Source: Marsupella aquatica (taxonomy: Eukaryota > Plantae > Marchantiophyta). From it: DNA of 64,000 bases. Shown here piece by piece: positions 1-64,000 of the stretch. The position numbers and the translations under genes are program-made. Every line of letters starts with the position of its first letter. Within the stretch, counting starts at the first letter, position 1. Location of the stretch: positions 15,468,645 to 15,532,644 of the forward strand of contig OZ316893.1 in the NCBI GenBank assembly GCA_973895155.1, in the 5' to 3' direction. The notes below the pieces were generated by a model that did no database searches, had not been told where the DNA came from, and worked only from the letters and a program-made list of their open reading frames with translations.

Positions 1-443
1 CCAGCTAGAAGTACGGGATCGAATATGTAAAGAGGGAGAACTTTCTCGTACGCGCTCGCAGCCGTCAGCCCCGGATGATCATCGAGTCGCAGGTCCCGCT
101 TGAACCACACCACTGCTGTCGCCCTCCTTCCAATACTAACCTCCTCCTCCTCTTCCATAACCTGTGGCTTTGTGGCAGCTCCGTTGCCATTGTCATTGCC
201 GTTGCTGGAACATACCGCAAACCCCCAATTCTTCAGATGCCGAGGCAATTTCCGGCGGGCAGAGCAGATGGCTGCTGTGTCTCGAGATACAGGGTCCAGA
301 GGACTGAAGGGGAGATGATTCACTCTGGTACCACAACTTTGGAGCCTCTCAGTAACAACAGGCAGGCAAACGGTTGCAGCATCATTGAGTAGTGTAGAGT
401 GTACAAGGCAGGTTACCGCGGAAGCCACATTGGTTGTATACAT
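1..443 (-). CDS. 5' coding exon (partial, continues beyond window) of a DNA photolyase N-terminal-domain protein, At4g25290-like (photolyase domain + alpha/beta-hydrolase), with probable plastid transit peptide
   Basis: Not in the ORF track. Manual minus-strand translation from ATG 443 (alternative ATG 467) is open to the window edge: MYTTNVASAVTCLV...RATAVVWFKRDLRLDDHPGLTAASAYEKVLPLYIFDPVLLA. This matches the photolyase/cryptochrome N-terminal motif VWFxxDLRxxDxPxL...PLYxFDP. Confidence 0.85.
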   Translation of the reverse strand, partial: MYTTNVASAVTCLVHSTLLNDAATVCLPVVTERLQSCGTRVNHLPFSPLDPVSRDTAAICSARRKLPRHLKNWGFAVCSSNGNDNGNGAATKPQVMEEEEEVSIGRRATAVVWFKRDLRLDDHPGLTAASAYEKVLPLYIFDPVLLA

Positions 444-3400
444 TGTCTCAATCAAACCAACCTTCATCTCGCAACCACGTCTATACTGTTTTGAGCGAAG
501 ACGTCATTCCACTGTTCATGGCGCTTCTCCAGGAAAACCTCGTTCTGTTGGTTCTCCCTGGGCCCTACCTCTAAACATAATCAAGAGGTGGAGATTCTAT
601 CAAGACGTGCGGATTCTCAGTGACACACATATATTGTTTGATGAAAAGAGACGAGGTATTGGCTGTCCAACGAGGGGACGCAATCCCTCACTGATAGGAT
701 GACAGTGAGACCGGGAAATGCTTGGTTGGCAGCTTCACATCTAAACACTGAGCGCCTGGTCCACTGAATTCCAAGTGATCCACGAAGTCGTGAGGTTTTA
801 GAGCCTTGACATGCAGAAACATGTAGAGCTACGTTAAGTGCAAAAATTCCCAGCTGTTCGCACACAATAAACGAGGCCAGGCGAATCTTCAACAAATCGA
901 TTGTGGCACTCAGAGAATGAATCCTACACAATCTCCTCCCGCACCTCGCCCGAAGCGTTTACATTCCGTTCTGTTGCATGCAAGCATGCACCCCTCGTTT
1001 CGCCGGGGAAAGTACAGATACTCTTCCGAGGCAATGACTGGCGCCACCTGCAATTGTGACATGACACTTCACCATTCAATTATGAAGTTCGCGCATACGC
1101 ACGTCCTCCCAAACTTTCGAAATTGCCATAAGACCTTACAAATGCATGGACATTTTCTCGCTCTCGGTGGAAGCGGATCCCGCAGTCAGCTCGGGGAGGA
1201 GGACTTGCAGCACTGGTAAAATAATCGCCTGGCCTCACGTCAACTGCAGGAACCTTTAATGAGCTCCAACGCTAGATTGGTGCCACCTTCACAGTCATCA
1301 TTCATCCACAACAGTCGTAGGGTCACACTTCGCTTGCATCAAGGCGTCGCACAATGCCACCTTCTCACCAGCAATCGGGAGTGACGGTGCGCCTAGACAA
1401 ACCTGCGGTACTCTGGATTGGGAGCCAAGGGCACCTCATTCTCTTATCCTCTCCCGGCTGTGTAATTTGGGGGCATTGGAAATCAGGCGAGAAGGTTTCA
1501 TCGGCGCTCTGAGCCTTTCCTCGACAAAGATATCTCATCCCTCCACTTGTCGCGAAGAACTCGAAACTGGTACTCTTGCTCCAGTATGCACAGAGTTACA
1601 ATAATAACTGTTTATATAAAATATTAAAGTGCCGAAAAACAAAAGTCGCCCAATCATTATCCCAGAGGCGAATTGTATTTATTTAGTCGTCGAACAGACC
1701 GTACGCTCAATTTTTTAACGCAACTAATCTACTGTCAGTTGTTTGTATCACTACACGTGGTCCAATCGGAAGTCAATGCTACCAAAATATCAGAGACTCT
1801 CCCTGGAAAGTAGGTCAAATTTATTATTGAGTCCATTTAGCTGGAAACCAGGGTCCGCCATGTCGGGATTGGGCCTTACACCCCAACGCCAGTAAACACC
1901 CATGAAACTCCCTTTTGTGACAAGGGGGTAACTACCCCCACCCCCAGCGAGCCTGACCTGGTGCACAAAATGAACATAAGCTGCCTAGCACCAACGCCGG
2001 TTCTATCCCAGGTTTAGGTTGGCAGGCTAGGAGAACAGGTGAAAGTTTTTTAAACATTCATGGCTTGCTGTTGTGCCTTGTCAACAACTTCTCACAACAC
2101 AACGGTGATGTTCGGTCAACAAACAAACATGACCAATTTAAGCCAGCAAAACCAGTAGGCCTAGGAATGGTAAAAAATTAAAACATCAATGCCAAACAAC
2201 CAAGAGTGGGGGCAAAAAAGTAACCTGTTATAATCAATGTATTAACTTTTTAGATTACAGTAAATCATTCTGTCATATTTAGTTGTTATATTTAGTATAA
2301 CACAGTGCCCAAGGGCAAAAAAGGCCAAACCTGGAGACATGGTCCCAAATTTGCAAAGCAACCCAATGAAATAAAGGAAAAGAGGGGAAAAGGCCCCAAC
2401 TGTTATATTTAGTTAGTTTACTGAAAAACAACAAGGACTAAGTCTAGCCATTAGATTTGATTGTTTGAAGCAATAGACTGATCATAAGAGGGAATCGGAC
2501 AACGTAGACAATGGTCACAAGTAAAGGTGCATGTGGTTGAATTCCTTAGATCAACGGGTGAAAAGGGGGGTGAAATTGAATGTTGATAATTAATGGTGAG
2601 GGTCTCCACTTTAAACCGAGAATATATACTTTAAGATACTCCTTTATTTTTTGGGGTTTTCATGATTTTGCTTATGTATAACGAGGGTACGTTAGCATAC
2701 TAAAATAAATCAAAAGAGTTTCTAGACATAAACTTGTGAGTCATCTCAAGTCCCTTTGGGTTGACATTTTTTATGTCGCTCCCTAGCTTGAGTACCTACA
2801 GTACTTACCAAACAAATTTAAAGAAAAATAGATGTACCAGAATTTTTTTGATGACCCCCATTATACCAATCAGATGAAAGAGATTGAAGTACAAGAAAAA
2901 GACACAGGTAACTAAGGTAGGATTGGGGAAAAACTAAAGAAAGAAAATGGATGGGAGGTTGGAGTGGGCAAGGAGGGGGAACAAATTTTGGGTAATTGTT
3001 GAGTTTTTGCTGATATAAAAACCCACTAATTTGTTTCCGGTTTTGTTGAGCTTTAGTATACTTAGGGTTAGCTAGCTAGTAATTATTGGAATTTGGTATG
3101 ATCATTTGACTGAATGGATTGAATTCTGGTAGTTGAGGCACTATGGTAGGTTTTTTTTGGCATGAATTGCCCAAAAAATCCAGTGAGTGGACAGGCAGCA
3201 GGAAATAAAATGGCAGGGACCATTCATTGAGTCTTCATGTATCACACTATAACAAGGGATATATATGATATTCATTTGGGCACATTGGTGGTTTTGTCGA
3301 AGCATCATCCCACCTCCCAACGCTCATAATAAAGATGATTGGTGTCCCCAAAATCCCAACAGTCAGTGATTTCTGTGGAGTGAAGGAGATGTCCAAACAG

Positions 3401-3486
3401 CTGGAAAACTCTTCAAAGGTCTGTCCAGATCAACGAGTTAAAATATGTGCGACTCATCTGATATTTACGTTGAAATATAACTAGAA

Positions 3487-4871
3487 CTAGCTCAATACCC
3501 GTGCGTTGCACAAAAGATGTCGTGTCAGCCAAGATTTGGTTGAGAAAAAAGATGTTGTGTCGGCCAAGAGGTCATTGAGAAAAAATATGTTGTGTCGGCC
3601 GAGATGTCACTGAGAAAAAAGATGTCGTGTCTGCCAGGAAGTTGTTGAGAAAAGGATGTCGTGTCGGCCAAGATGTCCTTGAGGAAAAAGATATTGTGTT
3701 GGCCAATATGTCGTTGAAAAAAAGATATCGTGTTGCCCAAGACATCATTGAGAAAAAAAATATTGTGTCGCCAAAGGTGTTCTTAAGCAAAATGTCGTGT
3801 TGCCCAAGATGTTGTGAAGAAAACCCGTGTGTTGCACAAAAGATGTCGTTAAAAAAAATCGAGTTGCCAAAGATGTCGTGAAGTAAAAAGATTTTCTGTC
3901 GCCAAAGATGACGCAAAGTAAAAAGATGGTGTTAAAAAAAACCCGTGGAGTAAAAAGATGTTGTTCAGAAAAAAAGGAGTCATGTCTCCAAAGATGTCAT
4001 GGAGTAAAAACATATTGTCAAGTAAAAAGATGTCATTATGTGAAAGATATTATTGCCAAGTAAAAAGATGTCGGGAGCCAAAGATGTTGTTATGTCAAAG
4101 ATATCATCAAGTAAAAAGAACTCGTGTTGCCAAAGTTGTTGTGAAGTAAAACATATGTCATCAAGTAAAAGATGTAGTCAAGTAAAAAAATGTTGTGACT
4201 CCAAAGCTGTCGTCAAGTAAAAAAATGTCATCAGTCATAGATGTTGTGAAGTAAAACATGTCATTGCATGACATATTGTTAAGGAAAAGATGTGCAAAAA
4301 ATGCCAATAAATTTCTTGCTCAAAAGATGTCATTAAGTAAAAAATATCATTGCCCAAAATATATCTAAGTAATAAAAGATATAATTACCCAAAAATTATT
4401 ATCTAGTAAAAGATGTCATGGGGTAAAAAATGAGTGACAACAATCACAAAGTATTATCAGCTAAAAATTATTTTTGTGTTTGTATTTTTCATTTTTTTAT
4501 TCAGCACGCCACCCTCCCCCCCCCCCCCCCTTTTACCGCTTTTGTACTATTTTTTGGTTTTGATATTTTTTATTACAGTATGTAATATTTGTAATCAATC
4601 TTATGACATAAATTATCATGGGTATAGAATTATACTTAAATGGTACATAAAGTATTATACATATATGGTCCATAAATTACTCATTATTGTGTATTGTTAT
4701 TCCTGGCATTCTCCTCTATTTATTGTTTGGAAAATGTGTCACTCTTTACTTCACACCAAATATAATATAATTTTTAGTTTATTCCTTCTCTTGGTCAGCT
4801 TCTTTAATTTTTGTGCCCTTCAAATTTAAATGACGACCACCCTATAAATAGGCGCAACTGTTTATTATAGA
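3487..4871 (-). mobile_element. Non-autonomous Helitron-like element
   Basis: The minus strand ends ...tgtgcaacgcacgggtattgagCTAG|T (CTAG at 3487-3490, GTGC-GTT-GCAC hairpin just inside), a typical Helitron 3' end. A candidate 5' end TCTATAATAAA lies at 4861-4871 and is less certain. The interior is a degenerate minisatellite. Confidence 0.6.
3511..4430. repeat. Degenerate minisatellite (~15/31-bp periodicity, core AAAAGATGTCGT / CCAAGATGTC)
   Basis: Dozens of recurring aaaagatgtc(g/a)t variants that drift along the array. The overlapping ORFs are repeat translations. Confidence 0.85.
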
Positions 4872-5265
4872 AGTTAATTGGGGAAACCTTATATCTTTGC
4901 TGATCTTAAGGACAGCCTTTGGATTTTAAAGATCTAATTAATCCAGTTGCAGCCAAAGGCAAAAATTGGTGGATTTTTCTTAAGATTTGTTCCCCATCTT
5001 TGCGTATATTCAACAGGAAATGGAGAATGGACAATTGACAGATTTTGGCAGTATCTAAGCAATTAAACATCACTGTCAACAACAATTGCTCTTGTTGTGT
5101 TATCCTGGCTTGTGCAAAACATAAACATAACTGATTTTTAAAATTCTGGGCTTGAATAACAAAATAATATAAAGGGTTTGTGAAACATCGAAATAGTTCT
5201 GTGAGGCACAGTTAAGAATGTTCTGAGCAATTTCATAAGATACTTACTTAACACTATATGCTTTC

Positions 5266-5400
5266 TTATTATTATCATCATCATTGTCAGGGGAAATTAA
5301 TCCTGTAACCCCATGGAAAGGTAGGCAGGGAAGCCAGTTATAACATTTGAACCCAAGAATTACGAGTCCCTACTCAAGTGAGCTACCACACCACCATGCC
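5266..5400 (-). mobile_element. Degenerate tRNA-derived SINE-like element
   Basis: Minus strand has an A-box-like TGGTGTGGTAG, a B-box-like GGGTTCAAAT and an (ATG)/(ATA) microsatellite tail. The flanks share a degenerate tactta..ca.t.tatgc repeat. Confidence 0.4.
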
Positions 5401-6046
5401 TACTTAGGCAATGTATGCATTATTTTTAAAATTAAGAAGGGACTAAAACAGAAGAACATGAATTAGCTTCCATATAGGCAGTAACGCATGCATAAGGGTC
5501 CACAAACTAATTGAGTATTGTAGAGCAATTATGCCCAAATTATGGTTCATGCAAGATATGGGCAGATGGGTTATTCTTGTTTCTTCCATTCAAGCAATAA
5601 AGCAAGCCAAAATATTATTCTCCTGTTTACACTGAAGATTCAGTGTTTACATGACCATATTGTTGTAACTTCCATCCCAATATTTATCAGAAGTATAGAA
5701 TCTAATCTCAAGTAGTATTTAAAATATTACTACTAGAGTAGATTTTGAAGAACTACCAAATTAATGTGTCTATGGAAGGTGGATGATTGAAGAACTATAG
5801 CCCTGACTAGCCCAATGAAATCAATCTGCATTAGACAGTAGATGGTGAGACAAAGCAAACAAATGCAGGTGAGTCAAGGAAATTGTTGTCTAATGCATTT
5901 GCAACCATGTGGGCAACCATGTTGTCATCATGGTTAAGCGGCCACTGTGGCCATGCGGTTGTTCCAATGCCCATGCATTGGATGTTTATTGTTGGCCATA
6001 CAATTGTCGCGGCCATATTGTTGTTGCCATGTTAGAATTGTGAAAC

Positions 6047-6333
6047 TTTAGGGTGCTGAAAATAGTCAAAGAATGAAAGACAAGCATCTCAATGAAGACA
6101 TCATATGATCTAGGATCAATAAAGTTTTTTTAAGGAATTTTTTTACCCCTAGTTTAATGGAATATTCCCATATTTGATTAAAAAACCCTATGATTCTTAT
6201 AATTAACAAAATTGGATTAAAATAACCCTAATTTTCTTCAACAAAAATTTAAAAGTATTTCACTAAACCCAATGAAAAACTCTATACTTATTCGCACGTG
6301 ATGGGTCGGAAGAAAAGAAGTGAGGACCCTGTG
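6047..6333. mobile_element. ~300-bp MITE, degenerate copy of the family at 37817-38113
   Basis: Internal similarity to the reverse complement of 37817-38113 (ggaatattcc...ttcttataa...aaaattggattaaaa...cgcacgtgatg). The right end is gtgaggaccctg; the left end is eroded. Confidence 0.6.
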
Positions 6334-6585
6334 TCAAAAACTTGCAGCAACAACCAAGGTGGAGCTCCAAAGTCCCATTATTGAAGAATATATGATCTAG
6401 GTTGTGTTTTTTTTTGAAGAGTGAAGAATATAATCTGAAGTTTGGGCTATTTTGCACCTTGAGAACTATTATATTTATGCATTTTTGGCTAAGATTTTAT
6501 CTCACCCTTTATCTCACCCAGCCTATTCAATCAATGGCCCGAAGATCGTATAGTGCCCAACGACCATGCATGTGGTCGCTTTCTG

Positions 6586-6894
6586 CTGGGGGCTTCAATC
6601 CAAGGGATGTACCATCTCATGCGTGAAGCTTTCAAGTAATAAACACCCTAAAACTTAATAAAATAAAGTTAGTAGATTTAAAATATTTTTAACCCCTAAC
6701 TTTAATGAATATTCTAGGAATATTCTCACATTTGGTATAAAACCTTAAGTTCTTATAATTCTCAAAATTGGATTAAAACAACCCAAATTTTTTTCAACAA
6801 ATTTTTTAAAGTCTTCCGTGCAATTGAATTAAAAAACCTCTAATTAACTTCTTTGCGCGAGATAAGTCGGAAGAAAAAAAGTGAGGACCCTGGG
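6586..6894. mobile_element. ~309-bp MITE, same family as 37817-38113
   Basis: Ends are ctgggggcttca...gtgaggaccctggg. The interior is colinear with the reverse complement of 37817-38113. Flanking 8-mers gctttctg / cctttttg match at 6 of 8 positions (eroded TSD). Confidence 0.7.
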
Positions 6895-9254
6895 CCTTTT
6901 TGACCATTTGCAAAGGCTTGTAATTCAGCTTTAAGACCTCTCGGTGCTACACCCTTCTTTGGGGGAATGCTAAATTTATAGGTTACATTTACTATATATG
7001 CCCACCTCAAGTCGTCCATTATCTCAGATACAACCAGACCAGCACCCCACGTCGCAATATCTCATCATCATTGGCTCAATTGCTAAGCTCATTGAGCTCA
7101 AAGTCATTCAACTACAAGTGGGACTACAAGTTGAGCTTGGGTACAGACTATCTCACGAAAATCACCTTGCAGTATTTCTTGTCCTGAGTAAATCCAAAAT
7201 CTGAAGATTGTTACCTGCTGTTCAATTTCAAACACTAACTTCAGAACGGGCTTCATATGATAATGACATGATCCTGCAATCTCAAACTGACATATATATT
7301 AGTTTTTACGCACCCTCATTTTGTAAGAAGCTTCTGCCCACATTGTTCTAGTCTAAAACTTTCATGTGTTGCCCGTGACCTTCATGCTCTACCTTTGACA
7401 AACAACATCTACTGATGGCTTCAGAAAGCTGCAAATTGAAAACCTGTCTATTACTCGTCTTGACCACCCCGCTCTACATTTTGACATTAAGATTCTGATA
7501 AAGTCTCTCAAAATGCTGTTAATTAAAAACTTGCCAGATATATATGATTCGTCTGGCTTTGTGCTTGTCCACCATGCAGCAAGTGCCCTTCTTTCACTTC
7601 ACAAGTGACACGTACGTAAGAAAGTGGTAAAACACCAGGATCTTGATAGAGATGGTTTGGAAGAAACCTTTGAGCAGATACTCAAATAATTGTTCACATG
7701 TAGACATCCAACATCACATCCTGGAAACCGTGAACCATGAACTGTCATTATGCGGTTTTCCAGTATCAATATCAGGATGCCTGATCAAGCTAGAGGGTTG
7801 ATACTCAACAATATGGTCCTAGCTTCAATATTTTAATGAGGAATTTCAATTCTCACAATGTGAACAACAACTTTCCCTAGACTATAACTCAACAGACTTC
7901 TGCTTGCAAAATCTTTCTTTCTTCACAATTCAAGGGTACAAGCCGAACTGCTTCCCTCATGAATCAGTCACTTGAAAAGAGACCGGTCGATAGGGTGAGA
8001 AGGTTAAGAGATGTTAGTATGTAATTATGTGGCCTTATTAATATCTAACTTAACTCTATTTTACTCCAGAGACCTCCAAACCCAACTCAGTTGAAGGAGT
8101 TTGACAACATGTTTTTTAAATGTGTACATAAATAAAACTAAATATATAATAGTGTCCTTTTCTTAGTTCATTGTAATATTTATCATGGCCAATTGAAAAG
8201 CAACCCCAACCCGCATGGGGTAATTTCCTTAAACAAGAGGTATCAGCATTGGACAATAGTAAATTGAAATCTTGAAAACCCAGCAATGAACCCTGAACCC
8301 AGTAAGGAGTCAACTATAATATAATCTTTTTCATGTACAGTTCGGACACTGTCCAAAGAACCTGGTTCTTGAAATCCAGATAATTTTTGAGTGAGTGGGT
8401 TGGGCCTGAACTTTTGCATTTCCTTTACTAGGTTTGGTCAAAACTCAATCACAATTTTGAAAACCGGTTGGGTTGGAGATGCTTTAAAGACTTGATCCAC
8501 AACACCACCAATGGAGGGCTGTTAGTGTTTGACTATGATCTTAGATTTATTTTGGCAGCCCATTGATACCATTGACTGTCTAGCCCCATTCTTGATGGGG
8601 ACTAATCTCGTAGCTAACACAATAGACTACCTGGCTGAGTGCTTTTAAGATGTAAGCAAACAGGAATGTTTGCGGGCCAGTCACCCTATGACTATTTATG
8701 CATTTTGAGTTTGGGTGAGTTTTGTATTTTGAGCACATTTTTAGGACTCCATGTGGCCAGAGAGATTGCTAGCAAAAAGAGGAGTCCAAAAAATAGAGTT
8801 TAAAAATTAAAGATATAGCTGAAGAGTTGCACAGAAAATGTAGAGGAGAAAAAAGTTCTTGAGGAGACGGATAGATGTAGAGGCAAGGCAAAATTGTCTA
8901 TGAGAGACAAAGATGCGAAGGAGAGTGAATTATGTCTATGGCAAAGGTAAGAGATTATGTCCATGCCTATTGTGGTAAATCTGCGAGAATACCATGACCA
9001 TAGTTTGCAAGGGGAGTATTTTTTCAATGAAACTGTGAAACAAATCTGTTTCTTAGACAGACTGCCATCTTGCTTCCATGTTCTTTGGTATTTGTGAGCC
9101 ATGAAGATGATCGAAAAAAGGGCGGGATCAAGTATTGTAGTATTTGATTACTAAACATCCTCCCTGTTTAGTTGAGCTGGAACGGAGCATTGATGTGGAG
9201 TTTTCCATCGTAGCAAATCATTAGCCACAAATGGGAATTCTGTATCACGGGTTG

Positions 9255-9510
9255 ACATTGCTGTTTGAGCTTATCCCAACATTTCTTGGCAGTATTGACT
9301 TTATCCAAAGACGTCTGAATGCACGTCGAGCTAGAAAATGATCATACGCGCCTGCGCTGCTTGAGCGTGATAAGACTCAAGCCTCGCTTGAAACTGACAA
9401 TTTATTCCTGATTAGGTGGAATTGCTGTGCCATCTGTAAACTTCCAGACTCCCGCAGGAGCAAGACTCACTTGCAGAGACCAATAACTGCCAGGATTCGT
9501 AATTGACTCC
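9255..9510 (-). pseudogene. Degenerate Ty1/Copia gag remnant
   Basis: Minus-strand pieces NYESW..., QVSLAPAGVWKFTDGTAIPP... and LDKVNTAKKCWDKLKQQ match Copia Gag N-terminal motifs (NYxxW; LWxxVxG; TAxxxWxxL). Frameshifts and stops are present. Confidence 0.6.
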
Positions 9511-12500
9511 ACAATACGAAGTTGCGTTATAATATGTAAACGAAACACAGACGAACGAGAAAATTAAAAGGAGAAGGGAAGAAGCAATTACTTAGATGTA
9601 AACTTCAAGAATCAAGATGGATAAAATGTTTTTTGGCCCATAATATGATTTATAGATTCTGTTTATTCAGTAGAACATCGTATGAACTATAGATTTTGTT
9701 TAGTCAGTCGAACATCGAGAGCTGACAAAAATTGTTACTTAAATTATTAAATTATGAAAAGATGTGAAAAAATAAAGCTCTTAATAATTGCTGTTATATA
9801 TGAACAACACAATTGTGTTTTCATCTAAACAAACGAACGAGTGCGTAAAGACATGAAAAGCCTAGAGATATATCTCCAACTAAATACAAGTCAAGACAGG
9901 ACTGTTTGACGAGAGAACCGAGCGAAAACTAAAATAGTAAAGAGTTGGCTCCTAAGATCAATTCAATGAACGTTAAGGGGGCGCGGGAGTCTAATTAAAG
10001 CTACACCACATGGCAGAGAAACCTCGCCCCGGGAACCCTCGCTTACTCACGCTGTAATTGTAAGTAATGTCCAAAACAGACTGATTCTAAATCAATTACT
10101 CACGCTGTAATGGTAAGTAATGTTCCAGCAACGAAACAACAGAGTTCACAATGTCACATTACGGAATGTAGAACTCCATTAATTGCAGATCGGGGGATTC
10201 ATTACCAGCGATATGGGAGTTCAACAGATTGAACAGGTGGATAGTACACACAGAACTCCGCTTCGTTCATGTACCAAATATATATATATATTCTCCTCTC
10301 CAATTATTTTCTGCTCGGTAATTGTTGGGCTCTTCGTCTCGTGCAAACTGATGGGGCACGAACAGCAGAGAAATACGAATAAGATCAAAAATAGATTCTG
10401 CCCCGTTTGATGATTGCGGCGCTCTTAATTTCATGCAAAATTATATGCCTCAATGGTAGTACACAGTCGCAGAGAGGTCCGAGCTAGCAAATTGCAAAAT
10501 TCGAAGGTCCAATTGTCAAAGCATGTCCATTTGATGAATCCATAGTCTGATTTCCATTCCGAGGAGTCTCAAGATTTCCGATTCGATCATGATCGAGCTA
10601 CAAGTAATCTGTATCACCACAAGCTTGGCAAAGCAACAATGGACAAATTTCTTGCGATGATATATAGTGCAGCGTAGCTTTGCCAGGCCAGCGGTGAGAT
10701 AGAATGTTCGTAGAAAACACACTCCTCAAGGGTGATTACCGGTCTGTTAAATCTATTCACGTCTCATAAATACGGAGGAGCTGTCATCGTATGAGCTTCC
10801 CCTCAGTGGATCCTGAATGCACATACAAGCTGCTTCGGAATCATTCCACCAAAATATCTATGATCGCTACGAATCTTCCAAGAAGGGGCAATTTGCTATC
10901 CTTCCACCGATAATCTCGCTTCTCCTGATGTATCATTCCCCTTGTCGTCAGAATTGAGCAATTCCGCTCGAAGCATCTCAAAACCTTCAAGCTTACCACT
11001 CGGCTACATTTGGCATAGTGAGACTTCTACAATCCAGTAATCTCGCAAAGTTACTTAAAGAGTTCCTGCTGTAGAGAGCACGCTCAACCGACTCGAGGAA
11101 AAGAAAATGTCCACAATATGGAAGAACCATCAGAGTGAAAGCAAAGCCACGAGTCTAAAGGCTACCTACTCGTGCACGAATTAGGACAAACCTCCGCACA
11201 ACATAGGGGCATCGACCGGGAGAGTACCTCAGTTTGAACATCGCGAATTTACTGTACCGGATCCAATCACGCGCACCCGCACAAATTGCCGGAATACGGA
11301 CGTATTCGAGAACATCGCAGAGTCGGCAACAATCTCCGGATGTGCTACTACTCAAAGGCTCCCTGAATACTGGCAGACATGAATCATTCTTTGAACATCA
11401 GCCGAGCAGAACAAACATGGCTGCAAGAACAGACTGATGCGATGAAATGTTATCACCAGTCCGGACGGAATAACCGTTAGAGTGATAACGCCCCGGCAAG
11501 GGGCGTGGAAATGAAAGAAGGCTTCACCATCAATAAATAGACACCTATAGGCTACTGCAGATCATTAGAGAATGGACCAGTTTTGAATGCATAAATCCTG
11601 GCTCCAAAACTTATCTATCCTCCTAACTTCTTCATCACGTGGGTTATGAAGACGTTCTTCACTCCCGAATTGAAATCCCAGCTCCGGATCCCAGCCACAC
11701 TTTCGCAGCTGTAGCCTCGTCTCAGCTTCGATCGAAGAAGCGCTAACCTGTTGACATCTTTCTTCATGATGTCATGCATTTTGAAGCTCAAAGCTGGCCC
11801 CTTTCTTTTCATGATCACATCTCTTAACCTAGGCAAATCAGCTCGTGCATCTACAACACTGTCTACACTAACTGCGGTTGGTTACTTCCTGTAGATCGAC
11901 AGTCAATCTCACCCCGAGAGTATGATCTCGTTACTCGCACCTTCGATCTAGGCAATGCTTGACCTGACTGGGTGGTATGTCCTGGTTGGCGTCCAATAGT
12001 TCAATATGTTGTCATAAATCAAACCATCTGGGACGAGGATGGCACATGCTAGTCTCTCTAATTAGTGCAGATTTCAGCCGCTGCACTGCTGCAGTGAACA
12101 TGCCTTCTACTGGTCTCGTATGCTGTTTTCTGGGGCAGCAAAATTGAACAAATATGAAAATCCAAGTGTGTTCAGTGCATTATTTACTTGTGCATGAAGT
12201 CCTCACTTTCGTTATTAGGCCCTGAAGCCTGGAGCTGAAATGCTCTCCCTGATAGAGATGAATAAAATTGACCACGTAGCCGTAGTGGGGTCCTCAGTCA
12301 GAAAGTCGGCATTGGAAACATTGTCGACATCATGTCGACATCCCACTCTGGTACGTGTCGGCATTCTATGCTCCCGAAAATAACTCAACTTCTCAGCCTC
12401 CTCTTGCATGGATTGGACTCCGTGGGCTACGTATGGTCCAAATTGCAAGGAAATGTAGCTGATGACCATCATTTACTTTCAGCTGGGAAGGTTTTCGTGT

Positions 12501-14712
12501 GAAGCTTACAATGATTGGTGATAAACAGCACCGATCAATTCACATGAAAAGGGAGACTTTGGAGAAACTTTGTGGACACATTGGAGTTCAATTGTGTGTG
12601 TACAAATGGCGTTTCTAATTATCCAGTAAATTTTTCTATAAAATGATTGCCAAGATACTTGGATAGACTGCAACAATTTTCAAAATGTTTTTTTGTCAGA
12701 TGACACCTTTCAGATAAGAACATGCTCACATGTTTGGTTCATAGGAGTTCTTAGGCTAAGCCTTGTAGTGCATTCAAGCATCCATTTACATTTTCGATTG
12801 AAAATTTTGAAATTTAGTGAAATTGAAATACAAGTTTTGGACACACCATAGGGAATTGTGATGTCAATGCAAGTGGAGCACACAGTTGATTCTAGGAATT
12901 GAATTTTGTATCATTGTAATTTTGCAGAAATAAATTGTGCGTGTTCTCCATGCGTTATGCCTTGCTTCCATTCCGTCCAAAATTGACAAAGAAGATCCTT
13001 TCTCTCGCACACCTACTTTAGGGAATGACCAGTTTGGATAGAATAATCTTCCCATGCCTTCTACTCAATACTCCAAAGCTTATTTAGGTGTCCCAAACTA
13101 CTGGAACACGGACAAGCCCTTTTTCTATAGTGGCTTTTAATATATCCCTTGTCTTCTTCTATTGCTCACTAGAAAATCTCACAACGGTTAATTCGATCCA
13201 GCATGTCTTTGACACTAGAATTAAACTTTATGAGAGACGGTTCAAAAGGCCTAGCCAACATGTCTAATTGCAAAGGAAGGACCTCAGTAAGGACTCTCCT
13301 TGAATCAGTCAAGCTCAAACGAAAGCAGTCTGTGGCGAAGTTTCATTGTATTTGACATAAAACAACAAGTTTTTATTCACCAACAAAAACCCTAAAGACA
13401 TTCCACGGTGATCCACACTTCAGGGGGACAATACCAATGTTAAGACCCTCCCGGCCCTGGAAAAAGATCGAGCGTGCCAGCAGGGCGGGAAAGTGAAAGT
13501 GGCCAGCAGTGTAATACTGAGCCTCACGTCAAAAGCTCCTCGACAGAGTTCAAACTCCGCCAGCAGAAGCGTTAATGTTTTACTATGTATCAATTATATC
13601 TGGTCTGGTCATTCCTACAGGAGGTGTGCAGCATGTGTAATTACCTACCTTATTGTTTCTCTTGCATGCTCTACCTTGTTCTGTACACAGGCTTTGGAAT
13701 AAAATTTGGAGAGGACAAACATGATTGATTGTAAATTGTCCTGACCAGTCTATATGCAGGTCCTGATCCTTGTCCTCCTTCTCCCTTTTCTTTTTATCGT
13801 GGAACACATTATCTTCATTGAAAGGAAATCGAAGATAAGGAAAAGTCTGTTTAAGGCTTGCCTGGATTGGAAAAGCATTGCTCTGTGAAGAACATGGTTT
13901 AGACGTAGTTGGCTTAGGCATGCATGCGTGCTTGGGAATAATACGATTGAAGTCATTGTCCCACTGCTGAAAGCTACACTGCTCGAGATCAATTATTACT
14001 CTGCGATTCACATATCTGGTTACAATTAGTTCAATCACTAAATACAGAGTGCTCATTGACGACACAATGGTGACACATGTGAATTTAAATTATTGTACTC
14101 CTGAAATGCAACATTGCTCGAAATCATTTTGCGATTTGAACATCTTGTTACAATTCAATCTCTCTATACAGAACACTTAGTGACGACACAACTGACACCT
14201 GTGACACATGTGACTGTAAATCATAAATCATGGACATTGAAGGCCTGCATGGGATTTGGAATAAAATTTTAAAAACCGGTAATACCGATCAGTATAACTA
14301 TTCAGTTAAAACTAACTTTGCATAATTATGGTGAACTGTGGACAACTGAGAAATTCGAAAGACGTCAAAACAGATGATTGGCAAATTCTTCCAAATAATT
14401 TTTGGGCCGTTCGAAACCAGCATCCTTGAAAATTTAATGTTGTCACTGGCTAAGCTATTTCCACAAAAGCGCCGGGAAATGCTTCTAACATAGATATACA
14501 GTCTTGAGTGTAAGAGAAACTTACTCGACATTTTATGTTGGACTTCCGAAGACAGAATCCAGGGTCCACGATGCAACAGACTGTTCGGACACCGACTGTT
14601 GGGACAGTGACAGGGTGATTATTTTCTGATGTGTCAATGCTCTCCATATATGTACGTAATCTGCACGGAAGGGATCCCCGATTGCACTCTGAAAATAGTC
14701 GGAGATGAACTC

Positions 14713-14759
14713 ATCGGGGCTGCTCACAACAAAATGTCAAAATTGTGAGCAGCCCCGAT
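14713..14759. repeat. Perfect 17-bp inverted repeat (hairpin) with 13-nt loop
   Basis: ATCGGGGCTGCTCACAA (14713-14729) and TTGTGAGCAGCCCCGAT (14743-14759). Confidence 0.9.
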
Positions 14760-17299
14760 AAAACCCATGCCCAGCTGGTGATCTGAAGTAGTGGCAAAAC
14801 GAGCAATATAGGGCAAGAGCTGCGAAAAGTGCTAGATGAGAATTGTTTGTTTGGTTCATAAGTCATTGTTTTGCCTACTTCCCCTCCCGCTTCCCCGCTT
14901 CCCCGCTAGCGAGGCTTATAAACATTAAAAAATACTTTTGAGTAAATTAATTGTATTTTGGTATTTTAATAAATTACTTGAGTCAGTATGAGTAAAATGT
15001 GAAGCACTCAATTTACTCAATGTTTCATGGTTATAATTTACTCAATGTTTCATAAAACCATGAAGGCCAAATTAGGTATTTATATAAAAACTAAATGTAC
15101 TTTATATTTTATCTTTTTATTGAACTTTAAAAAATGGTTGAAATATTGGGGAATGGAACAAAGCTCTAAGTAATGGCCCCTAACAAAGTATCTTTAAGAC
15201 ATGACAGGGAAAATCTTTGGACAGAAGTGATAATTTGGTTATTGACATTGACTGTACTTTAGGGAGACTTGATAGTGACTGTACTTTATGGAGACTGTAC
15301 TTTATGGACAGGAAAATAAACACTAATATTCATGCACATTTTTATGTTTTAACTAGTCCATCTAAGTTTCATTTATCCATGGGGTTTTATGGACAACCTC
15401 TCGGTTCATCCCGGCTTTAAGTTACTAGAATGATGTAACTATATTGACTTTGTATTGAGAGAAGGTCTCCCCCTCCCCTATTTCATTCGCACTGTCTTTT
15501 CCTGACAGCGGGTGTCTGTGGATCTTCAACAGGGCCAAACATTCACCCTCCTTCGTAGGGCTGAGGCAGTTGGTTTAGGGCCTCCCGTCAGGTTCTGTTT
15601 CGTGACCCTCCTATGCGGTTTACTCCAGAGCGCCTTTTAGTTCTTCGCACAATAGGGTGTTAGCCTTCACGGCTCCTTTGTAGATTACTTTTTGTCCTTA
15701 TTCCTTCTTTGGCTTTTGGTTGGGGACCCCTTGGCTTGTCTTCTTGAGGCTCTTTCCCCTCTTTTCCTGCCCTTCATTAGGTTCTTTTGTCTTTGGGATC
15801 ATGTCTCCCAATTCTACCTTTTATACTTTTGTGCACTGTGATACTATGTAATCTCAGTAATTTAATTCTCTCATTATTACATAGGACTGTCATGCAATAC
15901 TGTATGGAGTATATAACATTAATTTCTTATGCATGGATGGTAGAGGGTGGACCATGTATCCATGGATGGTAATGAGTTGCCTTTGTTCTATTTGCTTGGA
16001 AAGCCGTGCATTACGTTTTCCCTACACTAAATATAATTCACTTTTTGCTTTATTCCTGCCACTTTTTCCAGTTTAGTTTTTTTACCTACACCAAATATAA
16101 TTCACTTTTACCTTTATTCCTTACACTTTTTCCAGTTTAGTTTTCTTCACCCAAAATGCCCTGCCAAATTTGGAAGACTACCACATACATCACAAAAGGA
16201 TGCAACTTTATATATTATAGTTTTTGATGAGTCAAATGTTCACAAAAACCAGACCCTGCCTAGAGAGGCATGGCTGAGTGTGCATGTGATAATTCACTTG
16301 AGTGGAGACTGATTGGTGTTGTGACTGACTTTTCCTTAAAAAACAAAACAAAACTTCATACAACAAAACTAGACCCTAATTTGTAGTGAGACTCTCAATT
16401 CTCAATGGAATTTCATCATGTTAGGCTGAGAAAGATCTTCCAAGAAACTTGCAACAAAACCTGTCCAATTTTATTTATTTTTAATTTGATATCGAGGGAG
16501 ATCCGGAATGTGGAAGTTAGCTGCAGTTCAATAAATTCAGAAGCTCAAATCGTAGATTGTGAGTGATGTCAGAAATTTAAGAATTTCAGTAAAAGCAGCT
16601 TTCAAAACACAAAAGAATTGTTAAATGTTAAAATTTAGTATCCAAAGTTGCAAAACAAACCCCTTACGCCTGATATGGACCATGTTCTTCAAACCTCCAC
16701 CAAACCTTCTTCCACAACTGAACTCCTGTATCGGTCCAATTCTGATGAGGTTGACATTTGTGATTTGATAGATACTAAACTACCGATCGATATCAGTGTC
16801 CCCTCATCAAATTCTACGGCGCCACCAGTGACGGTCGATCAATCATGGTTATACATGTTGCGGACACAAGTACACAAGTGAATCATCTAACGAGGAGTCA
16901 AAATGATATTCTGGGGGATCTAGGTAGATTCCACTGGGAATGTTGTCCGGAACATGATATGGACATGTAGGTACACATCACCTTTTTAGCGTTCCCAAAC
17001 TAGAAGACAAAACATAGAGAAAAATCATGAAATCACATGGCTGAAAGCACTGTATGAGATCGGCCTCCGCGAACGCCAAAGCTTATAGTTTCGGGCTCGG
17101 TGTTTTTACTGTCAGGAAACTAGGTGCATGCACCAAGTTTCAGGGAGCGCATTCCAGTGCAGTATCTGACGTGGAGTGCATTTAGCAACGTTTTGGATTC
17201 CCTGTGTGAGATATGTAAGGAAGGTAATATAGGCACTTGCTACTAACCAGAAAATACATATGCTGATTGAATTGTTGTTGAAAGCTGTGTGTACTCAAG

Positions 17300-17727
17300 A
17301 TGAATATTCTCAAGATCACTAAATACATCCTAGGACTCGACTTTGGCACTTCTTTCTCGGGATTCGCATATGCTCTCATATCGAAGCCAGAATAAACTTA
17401 TTTCTATCAATGTCTTAATAGACTCTGGTTCCAAGACGATGAACTTATTTTCTATCGGTGGGATAATGGTCAGCCCAAATGGTAGGACACGAGCGATTTT
17501 AGAATAGAAATATCGAACACCTGCATAAGCTAGACATGCTGACAGTCACTAAAAGCATTCTTTCTTCAGCGAAAACATCAGCGACCGACCTTCCCGAAGC
17601 ACTTCTTGAAGGACTATATCCGATCGATAATCGGAGGAAGTTTTCAGAATTATTTATCAGCGACGCTCTTAAAAACAGTCTCGGCAGTCATATCACCATA
17701 GAAGACATTCAATGGTGCATAACAGTG
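17300..17727 (+). pseudogene. Truncated paralog of the HSPA12-like Hsp70 gene
   Basis: MNILKITKYILGLDFGTSFSGFAYALISKPE* and DLPEAL...KNSLGSHITIEDIQWCITV align with VVVGVDFGTTFSGFAFALTSKPDE and ELPEGL...SRMGAHITMEDVQWCLTV of 23137..24984. Confidence 0.85.
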
Positions 17728-20649
17728 ATAGGGAAATTGATAGCGAAATTGCTTTTGCCGCTCCCTGAGTGCCGTCCTTGCCGGGCTTGGGAGTGTTGTG
17801 CGCTGTTTCTCTTCTCTTTGTAGCTACTTGGCATGTTGTACTGATAGAATTAGATGGATTTGATCTCGCTTGCCAGGAAAGAAATCAAAAGATGTTGCTT
17901 AGAAAATTCAAGAACAGAAAATTGTTTCTTGGCATAGACTACCCACGGAACCACACTACTCACCCGTAGCTGGTAAAACTATCAGGGTGCTGATTTGCAC
18001 CCTGGGGCCTTGTCAAAAAGTGCTGTAAGCTGCACTACAGGTACTGTAGCTAAGCATGTGTTGAATCCATGTTTTACACTTCATAACCAACGTCCTCACG
18101 CAAAAACCTCAGGCTATGATGAGTCCAGCCAACAAACTCTGGAGCTCCGTCTATGGATACAGTGTTCATATGTAGTGTTCGTTGGATTGAGTCCCTGTAT
18201 ACTGTAACTCTAAAAATGCTCCGTACGATGGACTCAAACATGTCTTGTATGCCCAGACACTGTTCGCCACTGACACAAATCCTTGGACCAACTTTCGACT
18301 TCTAGCCTTTCTAGCTTCTTACAAGGCCTTGCCGCTTGCCTAGCTTCTTACAAGGCGTTGCCGCTTGCCTATGAAAGGTGATCACCACCAGACTATGAGA
18401 GTCTGTTCCTTGGATTTAAATTTCGTTTCACTAAAAAAATCGAAAGATTGCCACAATTCGAAGAAAGCAGAGGTTTTCGCGGCAAATTGTATCGGAAAGT
18501 GAAATTCGTGAAACTTCATCGTAGTCAAACCTGCTCGAACACAAATCACGCAAAGGGGATTCCAGATGCTGCTATCCGTTCATCTCCGTCAGGGCTGCCA
18601 AGCAAATAGGATAGGATAACGGACAACCAACAAACACACGAACTGAGCTAGCAAACGATATGAAATCACCTGGCCGGCCAGTTAGAGGATCAATCCAGGA
18701 TTGTGGCTCCACGTACGGGAATACAATGACCGCGGTGACACTCTTGAACATGTCGCCTTCACGATACATTGATCTTCGAGAAATTTCTTTCCAAATCTAT
18801 GCTCATCATGACTTCGATTCCAGGATGTCGATCGGTGAGCGAACTCAGGTTGTACTCAGCTATCCTGACTTTGACGTGCTCGATTATCTCCGCGAAAAAT
18901 TTGTTCAAACGAACTGTACTGTAAAGGCGCTAACGATCATGAGTCCGATAATCTTTGCGATATTACAATTAGCTGTCAATTCACCCGTGTAGGTACCGGT
19001 AGCTCAAACTTACAAGCAGTATTTGTACTGTGAAGGCGATACCCAGCGAGCGTGAGCGTCACTCGATCCCATAGGGTGAGGACTTTGGACGTACCCTATG
19101 GGAGTGGCGCCAGGCTCCTGTGTATCTCCATTAGAGTACTTAAACTTGTAGTTAGTTAAGGTACTGTCATCGAGAAGTTGCCCTAGCCAAGATATGAGAT
19201 GGAAATTTGTGTTATCAGTAAACTTAATCATATACTCAAAGCTTCATTTCCGTAGTAGTCCGTTTGAGCATTTGTTTTCTGAATCAAGCATAAGTGGCTT
19301 GGATAGGTTACTTAATGCAAGAGAACATTTATTTTTCAGAACATTCTGGAACCATATTATAGCTGTTAACATTTATGAGGTATCTTTGCTCTCAGGTTGC
19401 CCCAATAGACATACTAGCTACCGTGCAAAATCAAGGTTTTCAAAAAAATGAGCTTGGAGTTACATTTTGTAATGAACACATTTGGACTTGACAATGTTCG
19501 CTACAGCAGATCTATGGTACTAATGCAAAGATTCCAAATTAACTTCTTGTTATATTTTGTCCCACATCTTGATTTGAAAATGTTCACAACGCTACAGTAG
19601 ATCTATGGATTGGTGCTAATCATCTAGACTGAAACTACGGCCTCCAGTCCCCTTGAACTGGTCAATAAAATTGATCAGCTTCAGAACTAATAGAACTCTT
19701 CGACTTTCGAATGCACGTTTGTGTAGAGAAAAATCTTGTCAAGTCTCCTGCTTGACGACGAGTTTCAAAGCCCAGCAAGAGCTCTGCTACTGAGAATGTA
19801 AACTGAGAATGTAATTAAGGATCAATATTAGATGACTTTGTCGATTGCAAAGCGTTATGATACTTCAAGCAAAGGCCAAGGACAGCTCTGACTTGTTTCT
19901 CGCGATCAGCCTGCGATCACGGCTTTATAGGGTACGTACACCCTTGGGATCAATTGAGCTTTTGGGGGGCCACGGTAATATTTCTATTATGTCGCGACTG
20001 CTTTACGTTCAACGAGGATCTCTATGTGCCATGGACATCAGTTGTTTACGTTGAGCGAAGATTGTATAATATAGTGGAATGAACATTCGACTGAGTGTTA
20101 ATGTGGCTTGTGTAGATATATGGATCTTGCAGTCATTTTAAATGTACCTGAATAAATTCCAACAGATCATAACACATAACAACAAGTGACTTGGACCGGA
20201 TATAGCAGTGTGAAAAAAGAGACTGAGTAGCCCAATGTGCTCCAAAGCTGACAATCCAGCTCTTTACGCAGGAGAATCTGTGAGCAGGCCAGACCAGACA
20301 TCAAGATCGAGACGGAAAGTTCTGAACTAAATAGAAATAATATGAATGTCATTAAACTCACAGATGAATCCATAGATTCACTTCTAACAAAAGTGGGTGA
20401 ACCAAGCCCCATGACATCCTTTTCAAACGGAAGTATGTACGAGCTCAATATTTAAAATCTCGATTTTCAGATCATAACTTCCAGCTTGCTAGCGCTGGCA
20501 GACACTCGATCTAAAACTGCCAAGGCACCGATCAAAATATCTACTTAGTGTAACGAAATCCAGGATCTCTCGAGCACCCACATGATCGGTATGCTGTAAG
20601 AAGCTGCTGCATTACTAAGCACCAGTCAGGTGTGTACATTAAAAAAAAC

Positions 20650-21828
20650 TTAGTCGAAGCGACTATCCTCCACAGCTAGATAAATCTGGCATTTGAAGAT
20701 GGACTTCCTGAGTCGAAAGCCAGGACAAATCATAAAGCCCACCTTAGAGACAAATCGCTCATCGTCATGGATTGACACGACACTGTCCATGTATTCTGTG
20801 TGCAACTCGGTTTCCTGGCTAGGTCTAAAGATCCCGACATGAGTTTGAAAGGAATAGGAAAGTTTATGCAAAGACCAAACTCTCTTCGCCACTGCTGAAA
20901 AGCTTTCCATCAGCCGAACTGTTGCCTCCCCAGCTCCTGGGCTTTCAAGAGCATTAATTGAGAGGTTCGCGACGGTAGCCTGATCAGAAGATTGCCACAA
21001 GGACAGGAAAACTCGTATTTTTTGACGACGGAATTCCTCAAACCAGTCCTCCGCACGCTTATCAATAGCAGAAGCATTAACTTCTAGAAGCTGAAAATAC
21101 TCAAACGACTTCAGCCTCCGTTCGGTCTCATCCAGGAAAATGGAGGTACCTCCACAGCAAAACATCTCGTTCTCAAAATCTCGGAACAGTGTTTCAAAAG
21201 TCCAGGCCCTGAGCAGGTATGTCACATGACCCGGTCGTGCGAGATACGCGTTTTGAAAATGCTTTCTCAGACCGGAATTGACTTTATCCAGACTATGCAT
21301 CCTAGCATACTGAAAAAAGACTTTAGTGAAACTTGCTGCAGCAGTCTGTATGGCATTTAGCGAAGTTTCAAAAATGAAGGGTGTTGCTGCACCATCCGTG
21401 TACGACCCACACCCTTCTAATTCTTTGCATAGCTGCTGCTGCATTTTGGCCACCTTTGCTTCTAATTCGAGTCTGACTTGCTCACCTTTGATGGCATTGC
21501 TTTCGAGTCTCTTGATCTGTTGATTGTTGTCACTCAATTGTAACTGGCATGAATGAAGCTCTTCCTCTAGAAGCATCCTGTCATCATTCTGCTCAACAGC
21601 AGAGTCGGGGTGGCTCAGTTTGGCTCGTTTCCCGGTGGACGTTTTCTCGGCTTCAATTCTCTTTTCATTGCCACTGGAATTGAACTCACGAACACTTCTG
21701 AACTTCTCATCTGCTCCGGAGCCCGCGTTCGAAGTTGGAAGTTCTCCCGACCTTTTCGTTCCCGCAAGACGTGTCTGAGCTCCCTCATTGCCTATTTTAT
21801 CTCCACAGTGCCCGCCACAGTGAACCAT
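20650..21828 (-). CDS. GIL1/IRK-interacting (DUF641-family) coiled-coil protein
   Basis: Long ORF with a central coiled coil and the family C-terminal motif WSLHKLSYSF...IF...YMDSVV...VGFMICPGFRL...KCQIYL. The likely start is ATG 21828, just after a splice acceptor (ttacag near 21841). Probable 5' UTR exons lie at ~22100-22420. Confidence 0.8.
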   Translation of the reverse strand: MVHCGGHCGDKIGNEGAQTRLAGTKRSGELPTSNAGSGADEKFRSVREFNSSGNEKRIEAEKTSTGKRAKLSHPDSAVEQNDDRMLLEEELHSCQLQLSDNNQQIKRLESNAIKGEQVRLELEAKVAKMQQQLCKELEGCGSYTDGAATPFIFETSLNAIQTAAASFTKVFFQYARMHSLDKVNSGLRKHFQNAYLARPGHVTYLLRAWTFETLFRDFENEMFCCGGTSIFLDETERRLKSFEYFQLLEVNASAIDKRAEDWFEEFRRQKIRVFLSLWQSSDQATVANLSINALESPGAGEATVRLMESFSAVAKRVWSLHKLSYSFQTHVGIFRPSQETELHTEYMDSVVSIHDDERFVSKVGFMICPGFRLRKSIFKCQIYLAVEDSRFD

Positions 21829-23136
21829 CTTTTGAAACACCTGTAATACAGAAAGACATCTTAGACTACATTCGTTATACATATTTGAGTGATCACTCGG
21901 CTTCCAACTAGATATAAAGTTGGTCGATAGCAGTTGTTGGAGCTTCCACATAAGGCAGAATCTATGCTCCGTATATGCTCCGTATATGCTCAGATAGATG
22001 AATACAGGACGTGATTAATTGGAATTGGATACCACAAACTCGTACATATGGAGGCCATGTAATGTGAATGTGAGCTGTGTGAAAACGAAACAATCATAAG
22101 AGTACCTTCTCTAGGAAGGGGATAGTTTTCTTCGCGTAATTCATCGAGACAAAAGGAAGTTTGGAATAGTAGGGCAAAACGTGCACTATCTCCAATTTAA
22201 TTCAGCTCCCTGTTTTGACTCTCGTCAGATCAAAAAGTGTGATGGTGTCTTGATCAGCCTGCCTGCAGAATTAATGAAGACCAAATTAACGATATTGAGC
22301 GAAGAAGCGCTTGGAAATGTACGTACCAGAAGCTTAAAGTCTTTGAAAATTGAACAGAAGCGAAAAACAGGCTCTAATATCGGAACAATGAGGTAACTGA
22401 TAATGAGATCGTTCATGGGGAGCGAACTCTAGGACACTTGCCGAGTGAGCGCGAGCACAGAAGGATCCAGAACTAGTCAGTCATTGAAAACCTTCAAGGT
22501 CTCAGATTCCAGAGCTGAAACTTCCTCGACGGCCTTTCTAAGGCCGAGTTGAGTTCTAATCGTGGTGCATGCCTACTATTTGTCAATTCGATCATATCGC
22601 TTTGCTGCTTCCAGGTCTACAACTAATCTACCATACGTACAATCAAGCTAAAAGTACCGGCTCCTCGAAAATTCGATTAATTCACTTCAGACAACCGTGA
22701 ACCTCACGATGGCGGTTGTACGTGTACGTTTAGTCTGTACCTGAGGTACCCTAGCCTCATACTTTCAATGATTACATCAATCACCTCAAGTCAATTACAG
22801 CCACGGCGGCGACAACGTACAATGGTATGTTGGAGCCAGTCGTGCTAGCCATGTCTTCATGATACCGTATAGTCTTTTGATCCGGTCGACCATGATGCAC
22901 ATGGCATCGATTTAACCTAAGCATCACATCGTGGCATCATTTTGAATTATAAATACTCCTTTTTGTAATTGAGGAAACACTCTAGCTCGGTGAGACATGA
23001 TATGAGTCCGAAACTTGCCGCTGGACCAGTCTTTTCTTAGAAGCGGATTTTTGCAGACAGAAGAAGGAACAAAGTAGGCAATTAGCCATCTATTCCCAAC
23101 TTTCGGCCTCGTCGTCAGGTCCTGGTCTTCGCGAAA

Positions 23137-24984
23137 ATGAATCTTCTGAGCATCAGTAGATCGAGGGCCAAAGTGGTTGTCGGGGTAGATTTCGGCACTA
23201 CGTTTTCTGGATTTGCGTTTGCTCTCACGTCGAAGCCGGATGAAGTGCACAAATTCTACGAGTGGCCTGATGTGGGAGCGGCAGGAGGAGTGAATTATTG
23301 TAAGACACAGTCGAGTATGTTGTACGAAGCGGGACAAAGTCCAGGTTCCTACGTCTTGAAGGACTGGGGATATTCCGCACTTGTCCAACATATGCGGGGA
23401 ATTAGACCTCAACGGCCCGAGCAGATAACTTCCGGCGATAATGCGCTTGGCATTACAAATCAACTTCTTCCAGTTCCTGGACAGGAATTTGCAACGAGAC
23501 CGGCGTCATATTTTCTCACTTTGTTCAAGCTCCATCTGGTCGAATCTGGAAGGACATGTACAGCACCGGCAGAGCTTCCGGAAGGTCTCACAGTAAGGCG
23601 AGTCATCTCCGACTATCTCCGCAAGCTCTCGGAGTTTGCAATGCAAGCAGTCCAAAGTCGCATGGGCGCTCACATCACGATGGAAGATGTGCAATGGTGC
23701 CTCACTGTCCCTGCAATTTGGGATGATCGATCCAAACAAGAGATGAAAATTTGTGCATCCATGGCGGGCATGACGAAAGGTCCAGATTGTCCATTGGATT
23801 CTGCGGAATCCGCAAGTCCACATCCTGTGATAATTGTAATAGAGCCAGAAGCTGCATCCTTCTATTGCCAAAAGAAGGTTCCGTTGGGTCTCAGTGAGGG
23901 AGACAAGTTCTTAATCGTCGACGTTGGTGGAGGAACTGTCGACTTGGTGCTGCACCAGAAAATCGGTGCAGGCTCCGGCCTGAAGGTCCGAGAAGTGTCC
24001 CCAAGTTCTGGTGGGCTCTTCGGCGGATCGTTTGTCGACAAAGCTTTTTTTAATTTTCTGAGTCGGAAGATCGGCTGTTTTAATGAGTTTGCTCGGACTC
24101 ATACCGACTCAGTCCTTAAATTGAAGGGTTGGTGGGAAACCATCAAGTATGGATTCAATGGAAGTATGCACTTCCCCTATGACTTGGAGCTGCCAGCTCG
24201 CCTGGCGCGCGCATGGGAAGAGCATGAGTCTTCAAATAGCATACTTTCCAACATGACAGGCTCTTATGATGCTATCGAGTTATCCCTTGGAGATATGCTT
24301 AGTCTATTTGATCCGGTAGTTGATGAGATAATCAAGCTCATCGAGTCCATCATGATACCAGATTTGATGGCAATGATGATAGTCGGAGGTTTCTCAGGCT
24401 CTCCATATCTGATCGAAAGAATCAAGCAAGAATTCTCTACGAGAGTCGGAGCTATTGTGTTTCCGGACGAGCCAGGAGCTGCAATATGCTGCGGGGCAGT
24501 GTTGTTTGGGGTATATGGAGCAGACCTTGTATGTTCGAGGAAGTCGAAGAAAACATATGGGATCGACACTACTCGCCGGTTTTCCTCAGATGATCCTCGC
24601 CATTTGATGTTTCAGGATGACAATGGAGAAGCACTCTGTGCTGACGTTTTCTGTGCATACACAAAGACAAATGACGAAGTTCCGCTCGATCACTGTGTGA
24701 GTCACAGATTTTATCCTGTCAGTAAAAGTCAGACTGGGATGTCAATCAGCTTATTCTCAACTGCAGATCCTAATCCGAAATATGTGTGTGACCCTGGAGT
24801 CACCAAAGAGAGTACTTTCAGCATTACCTTCCCTAACGAGATCGAGCTAGGTAAAACGCCAGAAGTTTTAATTTCCATGTACTTTGGTCGCACCTTAATT
24901 GAAGTGGTAGCAGAGGGCCAGAACTTCGGCACCGGAGAAACTTTCAAAATGCCGAAGGTGAGTTTTGAGAAAAGCTTCGACTGA
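23137..24984 (+). CDS. Intronless atypical Hsp70 / actin-like ATPase of the HSPA12 type (615 aa)
   Basis: Motifs VGVDFGTTFSGFAF, WCLTVPAIWDD, IEPEAASFYC, IVDVGGGTVDL, GGSFVD, VGGFSGSPYL and YGI, with no C-terminal EEVD, are characteristic of the HSPA12-like subfamily. Confidence 0.9.
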   Translation: MNLLSISRSRAKVVVGVDFGTTFSGFAFALTSKPDEVHKFYEWPDVGAAGGVNYCKTQSSMLYEAGQSPGSYVLKDWGYSALVQHMRGIRPQRPEQITSGDNALGITNQLLPVPGQEFATRPASYFLTLFKLHLVESGRTCTAPAELPEGLTVRRVISDYLRKLSEFAMQAVQSRMGAHITMEDVQWCLTVPAIWDDRSKQEMKICASMAGMTKGPDCPLDSAESASPHPVIIVIEPEAASFYCQKKVPLGLSEGDKFLIVDVGGGTVDLVLHQKIGAGSGLKVREVSPSSGGLFGGSFVDKAFFNFLSRKIGCFNEFARTHTDSVLKLKGWWETIKYGFNGSMHFPYDLELPARLARAWEEHESSNSILSNMTGSYDAIELSLGDMLSLFDPVVDEIIKLIESIMIPDLMAMMIVGGFSGSPYLIERIKQEFSTRVGAIVFPDEPGAAICCGAVLFGVYGADLVCSRKSKKTYGIDTTRRFSSDDPRHLMFQDDNGEALCADVFCAYTKTNDEVPLDHCVSHRFYPVSKSQTGMSISLFSTADPNPKYVCDPGVTKESTFSITFPNEIELGKTPEVLISMYFGRTLIEVVAEGQNFGTGETFKMPKVSFEKSFD

Positions 24985-25042
24985 TGGTTTCCGTGATGAA
25001 TAGTTTTGAGAAAAGCTTCGACTGATGGTCTCCGTGATGAAT
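24961..25042 (+). repeat. 41-bp tandem duplication spanning the Hsp70 stop codon
   Basis: agttttgagaaaagcttcgactgatggt(t/c)tccgtgatgaat occurs twice with one mismatch. Confidence 0.9.
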
Positions 25043-28000
25043 AAGGAACCTGACAGCTTGCCTTATTACTTGGGGACAGTCTGAGTGGAAGTATTCTGGC
25101 TAAGTTTTGTAATCCAGGAAGCCGAGACATTTTCTTCGACCTAAACAGTAAGCATTTGACGACGGGTTTGACGATTAATATTAAAATCACTTTTCGGTAC
25201 TATATTATCTTTTGCTGGCTGGACCTGTCCAGGGGAATATCTCGCGCAGACACCCACGCTTCTTTCTCCCCTGATCGAACATATTTAGAGTACGCGCCTT
25301 CGCATTTTGGTTTAGAATTCCATTGAATGTCGAGCTGGTTTTGCACTGCGGCCCTGGAAAGTCACCATTGATAGTTGGTATCCTTGTATCTGTTTTGTTG
25401 AACTCAGGTGAAGTTCAAACTAAGGTAAATATGCAGAATGGATTCATTTAGTTGTGAATGAGAATGATCTCACGTACTGGTTGTCCTGACAGCTGGTATG
25501 AATTGTATCGTCTGATTCCAACAAAATCTTACTTTCTTTTCTCATCCACGTTCAGACGCCTCCCTTAAGTTCATCATGACGCGCAAAAGCTAGCTTGAAT
25601 AGTTCACAAACGTTTCAAAGGAAATGTGAAGTATGAAGCTGTCATCAAAGAAGTTCAGGATATGTATTAGTATTATGTGTTAAAAAATTGCTGCATTGGA
25701 GAACCTCAAACGTTTCCTAGTTTGAACAGTGGAGGTGGGACAAAGTCACCGTTACCTAGAGGTGAGGCTCCATCACAATCCAGAAAGTTGTCACTAGTCT
25801 TTCCAAGTCCCCAAGCTAACTCCACTGCCTAAATTTCATTCGGTCTACCGTGTTTTTGAGAAGTAATACATTATGTCATCTGCTTGCCACCCTCAAACCA
25901 ATTCTAGATTTCTGAATGAGTGGGAATGAGTCATGGTATTGTTGTGTTGGAGAGTAGTAGCACAAGACACTGTCACCCAAAATTAATCTACTTTTCTGAA
26001 TGACTGGGAATCAGTCATTGGATTATAGTGGAGGAGAGTACTAGCAAAAGACCGTGTCACTTTCATCCCTTCGTCGAAGTCCTTGTGCTTGCTTAGAGAC
26101 TAATTATTGCTGGACGTTGAGAACGAGGTATTGAATTGGCCGAGGAGTTACTTACTCTGCTGCATTTGTGTAGTTTTAAGTCCCGGCACTTTCAACTGTT
26201 GAAGGTGACCAACCTCGTGACAATGGGAGAAAACTACATTATCGAGTAGGGTGGGATTTGAATCCAGGATTTCTAGCCTGGAACAAATTCACTGAACAGC
26301 TTAGGGTATCGCTGTGACTAGTTTCCCTCCACGCGTACTCTGTTCCTTTATTTTCCTGTTTCCTGGTTTTGCCTTTTCTTTATTTTCATCTCCTCTTCGC
26401 TCCAACACCGCATACTTCCCTCTTTTCAATTTTCATAGATTGTTCGCAGAACCATGCTTTCCTCTTTTCAGCTTCACCGCTCCATCGCAACTGTCAAGGC
26501 TCTTCGCTATTCTCTTCAGACCTTCCTCTGCTTTTAGGACTCGGGATTCTTACCTCCTCTTTAGGGTCTGAATCCTCTACTTCCAGAGAATCTCCCTCTC
26601 CGCTCCTCTTCAACAATACATATTTCCTCCTACTATTTGTTCGCAAATGTCGGGGGCTTCACTAGAAGGGGTTCGTCCTAAATTGACACACATAATGGTT
26701 TTGGGTAGTGTAACCCTACGAAGAAAAAAATGGATCTCAACACCCTTTACGTATCACCCTTCACTTATCTTTTCTTGAGATACTTAAATTAGATTAGAAA
26801 CCACATTATATTGTTACACAAAAATTTATGAGTATTCAACTAAACCAAAGAGAGAGAAACGGTGTACTTATGCGCACCTGAGTCAAGGCCCTTGGTCATT
26901 CTCTTCAGTTTTTCCTCTGCTTCAAGATTCCAACTCTTTACGGTCTGAATCCTTCTTATCTTCCTCTAATTCCATAGAATCTACCTCTCCTTCTTAGTAC
27001 GAAGCCACAGCTCTCAAACAAACTTGAACAATCTTGCAGGCAGGAGACTACCAGGAGGTGCTGCTGTAATGGAAACCTAATAATACACCAATGAACGTCC
27101 GAACACGTTCAATCTGCCTTCCACACATGCTACCGTCCGAAAAACAAACATTTGCCTCCTTCCAAACGAGAAATGTTCTACCTTAACTTCCACGCACAGA
27201 GCGCTCAAAATTGCTTCCTGATTCCCCACACCCACACACGTATTACAGACACACGTCGAGAAGCTTGCTGCTGCCTTCTTCCGCACAAGAGACCCTCAAA
27301 GAATTGTCTAGCACTCTGCCACTTGCGAGTCTAGGAGTCAACTTGCCTGAGACCTTTGTTTTCCGTCCCTTGACGGATGGAAGTCAATGCAACTTTAGAG
27401 ATTCTGAACCGCAACCGGGCTATAACTAACAGGGCGGGGATTAGCTGCGCATCTTTGCACCCTCGTTCTCACTGGAAGATTCTGCTGGCTCCTTAAGATT
27501 TTAATGACTTGAGAGTTCGATCTATTTGATCCTTGCGGAGATCCAATATTTGGCGACATCATGACTAATGCTGCTGGAAATCCACAAAGGGAGGCTACGA
27601 GAGTGTTGGTGCACTGTGAGGGGTTTGATCGGGCAACATTGTATCGATGGATCTTGATTGGAGCTTTGATCCGTTCCGAGGCCGAAGTCTATTCCATGTA
27701 CTGGTGGCTAAATCAAGCCAGGAAATGAGAGAATATTTATCGCAGACAATGCTTTAGCGATTGACGTTGACAATGCCAGCTGAATTGTAGCTACACAAAA
27801 AATTGAGCTTTACTGGGATTCGGTTCTTCTCTTAAATTAAGGTGATGCTATATGAACGCGAGATCTTATTCATTTCTCTGGACAGCATTGGATTGTGGAA
27901 ATTAGGTTTGTGGCTCTCCACAACTCCCAGAGAGCAGAGCCCCAAGCCACAAGGCTTGCATGCATGATATAGATACATAGTTCTAATGTTTGATTGTTTC

Positions 28001-28967
28001 AACTTATTCAAAAATAATGTGACAACTAAGCTACAATATCAATGTAAGATTTATTATAACCATTTTCTTGTATAATTCATATTTTCAAGGCAAGGATTTG
28101 TGGCTTTATGCCACTCTGGCTTTATGCAAAGGCATTGTAAGTTTCGGCTCTGCCCTCTAGGAGTTGTGCATTGTTGTTTCCATGGATAATATTCTGGCTT
28201 ATTTCTCCCCATTTGTGGGGATTTTCAAATTTAGCATGAATTGATCATAGACAATATTCCCATTTGCAGAAAACTTTTCTGGTTAACATTCCACTGAAAG
28301 TTAGTGATGTTGAGCACCCCCATGGGAGGTGCTTTCCAAATGCCTTGGCATCATGTGTGGTCACATAATCAATTTCTGTCACAAATGGAAGACTCTGATT
28401 CTGGACAAGTAGACATGATCGACCATTTGTGTTTGACACAAGGCCTTGAACATAACAATTAGACGAAGAACCCTTAAAAAAAAACCATTGCAAACACGTC
28501 AGGAGTGAATGTTAAATAAAATAAAATAACACACTGCAGGGGTAGCAAGCCGAATGGTAGACAACGGTCATAAGAAATGGTGCATGATGTGGATTTCTTT
28601 TATTGACCATCACATTAAGTTTTAATAATGCTATATTTTTGCCCTTGTATGCATATTTAGTACAATAGGCACGGGTCTACATTTTTATGTGGAGTAAACA
28701 GATTTTCACTTTTCAACTTTTTGGTTTTCTTCTTTTTCCACATGAGATTAAAAAATTATTATTAAGATTGCTAGCTTATGATTTTATGAAAGTATTTTTG
28801 GATTTTCAACAAAAAAAACCTGAAAGTCTGGGTAGTTTGCTTAGAACTAAAATGCACAGGGCCACTATAATATTTAATCCCATCATGTGACACATATATT
28901 TAATCCCATATGACACGTATATTTAATCCCATGTGACACGTATATTTAATCTCATATCCCACGGACA

Positions 28968-29312
28968 TGTTGAGCATAGACGACGATCGCAACGGCAAGC
29001 TCATGAACCATCCAATGCACAATAGTCGACACAGAGAGATACGTGGTTCACCTCCATATGAGGCTACGTCCACGGGAACACACAGGAGCTTTACTGCACT
29101 CTAGGCCGACCGGCCATACCAAGCATCCACAACACAAGCTCTCCCTATCTCTCAACTGGCTCCGTAACAATGAGCCTTAGTTCCTTCTCTCCAAGCAAAC
29201 ACTGCTTAATTATAGAGTGTGCACAGCATGACTAACCTAACCAAGTCTACGACTAAGGTTAGCCTTAACTACGGTGCAGTCGTGACTCTAGACCTAAGAG
29301 TAAATCCTAACA
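28968..29312 (-). mobile_element. 3' LTR (345 bp) of the Copia element
   Basis: TGTTG...TAACA termini. A polypurine tract (minus strand CAAGGGGGAGAT, 29313-29324) is immediately adjacent, downstream of the RNase H ORF. Confidence 0.85.
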
Positions 29313-32300
29313 ATCTCCCCCTTGACTCTGGTCTAGGGGAGGGTAAAGACTGCAACCTATATGATTGCTCAGCGGGAAGTTCTGGAAAGAAAAACCAAAC
29401 CGGTTTTTCCCTCTTTATACGAGAGTAGACCAGAACTAAGCCGTAGCCTATACAAGGAATGAGCAAGAGCATATCTCAGTATCTACACAAATGTTAAGTA
29501 ACCATACTTGTGAGGCAATTGCAAAACCTGCAACGCATCACGGTGTCTAGAAAAACTCTCCAAAGGAATCACTTTGGTAAAAGCGTCAGCCGGGTTGAGT
29601 TTACCGTCAATCTTGACTACCTCAAACATATTATCAGACATTGCTTGCCTGATAAAATGGTACCTGACGTCGATGTGCTTCACTCTACTGTCCATCACCT
29701 GGTTCACAGCAAGGTGGAGCGCACTCTGACTATCACAATGGAGCTTCACATTCCCCTGTGGCAATCCCATTTCAGTGATCAGTCTATCCAACCAAATCGC
29801 TTCCTTTGCTGCTTCTGCTGCTGCAACATACTCCGCTTCTGTAGTAGACTGAGCAATACACTTCTGCAAAATAGACCTCCAACTTATGCATCCACCTCCC
29901 AGTGTGAACACATAACCTGTTGTTGACCTCCTCCGATCCAGATTCTATGCATAGTCAGCATCTACATAGCCCATCAATGATCTAGCATTATCAGCATGTG
30001 CATCAAACAATAGACCATGATCCACGGTACCCTTCAAATACCGAATAATCCACTTCACTGCTTCCCAGTGTACCTTCCCTCGATTCAACATGTACCTGCT
30101 CACCTTGCCCATAGCCATGGCAAGATCAGGTCTAGTGCAAGTCATCAAATACATGAGACTCCCCACTGCCTTGTCATACAAAACCTTTGACATCAACCCC
30201 TTCTCAGTGTCATCTGTAGGACAGAACGCTGATGATAACTTGAAGTGTGGAGCCAACGGGGTACTTATTGGCTTGCTAATCCCCATGTTGAACCTTGCAA
30301 TTACCCCTGGGCCCTTAGCGTTACTAATACAGGGAGGAAGTGCGAACGACGCAAGGGTATTTTTAATGTAATGCAAACTAATTTTTATAATAATTTTTAA
30401 AGTCGGCAACATCCCTATATATACATTTGACACAATATTAGTAATAAGGCTCTTATCAAATACATGTCACATTACTCTTATGCAAGGGTACCCAAAATGT
30501 CAAGGACACGCATCACTATATGGTTGGTACACATGTCATGACTTCATTGGCACACCTGTCCATATAGTAAATCACACATTTAATTATTTGTTCTCCTAAG
30601 ACAAGTTTGTGTGCCCCCTTATGGTGGGACAAATGGGTTTTAGTAGACATGTTTACTCGCATTTTTAGGAGTTGAGTCGGGAGTTGAGTAAATGTTGGGT
30701 CGGGATCTTTGGGTCCAACTTGGTTGGGGCGGGGGTTGGGGTTTAGGGATTGATGGGGGATTGATGGGGACCATGGATCAATACCCCCTCCATAGCACAT
30801 AAACAAACAAGATTACTTTTGAAATGGGTTCAATCAAACGGCCAGGTGTGTTTGTGTGTGTGGGGTGGGGGTTTTGTACTCCCTTATCATTGGGGTGAGG
30901 GAGGTATCGGGGGCTGGCCACATTGGGGTTCACACAACAGGGTTTGCGTGACCCTCCCTTGCATTCCCCCTGCTTCTCTGCAGTTTAGGTCGTTGGATTT
31001 TAGACTGGCCATAGCGATCATTTGCTTGTTTGGGCCGGGGTTTGGGCTGCATGCGGCGTTGGATTTCAGACCCGCCATAGCTATGTTTGTTTGTTAGGCT
31101 ACACGCAGGGTCCGTCCCATGTGTATTCTCTGCTCTTGCACACAGTGAACTTATTCTTTCGGCTCCTCGCTTGGCAAAGTGAGTGCATGCCACCCTCTTG
31201 CTACCCCGGGCTTGCTACTTTGCGCGGTTGCGTTAACATGTACATGCCGTGATCTGATGTAACCTCTTTTGATACAGGTTTTAAGGCGGGTTTTTATTTC
31301 AGTCTTGTGTAGCTGACAGTTTTTGCACATGTTCTCACACAGGGCTTTTGGTTGGTGGACTCGGTGAAAGCCAAAGTGCAGGAAGCAAAACCTGCAGAGG
31401 AAGATGCTCGAGCTTGGAAGATATTGCTTTGCATGATCTCTTTTTGTCAATGTAAGTGTTTTGCCAAAAAGCAGCAAAATGCTTCTGAAGATGAGCTTTT
31501 TTATTGCAGATTGCAAGCAATCCATTCTGCAATGAAGCCAGCAACGAAGTAACCTGCATTTGGACAGCGACCCGGGACAGCGATCAATCGATGGCTTGGC
31601 ATGGCGTGGCGTGCGCAAGGAGTAATGCTGTAAGATGACGAGGACCCAAACATTGTAAAGAATATTGAGGGAAGGACGAGGGGAAGGAGCCCTCAATACG
31701 CAAAACGACAGCAGTTGAGTCCAATCATTCATTTGAACTGCCCCCGGAACTGCCCCGATAATTGCATGTTAACAAGTGAGTTGCTATTGACTTTTCAACA
31801 AACAGTTCTTCCATTTGTGATGTTTGTGTCGAGGAGTTGGGCTTGACTTGTCTGCAACAATGCTTACAGTGTACTCGTAGAATGTTTTGTGGCGAAAGAG
31901 ATAGAATGTGTGGTCTGCGTCAATGTTTTCCTTGTTTCGATCAGGCTATCTATTTTCTGAGCCCAACGTCATTTCCATAGCTTTCCTATTATTTAGTAAC
32001 GTAAAGAGCACTGAAGTAGCTCTTCATTTGCTTGGGAATGTTCTATTTCATTGAGACCAGACCAAAGTTTGTGATGGCGCGCTTCCGCTTTGCTACTGCT
32101 GGCGAACATGTTTGTCGAGGATGACAGTAAACAATCCCATTAGTGAGAAGCACAGTTTTGGCACGAGGCACAGGAAGAACCTCTTATATGTGATCAAGGA
32201 TAGCCTCGTTTTTGGGAACCAGTCCGTCAAGCACTGCTCGGCCATCGTGTTCGTCCCCACCACCGTATGTCACTCCTCCTCACCTTGTCACAGAGTTGCG

Positions 32301-33243
32301 TTCTGTGGCTATTTGGAAATTCCTTCATTCATTAATTCCTTGCATGATTTATTAATTCCTTCATTCATTGAAGGATTTGCCTTAGGCAAGAAGGCAGGCA
32401 GGAGTCCCGACAGGAGTTTGTCAAAGGCTACGGGCCACAGAGGAGAAGAGCTAAACGTAGGGGAGAGAGGTAGATCGAGAATCAGGGAAGAGTGTGTGGC
32501 ATCAAAAGAGGTCAGCAAGTATGGACAATTTCATTGTGACAACACTCAGTTATCTCTACTCAGTTAGAATATTGACCAATAATATCTAGTAACTAACTGT
32601 CACTGCGTACATGACAGGATCTAGTCGGAGTTACATTAGCTAGAAGACAGTTTCTCATTGAAGGACGGTCGGCGTGTTTGACAAAAACAGATGTAAGCCA
32701 CTATATTCCTCAATGTATCACACTATAAACCCTTCTGCATTTCCTCAACTTGGATCTGATGATTGCGCATTGCATACTGCGCGACTTTGTTAGTTGTGTA
32801 CCACTGCATTGATTCTATGCCTTTTGTGCCTCTGAGTCTACCATTGTCTTAAAGCCTCAGTCTTCGCTATCTTCTCCGTTGCATTGCCTTCTTTTGGTCA
32901 ACATATCGCTCCAACTACGTTTGGGATTGCAGTGACTGTTACGTGTTCCTTGCAGGTTCCAAATTGACTTCCACAACCTCTGCTTTTGTCTCATTATGGA
33001 AGGTGAAGTTTCCACCATTCCCAGGCATGTTCTTTAAGTTCTTGTTGTCTGTCAAATTTCGGGTAAAATTGTTTATTCTCGGAACACCATCAGTGTAGTT
33101 GAAGTCTACAACATGCGTGCCATGATCGCCATAGTGGGCGATGCTTGAGGCGAGCCGCATCCACATGACATGAATCTTGCGAGATTCATTAAATTAACAT
33201 ACATAGAGCAGTCCAGACGTATCAGTTCAGGGTCCAACCGTAC

Positions 33244-34021
33244 CTATGGACTGGGTAAAGAGCTCTGCTCTAGCTGTATTTAACCCTTGAAGATGAAGTT
33301 CTGGGTAATGCCCTTCAACTTCAGCGACAGCTCCAATCCGATCGAAAAGCGAAATTCCAGCTCCAAAATCTTTCAGCTTCCATTCAGTCCAGATTTTGAG
33401 TCCATTGTCGGCCTTTGCCAATCTCCACCCTACAATTCCTGTCCGGGTCATCGTAACAGACTTGATTTCACATGAAATTATTTTGTGCTGAAATAATACC
33501 TGAATTAACACTGTCGTCAGAAGGTCACATATTTTTGCAATTGTTCTTTCAATTGCTTCTCTGCAACCAGTCACACTGAACGGTAAACCCAGAAGCAAAT
33601 GGCCAATCATTTTGGGAGAATTGAGCTAGAAACACTATTATATAAAGTGAGGCTCAGCGTAGAGACCTTGCGAAGCAATGCCGTGGCTTCCTCCTCAGAC
33701 AGAGGAACAGTCCCTAGCTCTAGCGGCGTGTAGTTCCTCTCCGACAATCCCAGCAACGAGGGAGGAATTAGTATAATATGCTTAGTACCCTCATTGCCAA
33801 GACTTTTCTCACCAAAATTCCAAAGATGGCCACCGCGCGAGAGTATTTGACGACAAGTTGTAGTTGTGCACCCCACGAAATGAAGCCGAGCTCAAAGAGG
33901 CGAGCGCTGAGGGGGACGAGGAGGACGAGGACGTCGCTCTCGCACGGAAAGAAGGTGATGAAAGGGCGGGCGAGTGGCGAAGCAAACTGCTGGAGCAGCA
34001 GATCAGGGACGCAGCAGCCAT
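33244..34021 (-). pseudogene. RAF2: Captured fragment of Rubisco accumulation factor 2 (RAF2/SDIRIP1, PCD-like protein)
   Basis: Transit-peptide-like MAAASLICCSSSLLRHSPALSS..., then after a frameshift or deletion NFGEKSLGNEGTKHIILIP...PLSEEEATALLRK, an apparent intron (donor 33666), and IVGWRL...LKIWTEWKLKDFGAGISLFDRIGAVAEVEGHYPELHL...ARAELFTQSIG ending at a GT donor (33243). No final exon is recognisable. Confidence 0.8.
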
Positions 34022-35684
34022 AGCTCGATTTCCTTCAGCTTTGTAGATCTCATCGAGCACCGCTTCCTATATTCTCTTCGCCTTCTCTCTGCCTCCTACA
34101 CACAATCATCCGGGGAGTGTTCTTTTATTTGGAGACTGTAGAGGGCTCCAAGTGATTTCAACCCGGTTTGGACTTGTCCCCGGCTCAGTCCAACTTTGCC
34201 CAGTCTAGCAGACTATCTCTTTCGCTGGTTTATGAGATCAATTTTCTCCAAGTCTCCAGCTGCTCTACCTTGGTATCCACAACTTGACGCCAACGTACAG
34301 TAGTTGGCCGGTATTTTTGGCAGTAGCAGGACTAAAATTATCGTAGAATAGATGCTAAACTATGGTATCTTGTTGATATTTTGTAAGATTCTCTTTGTTG
34401 GTGGATTTGTACAGGTCTTGAAGTTTAATCAAGATTAGAATACTATCAATGAATGCCACCCCTGGTCAAGTTATTCTCGGCACTTCTATACTATATTACA
34501 GGTTTGTTTTCTAATTGCTTGTTATCTCTGTTTTGTCAACTGCCAAGAAGTCCAGGACTGTGGCTAATGCTTTTTGCATCTCCATTCATTCATTGTTGTT
34601 TGTCTGGAGCAGGCTTGTTGTTGTCGACTTCCAATGTGGATCTAGTTTCCGTCCCTGACCCGTTCAAGCAGCCAATGCAAATACACAAGTAAGTAAAGAA
34701 TCAGTGGTGCCTCTTCTTGCAGTCAGATGCCCTACTTTCATTTTGCCCTGCATTCCTGATTGTACGTTGTCTCTTGTACTGTCGATTCATGCTTGTTGTC
34801 TTGTATGAATCCGCTTACAAACAGGGCTTTGTGTGTTTGCTCAGGTAAGCATTTCTTTATGTTTTGTGAATTAGGCTTTGTCTTTCTGTTGTAGAAGTAG
34901 GACCGTTTGCAGGTCCCATCAAATCCAAGGAGACCATTGGGGAAGTAATGCCCTCAGTGGAGATTGTCAGATTTCATCCCTGACAATCTAGCGCTCTTTG
35001 GAGGCGAAGCAGGTGCAGGTAGCCTGGGAGGGGGGGGGGGAAGATTGCTTAGAGCCTTGCCAGATAGGATTTGGGTGGTCCATGGAATGTTGCTATTCAT
35101 GAATGGTCGAGCCTCTCTGAGCGAGTCTGTGAGTAAATAAATTTTGATCAGCCCATTGCACATGTCGAGGAGAGGGATTGGAGTGATGGGCCTGGCCCCG
35201 ACTGCACATGGACCAAGCACAGACTGGGACAAGCTAATATGTTGGGACAAGCTAATTCAGGACAAGCTTAAATGGCCATGTGCAGATCTCATACTCTCTT
35301 GTGCTTACGCTGAAACCAGAGTCCTTGCATGCAAAGGGTACGTCCCTTCCCACCCGAAAGGAGAAAGCTGCAATGGATCTTAGACAAGCCAATTACCATG
35401 AGAAATGGCCGGGATGGGGCAAGGCCCTTGTGGAATTGGTCTGGTGGATGCCGTCTTGACATATGGGCTTCCTTAGGCTACTTGTAGGAGGCCAAAACTT
35501 CCCAAATCCCCATGTTGAGCAATGTCATTGAATGGGTTGTTACAAAGTAACCCATAATTGGTTGAAGTGTTATGATTGTGTCCATTTTGATTGTGGTGCT
35601 TCTCTCTTGTCTTGTGCTATGTTTGCAGGCCTATGCCCCTAGCATATGTCAATTGGTTAGGGAATTAAACGTTGGACATAGAGG

Positions 35685-38600
35685 ATGCCGCCTGCCACTG
35701 TATTTCAAGCAGACTCTGAGTCAGGGGAACGGAAACCCCTGACATCATATAGCTACAAGATAGGTGAAACCTTTTATGATGCTAGAAAGAACTTGGAGTC
35801 AGGTTTTGACTTCGAGTTCCATTTCATGGACATCAACCTTGCTTGTAGAATGTTGGAGAAATTTGAGAGGTATAATCTGGTAGAGGATTGTGGTGGGAAG
35901 ATTGTCATTATCCCAAAATACCCCAACAATTTTGTCCAAGGAGATGTGCAGAATGGGTCACAACAAGTCCTTGGAAGTAGCCATGCATCCAATGGACCTG
36001 GTAGCACATCTTGTGGTACTCCCACAATAGATGAACCCTCTAACCAGCATGTAGGTGGCGCTCCATCTCAGGAGGCCCAACCTGCAAGTACCCCATCCCA
36101 GGATGGCCAGCCTATTGGTGGAGCCCCATCCCAGGAAGTTGAATCACAAGTCAGCCTAGAGTCTGAATTAATGTCTCATGACCTCAAAATAGCATGGGAG
36201 ACTTCTGTGACGAAGTTGATAGAGTGGATGACTTTTATTAAGTGTGTGGACCACAAATGGAAAGTCAGAACCTGGGACAAGGATGGTGTGCCTCGTGGGC
36301 ATATTGAGTGTTGTGAATGTGACTTCAGATATCAAGCAGTTGCATGTAGCAGTGTCAAGGGTGTGGATAAAACTATGGTCAATAATGTGTTTACAAACTT
36401 CAGAGTGAAACATTTGCCATCAAAAAAGCATGCTCGACGTGTAGCATCTAATAGGGGTGAGAAAGTGGATCACAGAGAGATTTCTCAGAGGGCTGAGGCT
36501 TGTACTCTGAATGATAGAGCCATACTTGATCAACATGTCAAGATTGTGGAGAAGATAAACTCAGCACAAATTGCTGGTGGGCTTGTTGGGTGTGATACCT
36601 TTACAGTAATAGGTGATGTGGACAAAGAGCCCCTAGAGTTGATGAAGTTCAAACTTCGTTGTGAGTTTTGTGCTGAAAACTTGACATTGATTCCAAAACA
36701 ACGCAATTTGGAAACAAATTTGGAAGCCCATGTGGGAGGCTTAAGTCATCTTAACTATGTCATGAGAAGTCAAAAGCCTGCTAGGGGTAACCCAGTGCAC
36801 AGTGGAAGGCCTGGAAGACCTCGTGCACCAGATGGAAGGGATGTGAAACAACAGAAAATAGTTGGGTTCTTAACTCGCCCCTCAACTGGAGGAGCTTCCA
36901 GTTCTAGTTCAAAAGACAAAGGTACTCTTGACAATCTCTCTTTGCTATGCTGGGGTCTCTGGCGTGATGTGGTGAAATATGGTTCAGATACCAGGCCTAT
37001 CAAGGAAATTTTAAATGATCAGCTTAAATTAGATGGGAACTGGTATGCGGAGCCCATAGTGAGGGCAGAGGTGTGGTGTTTGACGACTCAGGAAAACTGT
37101 GTGATCTCTGGTTTATTTAGACACAGAGAGTGTAGACGAATTTCGGAACTTGGTGGTGGGTTTATAGACTTATCCTGTACGCAATGTTTTAGCATAAAAA
37201 CAGAGCAGGACTTTCGACTCAGAGTTTACAGGGAGTACAAAGCTCTTGAAAAAAGAGGTTGTAGAACTACTGGTAAAGGTAGGCGCTTAGACTATTTGAC
37301 TATTCCAGAGGTCCAATACCAAGCTAAAAGTTATAGGAACCAAATTTTGAGAGAACGAAAGTTACAGAGAATCTTGAGTCACAAGCTACTCATGGCAAAG
37401 GCTCTGGTCCCCAGCATTAGTGAAGTGTGTCTTCACTATGAGGAACCAAACAAAGCAACTGTATTGAAATTCTGTCATTCAATAATATTGGCACACAAAC
37501 GAGGTGCCTTTGGTGGGAGAGGAGCTCTGTGGGATATGTTATCAGACATAGCACAGAACATCAATAGGGAGAAGACAGGATATCGTTTTAGGCCTGGAAC
37601 AAAACTTTTTTGCCAAACACTGTTTTTACATGGCGGAAGACGTGTAGTTGATTGTCTTGCAACCAATGGAATTGGTCCCACTCTCAACACCCTTCAAAGG
37701 GATAAGAGAGGCATGGTAGTGTTTCGTGCTGGAATTCATGTAGAGCAATTTCAGTTTATTGCGGAAGTATTTTCCAAATTGAAGGCTCGATTAAATATAC
37801 ATGGACCCATTCCATGCTCGGGGGTTTCACTTCCACAAAAATGGCACATCACGTGCGACGAAGTATAGGGTCGATTTATTGGTTTGAAGGGAAGACTTAA
37901 GAATTTTTGTAGAAGAACAATAGGGTCCTTTAAATTCAATTTTGAGACTTATAAGAATATTAGGGTCTTTTAAACCAAAATTTTGGAATATTCCAAGAAT
38001 ATTCCAACTTTATAGGGGTTGAAAAATAAATTTTTTTTCTTACATTTTAGGGGGTCTGAGGCCTAAAAACGTCGCAGGGGATGGGGAGACATCCATATAG
38101 TGAGACCCCTGAGATTCCATGCTTTTTGGCAGAGGACGAGACTTGTGTGAAGAGGACTGTGAGGTGACTATTCACTGCCTCCTCTTGCTCTAGTCATTCT
38201 TTTCCTTCAGTATGTATTTTTGTGCTACACAAAAATATTGAACAAGAACTAATGAAGAAGCCACCTGCTATTGGTTGCAGATGGCTGCCAAAACATGATA
38301 CTCTTCTTGGATTTTGTGGGACAAAAAAGGATCATGAGTGCAGTGTTGGCTTGGAGATCATAGTGGGGGAAGGAGAAGTTGGCTTCAACAACATTGCAGA
38401 TGCATTTGACAATTATGTTATAGCTCACCAGGCAAGGTGTTTGATAGTAAATGCCCTTGTTGCTGGATTCCCTCGATTGTGCATACTGGGGATGGGCACC
38501 TGTAACAAGTTTGATGCTCCATGGGTCAGGCGACAATGGAACAGCCTAGCCTCACTGTGGACAACTCATTGCCTAGAGTGTGTGGGGCCATTATTGGGTC

Positions 38601-40696
38601 ATGCAAGCGATGGGGATGCACGAAGGAGAAAGCTTATGTTGGAAGACTACTCTGGAAGTGGAATACCAGGGCCAAGGCAGGACCTAAGGTGGGAAGCTTG
38701 GAAATTGACCCACTCTATGACCACTACTGGACCATTGATCCATGCATATGGATTGCATGATCAAGATTTTATTCATAATGGGAAGAAGTTAGTGAACCCA
38801 TTGGATTCTACTTCTCGTATTTTGAAATTAGGAGCGGAAATGGCAAACCTGAGTCACATCATATCCTGTTACAAAGTGTACCTGAACAGTGATCATGGCT
38901 TGAATGAAGAGGACAAGTCAAGGAAAGACAGACAAAATTGGGCTAGTGCACAACGACTCTGTAGTCGCAAAGTACAGTCCTCCTTACGGATGCTTCGCCA
39001 ACGTGGTGATGCAAGAGTTGAACAGACTCTTGGGACAGAAGTTTACACTAGGATATGTGCAGACTACATTGACATATTTCTGAATACTAGTCTGAGTTTG
39101 CGACAGAGGATTGTCCATTGTGGGAAGGTGGGGTTCTTCTTTAGACTATGGCGTCAATGGTGCTTTCATGGAAACCATTCAGTGGGAGGGAATACACAAC
39201 CAATCAGTTTCACAAAAAATTGCATTCCCATGCAAAGTTTCCTTGACATTCAGATGTCAGTTCATTTTGTGGTCCTGTTGGTAATCCAATTCAGAGACAA
39301 TTTTTGACATCTTCCAGTGCCATTGCATTTGACTGGGTCAGATGCTTGTGAGCAGTTTTTTTCTGCTGTAGGAGGTATGAATGGTCATGAACGAAGTTAT
39401 GACTTGGCTGAGTTAGTAGAATGTGCTACCAATCGAAATCGATTGGCTGCAATGGATCTGGCAGAAGGAATGATGGGTGCAGGGAAGAGTCACAAGAAAC
39501 ATGAAAACATTTGGATGAAGCTCACTACAATCCCAGCAGGAATTCCTACTGTAGCAGATCAAATGGACTATATAGGGATTGAAACCAATGGAGAAATAGT
39601 GATTGCACTGCAAGAAGGTTTTCAGCTTGCCCAAAATGCATGCACTGAATTACAAATGAACCCTTCCACATCTTGCAAAGACAAGGTGTGGTGGAATTCC
39701 CCATGGAAGATGGAGGCTAAAGGGGTCAAGTTTGGTAGTTGGTGTGATGTGAATGTTGATACATTAGTAGATGGAGGGACAGATGTGGAGGAATCTGAGG
39801 AAGGTGAAACAACCTCTCATGAGCCTGCATCCTCATCTACTTCAACAGAAGTTGTAGAGCCTGAGGACTCTGAGTTACCTGTCCCAACAGAACAACTTTT
39901 GATATATGTAGACCCAGATGTAGAGGGAGTTGCTGCTCAAATGGAGGCCACCATGGGGATCATGCATTCTGACTTGATATATGGAGCAGCAACACAAGAT
40001 GTGAAGCCAACCGTTGAATACCAAAATCGGTCCATTTACAAAAGTACTTTGGTCAGCCAACTGACCCACAACCCTCTCCTCAGCAAAGACAGATTGACTC
40101 GGATAAAGCAAAATCACTACTTCAATAATTTAGTGGACAAACCCAATGTTAGGGCAGGTGTTCAAACAATGTTTGTAACAGTAGGTTCAGATTGTGGAGT
40201 ACTATTCTTGGATGATACATACAGTGCTCGTGAAACTAGAAGTTCAGAAGCAATTTCACGAACATTGAGAGGAAAAGGACAAAGAAAGAGAGGAAGCAGC
40301 AGATCAGATGATTTTGTTCCAAATCCGAAGAGGCCAAGAGGTGCAGCTGTGGCAATGTATTCAACTACAACACCAAAATATATGTGGTGGATAGGCAGAA
40401 TACAAAGTATACACAAAAAATATGGTGGGAAACAGGACAGAGCAAGAGGTGAATTGGATTTGCTTGATAGGCCTGGTGGTGAGGAGGCATGTAAAATTAT
40501 GTTCCAATGGTTTTCTCCAATTGGAACTAGTAGGCATAAATTTGCCTACAATGTGTGTGATCCACAATTTATCGATTTGGACTGTGTCATATCAACAGTC
40601 CACTTGACAGTGGATCCACTATGCCCAGGAGTTTTTCAATTGCATCCAGATGATGCAGTTTCTCTTGATAATTTTGCCAAAAACAAAATTCAGTAA
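35685..40696 (+). pseudogene. P-element-like (THAP9-related) DDE transposase, ~1,530 codons after repair; disabled by a MITE insertion and one in-frame TGA
   Basis: Joining 35685-37816, 38122-38163 and 38281-40696 (117-nt GT-AG intron 38164-38280; TGA at 39305) gives one frame. Motifs in order: LAEDET, GFCG, HASDGD, DQDFIHNGKKLVN, DRQNWASAQRL, GSDACEQFFS. These parallel the P-element motifs DE, SD, DxxHxxKxxRN and QDxxExFF. Two N-terminal CxxC...H-x5-H zinc fingers. Confidence 0.75.
37817..38113. mobile_element. 297-bp MITE inserted in the P-like transposase CDS
   Basis: TIRs CTCGGGGGTTTCAC / GTGAGACCCCTGAG (12 of 14 match). Perfect 8-bp TSD ATTCCATG (37809-37816 and 38114-38121). Removal restores HGPIPCFLAEDET. 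Confidence 0.93.
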
Positions 40697-41020
40697 TCTT
40701 ATATATGTAACAGGGTAAGCAATTTTCAGTGTTTATGCATGTATCTTTTAAGTTTCTGATTGCTATGAAAGGCTTTTGAATGAGATTTTGATCCTGCCTC
40801 TGACATTTCAATCCTTGTTGGATCACAGAGTTGACAGGGAAATTATCCACCATGTCTAAGTAACAATTTCAGTCAAAGAAGATGTTATGGTATTACTCCC
40901 ATATTTCTCAGTATTGATTTCCTTGTGTTATGAGTATTGTCTAGAATCAATTATTAATGTGTGGTTTGATAAATCAGGTTCAGAAGAAATTGCCAAGAAC
41001 TTTGCCATCATTTGGTGTGA

Positions 41021-41120
41021 AGGATGAAGGCATTACCTGGTTTGGATAGGTCAGGATGAAGGCATTACCTGGTTGGTTAGCTCAGGATGAAGGCATTACC
41101 TGGTTGGTTAGCTCAGGATG
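41021..41120. repeat. 31-bp tandem repeat x3 in the 3' region of the P-like element
   Basis: aggatgaaggcattacctggttggttagctc units start at 41021, 41053 and 41084, with a partial unit at 41115. Confidence 0.9.
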
Positions 41121-44100
41121 GAAGAATTTAGCATGAGTGTATATGCAATTGTTCCTCTAGGGTACTAGAGCATCATATTCACTTTCTTAGATGTAGTATT
41201 AGTTTAGTTCACCTTTCGGCATGATGTCTATAAGTAACCTGATATATTATTATCTGGTACTAGTTTTGTTTACCTATATAAAAGGTGTAGCCTGTGTAAG
41301 ATCAAGTTTTTGATGCAAAACAATATCAATATGCATAATCTATATTTATGATTCTGAATCGTTTGCATGTTTATATAGCATTCATACTTTTAAAAAGTCA
41401 AGGGTGTTTTCAATTATTTGGAAACCTCTTTTATAAGTTACTCAAGGGTCAAATTTAATAGTAAAAATTAATATTTTTATATTAACAAGAGATATTTTAA
41501 TGAAGAAAAAAATATTAAGAAGGGGTACAAGGGGGGGTCTGTTCTCAGGGGGGTTCACTTAATATACTAAGAGTGAGGGCCCAGGGGCAATTACCTTCCT
41601 CGCATAACTGCTCTACGTCAACCATAGCTTGCCAGCCTCCAAGTCCCTAGTGATCTCCATACCCAAAATCCTCTTAGCTGGCCCTAAGTCCTTCATCTTA
41701 AACTCTGCACTAAGTAGTGCCTTGAGCTTAACAATCTCAGACCTATCCTTGGCCGCAATTAGCATGTCATCCACATAAAGTACTAAAACAATGAACCCAA
41801 AGACAACATTCTTTACCGGTTTAAGATACACACATGGGTCAAACACACTCCTGTGAAAGCCTTGTGCATGAATCCAATCATCAAACCGCTTATTCCACTG
41901 GCTTGGTGACTGCTTCAACCCGTACAAGGATCTCAGCAATCTACAAACCAAATCCTCTTGCCCTTTCTTCACAAAACCTAGCGGCTGTCTCATGAAGATT
42001 ACCTCTTCCAAGGTGCCATAGAGGAAAGCTGTGACAACATCCATTTGATCTAGCAACAGACCAAACATAACAACAAGCACACACAATAGCCGTATTGTTG
42101 AGTACTTAGCAACTGATGAGAAGACCTCATTATAATCCACACCTTTTTCTTGTGTGAATCCCTTGGCTACCAACCTAGCCTTGTAGACCTTCGATCCACC
42201 TCCTATGGACTAATCCTTCAGCTTGTATATCCACTTGCTGTCCACCACTTGCTGTCCCTTAGGCAGCTTGACAAGCTCCCAAGTTTTGTTGTCCTTCAGT
42301 GACTGCATCTCCATTTGCATTGCTGCAGTCCACTCCTGCTTCTCCTTTGAAGCACTTGCTTCATGAAATGAAGAAGGTTCACCTTCTTCCAAAATCAACG
42401 CATCACCCTCATCGTCAGTAACAAAATCCTCCTCTTGCAACTGAGATGAATCAACCCACTATCCATACCTTGGTGGAGCGCGTACAGTGCGACCAGATGC
42501 TCTTCTAGCCGATGACTGCGGTTGATCTGCGTGTGCTGGTACAATTTGAAGCTCAACAGCATCCACTTGCTGCTCACCAGCATCAACAAACTCCTCTGGT
42601 TCCTCTGGCACAGGAACCAACTCCATAAACTCCATCAACAAACTCCTTCTCTCCGGTCATGCACCTCATGACCAATCTCCCCCTCAACGAGATCCGGGAT
42701 AGGAGATTTTCCTTTGTCAGTACGGGAGACCTGAGTATTCTCCCCCTCTTTCAATAATCTGGATTCATTGAAGAAAACATCCCTACTGACAACGAGCTTA
42801 CAGGCAATAGGATCCCATAGCCTATAGGCTTTCACACCACTTTGGTACCCAAGAAAAACACATTTTTTGGAGGTAGGATCCAACTTGGTCCTATTCTACT
42901 TTGGTGTGAAAGCATATGCATCACTTTCAAAAACTACCAAGCCATGATAGTCTGCTTGCCGCTTATAGCGCATCTCAAATGGCATTTTGAAATTGATAGC
43001 ACTAGAAGGAGAAAGATTTACCAAATAAGTTGCGGTATTGACAGCTTCTGCCCAAAATTCCTGTGATAAACCTGATTGGCTCAACATACTCCGCGACCAC
43101 TCCAATAGTGTCTGATTGAGCCTCTCAGCGACACCATTCTGCTGCGGAGTATAAACTATGGTGAGATGGTGAGTTATCCCCTGTTCTGAACAGTACTCTT
43201 CAAATTCCACTGAAGTGTACTCCCCGCCGTTGTCTGACCTCAGACTCTTCACCCTTGTATCCAAACACTTGACCGTGTTTCCAGTTTGATTCTCCACCTG
43301 GGCCTTCCACTTCTTAAAAATGGACAAGACAGATCAGACTTAAGCGTCATGAAATAAATCCACACAAATCTTGAGTAATCGTCAATAAATGATACATAGT
43401 ACAACTTTCCAGAGTGTGAGGGAGTTGGGGATGGATCCCACACGTCACTATGTATGTACTCAAGAACCGCTTTGGAACGATGAGTTCCAACATCGAAAGC
43501 ACGACGATGCTGCTTTCCAAGAATGCAATGCTCACAAAACTCTAATTTACAAGATTGCAAATCAGAGATGAGTCTATTCTTCCGTAAGATAGCCAAACCC
43601 TTCTCACTCATGTGGCCTAGCCGTGAATATATGCCACAATTGAGTCATCTCCTTGTGAGACTTGGTTACATTGGCCTCTCCACATACAGTATTGCCTTGC
43701 AACATATACAAATTCTTTTGTCTGCTCCCTGACCTGACTGACTTGAAGTTCACCATCAACAACGCTCCATTGATGACCATTTGAATCCAACACACCGAGT
43801 GAAATCAAATTCTTACGCATGCCAGGTACATACCTGACTCAGACACTGTGCGCACAGTGCCATCAAACATTTGAATCTTCACAGACCCAATACCCTCTAT
43901 TTGACAAGAGTGATCATTTCCCATCAGAACTGAACCGTTTGAAATAGAGTAAGAATGAAAAACTCATGAATGTAACAAATGTGAAAAGAGCAAGCACAAT
44001 CAAGAATCCACACATCATCTACTCTCCGAAGTGACATGCACAGGGCATACCCCTGGCTTCATAATACATACTCATCATTGAGTAAATCATCATCTCCATC

Positions 44101-44155
44101 AGCCCTAGCCACATTTGCCGATGAAGATTTAGTTGCCTTTCCCTTACAGTCTCAA

Positions 44156-45363
44156 CATGATTTCCGACCAAACGAGAACTATTTTCGCATGCAAACGAGA
44201 AGTGTGTTTTCATTTTCCACCAAATCTCGCGAAATCGGTGGTTTTTTTTATCAAAAACAGGTTTTGGGGGAAATAATGTAATCTGTATCGGAGTTTGGAT
44301 TGAATCAGGAAATTCAGGAATGGAACCCTAAACCTATATCGGACTTCGGATTTCAACCATGAAAGTTTTGACCGAATCTCAATTTCCCCAGTTTTTGGTT
44401 ATTTACCGTAATTATTTTACATCACAGTCGATAAGAAATTACCGCACAGTTTGTCAAAATTACCTTGCAGTTATCTCCACAATTGACCATAGTAACCACA
44501 TACATGCATAGTCAATATGCCGTTGTCTCAACAACAATGCGCAGTCCGATAAAATTATCGTGGCAACTCCGAACGGCAAAAATACTTGCCAACAATACTA
44601 AGATCCTTCGGTTCATCGGTTAAATTTCAAAATTGCAACTATCCATATTAAGAAAACACTTTTTGCAATACCAACATCAGATAAATTTATCGCTGCAATT
44701 TCAAAATTGCAACTTTCCATATGAAGGAAACACTTTTTGCAATACCAACATCAGATAGATTTATCGCTTAAATTTCAAAACTACATAATTTCTCCACGAT
44801 GCACGTGTAAGAATCAAATTGGAAATCCAAGAAGTATACCCTTCTTTGCTATTTTGTCGTTTAGTGAGACGGCCAATCAAAAGTGGCCACGTGGGCCAAC
44901 CCCTCAACAGACACTATAAAAGGGCCACCGCCGATAAGTTTTTGGCGTCATTATCGAGAGTAGAGTTTCTCAAGTTGTGTTCTTGGAGCAACATTTTGTC
45001 GGTTGAGCCATTCGTTTTCCCTGATTGAGGGAGGAATGCAAAGCCCCATAGTGTCTCGAATAGCCATGTCTCAATCAGACACAAATTCACCTTCAAGTTC
45101 AGTTGAATCCTCTCCTAATGTTGTCGCTCGTTGTTTGCCAAGTTGCATACTTAAAGCTCTACCTCTCTCACAGCAGATAGTGCCCAAATTTTCTAACGCT
45201 GATGCAAGTTCTGGTCCTGAGCCCAGTTCTTACTATGTGTCGCCTAGTACACCTGAGAAGCGTCGTCTCTTGAGCGTTCCATCGCCAAGGAATGAGAAAA
45301 TTACAATCCCAGGTTTAGGTCTGAGACGCGCTTCAGGCCATCCATCCCGGGTTATGGAGAGGA
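44156..45363 (+). mobile_element. Left end (1.2 kb) of a DNA transposon, copy 1, interrupted by a second copy of the same family
   Basis: Begins CATGATTTCCGACC exactly where the Copia gag breaks. It is colinear with 45365-46833 and stops at ...gttatggagagga, where copy 2 starts. Confidence 0.75.
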
Positions 45364-47559
45364 ACACGATTTCGGACCGAACGAGAACTATTTCCTCTAA
45401 ACGAGAAGTGTATTTTCATTTTCCGCCGAATCTTCCAAAATTGGCAGTTTTTTTCATCAAAAACACGTTTTTGGGGAAATAATGTAATTCGTATCGGAGT
45501 TCAGATTAAAATAGCAAATTTAATAATGATCAAAACCAATGAAATTCATGCTAACAAACATTCATATTATCAAGGAACAATTAGATCTGAAAAACTTTCT
45601 CCTCAACCTCATATTCACGCTCTCCAAAAATATATGAACTTAGGTCTTATCTATAAATCCATATCCACGTTTCGAGCCAAGTGCGATAACTGTATCGGAC
45701 TCCGGATTTGAGCCATGAAAGCTCCGACCCAATCTCAGTTTTCTCAGTTTTTTGATATTTACCAAAAATATTTTACATCACAGTCGATAAGAATTACTGC
45801 ACGGTTCGTCAAACTTACCTTGCAGTTACCTCCGCAATTGACCAGTTACCTCCGCAATTGACCAGTTACCTCCGCAAGTGACCATAGTCAACATGCCATT
45901 CTTTCAACAGCAATGCGCAGTCCGATAAAATTATCGTGAAAACTACAGGCGACAAAAATACTAGTCGACAATACTAAGATCCTCCGGTTCATCGGTTAAA
46001 TTTCAAAATTCCTATCCATATGAAGAAAACTCTTTGCAATACCAACATCAGATAAATTTATCGCTTCAATTTCAAAATTGCAACTTCCATATGAAGGAAC
46101 CACTTTTGCAATACCAACATCAGATAAATTTATCGCTTCAATTTCAAATTGCAACTTCCATATGAAGGAACCACTTTTGCAATACCAACATCAGATAAAT
46201 TTATTGCTTCAATTTCAAAACTATATAATTTTGCCACGATGCACGTGTGAGAATGAAATTGGAAATCCAAGAAATATACCCTTTTCTGCTATTTTGTCGT
46301 TTAGGGTGACAGCCAATCAAAAGTGGACACATGGGCCAACCCCTCAACAGACACTATAAAAGGGCCATCGCCGATAAGTTTTTGGCGTCATTATCGAGAG
46401 TAGAGTTTTGGGAGTTGTGTTCTTGGAGCAACATTCTGTCCGTTGAGCCTTTCGTTTTCCCTGATTGCGGGAGGAATGCAAAGCCCCATAGTGTCTCGGA
46501 TAGCCATGTCTCAATCAGACACAGATTCACCTTCCAGTTCAGTTGAATCCTCTCCTTCCAGTTCAGTTGAATCCTCTCCTAATCTTGTCGCTCGCTATTT
46601 GCCAGGTCGCATACTTAAAGCTCTACCTCTCTCACAGCAAATAGTGCCCAAAATCTCTGACTCAGATTTTGATGCAAGTTCTGGTCCTGAGCCTAGTGCT
46701 TACTATGTGTCGCCTAGTAAACCTGAGAAGCGTCGTCTCTTGAGCGTTCCATCGCCAAGAAATGAGAAACTTTCAATCCCAAGTTTAGGTCCAAGACGTC
46801 ACTTCAGGCCATCCATCCCGGGTTATGGAGAGGATATCCGGCAACCGATACGCATATCGCAATCGGCATTCAAGTCGCCACATTCAACACAAGTTCAATG
46901 ACGGATCTTTCAGTCTCCGGGTGAGGATCGGGACACAAAAATACAAAGACCGATACGGCGATCGGTCTTTGCATTGCCTGGACTGGATGTGCGAGCAAGC
47001 GAGGGAATCGGACTGCGAAGTTCAGACTCGGCCCTTTCTCGAATGGTCCGTGGGAATCGTGGTGAACAAGTGCTCAATTTTCCAGCAACTCGCGGAGTCG
47101 TTGGGACTGCACGTGCGAATCCAGAATCTCCAAGTTCTCAAGGGCGGACTGTCATTGGTTCTAGGCTCCAAGTATCGAGGAGAGGTCTTAGTGGCGTTTG
47201 GGTTATGTATAGAGAGCCACGGAGTCCAATTGTGTTTTCAGATGAGTCGAGTGCATCGGAGGACAAAGATGAGGAAGGAGATAGAGAATCCAATATAATA
47301 GCACAAGTTGTGTCTGAATGTTTAGAAGGAGCTGTCAAAGAGAATAGTTATAGTCGTCTATTTAGTGCCCCTCTAAATGCGTCAAGGAGATCTATAGAGG
47401 ATGGTAGCTCAGCAGAGAGTGATGCATCTATTCGCGAGGCACCTGAAGGACCCGAAAATGCCAATGTTATGAACGGATTTCAGGCTGTAGAGAAGTCAAA
47501 TGAGCCTAGTAAAAAAGATAGGGACCAAATTACTAGGAAAGACAATGTGACAAATGACA

Positions 47560-48180
47560 AATTGAATAGAAACAAAATGAGATAAATTCATAAGTATTCG
47601 TGTTGTGATAATTACTGTCTGAGGAATTTGGGTCTGCTAGCCGTGACGAAACAACGCACTTATTACTATGGGCTATCCTACCCAGAGAAGAATGTCCTTC
47701 TAAGAGGATGTGTGAAGGGTGAGCATGCTGGTGCAAGTGGTTACTCAGTTAGCGGTAGATCCTTTTGTCGGAGTGGTTTTAAGAAATTATTTTCACTAGG
47801 AAATAATCGTCTCCAAAAAATCTCGTAGAACATGTTTTCTCGGATACAGATCGGTACAGTTTGTCGAGAAAAATCACCCGCACATCTTGGTCTCGTCCAA
47901 TGGCTGGATGATTTTTTTTCCACAAATGTCGAGAGTCTTCCCAACAAGGATATCTTTCATTTACCTGACAATTGGACAAAAACAGAAGTTTTTGATGCCT
48001 GCCAGTCTGAAACTCTAATGCGCCAAGAACAAGGCATGACATATTCGTGGTTTGTTCGCATTTGGAACAAGGAGTTTCCTCGTGTGCGCATCCCCAAAAG
48101 GAGCCGTTTCTCCACCTGCGCCCCGTGTATTGAATTCAAAGCACTCCGTGACAAGGCAACACTCGAAGCAGAAAAGAGTA
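47560..48180 (+). pseudogene. N-terminal part of a Sola-like (DUF7869-associated type) transposase, truncated before the catalytic domain
   Basis: YSVSGRSFCRSGFKKLFSLGNNRL, then after a stop WLDDFF...HLP...YSWFVRIWNKEFPRVRIPKRSRFSTCAPC. These resemble the VCxxxF..lgI..rl and FxxxW...F...CxxC motifs of Sola-type transposases. Confidence 0.55.
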
Positions 48181-48470
48181 AGTTTCTAAACTTGTGTGTT
48201 ACTCCCGATAATTTTATCGGGTTGAGTATTCATGTGCTTCTTCTTTGGTCATGTGAGTGAATATATCGTTTGAACAGTTTGAATACTAAACCTGATAAAT
48301 TTATCGTTGTCACAGTTTTTCATTACGGTCTTGTGTTTGAATACTGAACCTGATAAATTTATCGTTGTCAGGGTTTATCATTACGGTCTCGTGTTTGAAT
48401 ACTGAACTTCCCCGACACAAAACATTTACTCAACTGACACAATTGACATCATTGTTGTTAGGCGGTTTCG

Positions 48471-51186
48471 ATGGATACTGAGGCTCCATCGACAGTTGAT
48501 GGAGTCGTGGGTGTCGAATCGATACAAAACACGGTAGAACCACAGGTCCCAGTCAATGTACTTGGTAAACGTAGTGCAAAGAAACCTTCTAAGGTAGCAA
48601 CACCTCCTGCATGTGATGAGAAGCCAAAAGCCTCTAGAGGCAAGAATGTTGAGAAGCTCGTGGAGTCTTGGGATACAGCAGAGTTCCAAAAGGATGCATC
48701 TTATTTTGCATTGACGTTTGGACTCCCCGATGAAGGCGAGAATCCGTATAAGATAAGTGATATTCGTGACAATGATTTGGCTGCATGCTTTGGAGAGAAA
48801 AAAAGGAGCGGTTATAAGCTGAATAACTGCGTAGGTGTTCCCATTGAAGACATACTACATCTATCCCAAGTTGTGGATGGGTATGAGAAACCAGTGAATG
48901 GAGTTTTGGCTCATACATTTGTGAAAGGGGCCTACGCTGAGCGAGTTCTTCATAGGAAAGTCAATTGGGCAGGATATGCGGCTGCTAAGCTGAAGGGACA
49001 GATTTTGCAATGGGAGCAAGAGGGGAAAGGTAGGCCTGATGGGCCTCCTTGTGTCTAGAAGCCATGTTTCTACCAACCGCCGGTGCCTGAAGAGTTTGAT
49101 ACAGAGACTAAGGATGTAGTTCAAGCAATTCAGAGAGCCTCCGCATCAACTGATGCATCCAAGGAGTTGAAGATCTGCCTTTGGGATAATGCAGCTGGTG
49201 CGATGGACATCGGGCAGAGCAAAGCGGATACACACTTGTCTTTGGACAGTTTGGACATCCCGAAGGTTCATTTCATTCCTGAAGCTGGGCCCCCTGCACT
49301 GTTATTGGGAATTCTTGACTCTGCAATATTGTTAACAGAGATCCGACTACGTGAGACTCACCAGGATTTTGCTACGGTTGAAACAAGCTTGGAGAGACTA
49401 CATATGTCTATACGGGATCACCCAAGAACGCTTGCAAAACTCAGTGATGATTTCAGAACTAGGGAGATGGAGGTAGCTGAAGTTGGGCAGAGCATAGAGT
49501 CAACAGACAACGCAATTGAAGAACTTACGACTGAGCTTGAGCTAGAGCAAAACACAGAAGAAGTCGAGAACAATGAGGTATTAATATTTGTTGCTTAAAT
49601 TCTTGCTAAGTTTGTTTCTTAGATGTGTAAGAGAATGCATAGCGGAGCCTTTCCCTGAAGTGAAGCGTAATGTACTCTCAAGTATGTCATTGCTAGTTTG
49701 CAGCAACCACATTGTCAATCTATAGTTTTCCATGCTACGTAGCTAGACCTGTATTGCGTTCCGCATTTGTGTAACTTAACAGTGTAGACTGTTAGTCCAA
49801 CAATCAAGGTACTAGAATCTTACAATGGAAAGTGCTTCTTGTCCATGATTACAGGGGATCACTCAGTACACATTCATTTTGGAAGACCGGCTTAAGGCTG
49901 AAAAGGCAAAAATTGTGGAGTTGAAGGAGCGCCAAGGAACCGTTGTGAAGGAGTTGAACACATTGGAGCAGCTCATTGAAGTTGACCGGAAGCGGTATGA
50001 GACCTTGCCAGGGATGGTGGACCGATTGAGAAAAGTGGCTGCAGTACTGGAGTTGAAATTGAAGGAACTCAAGTTAGCCGAGGGAGCTCAAAGGTCTGAA
50101 TATTCTACTTTGGCAGCGGTACTTGGCAATCCGTGTCCGCAATTGAGACCCACCTTTGTTGCAACATCAGCTCATGCAAAGGCAACCCAAGTTACAGTAT
50201 TGGGTTGTCCAGTTTGTTGCAATGGCTATCATTGTTAAAATTGGATCCTAGCATCGTGTGGGCACACCTATCATCCAAGCTGCCTATTTCGTTTGATTGG
50301 TGGTAACTCAGAGACTGCTCCAAAGTGTTTTGCTTGTGGGACACTTTTCTCTAATGATTGGTTGCAAAGTTGGGGCTTGCCCATCAAGGGAGATCCGGAG
50401 CAGACGCGTGTTTCTTACATCGAAGACCTGAAAGAAGTGTACGGGAAGCACAGTATTCATCTTGGAAAACGAAGACAACTTGGAGAGCAAATGCAATATT
50501 TGCAACAAAGGGTACATCTACTTTTGTCTCAACTGCATTGTATTACCTCTCTACTTTGTATCAATCTTTTGTTTGCATTTATCTTCACCTACTGTAGAAA
50601 ACCCATTGCATCGGTTGAACTTCATTGAATTCATAATGCATGGCATGTGTTGACACTTGAAATAATTAAGAGAATATCTCAAGTCACAGTCATCCATCTT
50701 TTCAGATTAGAAGAAATTATGACAAAGTTGAGATTATCATCGATCAGGTGTCAGCATTCAATTTCCTCATTATTAATTTGGTTGTATGTATGTGTCCAGG
50801 AAAATGTCTATGCCCAAACAGAAATCTTCTTGAGTTCTTCAGAGGCTATCTTATGCAAACCGGCTGATGACAGTGAAGACCAGTCATCTAAAATGCCTTT
50901 CTTGACACCCAAAGTGGAGGGTGCGGATTTGAAGAAAAGACCGAGGGCTGTGGGGACTGTGGAATCCGCTAGGAAGGTGACAAGTAGATCTTTGACAAGT
51001 TTAGAGAATAACACGATGCCCTTTAACCCAGAGTCTCCATCTCAAGTTTCCTTCAAGCGGATGTTAGAACTTGTTGAGGCTGTCCCTGGACATCCAAACC
51101 CGGAATTGCCCCCACCTGATGGAGTGAAGAGTGTTTGCTCTAAACCATCAACCAAGTCCAGAAAGAAAATGGGGCTTTATCCTTGA
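48471..51186 (+). pseudogene. Multi-exon TE accessory gene: KVNWA-type domain + coiled coil + RING-H2 finger, with premature stops
   Basis: Consecutive plus-strand ORFs separated by in-frame stops and GT-AG introns. The RING-H2 pattern CPVC...(stop)...SCGHTYHPSC...CFAC lies at ~50205-50340. Confidence 0.65.
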
Positions 51187-52013
51187 GCCTGGAGTTACAA
51201 GCTGGCAAGTTTGCCCACTGATTGGACTGACTTCTATGTAATATCTATAATACAGTTAGTCTTGGGTTGATTTTGAATTGTTGAGTTAGTTGATAACACT
51301 GAGCGTTTGTTCTGTGCAGCAATCATCTCGAGCCAAGCGTGTGTCCTATTTCTGAACATAGTCAAGCAACAGGTTGAAAGGTAACTTTGATCCTTGCACT
51401 CCAAATTTTGCTTAACAATTAGGTAATTTGTGCATGTCCTTATTATAAACTAGGTATATCCTTTGCTTTGGTAGTCTTAGAGTACAGAAGGAACCAGATC
51501 GATTCCTTGAGATTAATGAGACTTCAAGCTGTATAGATCTGATTCAGGACTCCAAGGAGTGGCAGTTCTCTTAGAAGGACTTCTACTCATTCAGAAATGC
51601 AATCTGCGTCCTTCACAAAGGACTGAAGGTCATTCGCCGAGGACTCCTAGTCCATCTCTATGATCTAGGGTCCTTGAGTGTAAGCAAGGTTTGGTCTTTT
51701 CCCAAGGGGATCAACTACCACGTCCTTTCCAAGGACTTGAACTCCTCTGGAAATTAAGGAGTTTGACTCCTTTGGGAAGGAGTTCGTGTCTTTTGGAAAG
51801 GAGTTCGACTCCTTTGGAAAGGAGCCAGAGTCCTTTTTCCAATAATTGGGGTCCTTGGCCTAGTCATTATACTGTGTGCCTGAGCAGTGTGCTTGAAAAG
51901 CGTCAAACTTCAGCGTCAAATTAACCATAGTTTAAATCAATGCACCAAATAGTTTCTCACTCATTTGTAATAGATTGAGTCTCATGCACGCTCCTTTTGT
52001 TGGATTTGTGCAG

Positions 52014-52685
52014 ATGGACAAGAAAGACTTATTCTGCACTTTGAAGAGGGCCAAGATTGACTCGATGTGGGGGTTGTGTGCTGGAGCTTTTGTGTATGAA
52101 GGTTGTGGTGTATTGTTGAAGGATGGAAGGGCGTGTTCCTTGGGGAAGCACAAACGTAAACTCAGGAGGCAGGATCAGTCACCATTTGGTCCTCATTCTC
52201 GGAGTAGGTTGGAGCATATTTGTTGTGAAGATGGCAGTGGCACGTACATGTTTTGTTTTGCTGTGCAGGTTGGTGATGTTGTCATCCAGGTGAACGAAGA
52301 TAAGGGCCTGCAATTGATGGGGATTTTGGGACAGTTGTTCAAGGAGTCTTGCAAACTTGACAAATCAAAGAGAACTGAAATTTGTGAACATGTGATGAGT
52401 TTGTTGTGGACGATTACTTATGTGAAAGATGAATGTGCAAATGATCTGCCTCGGGCTGTGAGATTTGAACAGTGCCCCTCTGAAGCTGATGGTGAGACCG
52501 AGGGTGCGACAAGCTTTGTAGAGTGCCCCTTGGATGTAGATGGTGACAAAGAGGATTCCAAGTTAAAATCAGAGAAGCATACGGATAGGAGATTTACTTC
52601 ATCATTAGGCAGATTGAAGGATGCTATTACTGATTTATCAGGGGACATAGTACATTCGTTGAAGTCATTTCGCATCCATGAGTAG
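52014..52685 (+). CDS. Putative RPA1 C-terminal OB-fold-like protein (divergent)
   Basis: Open 223-aa frame after a tgtgcag acceptor. FVYEGCGVLLKDGRACS...C...YMFCFAVQV...EDKGLQLMG resembles the RPA70 DBD-C pattern YxAC...C...RYxLxxxxxD...GxxxMG. Confidence 0.4.
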   Translation: MDKKDLFCTLKRAKIDSMWGLCAGAFVYEGCGVLLKDGRACSLGKHKRKLRRQDQSPFGPHSRSRLEHICCEDGSGTYMFCFAVQVGDVVIQVNEDKGLQLMGILGQLFKESCKLDKSKRTEICEHVMSLLWTITYVKDECANDLPRAVRFEQCPSEADGETEGATSFVECPLDVDGDKEDSKLKSEKHTDRRFTSSLGRLKDAITDLSGDIVHSLKSFRIHE

Positions 52686-55600
52686 ACATTTCATTTCAGC
52701 ACTATAAGTAGCCAGACAAAAATTTTGTAAATCCCATCTAGCAGAACAAAAGTGGCTAATTTTACAGTTTTGAAGGATTTCAGAGAGTACGTCTTTGATG
52801 TTTTGGAGTTCTGCTATCTCTTTTGGAGTTTGCACATGACTTTTATATATATATAAAGATCCTGAGCATTTTCAATAACTTTTGGTGATCCTTGCAAGCA
52901 CAAGAAAGAGTTTGACTGGGAGTTTTGTGATGGAAACTAAGATGGAAACATAGACTCACTGGACTTCAAAGAAGCTCAGCATTTACTCTCGAGTGTAGAA
53001 ACTTTGTATGTGTAGGCAATTACGTGAACAGTGCGGCATGCTTGATTGATCCATCATTTGGTTGAGATGCCACTACTACATATTGGCCCCTTTTGCGAAG
53101 CTTTTTTTTGACGCCGGGATGGTCTTGCGATGTCATCGACTTCAGATATTTTGTGATCAAACACGCATCACAATAAACCATGCTCACAGGTTCGCAACAT
53201 GGCGTTGTGAAGCTAAATACCTCGCAATTTGTTTGAGATCGGATTGAATTCGCAACTCTTTCAGATACTATTCGTCTCGCAAAGTATTTGTGGATCCGCG
53301 ACCATCGCGACTGCATTTGGATCTCTTTTGTTTCATAATTTAGCGATAATAATGTACTCAAATATATCTTGTGAACCTATTAGCTTCGCACAATATTGTG
53401 AAGTATAAATAGTCGCAAGTTACCAAAGCCAGTTGATTCGCAAAGTTGAGAACCCATTGGCATCACAATTACCGATGGTGTGTTATTCACAAAGTGTTTA
53501 GAAGTTGCTTCTTGACAAGCTTGAAAATGTTTTGCAAAGAGAGTTGTTTGAAAATTTTGTAGAATGGAAATGTTTGAGAGAGTTTCTTTACAAGATGGAG
53601 AATGCATGTGTTTAGGTTACAGCTAGGGTTTTCAAAAAGGTGGCATGCATGAGGATAGCTTTGGAAACGGCTAGGGTTGCATATATAACAGTGAGATGAA
53701 ATTTCAAAGTCCAATTAAGTGTTTGTAAAACAAAAGAAGAAAAGTAATATGTTAATATAAATAAAACCATGATAGTTAGTTTAGGGTCAAATTCTGGGCC
53801 CACAACAAGTTTTACTACTAGTGCATCAAACCTGGTCCTCATCCTCACCTCCATTTGACACAATAATAACGTCAGGTTTTTCCGAGATAATGGAACGGGA
53901 CCGTGGCACATACGGTATAACAACTGACCACTCTAGGTCTGGTGGGTACGGAATATAGAAACACTGCTCAAGGTGACTTGGGAATGTAAATGGTTCAGAT
54001 GTTTGCCAATGAGATGGTTGAAAGCTAGTTGCTGATGTCTTCAGTCGAGTAAACCCACACTCATCAAGAAGTACCGTGCGATTATCACCAACCAGGTGAA
54101 TTCTGAACCACTTACACTTGAAGACATACTCTTCAAATTTGGAATCGGCATCATAGGATATGATCAAGATCTCTTCAATCTTCCCATAGTGAGGCACCAC
54201 ATCTCTGATCACATTAGTGTCATGACGACTACTTTGTGAATCTTGCATGAACTGCCCTTGAACTCCACAATCAAAAGTTCTTCCCCTCTTCTCATCAAGG
54301 TCAGAAATCCTTAAATGCCTCCCTTGTGTCCACATTGCTGTTCTGGTTTGAACAAGTCTTAAAGGACCATGAACAATTGTTCGAACCTCAGGAGTCATAT
54401 CTGGAAAATGTGATACATTCTCACCTTGGGCCACCATAGCATCCAACTGAAGTACTTTCTCCTTCATATACTCAAGGAACTTTGGAAAGATCCTTGGGCG
54501 ATGACTCTCCCTCTTTGCATCCTCATAAAACTCTCTCCAATCTTCCATCACATTGCTGTTACTCAACATGAAAGTACTAACCTGTGTCAACTCCACTGCG
54601 GTTAGTAAGCATGTTTTTTTTGCACCTGTTAAACGGTCCTCCTCCACTTCCCTCTCTTCCATCCAAGTGCGTGGACAACTAGGATCAATGGTAGCTAAGA
54701 TGTTAAAACATACTCTCATCTGCCAAGTATCCAGTTGCCATGCTCCCCTCCACTCGTGCACGGTTCCGTACATAAGCCTTTAACACGGCCATATACCTTT
54801 CCAGCCAATACATCCACCTACAATGCACCGGACCGGCAATGGCAACCTCCCTCACAAGATGAACGAGAAGATGCACCTGACAATCAAAGAAGGAAGGAGG
54901 GAGGGCCTTCTCCAACTTGCATACCACCTCTGCTGCCAATACCTCCATCCGTGGTATCTCTTCTTCATATATTTCCTTTGAGCATATCCATCTCAAAAAA
55001 GTGCCCAGTGACCAAAGGGCGTCTTGCACTTCTTCACTCCCCAAACCTATGATTGCCACAGGAAGTATATGTTGTAGTAAACGATGATAGTCATGTGTCT
55101 TGAGATACATTGGCCATTTATGACTTTCCTCCATCCCAAAAGCCTTACGTAGATTGGCACCATAGCCTGTAGGAAACCGCATCTGCCCTATGCGTTGTCG
55201 AAACTCTCTTCTTTCACCAACACTCAAAACCCATGGAGCTGAAGGACGATGTTCCATCCCTATGGATTCATCAACTGTTATCCATACATCTGGATGTCGT
55301 TCTAGATCCTGGCATGCCTCCCTAAAATTAATGTTCTTTTCCCCATAAAAGTGCTTGATCAAAGCCTTCCCAACATTTCCCTCTATATGCATGGGGTCTA
55401 ACAAGTGATGAATCTTCAACTCAGGCCAATAGGGCAAAGTGGCCAGTATACCCCACCTTGTCAATCCACTACCATCAAATCCCATGGCATCTTCAGGGTC
55501 TGCCACCCTATCAGCTATGGATTTCCAATACGAAAATGTTGTGCGGTCAGGTATCTCACGCTCATCACCATTGATCATGTCAAAGTCTGAAAACAAAAGG

Positions 55601-56195
55601 GGGTCAGACCTCATGTGATGCCCAAGTGGAAGAAACTTGGTATGACCAAGGTAGATTATCTTGTGCAGCCATTTTGAGTACTTGGCCATATCGTGAAGGC
55701 TTGGACCACAAGTGGAGCATGCCTTGTACCCTTGAGTTTGGAACCCAGAAACAAACCCAAACCCTGCTCACAAAATAACATTCTCAATTAGAGTCAAAGG
55801 AATTGAAAAGTTCATGTACATAGAATTAAAGAGGGACTTCCTTCCAAACAAACTTGATCTCCAATACATGAAAAAAATACAAATCCATACGTACCACTCA
55901 CCTGGATAGTCATGCATGGTCCACATAATGATTCCCTTCAATTGGAAGACACGTGGTAACCCTCCTGTAGTTGTCCGACCATCATATGCCCATACACCCC
56001 CCCATAATTTATGGAGTTCCCCAACCAAGAGTGCCAAGTAGGTGTCCATGTTTTTTACCTTAGATGGACCTGGGATAATCAATGATAGCAATAAGAATCC
56101 CTTTTTCATGGACAACCATGGGGGAAGGTTGTAATTCATAACAACCACCGGCCAAACCGAAGTAGGGCGCCCTTTCCCTCCAAGGGAGTGTGGGC

Positions 56196-58551
56196 TGTGA
56201 CGCCAATGACATGGTCCTTATTTTGTAATCTGATTAAGTAGGTTGCTGTATGCAAGGAGTAGCTATTGATATTGCATAACAATTAGCAAGATGGCAAGAA
56301 TAAGGGCAATCATGGCGTTAAGAGTAGGGAAATAAAAGCTATGTCGCAGGTGGTCGGTGACCATATCTCTTTCAATATGTCACCAAATCCGGATCTGTAA
56401 AGAGCATTGGAAAGATCTGGTCAAGGCGAGTAAAATCGATATAAAACACTCGGGAAACGGAGGTGTATTAAGAAAGATACGGCCTGATTAGTGTGACGGG
56501 TTAACTTGTGGCCGGAATTAGCGGATTCGGCTTCAGTTTCGGGTTAACCCAAGTTCGACCACGGCTTAGCTTATGTGAGCACGGCTTCAGCTTAGCTCAG
56601 GTCAGCACGGCTTCAGCTTAGCTTAGGTAAGCACGGCTTCAGCTTATCTCAGGTAAGAACGGCTTCAGCTTAGCTCAGGTCAGCACGGCTTCAGCTTAGC
56701 TCAGGTCAACACGGCTTCAGCTTAGCTCAGGTCAGCGCGGCCTCAGGTTAGCATAGGTAAGCTCGGATTCGGGCTCAGCTTAGGCTAGGTTAGCGGATAG
56801 CGGATAGCGGGTAGCGGCCTAACCCGAGACCACGGGTTAGCTCTACTCGGGTTAGATAGGATAGCTAGGTTAGCCAAACTCGGGTTAGCGCAGCAGTGAG
56901 TACCCCCTCTCGGTTGCGGGGGCATAACTCTCTGTGTATTTGATCAAATCGGCTATAATTGACCTCGTTGGAAAGAGGAGCTCAAGCCGCTTCCAACGTT
57001 GCTATCCACGCAGAAAATGGTTAAATAGAGAAATTGGGAGAGGAGGCGCAAGCTCGCAAAAACCATGGAGGAGGGCCGAATCCGAAGTACATAGCCAATT
57101 CGAGATAGAAATAAAGTTGCGAGTTAGGGTTCAGTAGTTAGAGATAGTGGCGGCTCTGTTAGGGCTGGGATGGGGCTCCAGCAGCATAGTATCCACCCAT
57201 TTGGGCTCAGTATGAGAGAGTATATAGAGCATCCCTCCGGTAGAGGCAGGGGGGGACTTCAGTTGTGTGATCTCACTTAGACTGAGTAGCGGGGAGGAGC
57301 TCTGTGCAAGCAAGGCTGGACTTGGACGCTGCGTGTTGGGGAGAGCTTGGTTGTGCTATTACTCAGGGAGTAATCAGCCAAGCTTCACAACAACGGGTTG
57401 CTAGGTTTGCGAGCTGGATTGTGGCTCTTTCTAGTGGGCAGCACAACTGGGTTCTTTTCCCCCGATACAGAGCCTTGGTGATAGGTGATGTATTGGTGAT
57501 TGTAAACTGTGGGGAGGATTTCAATTCGATTTGCGGTGGGCACATTAGGGAGGCTGAGGTACTGATTAAGGGGCAGTAGGAGGAGCATTTACAGTTCAGT
57601 CTGGCAAGGCTACGTGATCCATGGGGAGTCCCGGCCTTTGTCTGGTGGAGAGCACTAAGGGATCTATGGCCAGAGCTGAGCTTGCAGGGCAAGCGTGAGG
57701 CCGGGCCTCATTGCAGTCTGGGATAGATCGCCGTTAGGCCTGGTACCAGCTTTGAAGTCGAGTCAACTATGCATGCGTAACTTGACGTTCTGAATTGGAG
57801 GTGTGAGATCTGTATGTGCCCCCAAGAATGAAGTGTAGTGAAGGAGGTTGAGTTCAGGATTGAGCTTGCATGGCAAGCACGGGGCTTGCAGGGCAAGCAC
57901 GTCACAATCTGGAGGAGACAGCCTTCGGCCCTAGTGTTCGGATCAAGTGTTCTCAGTGAACTATTGTGCACATCTTTGAATCTAATTGAGTTTTCCTCTC
58001 AGGCCTCATTTCTCTCATGGATGTGTGTGTGTGTGAGGCAATCTGAGTGTATGATGGAACTAGCAGCGCCACTGAGAGGTGTACCGGGTGCATTGAAGCG
58101 GGCTGGGTGAGGACTGTCATAGCTCTGATTGTTGAGAGTGGAATGGCAGAGTGGTGGGGCAATGGCTTAGAAGTCCCTAAGCCAGGAATCAGTCAGGAGT
58201 CACTGGTTTATGGGTACATTCCGGCGGCGGAATAGAAACATACCTATGACAGTAAGCATATGTATAGACCTATGCGCACCGTAGCGCTAGGCCCTGTGTG
58301 TACGGGCCCGATATGAAGACCCCTTCTCACCAGAACTATCATGAGCGCAGATCTGATCCCCAACCTTGGTTCCTTGGGATTGAGCTTGGGTGATGTGTGA
58401 TAGAGTCTTGCTATGATAGTCTGGTGTTAAGGGCATAAACTGGTGTTTACCGGCATTCACAACATCCCTTCGTGATCCTCAGGTACAAGGAGATGGTTTT
58501 GGCACCCATAGTGACGTTTTTGGTGTTAAGACCCATGTCAATCGCGTGACA
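56196..58551. mobile_element. 2,356-bp solo LTR (probably Gypsy-type) inserted in the CACTA transposase
   Basis: TG...CA ends with a short terminal inverted repeat (tgtgacgccaatgacatgg / ccatgtcaatcgcgtgaca) and a perfect 5-bp TSD TGGGC. Removal restores DGVSPHSLGGK. Confidence 0.85.
56559..56790. repeat. 26-bp tandem repeat (~8 copies) inside the solo LTR
   Basis: cacggcttcagcttagctcaggtcag repeated with small variation. Confidence 0.9.
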
Positions 58552-59605
58552 TGGGCTTACCCCATCTGATGCCAACCCCAACCTCACATGACGAGGGTCA
58601 CGTGCAAACTCTGGCCATTGTGACTCCACATGCTTGTGAGCAGGGGAATCAACTGGCAACCGCATGACACCGGCCTCTGATCGATGTGTCTTATGCCATA
58701 CCATCAATTCTGCCAAGTCAGAACATCGGTACATGTGCAACAATCGAGGAATAATAGAAAACCAACGAACAGCTTTTCTAGGCACCTTTGAGGTCAACAT
58801 GTTGGTTTCATATCGAGGCTCTTGACAAATTGGACACTCAGTTGCGCTGGCATTGGTCTCATGATAGAGAATGCAGTCATTCACACAAGCATAAATGATA
58901 TGGTATTCCATGCCAATGGATGATAGAACCCTCTTTGCCTCCTTCCAAGTTCCTGGCAACACATTTTCACTAGGTAACAAGAGATCATGGCAAATTGCAA
59001 ACAAATCCGATAGTAGCGCATTGCTTGCCTTGTGTTTTGCCTGAAGATTCATCAATGCCAAGATGGTAGATAGTCTATTCAAACGAGCACCCCCATAAAT
59101 AGGTGTTCTAGCATGTGCCTCAGCTTCTTCCCAGGCATTGTTTTTGTCCTTCAGGTGTACGTTGAGGCCTTGGATCATGTGCAATATTTGGTGGAGGGTC
59201 TCCTTCATTGGGTGGGACACCTCCTTCACCACCAATGTCTACACCAAACCAATCTGTCATGAAGTCATCCATGGCTGACTCTTGGTCTTGCATGACCTCA
59301 TAATCTGTCCGAGGTTCCCCTTCATCTGGACTGTCATTATCATTGTCACTTGATGAGAAATCTGCTGATGATGTTTCCCCGTCTTGTGGCAAGCCCATTT
59401 CTTGATATGTAGCTCTCAACCTCCTTGGCAACATATCTTGACTAGGCCGCACATTCTATAGACAATACAATAAAGCATTCACAATGAAATTAACGCCAAA
59501 TATAGTAGTGCTCGAAACATATTATTAACAATATAAAAAAAACATGTCATTAAAAAACATACGTTCACATACGATGAACGTATAATACATGTCCCTAAAG
59601 TAATC

Positions 59606-60420
59606 CTAATCCCATTCATAATGTGTAAACAACTCCTCTCCAGCCAGAATGGTCCTATTAGCTACAACTAGACAATGGTCATGATGATATCTCTGCCCAT
59701 AAGGGGCTGGAGGGGGACCATCAACAAAAACCCATTCACAGTTTTTCCTACGCTTAGGCCGGGTCCCCACAGTACTGTTGATGAAACCGGCAATATTCCC
59801 ACTACGGATGGGATCACCATCAATTATACGCTGGTCACAATACTTTCTGGTGCAACCATCAAAAGTATCCATGTCCAATGCATAAGTCTTCCACTCAGGG
59901 TGTTGAACAAGGATCATGTTCCAATGTCTCCTCTTGTAAATGGGTCCACCATACGGGAACAACGTTGGTCCATCTGAAGAGCGCCCTTTTCCACCCATAT
60001 CATCCACAATAATGTCCTGACAAGAGAAAATCCCATACCCATGCCTCTCCCCTAGGGTCGAACTCTTGACAACCCAACGTCTTCCCCAAACTTCTATCTC
60101 CTCACCATAGGTTATATCACATGGCAAACCAAGGCACTCCGGATTCCAATCCTTTATGATAAGAACACACTTCCCTGTGAAGGTACAAGGGCCCCATCTA
60201 CCATCAACCCTACAAGTGTACTAATCCACTTCCCCTCTAGGCTGTCTTTTTGACTTTTTTTCCCTCTTGTAACAATACCGTCACCCTGAATTTTCCCAAC
60301 ACTACCTTGCCCTGCTGCCACTAAACGAAAAGCTTGTGAAAGTGCCGAGCCTATAGCATCTAGAACTCCTTGTGAGGGAACATAGGGTGTTGGTGTAGTG
60401 GGTGTAGGCCTACTGGATAC
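59606..60420 (-). CDS. SET-domain (lysine methyltransferase-like) coding region nested in the first coding intron of the CACTA transposase
   Basis: ORF 59606-60127: VVKSSTLGERHGYGIFSCQDI...FPYGG...YALD...IDGDPIRSGNIAGFINST...NCEW...VVANRTILAGEELFTHYEW, covering the SET motifs GxGxF, YxG, (R)FINHS-like and GEELxxxY. A phase-0 acceptor lies at 60421. Confidence 0.85.
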
Positions 60421-61195
60421 CTATAGGAAGAAATGGAACCAAGTGAGTGTGATGAACCTCCCAAATTTTATTTTATGCTACCTAGCAAGATTTACAAAAT
60501 AAAATGGAAATCACAGTAAGTTTACAACTCACCATACGGGATGAAGAAGCTCCCGGTGTAAGACCTCGATGTTGGCCATATCGAGCAATGTGTTCCGCAC
60601 ATACATATGACTTTTGGACAACCATCCCCACACATTTTTTACAACCACAAAGTTGGCGTGGTGGACCACTAGGTCGACGTACGGTTGGTTCAGGCTGAGG
60701 AGGAGGACGACTTTCTTCATCGGAAGAGGAATCTGATGTGGTGGAAGTTGTAGAGGATGAAGACATCTGACAAGTATAGCAATTGGAAGGCGATTAGTAA
60801 AAACTTCACCAAAACCATTGATAATCCCTACCTAAACATATTAAAAATAATTGACAGAAAAATACCTTTATGAGACTCGGGCTTAGCAATGCCTTGACGG
60901 ATCTTGTGGCTCAAATTTCATGAACCAAATCTGGAAGGAGGGGAAAATCTGCCAATATACAATGAATTAAGCCATGCCTTATGGTGAACCAGAAAAAAAG
61001 GATGATAGATTGTAACCCTCCATATTTACAGCAATGACTAGAAATGCATGAGAAAACGTTATACCTTTCAGATGCCCGGGCTCTCACAAGGCATTATCAT
61101 GCATTAGCCAAAACTTTAAAAAACATGGGGAAGTGCCCTACAACGCCAAAGAGTTTTCCTCTCCATGTTAATGAGATAGACAAAGAAATATAAGT

Positions 61196-61773
61196 AACCC
61201 AAACCCTACCCTAAACCCAAACCATGAAATGAAACCCTTCATTAAAACCTAACCCAAATCCCTCAATCACCCTAAACCCTTACCCTTATCCTAACCAATA
61301 CCCAAATCCCTCATTAAAAATTCAAACCTTTACCCTAAACCCAAACCCCTACCCTAAACCCAAACCATGAAATGAAACCCTTCATTAAAACCTAACCCAA
61401 ATCCCTCAATCACCCTAAACCCTTACCCTTATCCTAACCAATACCCAAATCCCTCATTAAAAATTCAAACCTTTACCCTAAACCCAAACCCCTACCCTAA
61501 ACCCAAACCATGAAATGAAACCCTTCATTAAAACCTAACCCAAATCCCTCAAGCACCCTAAACCCTTACCCTTATCCTAACCAATACCCAAATCCCTCAT
61601 TAAAAATTCAAACCTTTACCCTAAACCCAAACCCCTACCCTAAACCCAAACCATGAAATGAAACCCTTCATTAAAACCTAACCCAAATCCCTCAAGCACC
61701 CTAAACCCTTACCCTTATCCTAACCAATACCCAAATCCCTCATTAAAAATTCAAACCTTTACCCTAAACCCAA
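61196..61773. repeat. 143-bp tandem repeat x4, C/A-rich with CCCTAAA-like motifs
   Basis: The marker atgaaatgaaaccc recurs at 61224, 61367, 61510 and 61653. Units are nearly identical. Confidence 0.95.
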
Positions 61774-62770
61774 CCCAAATCTCCCAATTACATATAAAAC
61801 CCTTACCCTACCTACACCTTACTTTACCTATATAGGCCAACCCCCACCCCTATAGTTATTCTAAACTTCACCCTAACCCCTAAATTGAGGCCCTTTTTTA
61901 AAACTTAAGCAAAAATTGTACCCCCTCAATTAGAACCAAATCCAACCCTATATCATGTTACACCCCAACCCAAACACTTACATTAGAAACCCAACCCCTT
62001 TAAAAAAACCACAATTAAACCCCCCAACTAAAAACCAAACCCAATCCCTTTAAAAAACAACCACAATTCAACCCCTCAACTAAAACCAAACCCAACCCCT
62101 GTAATTACTCACAACCTAATGCAAACCTCTACCTTGAACCCTAAGCCAAACCCATTCATTTAAACCCAACCCTTTTATTCCAACCTAACCCAAGTTTTAA
62201 CCCCCTTAATTAAACCAAATACTCCTAGATTAAAACCAAATATAAACCTAACCTTTAATTAAACCCAAACCTTTGTTAACTTATATTCTAGTTATCCTTA
62301 CAACCCAAACATCCATTGACACCCCTTCCATGTTAACTTATGGGCACTTAACATACCTTAAATGTCATTTGACAAACCTTAATAGCCGTTTGACACCCCA
62401 AAGTATTTTCCAACCCTAAACCGATAAGACCTGCCTTGCAAATTATTTCACAAGTTAGAGAATCTTTTTGCGAACCTACGACCTTCGCACTTACTTCGCA
62501 AAAACAGAGGCCGAGAACGATTTTTTGGGTCTTCTGCGGGTTGCGATGGCTTTGCGAAGGGAATAGATTCGGAAGTTCCTCGCAAGTTGCGAGACTATTT
62601 GCGAGGGCGCGGGCTTCGCAGTTTCCCATGCGTATGTCATCGCAAACCCGTTTTTGAACGGCGTAAACATCGGCGGGAGCTCGCATTCGGGCTCATTTCA
62701 GTTTTTGAGCGAGACGAGAAGGGCCGGGGCGCGCGCAACAGTACGAGGGAGACTGTGAGAGAGGGGAGCT

Positions 62771-63796
62771 ATGGCTACCGGTGAGGGGAGTGGAGGGCAA
62801 GGTGGTAGTGGTAGTGGTAGTGGCAATGGGGGAAATCCAGAGAAAGAGAAGAATGCCTGGGCAGACTTAGTGGCCCAACATCTCAGTGCTGCACAATTGG
62901 GAGAAGTGAATCTCAATTCTCCAGCAGGGCTTGCCTCTTTGAGTGCCATTCTTGGACAGGTTTTGCAAACTGGGATTGTAGCAGGACAAGCTACTAGAGA
63001 GGGGGAGGAGAGGGCCGCAGCTGAAGAGAAGGCTAGAGAGAAAAAAGGAAGAGAGAGGAAAGAACTAAGTCGGGAGTTGCATCTCCTCAAGCCCTAGAGA
63101 AGCAGAAGAGAAGAGAGGAGAGAGATTCAATTCGAAAACAGAGGGAGGAGCAACATTAGAAAGAGGAAGCAAGAAAAAAACTTCCATTCATTGCCTTGGA
63201 GACGAGTGGGACTCCAACTGAGATAGCGTATGCAGGGGCTAAGAGCACAATCAAGCAGATTATCACAAGCAATTTCTCACGAGGCATGCAGTGGGGGAAG
63301 ATTGAGAAGGCAGAGCGAAAGAGGGTCATCAACCAAATCAAGGATGCATTTCGCAATGGGCTTGACATAGATGAGCAATGGTTGGCAGATAAGATTTCAA
63401 ATTCTATGTCTCAAATGCAATACCATGACAGGATGAAGATTAGAGCCCACCTAAAAGACTTGAGATCATACAGGAACTTGCACAGACCCCTCCACTTCAC
63501 CGAGGACATCTGGAATTCGTTTTACAAGATTGAGGTGCAAATTAAGGCAGCTCACGAGTTGGAAGAGTGGAAGGGCAATCTAGATCGCCTTGAAAGCAAA
63601 GGAGGCCGGGAAGCTCCCCCCTGACCACGACCTGAAGCCACTTGAGTAGAAGGTAGCTGAGATGCAGAAGATGGCCGACCAGGAGGGAAAGCCACCCAAG
63701 CGTTTCACAAATGCAGCCAAACGAGTGAAATCCACCCCCAATCCAGTCCACAAGTTGGGTCAAGGCGGGCTCCCCGGCCTCAAGTCACACTTTGTG
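62771..63796 (+). pseudogene. CACTA TnpA/Ptta-like (Transposase_24-type) second gene, divergent from TnpD, with stop and frameshift
   Basis: MATGEGSGG..., WGKIEKAERKRVINQIKDAF...RPLHFTEDIWNSF and KRFTNAAKRVKSTPNPVHKLGQGG resemble TnpA/Ptta motifs. A GTGAGT donor lies at ~63794. Confidence 0.6.
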
Positions 63797-64000
63797 AGTG
63801 CCTCTTGCTCCTCCCTAACCTCTCTATTCCTTTCAGAGTTGTGCAATGCAAGTGAATGACATCCCCGAAGGTTCTTGCTGTTGTGCATGCTTGCTTGGTT
63901 ACTAGTTTAGGGCAACTCTGACACTTAGAATTTTGGGCAAATTTTTAAAAACTCTCGGGAACACAGTTTGCGAAGGTGTTGCGATGCGCATTTGTTCGCA

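Follow-up and report, generated by a model that had tools for sequence, protein, structure and literature searches.

Anatomy of the locus

The window, that is the whole stretch of 64,000 nucleotides of Marsupella aquatica DNA that was analysed, contains an 11.3-kb element, probably of P type, at positions 30305-41586. It is complete-ended, and its coding capacity is broken. The terminal inverted repeats (TIRs) are a perfect 11-bp pair, CCCTGGGCCCT, at 30305-30315 (forward strand) and 41576-41586 (reverse strand), as an earlier reading made from the letters alone (the sequence-only reading) had reported. This pair is the highest-ranking inverted repeat in the region, and the end signature of the family extends to about base 15. 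The 11-mer occurs once more without mismatch, at position 556. The element is flanked by an 8-bp direct repeat, GCAATTAC, at 30297-30304 and 41587-41594, which we take as the target site duplication (TSD). Both flanks belong to a Copia pol on the reverse strand and contain stops: its upstream side (GAG-pre-integrase, integrase and reverse transcriptase) occupies 41595-43644 and its downstream side (the end of the reverse transcriptase and an RNase H-like part) 29483-30296. When the flanks are fused over a single TSD copy the reverse transcriptase frame is whole again (PF07727, E 7e-52), bearing out the claim of a clean insertion. Comparing the window with itself revealed no LTR pair for this Copia.

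The 8-bp TSD proposed by the sequence-only reading stands, though that reading overlooked that the same copy fits equally well with ends at 30304-41587, which give a TIR of 12 bp and a TSD of 6 bp. We examined contigs from four runs of two studies, in which some flanks recur across runs. Among the loose ends listed, divergence from the window began at 30305 in 18, at 30304 in seven, and at 30303 and 30310 in two each. The boundary at 30305, and with it the 8-bp TSD, is therefore preferred and the 6-bp reading rejected. Unambiguous 8-bp TSDs surround the nested element described below and a complete relative, L004. The ends, the 8-bp TSD and the Copia insertion are thus direct observations, and both the Copia frame restored across the TSD and the contigs ending at the boundary support activity after the Copia had inserted. 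An assembly artefact or chance pairing of repeats could be argued from the extra perfect 11-mer at 556 and from the fact that no contig spans the whole element. However, TIR, TSD and restored Copia frame meet at the same two bases, 30/30 bins are covered in 4/4 runs, and the ends are common to relatives, so that we give this explanation almost no weight.

The transposase gene lies on the forward strand. Its 5′ part (35685-37816) encodes a ubiquitin-like domain, a linker, zinc modules, a coiled coil and a helix-turn-helix (HTH) region. The continuation at 38122-38163 carries the first catalytic Asp (EDET, D716) and is followed by a putative 117-bp GT-AG intron (38164-38280), suggested by colinearity with homologs. 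The 3′ exon (38281-40696) encodes an RNase H fold with a P-type insertion domain, C-terminal helices, an acidic linker and a C-terminal domain; a premature TGA stands in it at 39305-39307 (codon 1067). With the intron and a 297-bp nested insertion omitted, the gene comprises 1,529 codons and this single internal TGA, matching the repairable frame of about 1,530 codons proposed before. The reported order of motifs likewise holds: EDET at 715, SDGD at 834, DFIHNGKKLVN (DxxHxxKKLVN) at 887, DRQN at 941 and SDACEQFFS (SDxCExFFS) at 1078, giving core residues D716, D835, DxxH 887-890, D1079 and E1082. Two homologs whose frames are uninterrupted, 1,492 and 1,523 aa long, cover model residues 5-1526 and 28-1527, each in a single alignment. 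Among 96 relatives with a full core, D716 is conserved in 96, D835 in 93, D887 in 94, H890 in 95 and E1082 in 94. Downstream, the 3′ non-coding region holds four copies of a 31-nt unit (41010-41134, forward strand), and an Rfam scan of the element gave 0 matches.

The nested insertion, which the sequence-only reading did not recognise as a MITE, occupies 37817-38113, disrupts the transposase gene and has its own 8-bp TSD (37809-37816 and 38114-38121). Its ends are of the same family type as those of the element, and contigs without it were found in 3/4 runs. Also missed earlier was a truncated host gene on the reverse strand at 33242-34021, of the plastid pterin-4a-carbinolamine dehydratase (PCD) family (PF01329, E 1.6e-9), which we take to be RAF2/SDIRIP1-like. 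It consists of a transit-peptide-like piece (34021-33845), a second piece (33819-33664), a retained intron and a third piece (33436-33242). Between 33845 and 33819 about 30 codons are missing and the frame changes, and the last exon was not found within the element. The gene product is 88% identical to a protein of Calypogeia fissa, the one match among 24 candidates, which supports a land-plant host, likely a liverwort. Scanning 59/60 of the other frames of at least 45 aa in 30305-35690 gave only the PCD match and one sub-threshold DUF. Plant-type genes in the window point to the same kind of host. Gene anatomy, MITE and passenger gene are again observed directly. Pack-MULE and Pack-CACTA elements are Pack-type elements that capture genes; in them, as here, part of a host gene, cut short but with an intron still in it, lies between TIRs, but the present carrier encodes its own P-type transposase.

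Domains and fold of the transposase

Structure prediction suggests a ubiquitin-like fold at residues 1-82 followed by a disordered linker. Two CxxC/HxxxxxH zinc modules stand in the 5′ part, and a third Cys/His cluster (H480, C483, C498, C501) is conserved; this cluster and the ubiquitin-like domain are additions to the earlier description. In the predicted model a helix (540-574) and a helical bundle precede the RNase H fold, forming a putative HTH/leucine-zipper region. The THAP pattern C-x2-4-C-x35-55-C-x2-H is absent from residues 1-720, no THAP Pfam family matched, and no THAP fold appeared among the matches of N-terminal fold searches, which were dominated by residues 1-82. The earlier observation of fingers instead of a THAP C2CH module is therefore correct, but it is less unusual than was implied: the THAP domain is restricted to animals (PMC7776569), so its absence is expected in a plant and rules out only the animal P/THAP9 subgroup. 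At the other end, a conserved domain spans about residues 1300-1529. Against Pfam it matched only DUF3104 (E 0.01, in 3/30), and it gave no usable Atlas match and no relevant PDB profile match; its pattern presumably resembles BAH/SH3-type barrels.

The fold was predicted for a homolog, P0010, whose core is 51% identical (pLDDT 79.9), and not for the window's own catalytic core. Foldseek placed it closest to the Drosophila P transposase (DmTNP; 6p5a, E 2.7e-8), with Hermes as next family (7.9e-3). VIA-align against 6p5a gave Z 24.8 and rmsd 3.2 over 378 residues (chain 167-567), a stretch covering the HTH, RNase H and GTP-binding insertion. The corresponding values were Z 11.2, rmsd 5.2 over 382 residues for Transib, Z 8.3, rmsd 7.7 over 301 residues for Hermes, and Z 8.4 for the IS256-type ISCth4. 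Because P0010 folds like the Drosophila P transposase, insertion domain included, we consider the element P-type and not hAT, as the sequence-only reading had proposed; the best match wins by a wide margin. Elements of hAT type also leave 8-bp TSDs, and Hermes, Transib/RAG1 and ISCth4 likewise combine an RNase H DDE fold and an insertion domain, yet their structural match is far weaker (Z 8-11, rmsd 5-8), and no hAT, BED or MULE Pfam family matched the window's ORFs or the relatives scanned. An ordinary plant hAT, MuDR or Kolobok element is therefore highly improbable, Kolobok and Dada being excluded only indirectly as neither has a solved structure in the comparison list.

Sequence comparison is in part consistent with this assignment. 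The family profile puts EDET on DmTNP D230 and aligns to DmTNP 93-248 (weakly, E 0.21). PF21787 matched 4/36 relatives (best E 2.6e-4) and PF12017 3/48, one of them (P0116) above cut-off, and the nearest named clusters in the ESM Atlas bear TNP-like families. Against it, the window's three transposase ORFs matched no P family in Pfam, and phmmer with the window protein against PDB gave 0 matches. A search of PDB with profile A1 gave four matches, judged spurious.

Relation to the P superfamily

With Drosophila melanogaster P (6p5a/6pe2) the element shares a coiled coil, an HTH and a split RNase H with helical insertion. The DDE positions are alike, including a D that precedes the last E by three residues (the D528/E531 spacing). 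In place of THAP, however, it has the ubiquitin-like domain and zinc modules, and it differs in its length of about 1,530 aa, its extra conserved C-terminal domain and its land-plant host. With the superfamily more widely (P, 1360, Galileo, zebrafish Pdre2, THAP9) it shares 8-bp TSDs (seen for the element, the MITE and L004), short TIRs (11 bp here, 15 bp in the relative L001, 26 bp in L004) and terminal C...G. The superfamily's TSD range is 7-8 bp, and its members too have associated MITEs, such as BuT5 (PMC3698922). The ends themselves depart from the superfamily. All 13 ends compared read C-N-C-N-GGG, with A at position 2 (CAC) in two and CAT in none, and the family signature is CNCNGGG...CACT plus a subterminal ACGTGCG-like site. 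Animal P/THAP9 ends, by comparison, generally start with CA, and those of Pdre2 with CATAC.

Such differences raise the question of whether these elements form a separate sister superfamily that merely works like P, together with basidiomycete Ulp1-fused elements. Identity to DmTNP is only 12-14%, the N- and C-terminal domains and the end signature are its own, and the family is large (996 representatives at E<=1e-30). Moreover, by sequence a Mycena vulgaris Ulp1-fused protein (P0248) is closer than DmTNP: HHalign finds the two homologous (probability 98.7) along 528 columns at 18% identity, and the DGT/DGD, QDxxH, DRQD/DRQN and SxxCExxF motifs align, although the fungal protein has a Ulp1 peptidase domain where the plant one has a ubiquitin-like fold and zinc modules. 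The nucleotide pocket also appears altered. DmTNP binds GTP through D528, K385, K400, V401, S409, F443, D444 and N447 (PMC7776569). In a sub-threshold alignment the equivalents of K400, V401, F443 and N447 appear changed (N, W, I and L), that of N447 being replaced by hydrophobic residues in the family, while those of D444, S409 and D528 appear kept and K385 is unaligned. Against separation, the domain order and entire catalytic fold, insertion included, match P, as do the 8-bp TSD and terminal C...G; matches to three P-specific Pfam families are weak but repeated, and Repbase already classes fungal P families as P (PMC5751038). We therefore judge a separate superfamily improbable.

Our preferred reading, to which we assign a probability of roughly 0.85, is that of a complete-ended, now broken cut-and-paste transposon with a predicted P-element fold, likely belonging to the P superfamily as a branch without THAP, one that is probably old in non-seed land plants.

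Relatives, origin and implications

L004 is a complete element of 6,096 bp whose frame is open for 1,520 codons, with 26-bp TIRs and an 8-bp TSD; L001, with 15-bp TIRs, is open for 1,517 codons and has no TSD. Three copies more than 99% identical (L011-L013) end at the same signature in three different flanks, so that several insertion sites are observed directly. Matches named to species (22/87) all come from two Riccia species and one fern, Adiantum, with no seed plant among them. In our trees (FastTree and a quick ML tree), none containing a canonical P or THAP9 sequence, the named plant rows form one clade (1.0 FastTree, 100 SH-aLRT). Within it the window joins the Riccia rows (92), and those of the fern stand apart (99). 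This single clade of window, Riccia and Adiantum agrees with the distinct lineage and plant host suggested earlier. Related sequences also come from marine metagenomes (L034 and L035, by record names) and a fungus; in viral contigs, 86 pattern matches included 0 relatives. Of 18 matches in prokaryotic genomes one was a relative; it lies in an archaeal genome assembled from a metagenome, on a contig of 2,113 bp, and is probably mis-binned eukaryotic DNA.

One or more horizontal transfers into plants would leave the classification intact and change only the origin. The narrow set of named hosts and the marine and fungal relatives are compatible with transfer, whereas the single plant clade, branching as host relationships predict, identities of only 35-52% and the lack of any close non-plant donor among the sequences seen argue for descent. 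We regard transfer as rather unlikely. More tentatively, at somewhat short of even odds, we propose that this is an undescribed THAP-less P-clade that was present in the ancestor which liverworts and ferns share and has been passed down since, still active in some hosts, driving very abundant MITE families and capturing host genes. With a ubiquitin-like domain, zinc modules, a reader-like barrel at the C-terminus and a changed nucleotide pocket, its transposase would be so re-tooled that Pfam-based and standard repeat annotation miss it.

Mechanistically, the zinc modules and HTH may bind the ends, at both the terminal signature and the subterminal site, replacing THAP, and the coiled coil may pair transposase subunits. 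D716, D835 and E1082 would catalyse cleavage and strand joining at positions staggered by 8 bp, and the insertion domain likely keeps a purine nucleotide next to the 3′ G of the terminus, as that of P does, in an altered pocket. Intact sister copies may provide transposase in trans to the broken copy and the MITEs.

P elements are regarded mainly as animal transposons. Our comparison, made against the published literature, found no land-plant P family. The branch in liverworts and a fern may be an undescribed variant within a superfamily that is itself already known. A liverwort genome paper, in its annotation of that one species, gives zero for the row 'Mirage, P-element, Transib' and leaves 25.87% of the genome unclassified (PMC12130436). 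If the clade is general in non-seed plants, a superfamily would be added to the land-plant repertoire, and its MITEs may account for part of the unclassified fraction. Moreover, an open mechanistic question becomes testable, as L004 (6.1 kb, uninterrupted frame) is a ready substrate and a candidate plant-derived cut-and-paste tool.

Ends, gene content and surroundings of the element

Re-inspection of the window sequence bore out the position given by the sequence-only reading, in which the transposon spans 30305-41586 (11,282 bp) and has at its borders a perfectly matched 11-bp inverted repeat, flanked by an 8-bp direct repeat. When the flanks are joined across a single copy of the target-site duplication (TSD), the minus-strand Copia RT frame (PF07727) is whole again; the element is therefore younger than the Copia insertion, as had been proposed. 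Because the TSD starts with G and finishes with C, a 12-bp terminal inverted repeat (TIR) and a 6-bp TSD would explain the sequence just as well. We drew left-end contigs from four public runs (two studies), some flanks being common to several runs. Among the matches listed, at least 18 contigs depart at 30305, at least 7 at 30304, and at least 2 each at 30303 and 30310. The 6-bp reading was set aside since most listed contigs depart at 30305, and the 8-bp TSD is favoured. An identical left end therefore occurs at several further insertion sites. No contig among those listed from the four runs spans the entire element. The 11-mer TIR has a third exact match at 556-566; no family signature follows it there, and it is probably due to chance.

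The transposase gene, from an ATG at 35685 onward, comprises 1,529 codons after removal of a nested 297-bp insertion with its own 8-bp TSD (37817-38113) and a 117-bp GT-AG intron (38164-38280), leaving a single TGA at codon 1067 of the repaired frame. Relatives with unbroken reading frames (1,492 and 1,523 aa) align with the model over its full length at 35-38% identity, which validates it and upholds the earlier claim of a repairable transposase of ~1,530 codons. Judged by its sequence, the window copy is dead. Contigs without the 297-bp piece are present in three of the four runs.

Inside the element, on the minus strand (34021-33242), lies a piece of a plastid-targeted PCD-family gene that retains an intron and has lost ~30 codons internally with a change of frame; its last exon was not found in the element. 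The best and only match, one of 24 candidates, was a Calypogeia fissa protein (88%). Near-identical contigs cover this passenger region in all four runs.

Elsewhere in the window are two divergently oriented host genes, a GIL1/IRKI-domain frame (20650-22014, minus strand, 454 aa) and an HSP70-like long open frame (23086-24984, plus strand, 632 aa). A ~1.3-kb tandem duplication (44154-46834, 82-88% identical) lies just upstream of a CxxC-bearing frame lacking a Pfam match (47829-49598), a possible further transposase. A broken CACTA/EnSpm element (53826-60220, minus strand) carries Transposase_21, DUF4218 and DUF4216 and is followed on the same strand by a SET-domain frame (59606-60220), possibly making it a SET-carrying CACTA. 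Taken with the Calypogeia match of the passenger, the GIL1/IRKI gene and the CACTA element mark the host as a land plant, likely a leafy liverwort. Lastly, 61196-61776 holds a near-perfect tandem array of ~142-bp units with strong C-rich skew.

Predicted fold and domains of the transposase

Pfam gave no match to any P family for the window's three transposase ORFs. A word search returned 87 relatives from 6,430 candidates and a profile search 5,485 representatives at E<=0.001 (996 at E<=1e-30). PF21787 was matched by 4/36 relatives and PF12017 by 3/48, one of them above cut-off, and the nearest named Atlas clusters contain TNP-like families. To stand in for the window core we used an AlphaFold model (pLDDT 79.9) of P0010, a relative sharing 51% identity across the core. 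Its Foldseek match to the Drosophila P transposase (DmTNP) had an E of 2.7e-8 versus 7.9e-3 for the hAT structure Hermes. VIA-align likewise gave Z 24.8 (rmsd 3.2, 378 residues) for DmTNP, compared with 11.2 for Transib, 10.3 for RAG1 and 8.3 for Hermes. The match covers DmTNP 167-567, that is the HTH, RNase H domain plus GTP-binding insertion, and the suggestion of a P-like rather than hAT enzyme thus stands. Within full-core rows D716 is conserved in 96/96, D835 in 93/96 and E1082 in 94/96. The element is real, and from the model we infer that its transposase works like that of P; its most likely place is within the P superfamily, though not in the animal THAP subgroup.

A motif scan of the N-terminal part found no THAP pattern, and two CxxC...HxxxxxH modules lie there, in keeping with the zinc fingers without THAP that had been described. 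According to PMC7776569, THAP is not expected outside animals. Residues 1-82 align with many ubiquitin-fold chains (Z 7-8, rmsd 2.2-2.6, ~70 residues) and are modelled as a ubiquitin-like beta-grasp, as a fold assignment only. Both zinc modules are C-terminal to this domain, the first in an HPF-fold-like region (Z 7.2, rmsd 3.1, 87 aligned). A third conserved cluster follows (C483, C498 and C501, conserved in 90% or more of 60 rows), then a predicted long helix and HTH region. The long C-terminal extension was also confirmed, as a conserved domain shared with relatives (111/365 proteins searched, many near-copies). Accessory domains are swapped across the transposase lineage.

The GTP contacts of DmTNP given in PMC7776569 include D528, D444, S409, K400, V401, F443 and N447. 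A sub-threshold profile alignment to the DmTNP structure 6p5a suggests that D528, D444 and S409 are kept in the window transposase, whereas K400, V401, F443 and N447 would be replaced by N, W, I and L. The putative N447 column, placed by the same sub-threshold alignment, is hydrophobic family-wide.

Related elements and their distribution

Thirteen ends chosen by pattern scan, from the window and six loci, align as C-N-C-N-GGG-N3-(T/G/C)CACT, and an ACGTGCG-like motif recurs ~33-41 bases inside. The nested 297-bp piece bears these C-N-C-N-GGG...CACT family ends, which makes it a likely MITE mobilised by this lineage. Summed contig depth of the MITE bin is tens to more than 100 times that of the transposase, a hint rather than a copy number. 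Degenerate right MITE halves with the family end signature, 75-77% identical to the 297-bp element, occur at 6158-6333 and 6684-6894; no left ends or TSDs were found for them.

Scanning 33 loci for TIR and TSD yielded one clear complete element, L004 (6,096 bp, 26-bp TIRs, 8-bp TSD), whose reading frame stays open for 1,520 codons. Another locus, L001, has 15-bp TIRs and a 1,517-codon open frame but no TSD. Three loci (L011-L013) are >99% identical and share the end signature within three different flanks, suggesting that they moved recently in another host. A contig with a distant relative (L025) has at its start, in positions 1-60, a G-run then TACTCCC, like a family end minus its first bases.

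Species names accompany 22 of the 87 matches, all from Riccia sorocarpa (8), R. fluitans (10) or Adiantum nelumboides (4). FastTree analysis of 156 cores grouped 49 rows in a single clade (support 1.0) that holds the window together with 9 Riccia and 3 Adiantum rows, and a quick IQ-TREE of 62 of these cores recovered the identical clade (SH-aLRT 100), with the window adjoining Riccia (92) and the fern rows separate (99). In these midpoint-rooted trees, of mostly host-unnamed rows and with canonical P sequences outside the set, the topology is compatible with, though short of proof for, descent from a land-plant ancestor.

Marine metagenomes supplied further, more distant relatives, and a basidiomycete Ulp1-fused protein is another; viral contigs contained none. 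Accessory domains in distant relatives (P0057, P0066, P0114, P0113 and P0088) are Tudor (PF21743), SAP, C1_2 and a weak PB1 match. The sole prokaryotic-bin case, L081, is a relative with 36% identity whose contig of 2,113 bp was assigned to a metagenome-assembled archaeal genome and is probably mis-binned eukaryotic DNA. P families exist in algae. Our literature search found no description of land-plant P-superfamily elements; it lay outside Repbase, Repbase Reports and Dfam, the likeliest sites of a prior record. Fungal P entries in Repbase are confined to Pucciniales and Allomyces according to PMC5751038.

Proposed mechanism

We hypothesise that the zinc modules and HTH recognise the transposon ends, taking the place of THAP, and that the coiled coil pairs transposase subunits. 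Excision of the element and joining of its ends to target strands 8 bp apart would fall to the DDE site. The insertion domain likely holds the terminal 3′ G in place by means of a purine nucleotide, the part played by GTP in P; retention of GTP use itself appears somewhat probable. The ubiquitin-like domain and the C-terminal domain would probably serve as modules for protein or chromatin contact. After insertion, the window copy would have been struck by the MITE and the nonsense change, and would now be mobile only in trans.

Follow-up and report, generated by a model that had tools for sequence, protein, structure and literature searches.

The analysed window, a 64-kb stretch of Marsupella aquatica DNA (64,000 nucleotides), contains one element with terminal inverted repeats (TIRs) at 30305-41586. 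It is a single unit of about 11.3 kb, with inverted repeats and a target site duplication (TSD) at both ends (Table 1). The inverted repeat pairs 30299-30326 with 41565-41592, and within the element 11 bp of the TIRs are perfect and 17 of the 22 terminal bases match. The TSD is the 8-bp sequence GCAATTAC; lengths of 7 and 9 bp were rejected, and since symmetric ends come only with the 8-bp duplication, the element was delimited accordingly, with CCC at both ends beside the TSD. The element was inserted into a copia reverse transcriptase (RVT_2, E = 7e-52, Pfam), the reading of which resumes on both flanks. Six public sequencing runs were listed for the window, four of them with at least half of its sequence words and none from RNA; contigs of X1, X2, X3 and X5 were compared with it. 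The element-free joint 30296->41587 was found in contigs of X1, X2 and X5, and in X3 the same joint lies 3 bases further on; as copia is a high-copy family, these joints mark the boundary and not an empty allele. In run X5 (share 0.13) the near-identical pieces span 35396-35841 and 36232-36471, and 30868-33200 is scarcely covered; these data are not counted as evidence, and neither is run X6 (share 0.03), which was left out of the comparison. In the right arm of the element, three to four 31-bp repeats are arranged head-to-tail at 41010-41120.

Table 1. Features of the TIR element and its insertion site (window coordinates; a dot marks features given without strand).
Feature	Position	Strand	Evidence or remark
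Left TSD, GCAATTAC	30297..30304	.	8 bp; element-free joint
Left TIR	30305..30326	+	11 bp perfect, 17/22 match
Left arm	30327..31100	.	first ~300 bp common to many other copies (contig depth, hint only)
CpG-rich DNA, o/e 0.68, no recognisable protein	31101..33243	.	CpG, Pfam, homology searches
RAF2-type exon 2, aa ~143-207, PCD-like domain	33244..33438	-	Pfam, tblastn; ends at GT donor 33243
Intron 1, retained, GT..AG, 228 nt	33439..33666	-	splice signals
RAF2-type exon 1, 3' part, aa 92-142	33667..33819	-	tblastn
Frameshifting loss, net 71-80 nt, ~aa 62-91	33820..33844	-	tblastn, controls, contigs crossing
ATG and Ser/Ala-rich transit-peptide-like region, aa 1-59	33845..34021	-	tblastn
CpG-rich upstream stretch, putative RAF2 5' UTR/promoter and putative right end of cargo	34022..34355	-	CpG change-point
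CpG-poor leader with splice-like signals, last acceptor 35628	34356..35684	+	CpG, splice signals; 35070-35540 high-copy
P-like DDE transposase gene, ~1530 aa	35685..40696	+	homology, motifs, predicted fold
Nested 297-bp MITE, own TIRs, 8-bp TSD ATTCCATG (37809-37816, 38114-38121)	37817..38113	.	TSD/TIR scan
Transposase intron, GT..AG, 117 nt	38164..38280	+	homology, splice signals
In-frame TGA, upstream of catalytic Glu motif	39305..39307	+	translation
Right TIR	41565..41586	-	inverted repeat
Right TSD	41587..41594	.	copia RT reading on both flanks

Elsewhere in the window, decayed pieces of a CACTA/EnSpm transposase (Transposase_21, DUF4218 and DUF4216) occupy 53826-60220 on the minus strand, and a SET-domain ORF (59606-60220, E = 4e-6) is located directly upstream of them, possibly representing a CACTA element that carries a SET domain. 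Fragmented coiled-coil-type ORFs at 48462-52685 on the plus strand, including a RING/PHD-like finger at 50239-50628 (E = 1e-4, below the cut-off), face the CACTA transposase and are perhaps the second gene of that element. Two divergent long ORFs at 20650-24984 encode a GIL1/IRKI C-terminal-domain protein (454 aa, minus strand) and an intronless HSP70-like protein (632 aa, plus strand).

Inside the TIRs and divergent from the transposase gene, we found a RAF2-type gene fragment on the minus strand at 34021-33244, comprising about two-thirds of the gene (5' part). The minus-strand ORF 33227-33625 matched Pfam Pterin_4a (E = 1.6e-9). Through tblastn with the Calypogeia fissa protein CAM6103737 (P0001, 236 aa), three collinear minus-strand blocks were recovered: aa 1-59 at 34021-33845 (51% identity), aa 92-143 at 33819-33664 (87%) and aa 143-207 at 33436-33242 (86%). 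Intron 1 sits exactly at the meeting point of the second and third blocks (33666-33439), and a second GT donor follows right after exon 2, at 33243. The intron 1 acceptor (33439) misses the conserved frame by 2 nt; a cryptic AG at 33461, 22 nt upstream, is in frame and would add 8 residues. From the ATG to the N92 codon the fragment has 202 nt, against 273 or 282 in two C. fissa paralogues, and the reading frame of the ATG meets a stop after 70 aa. This deletion is no assembly error, because contigs of X1 (33336-34092, 1 difference) and X3 (33207-33924, 3 differences) cross it without gaps.

Neither missing part was found in the element: the last exon (aa 208-236) gave a best score of 30 against a shuffled mean of 31.0, and aa 62-91 gave 32 against 31.9, with a positive control of 140. 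One X2 contig (30445-33236, 9 differences, 5 gaps) links the left arm to the RAF2 intron-2 donor. With aa 62-91 and the last exon missing, RAF2 activity would be impossible; the predicted product is at most a 70-aa transit-peptide stub, and the cargo is probably non-functional. The first-pass annotation of this DNA had described a RAF2/PCD-like fragment between the TIRs, divergent from the transposase, with a transit peptide, two exons and their intron, a deletion or frameshift and no last exon. The identity is borne out by the Pterin_4a match and the C. fissa blocks, and every named part was located by tblastn, splice signals and controls; omitted from that list were the MITE, the stop in the transposase and the intron-1 acceptor lying 2 nt out of frame.

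The closest relative of exon 2 was the 236-aa C. fissa protein, with 86% identity, which suggests a leafy liverwort as the host. Over the two conserved blocks (115 residues), the fragment matched two C. fissa paralogues at 100 and 96 residues, the thalloid liverworts Marchantia and Riccia at 74-77, and the other 115 relatives at no more than 65. Conservation reaches 90% or more of 121 relatives in 42 alignment columns; the fragment departs from six of these, four times together with C. fissa and twice on its own (V97S and C121Y). Residues unseen among the 121 relatives number 6 in the fragment and 4 and 7 in the intact C. fissa proteins, and most residue differences of the fragment may be species divergence. 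Where a bacterial PCD has HH, the fragment has HY. Exon 2 searched alone matched no solved structure. Among the 120 listed relatives of P0001, 27 were labelled chloroplastic PCD and one mitochondrial (counted by eye). We take the chloroplastic PCD label to denote the At5g51110 locus, and SDIRIP1 is presumably a synonym of RAF2/At5g51110.

The PCD-like domain, the transit peptide and the orthology to plant chloroplast PCD-like proteins, all characteristic of the RAF2 type, were each found in the fragment. On these sequence features we assign the cargo to a RAF2-type chloroplast PCD-like gene, the name following PMC5859369, where Raf2 (At5g51110) is described as a protein of the chloroplast whose PCD domain is inactive. 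The fragment resembles RAF2/At5g51110 as a chloroplast-type PCD-like protein with a transit peptide, but it is incomplete and frameshifted; the Arabidopsis protein was absent among the relatives listed.

The transposase was 53-57% identical to the 1529-aa C. fissa protein CAM6105892, and among its 59 longer relatives the named ones came from Calypogeia, Riccia and Adiantum, together with one eukaryote record without assignment. The catalytic motifs EDET, SDGD, QDxxH and GSDxCE align over 28 relatives where covered, and are present in the window. Pfam recognised TNP-like_RNaseH_N in one of the 28 relatives and Tudor in two; the Tudor domain of these two (P0046 and P0053) is PTM/DIR17-like (E = 1e-9). 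Two C-x2-C...H-x5-H fingers (C2H2-type) and a third Cys/His cluster are conserved in the family. Residues 1-83 are predicted to be ubiquitin-like with middling scores (Foldseek E >= 0.049, VIA Z up to 8.6), and such a predicted front end is unusual for a DDE transposase. Fold searches with the N-terminal model returned no THAP; they returned only ubiquitin-like folds for residues 1-83 and barely probed the other parts. The first ~80 residues (35685-35930) had pLDDT above 90, and their best Z, 8.6, was to the USP7 UBL.

Two lesions were found in the gene. The MITE is located immediately ahead of the first catalytic Asp, and contigs of X1 and X2 have the MITE-free joint 37808>38114; the in-frame TGA is the other lesion. 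With the MITE and this stop, the window copy cannot encode an active enzyme. Two relatives of the MITE, 75-77% similar, end-truncated and in tandem, lie at 6158-6331 and 6684-6892. The MITE bins were very deep in X1-X3, and the MITE, with CT ends and an 8-bp TSD, belongs to a high-copy family, which was possibly moved by a related transposase.

The relation to the P superfamily was examined through a fold model of the relative P0008, which is 51% identical over the query region and was folded in place of the window's own protein. The model was built from 54 sequences with pLDDT 84. By VIA-align it matched the Drosophila P transposase (6p5a_A) with Z 24.3 and rmsd 3.6 over 378 aligned residues; the next fold had Z 8.2, RAG 8.0 and Hermes hAT 7.4. 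Foldseek also ranked P transposase first (E = 1.6e-7). This match is far above RAG, Transib, Hermes and integrases, and the model has the fold of the P superfamily with the helical insertion included. The window transposase has the DDE triad with the D(2)H motif, as defined in PMC3698922 and PMC10045372; DxxH also occurs in hAT, MuDR, Kolobok and Dada. TIRs with a 7- or 8-bp TSD, as in the P superfamily, were present in the one insertion available. Canonical P termini are 5'-CA; the element ends in CC. The THAP (C2CH) signature was found in 0 of 30 sequences and no THAP in any of 28 relatives (28/28), and the N-terminal ORF matched no Pfam family at E <= 1. A sequence profile of the transposase family (A1) against the PDB did not reach P transposase by sequence; Atlas neighbours of the transposase include P-transposase clusters with scores of 0.77-0.81, as a lead only.

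Since the THAP signature is missing and the ends are CC, the element is, judged with the predicted fold, P-like rather than a canonical P. The first-pass annotation had likewise called the transposase P-like; the call gained a predicted fold, the DDE/DxxH motif and the 8-bp TSD, and found no THAP signature or CA ends in its favour. Compared with the P superfamily (P element, 1360/Hoppel, Galileo and THAP9; PMC3698922; PDB 6P5A), the element shares the predicted catalytic fold, DDE with DxxH, short TIRs, the 8-bp TSD and a transposase intron. It differs in having, instead of a THAP signature, a predicted ubiquitin-like N-terminus and two C2H2-type fingers, in a protein of ~1530 aa with 11-13% identity to the fly protein, in CC and not CA ends, and in its land-plant hosts.

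The extent of foreign DNA was estimated from CpG content. The CpG observed/expected ratio (o/e) was 0.65-0.76 in 31101-34300, 0.32 in 34301-35684 and 0.21-0.28 in the transposase; counted after C, CpG made up 117 of 737 in 31101-34300 and 52 of 859 in the transposase (odds 2.9, P = 2e-10). The best change-point was 34355, with near-equal ones at 34080-34410. Over the whole window CpG o/e spans 0.2-1.0, and the composition argument for cargo extent is suggestive only. By this measure the right end of the cargo probably lies ~330 bp upstream of the RAF2 ATG, and 31101-33243 could be a stub or the rest of RAF2 intron 2 and/or more cargo. The leader with splice signals is probably the element's own and not captured, because it is CpG-poor like the transposase and unlike the cargo. 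The suggestion that the splice-signal region 34840-35630 belongs to the captured 5' DNA is disfavoured by the same ratio (0.32, against 0.65-0.76 in the cargo). Within the leader, a stretch at 35070-35540 has ~10-20 times the depth of the cargo, is deep in X5 too, and contains short GGGACAAGCTAAT-type repeats.

An 84-aa ORF at 32942-33193 was considered as a second gene fragment and rejected: its 8 weak hits (E from 2e-7 to 4e-4) were all repeat-bearing, with 3-12 repeated stretches each, and the two of the eight that were inspected are tandem-repeat sequences. This ORF had no Pfam family and no Atlas match, and the remaining ORFs scanned in the cargo region had no Pfam match at the curated cut-off. 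No RAF2 parent gene was detected within the 64-kb window by tblastn. Scanning for TSD+TIR pairs that enclose the cargo yielded, over 8 settings, 13 weak candidates, where shuffled sequence gave means summing to 7.7; the scan recovered both positive controls (the outer element and the MITE), and the cargo candidates were all less clean. With no pair beyond chance, the earlier view of the cargo as having no convincing nested-insertion boundaries of its own held.

Contig depth was used as a hint only and gives no copy number. Depth in the RAF2 bins fell short of the transposase median by a factor of 3.7 to 10.7 in all four runs (4/4); relative to the left arm the factor was 11 to 18 in X1-X3 and 1.4 in X5. 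The left-arm stretch 30776-31585 had about twice the cargo depth in X1 and X3. Cargo contigs of X2 had depths of 63-74. Among the difference rows listed (40 of 2063), the window allele in X2 had 57-67 in 12 of 22 transposase-region rows, 110-503 in three and 0 in seven, while other alleles had 51-73 per contig in seven tabulated places and 23-30 per contig in three rows. Several divergent X2 contigs had depths of 4-20, by which the cargo would be present in about four copies rather than one; this reading of about four loaded copies is weakened by the allele depths near 57-67. As a hint from depth, one loaded copy with several cargo-free sisters is the best fit, with four loaded copies at most, and most family copies may be without the RAF2 cargo.

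We consider, with a probability of roughly 65%, that a cut-and-paste P-like element here holds a broken, intron-bearing piece of RAF2, likely copied from host genomic DNA and probably dead. As the intron is retained at the block join and upstream sequence is present, the template was DNA and not mRNA; the retained intron had already led to the proposal of DNA-level capture, which stands. In the proposed route, CpG-rich host DNA of up to ~3.2 kb would have entered a copy of the element and come to lie between the left arm and the element's own leader; the likeliest mechanism is gap filling, with a template switch while a break in the element was being repaired. The loaded element would then probably have moved at least once, to the copia site, for which only TIRs and a transposase are needed. 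Decay of the cargo would comprise the deletion, the splice-site slip, V97S and C121Y, and the MITE and the stop would be later hits on the transposase. We infer the later move because there is no parent in the window and only one stop in the transposase. This one stop in 1513 codons compares with ~4.5 expected had decay lasted as long as that of the cargo (P = 0.06), in a test based on 2 of 38 sites with a 95% range of P from 0.9 to 0.0, and weakly suggests that the lineage was still active while it carried the cargo. The proposed capture by a transposase-bearing element agrees with the presence of the gene, although the copy in the window is inactivated by the MITE and the stop.

The anatomy of a left arm, one foreign block and an almost whole element (leader, transposase and right arm) also fits a hybrid like that of Pack-CACTA, a model set out in PMC6379663 and PMC13317346. 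Two copies inserted near each other, the first upstream of RAF2 and the second within or beyond its intron 2, would have lost their inner ends and moved together by their outer ends, and 31600-33243 could all be one long intron 2. This would require two insertions at an important single gene of a haploid plant, and we regard it as unlikely. Template switching is favoured over it because no inner TIR remnant is left (one match to the 11-mer in the element, with 2 mismatches, at 38668) and because the depth steps (30776-31585, twice the cargo, X1 and X3) suggest more than one acquisition. Less probable again is the arrival of the RAF2 piece in a separate non-autonomous element, Pack-MULE-like or Helitron-like, nested in the P-like element. 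An inverted repeat of 13 perfectly matching bp (31892/34225) lies on either side of the cargo, its right end near the CpG change-point, and with the MITE at least one further insertion is nested in the P-like element. However, the flanks of this repeat match by only 2 bp (TG), its chance occurrence has P = 0.07 under a Markov null and 0.28 under a window null, and its ends show no increase in depth (in coarse 467-bp bins) such as a repeated family would give. Helitron ends around the cargo were inspected by eye.

A selected function, in which the RAF2 upstream region drives transcription of the transposase leader or small RNAs of the fragment act on the host RAF2, seems very improbable to us. 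Its attraction lies in the head-to-head layout, where the CpG-rich upstream stretch 34022-34355 adjoins the leader with splice signals, and in the siRNA action of TE-captured fragments reviewed in PMC13317346. But the leader looks native by CpG, the transposase of the window copy is dead, the cargo is apparently missing in most family copies, and the coding part has two breaks.

PMC8903248 reports captured genes in five plant TIR superfamilies, and the P superfamily is outside the five that it surveyed for Pack-TYPE elements. The element shares with Pack-TYPE elements (Pack-MULE, -CACTA, -hAT, -PIF and -Mariner; PMC8903248 and PMC6379663) an intron-bearing host fragment within TIRs, with a TSD, introns kept and a pseudogenised cargo. 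Pack-TYPE elements as defined in PMC8903248 are non-autonomous and without a transposase gene, whereas the P-like element retains a whole though inactivated one, full-length with two lesions. It acts as a Pack element would, yet that definition leaves it out.

For the single-copy Pack-TIRs of animals a gap-filling route was argued in PMC8277862, and the present element shares with them internal filler DNA, an apparently low copy number and, in the proposed account, that route. The fillers of animal Pack-TIRs come mostly from within 15 kb, according to the same paper, whereas no RAF2 parent was found here in the 64-kb window. Drosophila P elements, once artificially activated, are reported to acquire DNA through end bypass and gap repair (PMC8277862); compared with this laboratory capture, the present case arose naturally, in a plant. 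The Kaonashi (KIU) MULEs, which contain transduplicated Ulp1 (PMC13317346), are likewise transposase-bearing plant elements with captured host coding DNA; their cargo is conserved and probably functional, while the RAF2 cargo here is broken.

A survey of 1007 plant genomes with Pfam profiles, covering 17 superfamilies including P, reported active clusters in seven superfamilies, none of them P (PMC12973397). The transposase family described here would escape Pfam screens, because its Pfam signal is almost nil. We found no description of P-like elements of liverworts, mosses or ferns among the titles and abstract openings that the literature searches listed; for Repbase, PMC4455052 gives the superfamilies only, and a prior description or Repbase entry is possible. 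With the fold as predicted, a P-fold carrier in land plants has likely been reported rarely if ever.

DNA transposons are well known to take up genes, and the RAF2 capture is a further example; what is unusual is the carrier. We might speculate, as a rather doubtful extension, that liverworts and ferns host an undescribed, Pfam-invisible P-related branch in which THAP was replaced by a ubiquitin-like domain and C2H2-type fingers, and that this copy is a natural Pack-P which captured the RAF2 5' end while active, jumped, and set a host promoter head-to-head with the transposase leader. The carrier family matters more than the capture, which adds one case. If confirmed, it would widen the range of both P-type transposition and P-type gene capture to early land plants, and would provide an enzyme of the P fold whose DNA-binding front end differs.

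Follow-up and report, generated by a model that had tools for sequence, protein, structure and literature searches.

A CACTA transposon of the liverwort Marsupella aquatica carries, directly behind the first coding exon of its transposase, an exon that encodes a predicted SET domain, and this layout is common to moss and liverwort sequences. We regard it as an even proposition that the element makes two splice forms, one of them a lysine methyltransferase that would place marks on the chromatin of the element itself and keep the element active. The analysis started from a window of 64,000 nucleotides, to which all coordinates refer unless another locus is named. The following features of one copy of the element lie in the window, given here with their strands.

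53071-53085, + strand: CACTA 3' terminal inverted repeat CACTACTACATATTG, with the identical 15 letters at the end of locus L021
53093-53443, unstranded: subterminal TTGCGA cluster, 8 copies, against 0.11 expected from the remainder of the window
53826-59455, - strand: TnpD-type transposase body, broken, with Pfam matches to Transposase_21, DUF4218 and DUF4216; its pieces are contiguous in related loci
56196-58551, unstranded: solo-LTR-like insertion of 2356 bp, with TG...CA ends, a terminal inverted match and 5-bp GCCCA duplicated on both sides
59456-59605, - strand: AT-rich gap of 150 nt from the SET stop to the TnpD acceptor; predicted 3' end of the SET isoform (presumed polyadenylation) and distal phase-0 acceptor
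59606-60420, - strand: SET exon, with a short helix, a basic linker, a family-specific N-terminal extension and the SET domain (Pfam, profile, model, Foldseek)
60221-60261, - strand: two lesions, an A-run (60261-60255) short by one base and a stop, TAG, at 60223-60221; the contigs of sequencing runs X1, X2 and X5 read otherwise at each
60421-60532, - strand: predicted GT-AG intron, 112 nt, phase 0, from exon 1 to the SET exon; donor and acceptor are kept in related loci
60533-60766, - strand: first coding exon, 234 nt, 78 codons, with a Ser/acidic tail and a CxCxxC...H module (predicted zinc-binding, transposase-associated)
61055-61912, unstranded: tandem array of a 143-bp repeat with many telomere-like TTTAGGG units, upstream of exon 1
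62468-62645, unstranded: second TTGCGA cluster, 8 copies, between the divergent genes (0.09 expected)
62771-63856, + strand: third element gene, divergent, in pieces, end approximate; same place and orientation in nine loci

The terminus at 53071 and the layout across loci place the SET exon inside a CACTA element. In the M. aquatica window, flank contigs of three sequencing runs end at 53070, and in run X1 the summed depth rises from 54-92 to at least 538 at 53071, a depth that is not to be equated with copy number. The CACTA termini are inverted, CACTACTACA at 53071 and in L021 and CACTACAACA opposite, the two ends being seen in separate copies. In relatives the opposite terminus reads CACTACAACA next to three different flanks (L006, L009/L038 and L040); the second end of the window element lies beyond 64000. 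These three left-end flanks, many differing contigs and the depth step at 53071 characterize a dispersed multi-copy family. Read from the CACTACAACA end, the element consists of the divergent gene, a spacer, exon 1, the SET exon, the 150-nt gap, TnpD and the terminus, in roughly 10 kb and with a TNP2-type transposase. Downstream of SET, the Transposase_21, DUF4218 and DUF4216 matches are spread over four frames, that to DUF4216 falling below cut-off, and no TnpA-type Pfam match was found in the window element. The region of the 143-bp array gave no alignment to related loci.

An earlier note on this DNA, made from its letters, had called the SET domain and named a PF00856 search and a structure prediction as checks, and both agree with the call. 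The open reading frame at 60220-59609 matches PF00856 above cut-off (E 4e-6; 27.6 bits, cut-off 22.4), and the final structure model, built from a 91-row alignment, reaches a mean pLDDT of 92.1 and a pTM of 0.87 over all 204 residues; an earlier model with a pLDDT of 41 was discarded. Foldseek matched the model to SET8, MLL1, LegAS4 and G9a at a probability of 1.0 (E 1e-7 to 1e-6, identity 14-23%, TM 0.45-0.52 by query length), and viral SETs matched it about equally well. PDB searches with a single sequence or a narrow profile returned no match; the 91-row profile returned RomA/LegAS4 as its best match (E 3e-6). The SET core occupies about 60082-59609, with Y90 at 59953, Y113 at 59884, N148 at 59779 and Y201 at 59620. 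The motif details given in the note are likewise all present, namely GxG (as GYG), GEELxxxY (as GEELFTHY), RFINHS altered to GFINST, and the absence of post-SET cysteines, the protein stopping three residues past its last Tyr. With SET8/KMT5A, the MLL1 SET, RomA/LegAS4 and viral SETs the domain shares its fold and the aligned catalytic and SAM-binding positions, and its end is SET8-style. It differs from these compact enzymes in sequence (the 14-23% identity above), in a 46-residue family-specific N-terminal extension and in having GFINS for RFINH.

Conservation across the 91 rows (23-80% identity) bears on whether such a domain could work. Kept residues are G63 (83/84), G92 (86/87), Y95 (87/87), Y113 (82/89), N148 (76/85) and Y201 (64/70), and G63, N148 and Y201 supply the GxG, the SAM-binding Asn and the terminal catalytic Tyr. 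The usual SET motif, RxxNH, is absent in its canonical form, with Gly for Arg (G145, 76/84) and Ser for His (S149, 79/85), and position Y90 is Phe in 22/87 rows. All five of G63, Y90, Y113, N148 and Y201 are exact in 36 of 63 complete rows, or in 54 of 63 with Phe allowed at 90 or 113. RomA/LegAS4 is an active H3K14 methyltransferase, and its catalytically dead allele alters Tyr135, Ser158, Tyr159, Asn181, Tyr220 and Tyr231. Counted along the printed profile alignment, the first five align with Y90, T112, Y113, N148 and Y201; the sixth, Tyr231, falls past the end of the element SET protein and has no counterpart. LegAS4 also lacks the His of the NH motif but retains the Arg. Because five of six active-site residues of this active enzyme have counterparts, a working enzyme is likelier than a decoy, and judging by these alignments the SET domain of intact members probably binds SAM and transfers methyl groups. 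Position 199 of the SET protein is small, not aromatic, which under the F/Y-switch rules would leave space for several methyl groups.

Exon 60766-60533, its donor, the acceptors at 60421 and 59456, their phases, and a GT at 60305 and CAG at 60175 all lie where the earlier note had put them. The module of exon 1 reads C40-x-C42-xx-C45...H59, and a GTGAGT donor stands behind the exon. Its match to PF13963 (Transpos_assoc) is weak (E 0.0087; 16.7 bits, below the cut-off of 27.7), and a zinc-module profile built from nine members finds the module in 15 proteins. The TAG acceptors ending at 60421 and 59456 are both in phase 0. Across related loci the phase-0 GT donor of exon 1 is kept in 17/17, the SET acceptor in 15/17 and the TnpD acceptor in 21/23, where its AG stands before N-[IV]-R-P-S codons (21/23); a gap of like length separates the SET stop from the TnpD acceptor in 22/22. 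From the TnpD acceptor to the first Met there are seven codons, NVRPSQD in the window and NIRPSED in a Sphagnum-like family of loci, and their conservation with synonymous changes argues for translation from an upstream phase-0 exon. In the SET frame of the window family the first Met is residue 75, which lies within the domain and past the GxG, so that an upstream exon is needed there as well. Among 27 complete ends of the SET domain, 26 terminate in a stop codon, and at the 12 phase-0 GT positions in the SET part no locus has a GT[AG]AG donor.

Since the donor and both phase-0 acceptors are conserved, alternative splicing from one donor to two acceptors is likely and is the simplest reading. 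The proposal of the earlier note that SET shares exon 1 with TnpD by way of two acceptors is thus most likely right, as judged from splice sites kept in DNA. Three annotated proteins (P0001, P0005 and P0046) consist of exon 1 joined to the full SET exon; an annotated protein of exon 1 plus TnpD was not retrieved in insensitive searches, one of which gave a single protein and missed P0001 and P0005. Contigs of six of 11 sequencing runs (X1-X5 and X8), of unrecorded kind, contain no joint at the splice sites, a result that weighs neither for nor against splicing. In the Sphagnum-like family and L004 an in-frame Met lies 4-6 codons past the SET acceptor and the TnpD Met is at codon 8, so that translation of either frame could begin independently of exon 1. 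Another exon may lie still farther upstream, to judge from an AG immediately ahead of the exon-1 ATG and from the longer N-terminal part of P0154.

The SET exon is not confined to the window copy, and it has 50 relatives at 47-81% identity, those named coming from five Sphagnum species and Calypogeia fissa. At E<=0.001 there are 93 clusters, reaching down to about 30% identity, among which P0127 is a spurious repeat-protein match. Among 30 clusters looked up, the named organisms were Riccia sorocarpa (4) and Calypogeia fissa (2), with no vascular plant among these six; by name, the family's relatives appear to be bryophytes, both mosses and liverworts. Horizontal transfer between the two groups is conceivable, given 70-77% identity. 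In the 41 metagenome loci of relatives that we collected, TnpD follows the SET stop in 22/22 loci with a complete SET end and at least 300 nt beyond it, and exon 1 precedes SET in 16/17. Left out of these counts were loci in which SET breaks off mid-domain with no TnpD downstream (L023, L035, L036) or the match starts mid-domain with no exon 1 upstream (L022, L030, L033, L034), loci with short flanks, and L041, which is weak and was not recovered locally. A single Sphagnum-like family supplies 38 of 40 loci, so the counts represent about three lineages rather than dozens; the few independent lineages are the window family, the Sphagnum-like family, L004 and the Riccia models. Two Riccia gene models of uncertain support, P0084 and P0123, combine SET and transposase sequence. 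Among distant members, P0056, P0061, P0079 and P0093 have the Cys/His module, and P0084, P0123 and P0120 run into transposase sequence. Zinc-module and TnpD-linked members are scattered over several branches of a quick tree (79 rows, without bootstrap, used for scatter alone). Other distant SET relatives sit on long branches without the zinc module (P0117, P0121 (Calypogeia), P0102, P0106, P0114, P0118, P0126 and P0136); they may be members of other elements and bear on the origin of the family.

Selection was assessed by Nei-Gojobori counts of the window against each locus, in pairs that share one side and are not independent. Over 40 loci the SET exon has a median dN of 0.205, dS of 1.27 and dN/dS of 0.157 (range 0.10-0.20), so the conservation at dN/dS below 1 that the earlier note had named as a check is found, at a level similar to the transposase (TnpD core, 0.105-0.169), and the SET exon is under purifying selection. 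The ratio is 0.30 for exon 1 and 0.136 for the divergent gene. Among young, close copies dN/dS is near 1, and stops occur in 11 of 26 long SET copies. A low ratio between families and one of about 1 in young copies are as expected if selection acts on the gene during transposition and inserted copies evolve neutrally. Among the 93 clusters there is no close parent of SET from a host or a virus, and contig scans confirmed 0 of 30 viral candidates and 0 of 38 in prokaryotes. PHROGs gave one weak match among 91 members, and an Atlas neighbour, a 187-aa phage SET cluster (0.92, 158 shared features), is a lead only.

The window copy is dead. Its reading frame changes on passing from the first part of exon 2 to the second; contigs of sister copies (X1, X2, X5) have an A-run (60261-60255) that is one base longer, and their codon at 60223 is no stop. 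Of 17 related loci, 14 keep the linker in frame and three are short of a single base. TnpD is damaged by a frameshift near 59130, the LTR-like insertion and an 8-base loss near 54703; relatives are without these frameshifts, and sister contigs show an empty insertion site and extra bases in TnpD. The insertion, from its ends presumably a solo LTR, splits TnpD just past the first catalytic Asp motif, and its site is empty in related loci too; it holds a 26-bp tandem array at 56525-56784. A further phase-1 intron at 60305-60175, which the earlier note had offered as a way around the frameshift and stop, has to be abandoned. Its GT and AG letters exist, but the acceptor AG is absent in 29/29 related loci, the intron would remove a conserved 'GRWG.C.FTG' stretch that is confidently folded in the model, and the linker it bypasses is the one in frame in 14/17 loci and free of frameshift and stop in sister copies. 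With the rescue intron failing and the contigs of X1, X2 and X5 intact at both places, the fallback of that note, two lesions in this copy, is correct.

The divergent gene (dN/dS 0.14) has a counterpart in L006 at about 6900-8900 (-). Its product begins with Gly/Ser, contains a stretch rich in lysine and a conserved part of helical appearance, and has no Pfam family and no usable Atlas match. The divergent gene itself contains TTGCGA clusters, as do the element ends and the space between the genes; in L006 they lie at 6276-6473, 6697-6847, 7596-7750 and 8803-9044, L009 has a matching cluster, and the window has a further site at 63968-63984. We infer that the clusters are candidate binding sites of an element protein, and the divergent gene product is a candidate DNA-binding partner of these arrays. 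TTGCGA contains CG and could be methylation-sensitive.

SETMAR/Metnase also sets a SET domain beside a transposase, as a domesticated single-copy host fusion. The bryophyte SET exon differs in that it ends in a conserved stop and moves with a multi-copy element, and a single frame of the SETMAR type occurs only in the Riccia gene models. VANC of the Mutator-like VANDAL elements is, as far as its available description goes, a functional model for element-encoded, sequence-directed anti-silencing, but it is no methyltransferase and comes from a different superfamily. Red-algal Plavaka elements, of the EnSpm/CACTA superfamily, have an accessory gene with SET, PAG2 (bioRxiv 10.1101/2025.02.11.637652). 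In the accessible part of that source, SET is likewise a conserved cargo of an EnSpm/CACTA-superfamily element, with a chromatin role only proposed; PAG2, however, is a separate gene that combines an N6-adenine methylase with SET in giant elements of 17-19 kb, whereas, comparing by description, the bryophyte SET exon stands behind the transposase's first exon and its small Cys/His module. No adenine methylase domain was found in 55 SET relatives scanned, and the transposase is TNP2-type, not Plavaka. HarbingerS and MuDR elements of Phytophthora (PMC12730594) and Helitrons (bioRxiv 10.1101/2025.02.11.637652) are, in the available text of these sources, further DNA transposons that carry a SET methyltransferase gene; HarbingerS and MuDR belong to other superfamilies and oomycete hosts, and that text mentions no exon shared with the transposase.

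The splicing itself has a parallel in maize En/Spm and Arabidopsis ENSPM3, for which TnpA/TnpD splicing and anti-silencing by TnpA are described (10.64898/2026.08.24.746577; PMC13547354). There, as far as the accessible portions of these sources go, one transcription unit gives a transposase and an accessory protein, as would be the case here, and TnpA counters silencing via clustered motifs; TnpA differs in being a DNA-binding factor without a SET domain. The available part of PMC13547354 finds TnpA-like domains only in flowering plants and does not contain the term 'SET domain', and that of PMC11982613 has nothing on SET-carrying transposons. We found no published report of a SET exon in a land-plant CACTA element in a full-text search with sparse coverage of subscription literature and Repbase Reports; Repbase may already list such an element. 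The earlier note, too, knew of no description of this architecture in plant CACTA elements. The novelty is smaller than that note implied, because a SET accessory gene is already known, in the accessible descriptions, from an EnSpm/CACTA-superfamily element (red-algal Plavaka) and from other transposons.

In the mechanism that we propose, use of the near acceptor would give a form that terminates in the 150-nt gap and consists of the zinc module, the basic linker and SET, and use of the far acceptor would skip the SET exon and give the zinc module with TnpD. From the conserved sites, it is likely that both forms are made. The SET form would methylate histones on element chromatin, leaving the element expressed or accessible. 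It would be brought there by the zinc module common to both forms, by the transposase complex, or by the divergent gene's product at the TTGCGA arrays. If the enzyme is active, we lean somewhat towards a histone tail on element chromatin, reached by one of these routes, as its target; the mark could be either activating or self-dampening. Selection would act at transposition, and inserted copies, the window copy included, would decay. A more specific version, in which a bryophyte CACTA histone methyltransferase, with the transposase's zinc module spliced to SET, writes a protective mark at TTGCGA arrays in place of the flowering-plant TnpA, is possible but on balance doubtful.

The substrate and the activity are where this mechanism meets its main competitors. 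An active SET could instead modify a non-histone substrate, such as the transposase, the lysine-rich divergent product or a host silencing factor, and thereby tune transposition. The kept active-site residues and the conservation in the element of a divergent gene with lysine-rich stretches are compatible with this, and an identity to histone-acting SETs of only 14-23% does not reveal the substrate; histone methyltransferases are nonetheless the top matches by structure and by profile, in a PDB rich in these, and we consider a non-histone target rather unlikely. The family-wide loss of the Arg and His of RxxNH, the Phe at position 90 in 22/87 rows and the absent post-SET region would fit a reader or decoy that has lost catalysis, binds histone tails or SAM, and protects element chromatin from methyltransferases of the host. 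Such a decoy seems unlikely to us, since N148, Y201, G63 and Y113 are held across deep divergence and the lack of that His does not keep LegAS4 from being active; deviations from RxxNH occur in two further active enzymes, PRDM9 and the Chlorella-virus vSET.

Two other explanations dispense with the shared exon or with function altogether. SET and TnpD might be separate genes with their own starts, as the Met close past both acceptors in the Sphagnum-like family would allow and as the split genes of some Arabidopsis En/Spm families, in the accessible accounts, would parallel, or they might form one SETMAR-like fusion of the kind that the Riccia gene models join. Both arrangements are improbable in view of the stop after SET, the lack of a consensus donor inside the SET part, the window family's SET frame without an early Met and the conserved codons before the TnpD Met. 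Neutral capture of a host gene fragment by a Pack-CACTA element, now decaying, could account for the broken window copy, for the stops in long SET copies and for the ratio of about 1 among young copies. It is very hard to reconcile with a transposase-like dN/dS of 0.16 between families, which refutes it unless that ratio is an artefact of alignment, with the layout common to moss and liverwort sequences, and with the lack of a close host or viral parent among the 93 clusters and in the viral and prokaryote scans, and we give it almost no credence.

The remainder of the window contains other mobile and host-like sequences. Frames at 48462-52685 (+), just outside the terminus, include coiled-coil-like and RING-like pieces (weak Pfam matches) and are absent from related loci; they are probably another element or gene. 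Three long open frames at 35682-40696 (+), of 728, 379 and 462 aa, have Cys/His motifs and no Pfam match and give the impression of an unclassified transposase. A duplicated block of about 1.4 kb at 44193-46901, with 71-bp repeats, adjoins a Cys-containing frame at 47829-48260 and is possibly the end of another element. Decayed Copia-like retrotransposon fragments were recognized by eye from translations at 29483-30466 and 41613-43644 (-). Host-like genes comprise an intronless HSP70-like frame at 23086-24984 (+), a GIL1/IRKI-domain frame at 20650-22014 (-) and the start of a photolyase/cryptochrome gene at 1-503 (-).

For the SET genes on oomycete and red-algal transposons, the available parts of the sources describe no tested function. 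The family reported here is compact and well-folding and has intact members in sequenced mosses and liverworts, which are transformable plants, so that the question of whether transposons write their own histone marks becomes directly testable. Its SET exons are annotated as host 'SET domain-containing proteins' and may inflate SET gene counts in bryophytes. If the enzyme is active and self-targeted, it would represent an enzymatic anti-silencing route in plants in addition to VANC and TnpA and would put En/Spm alternative splicing to a new use.
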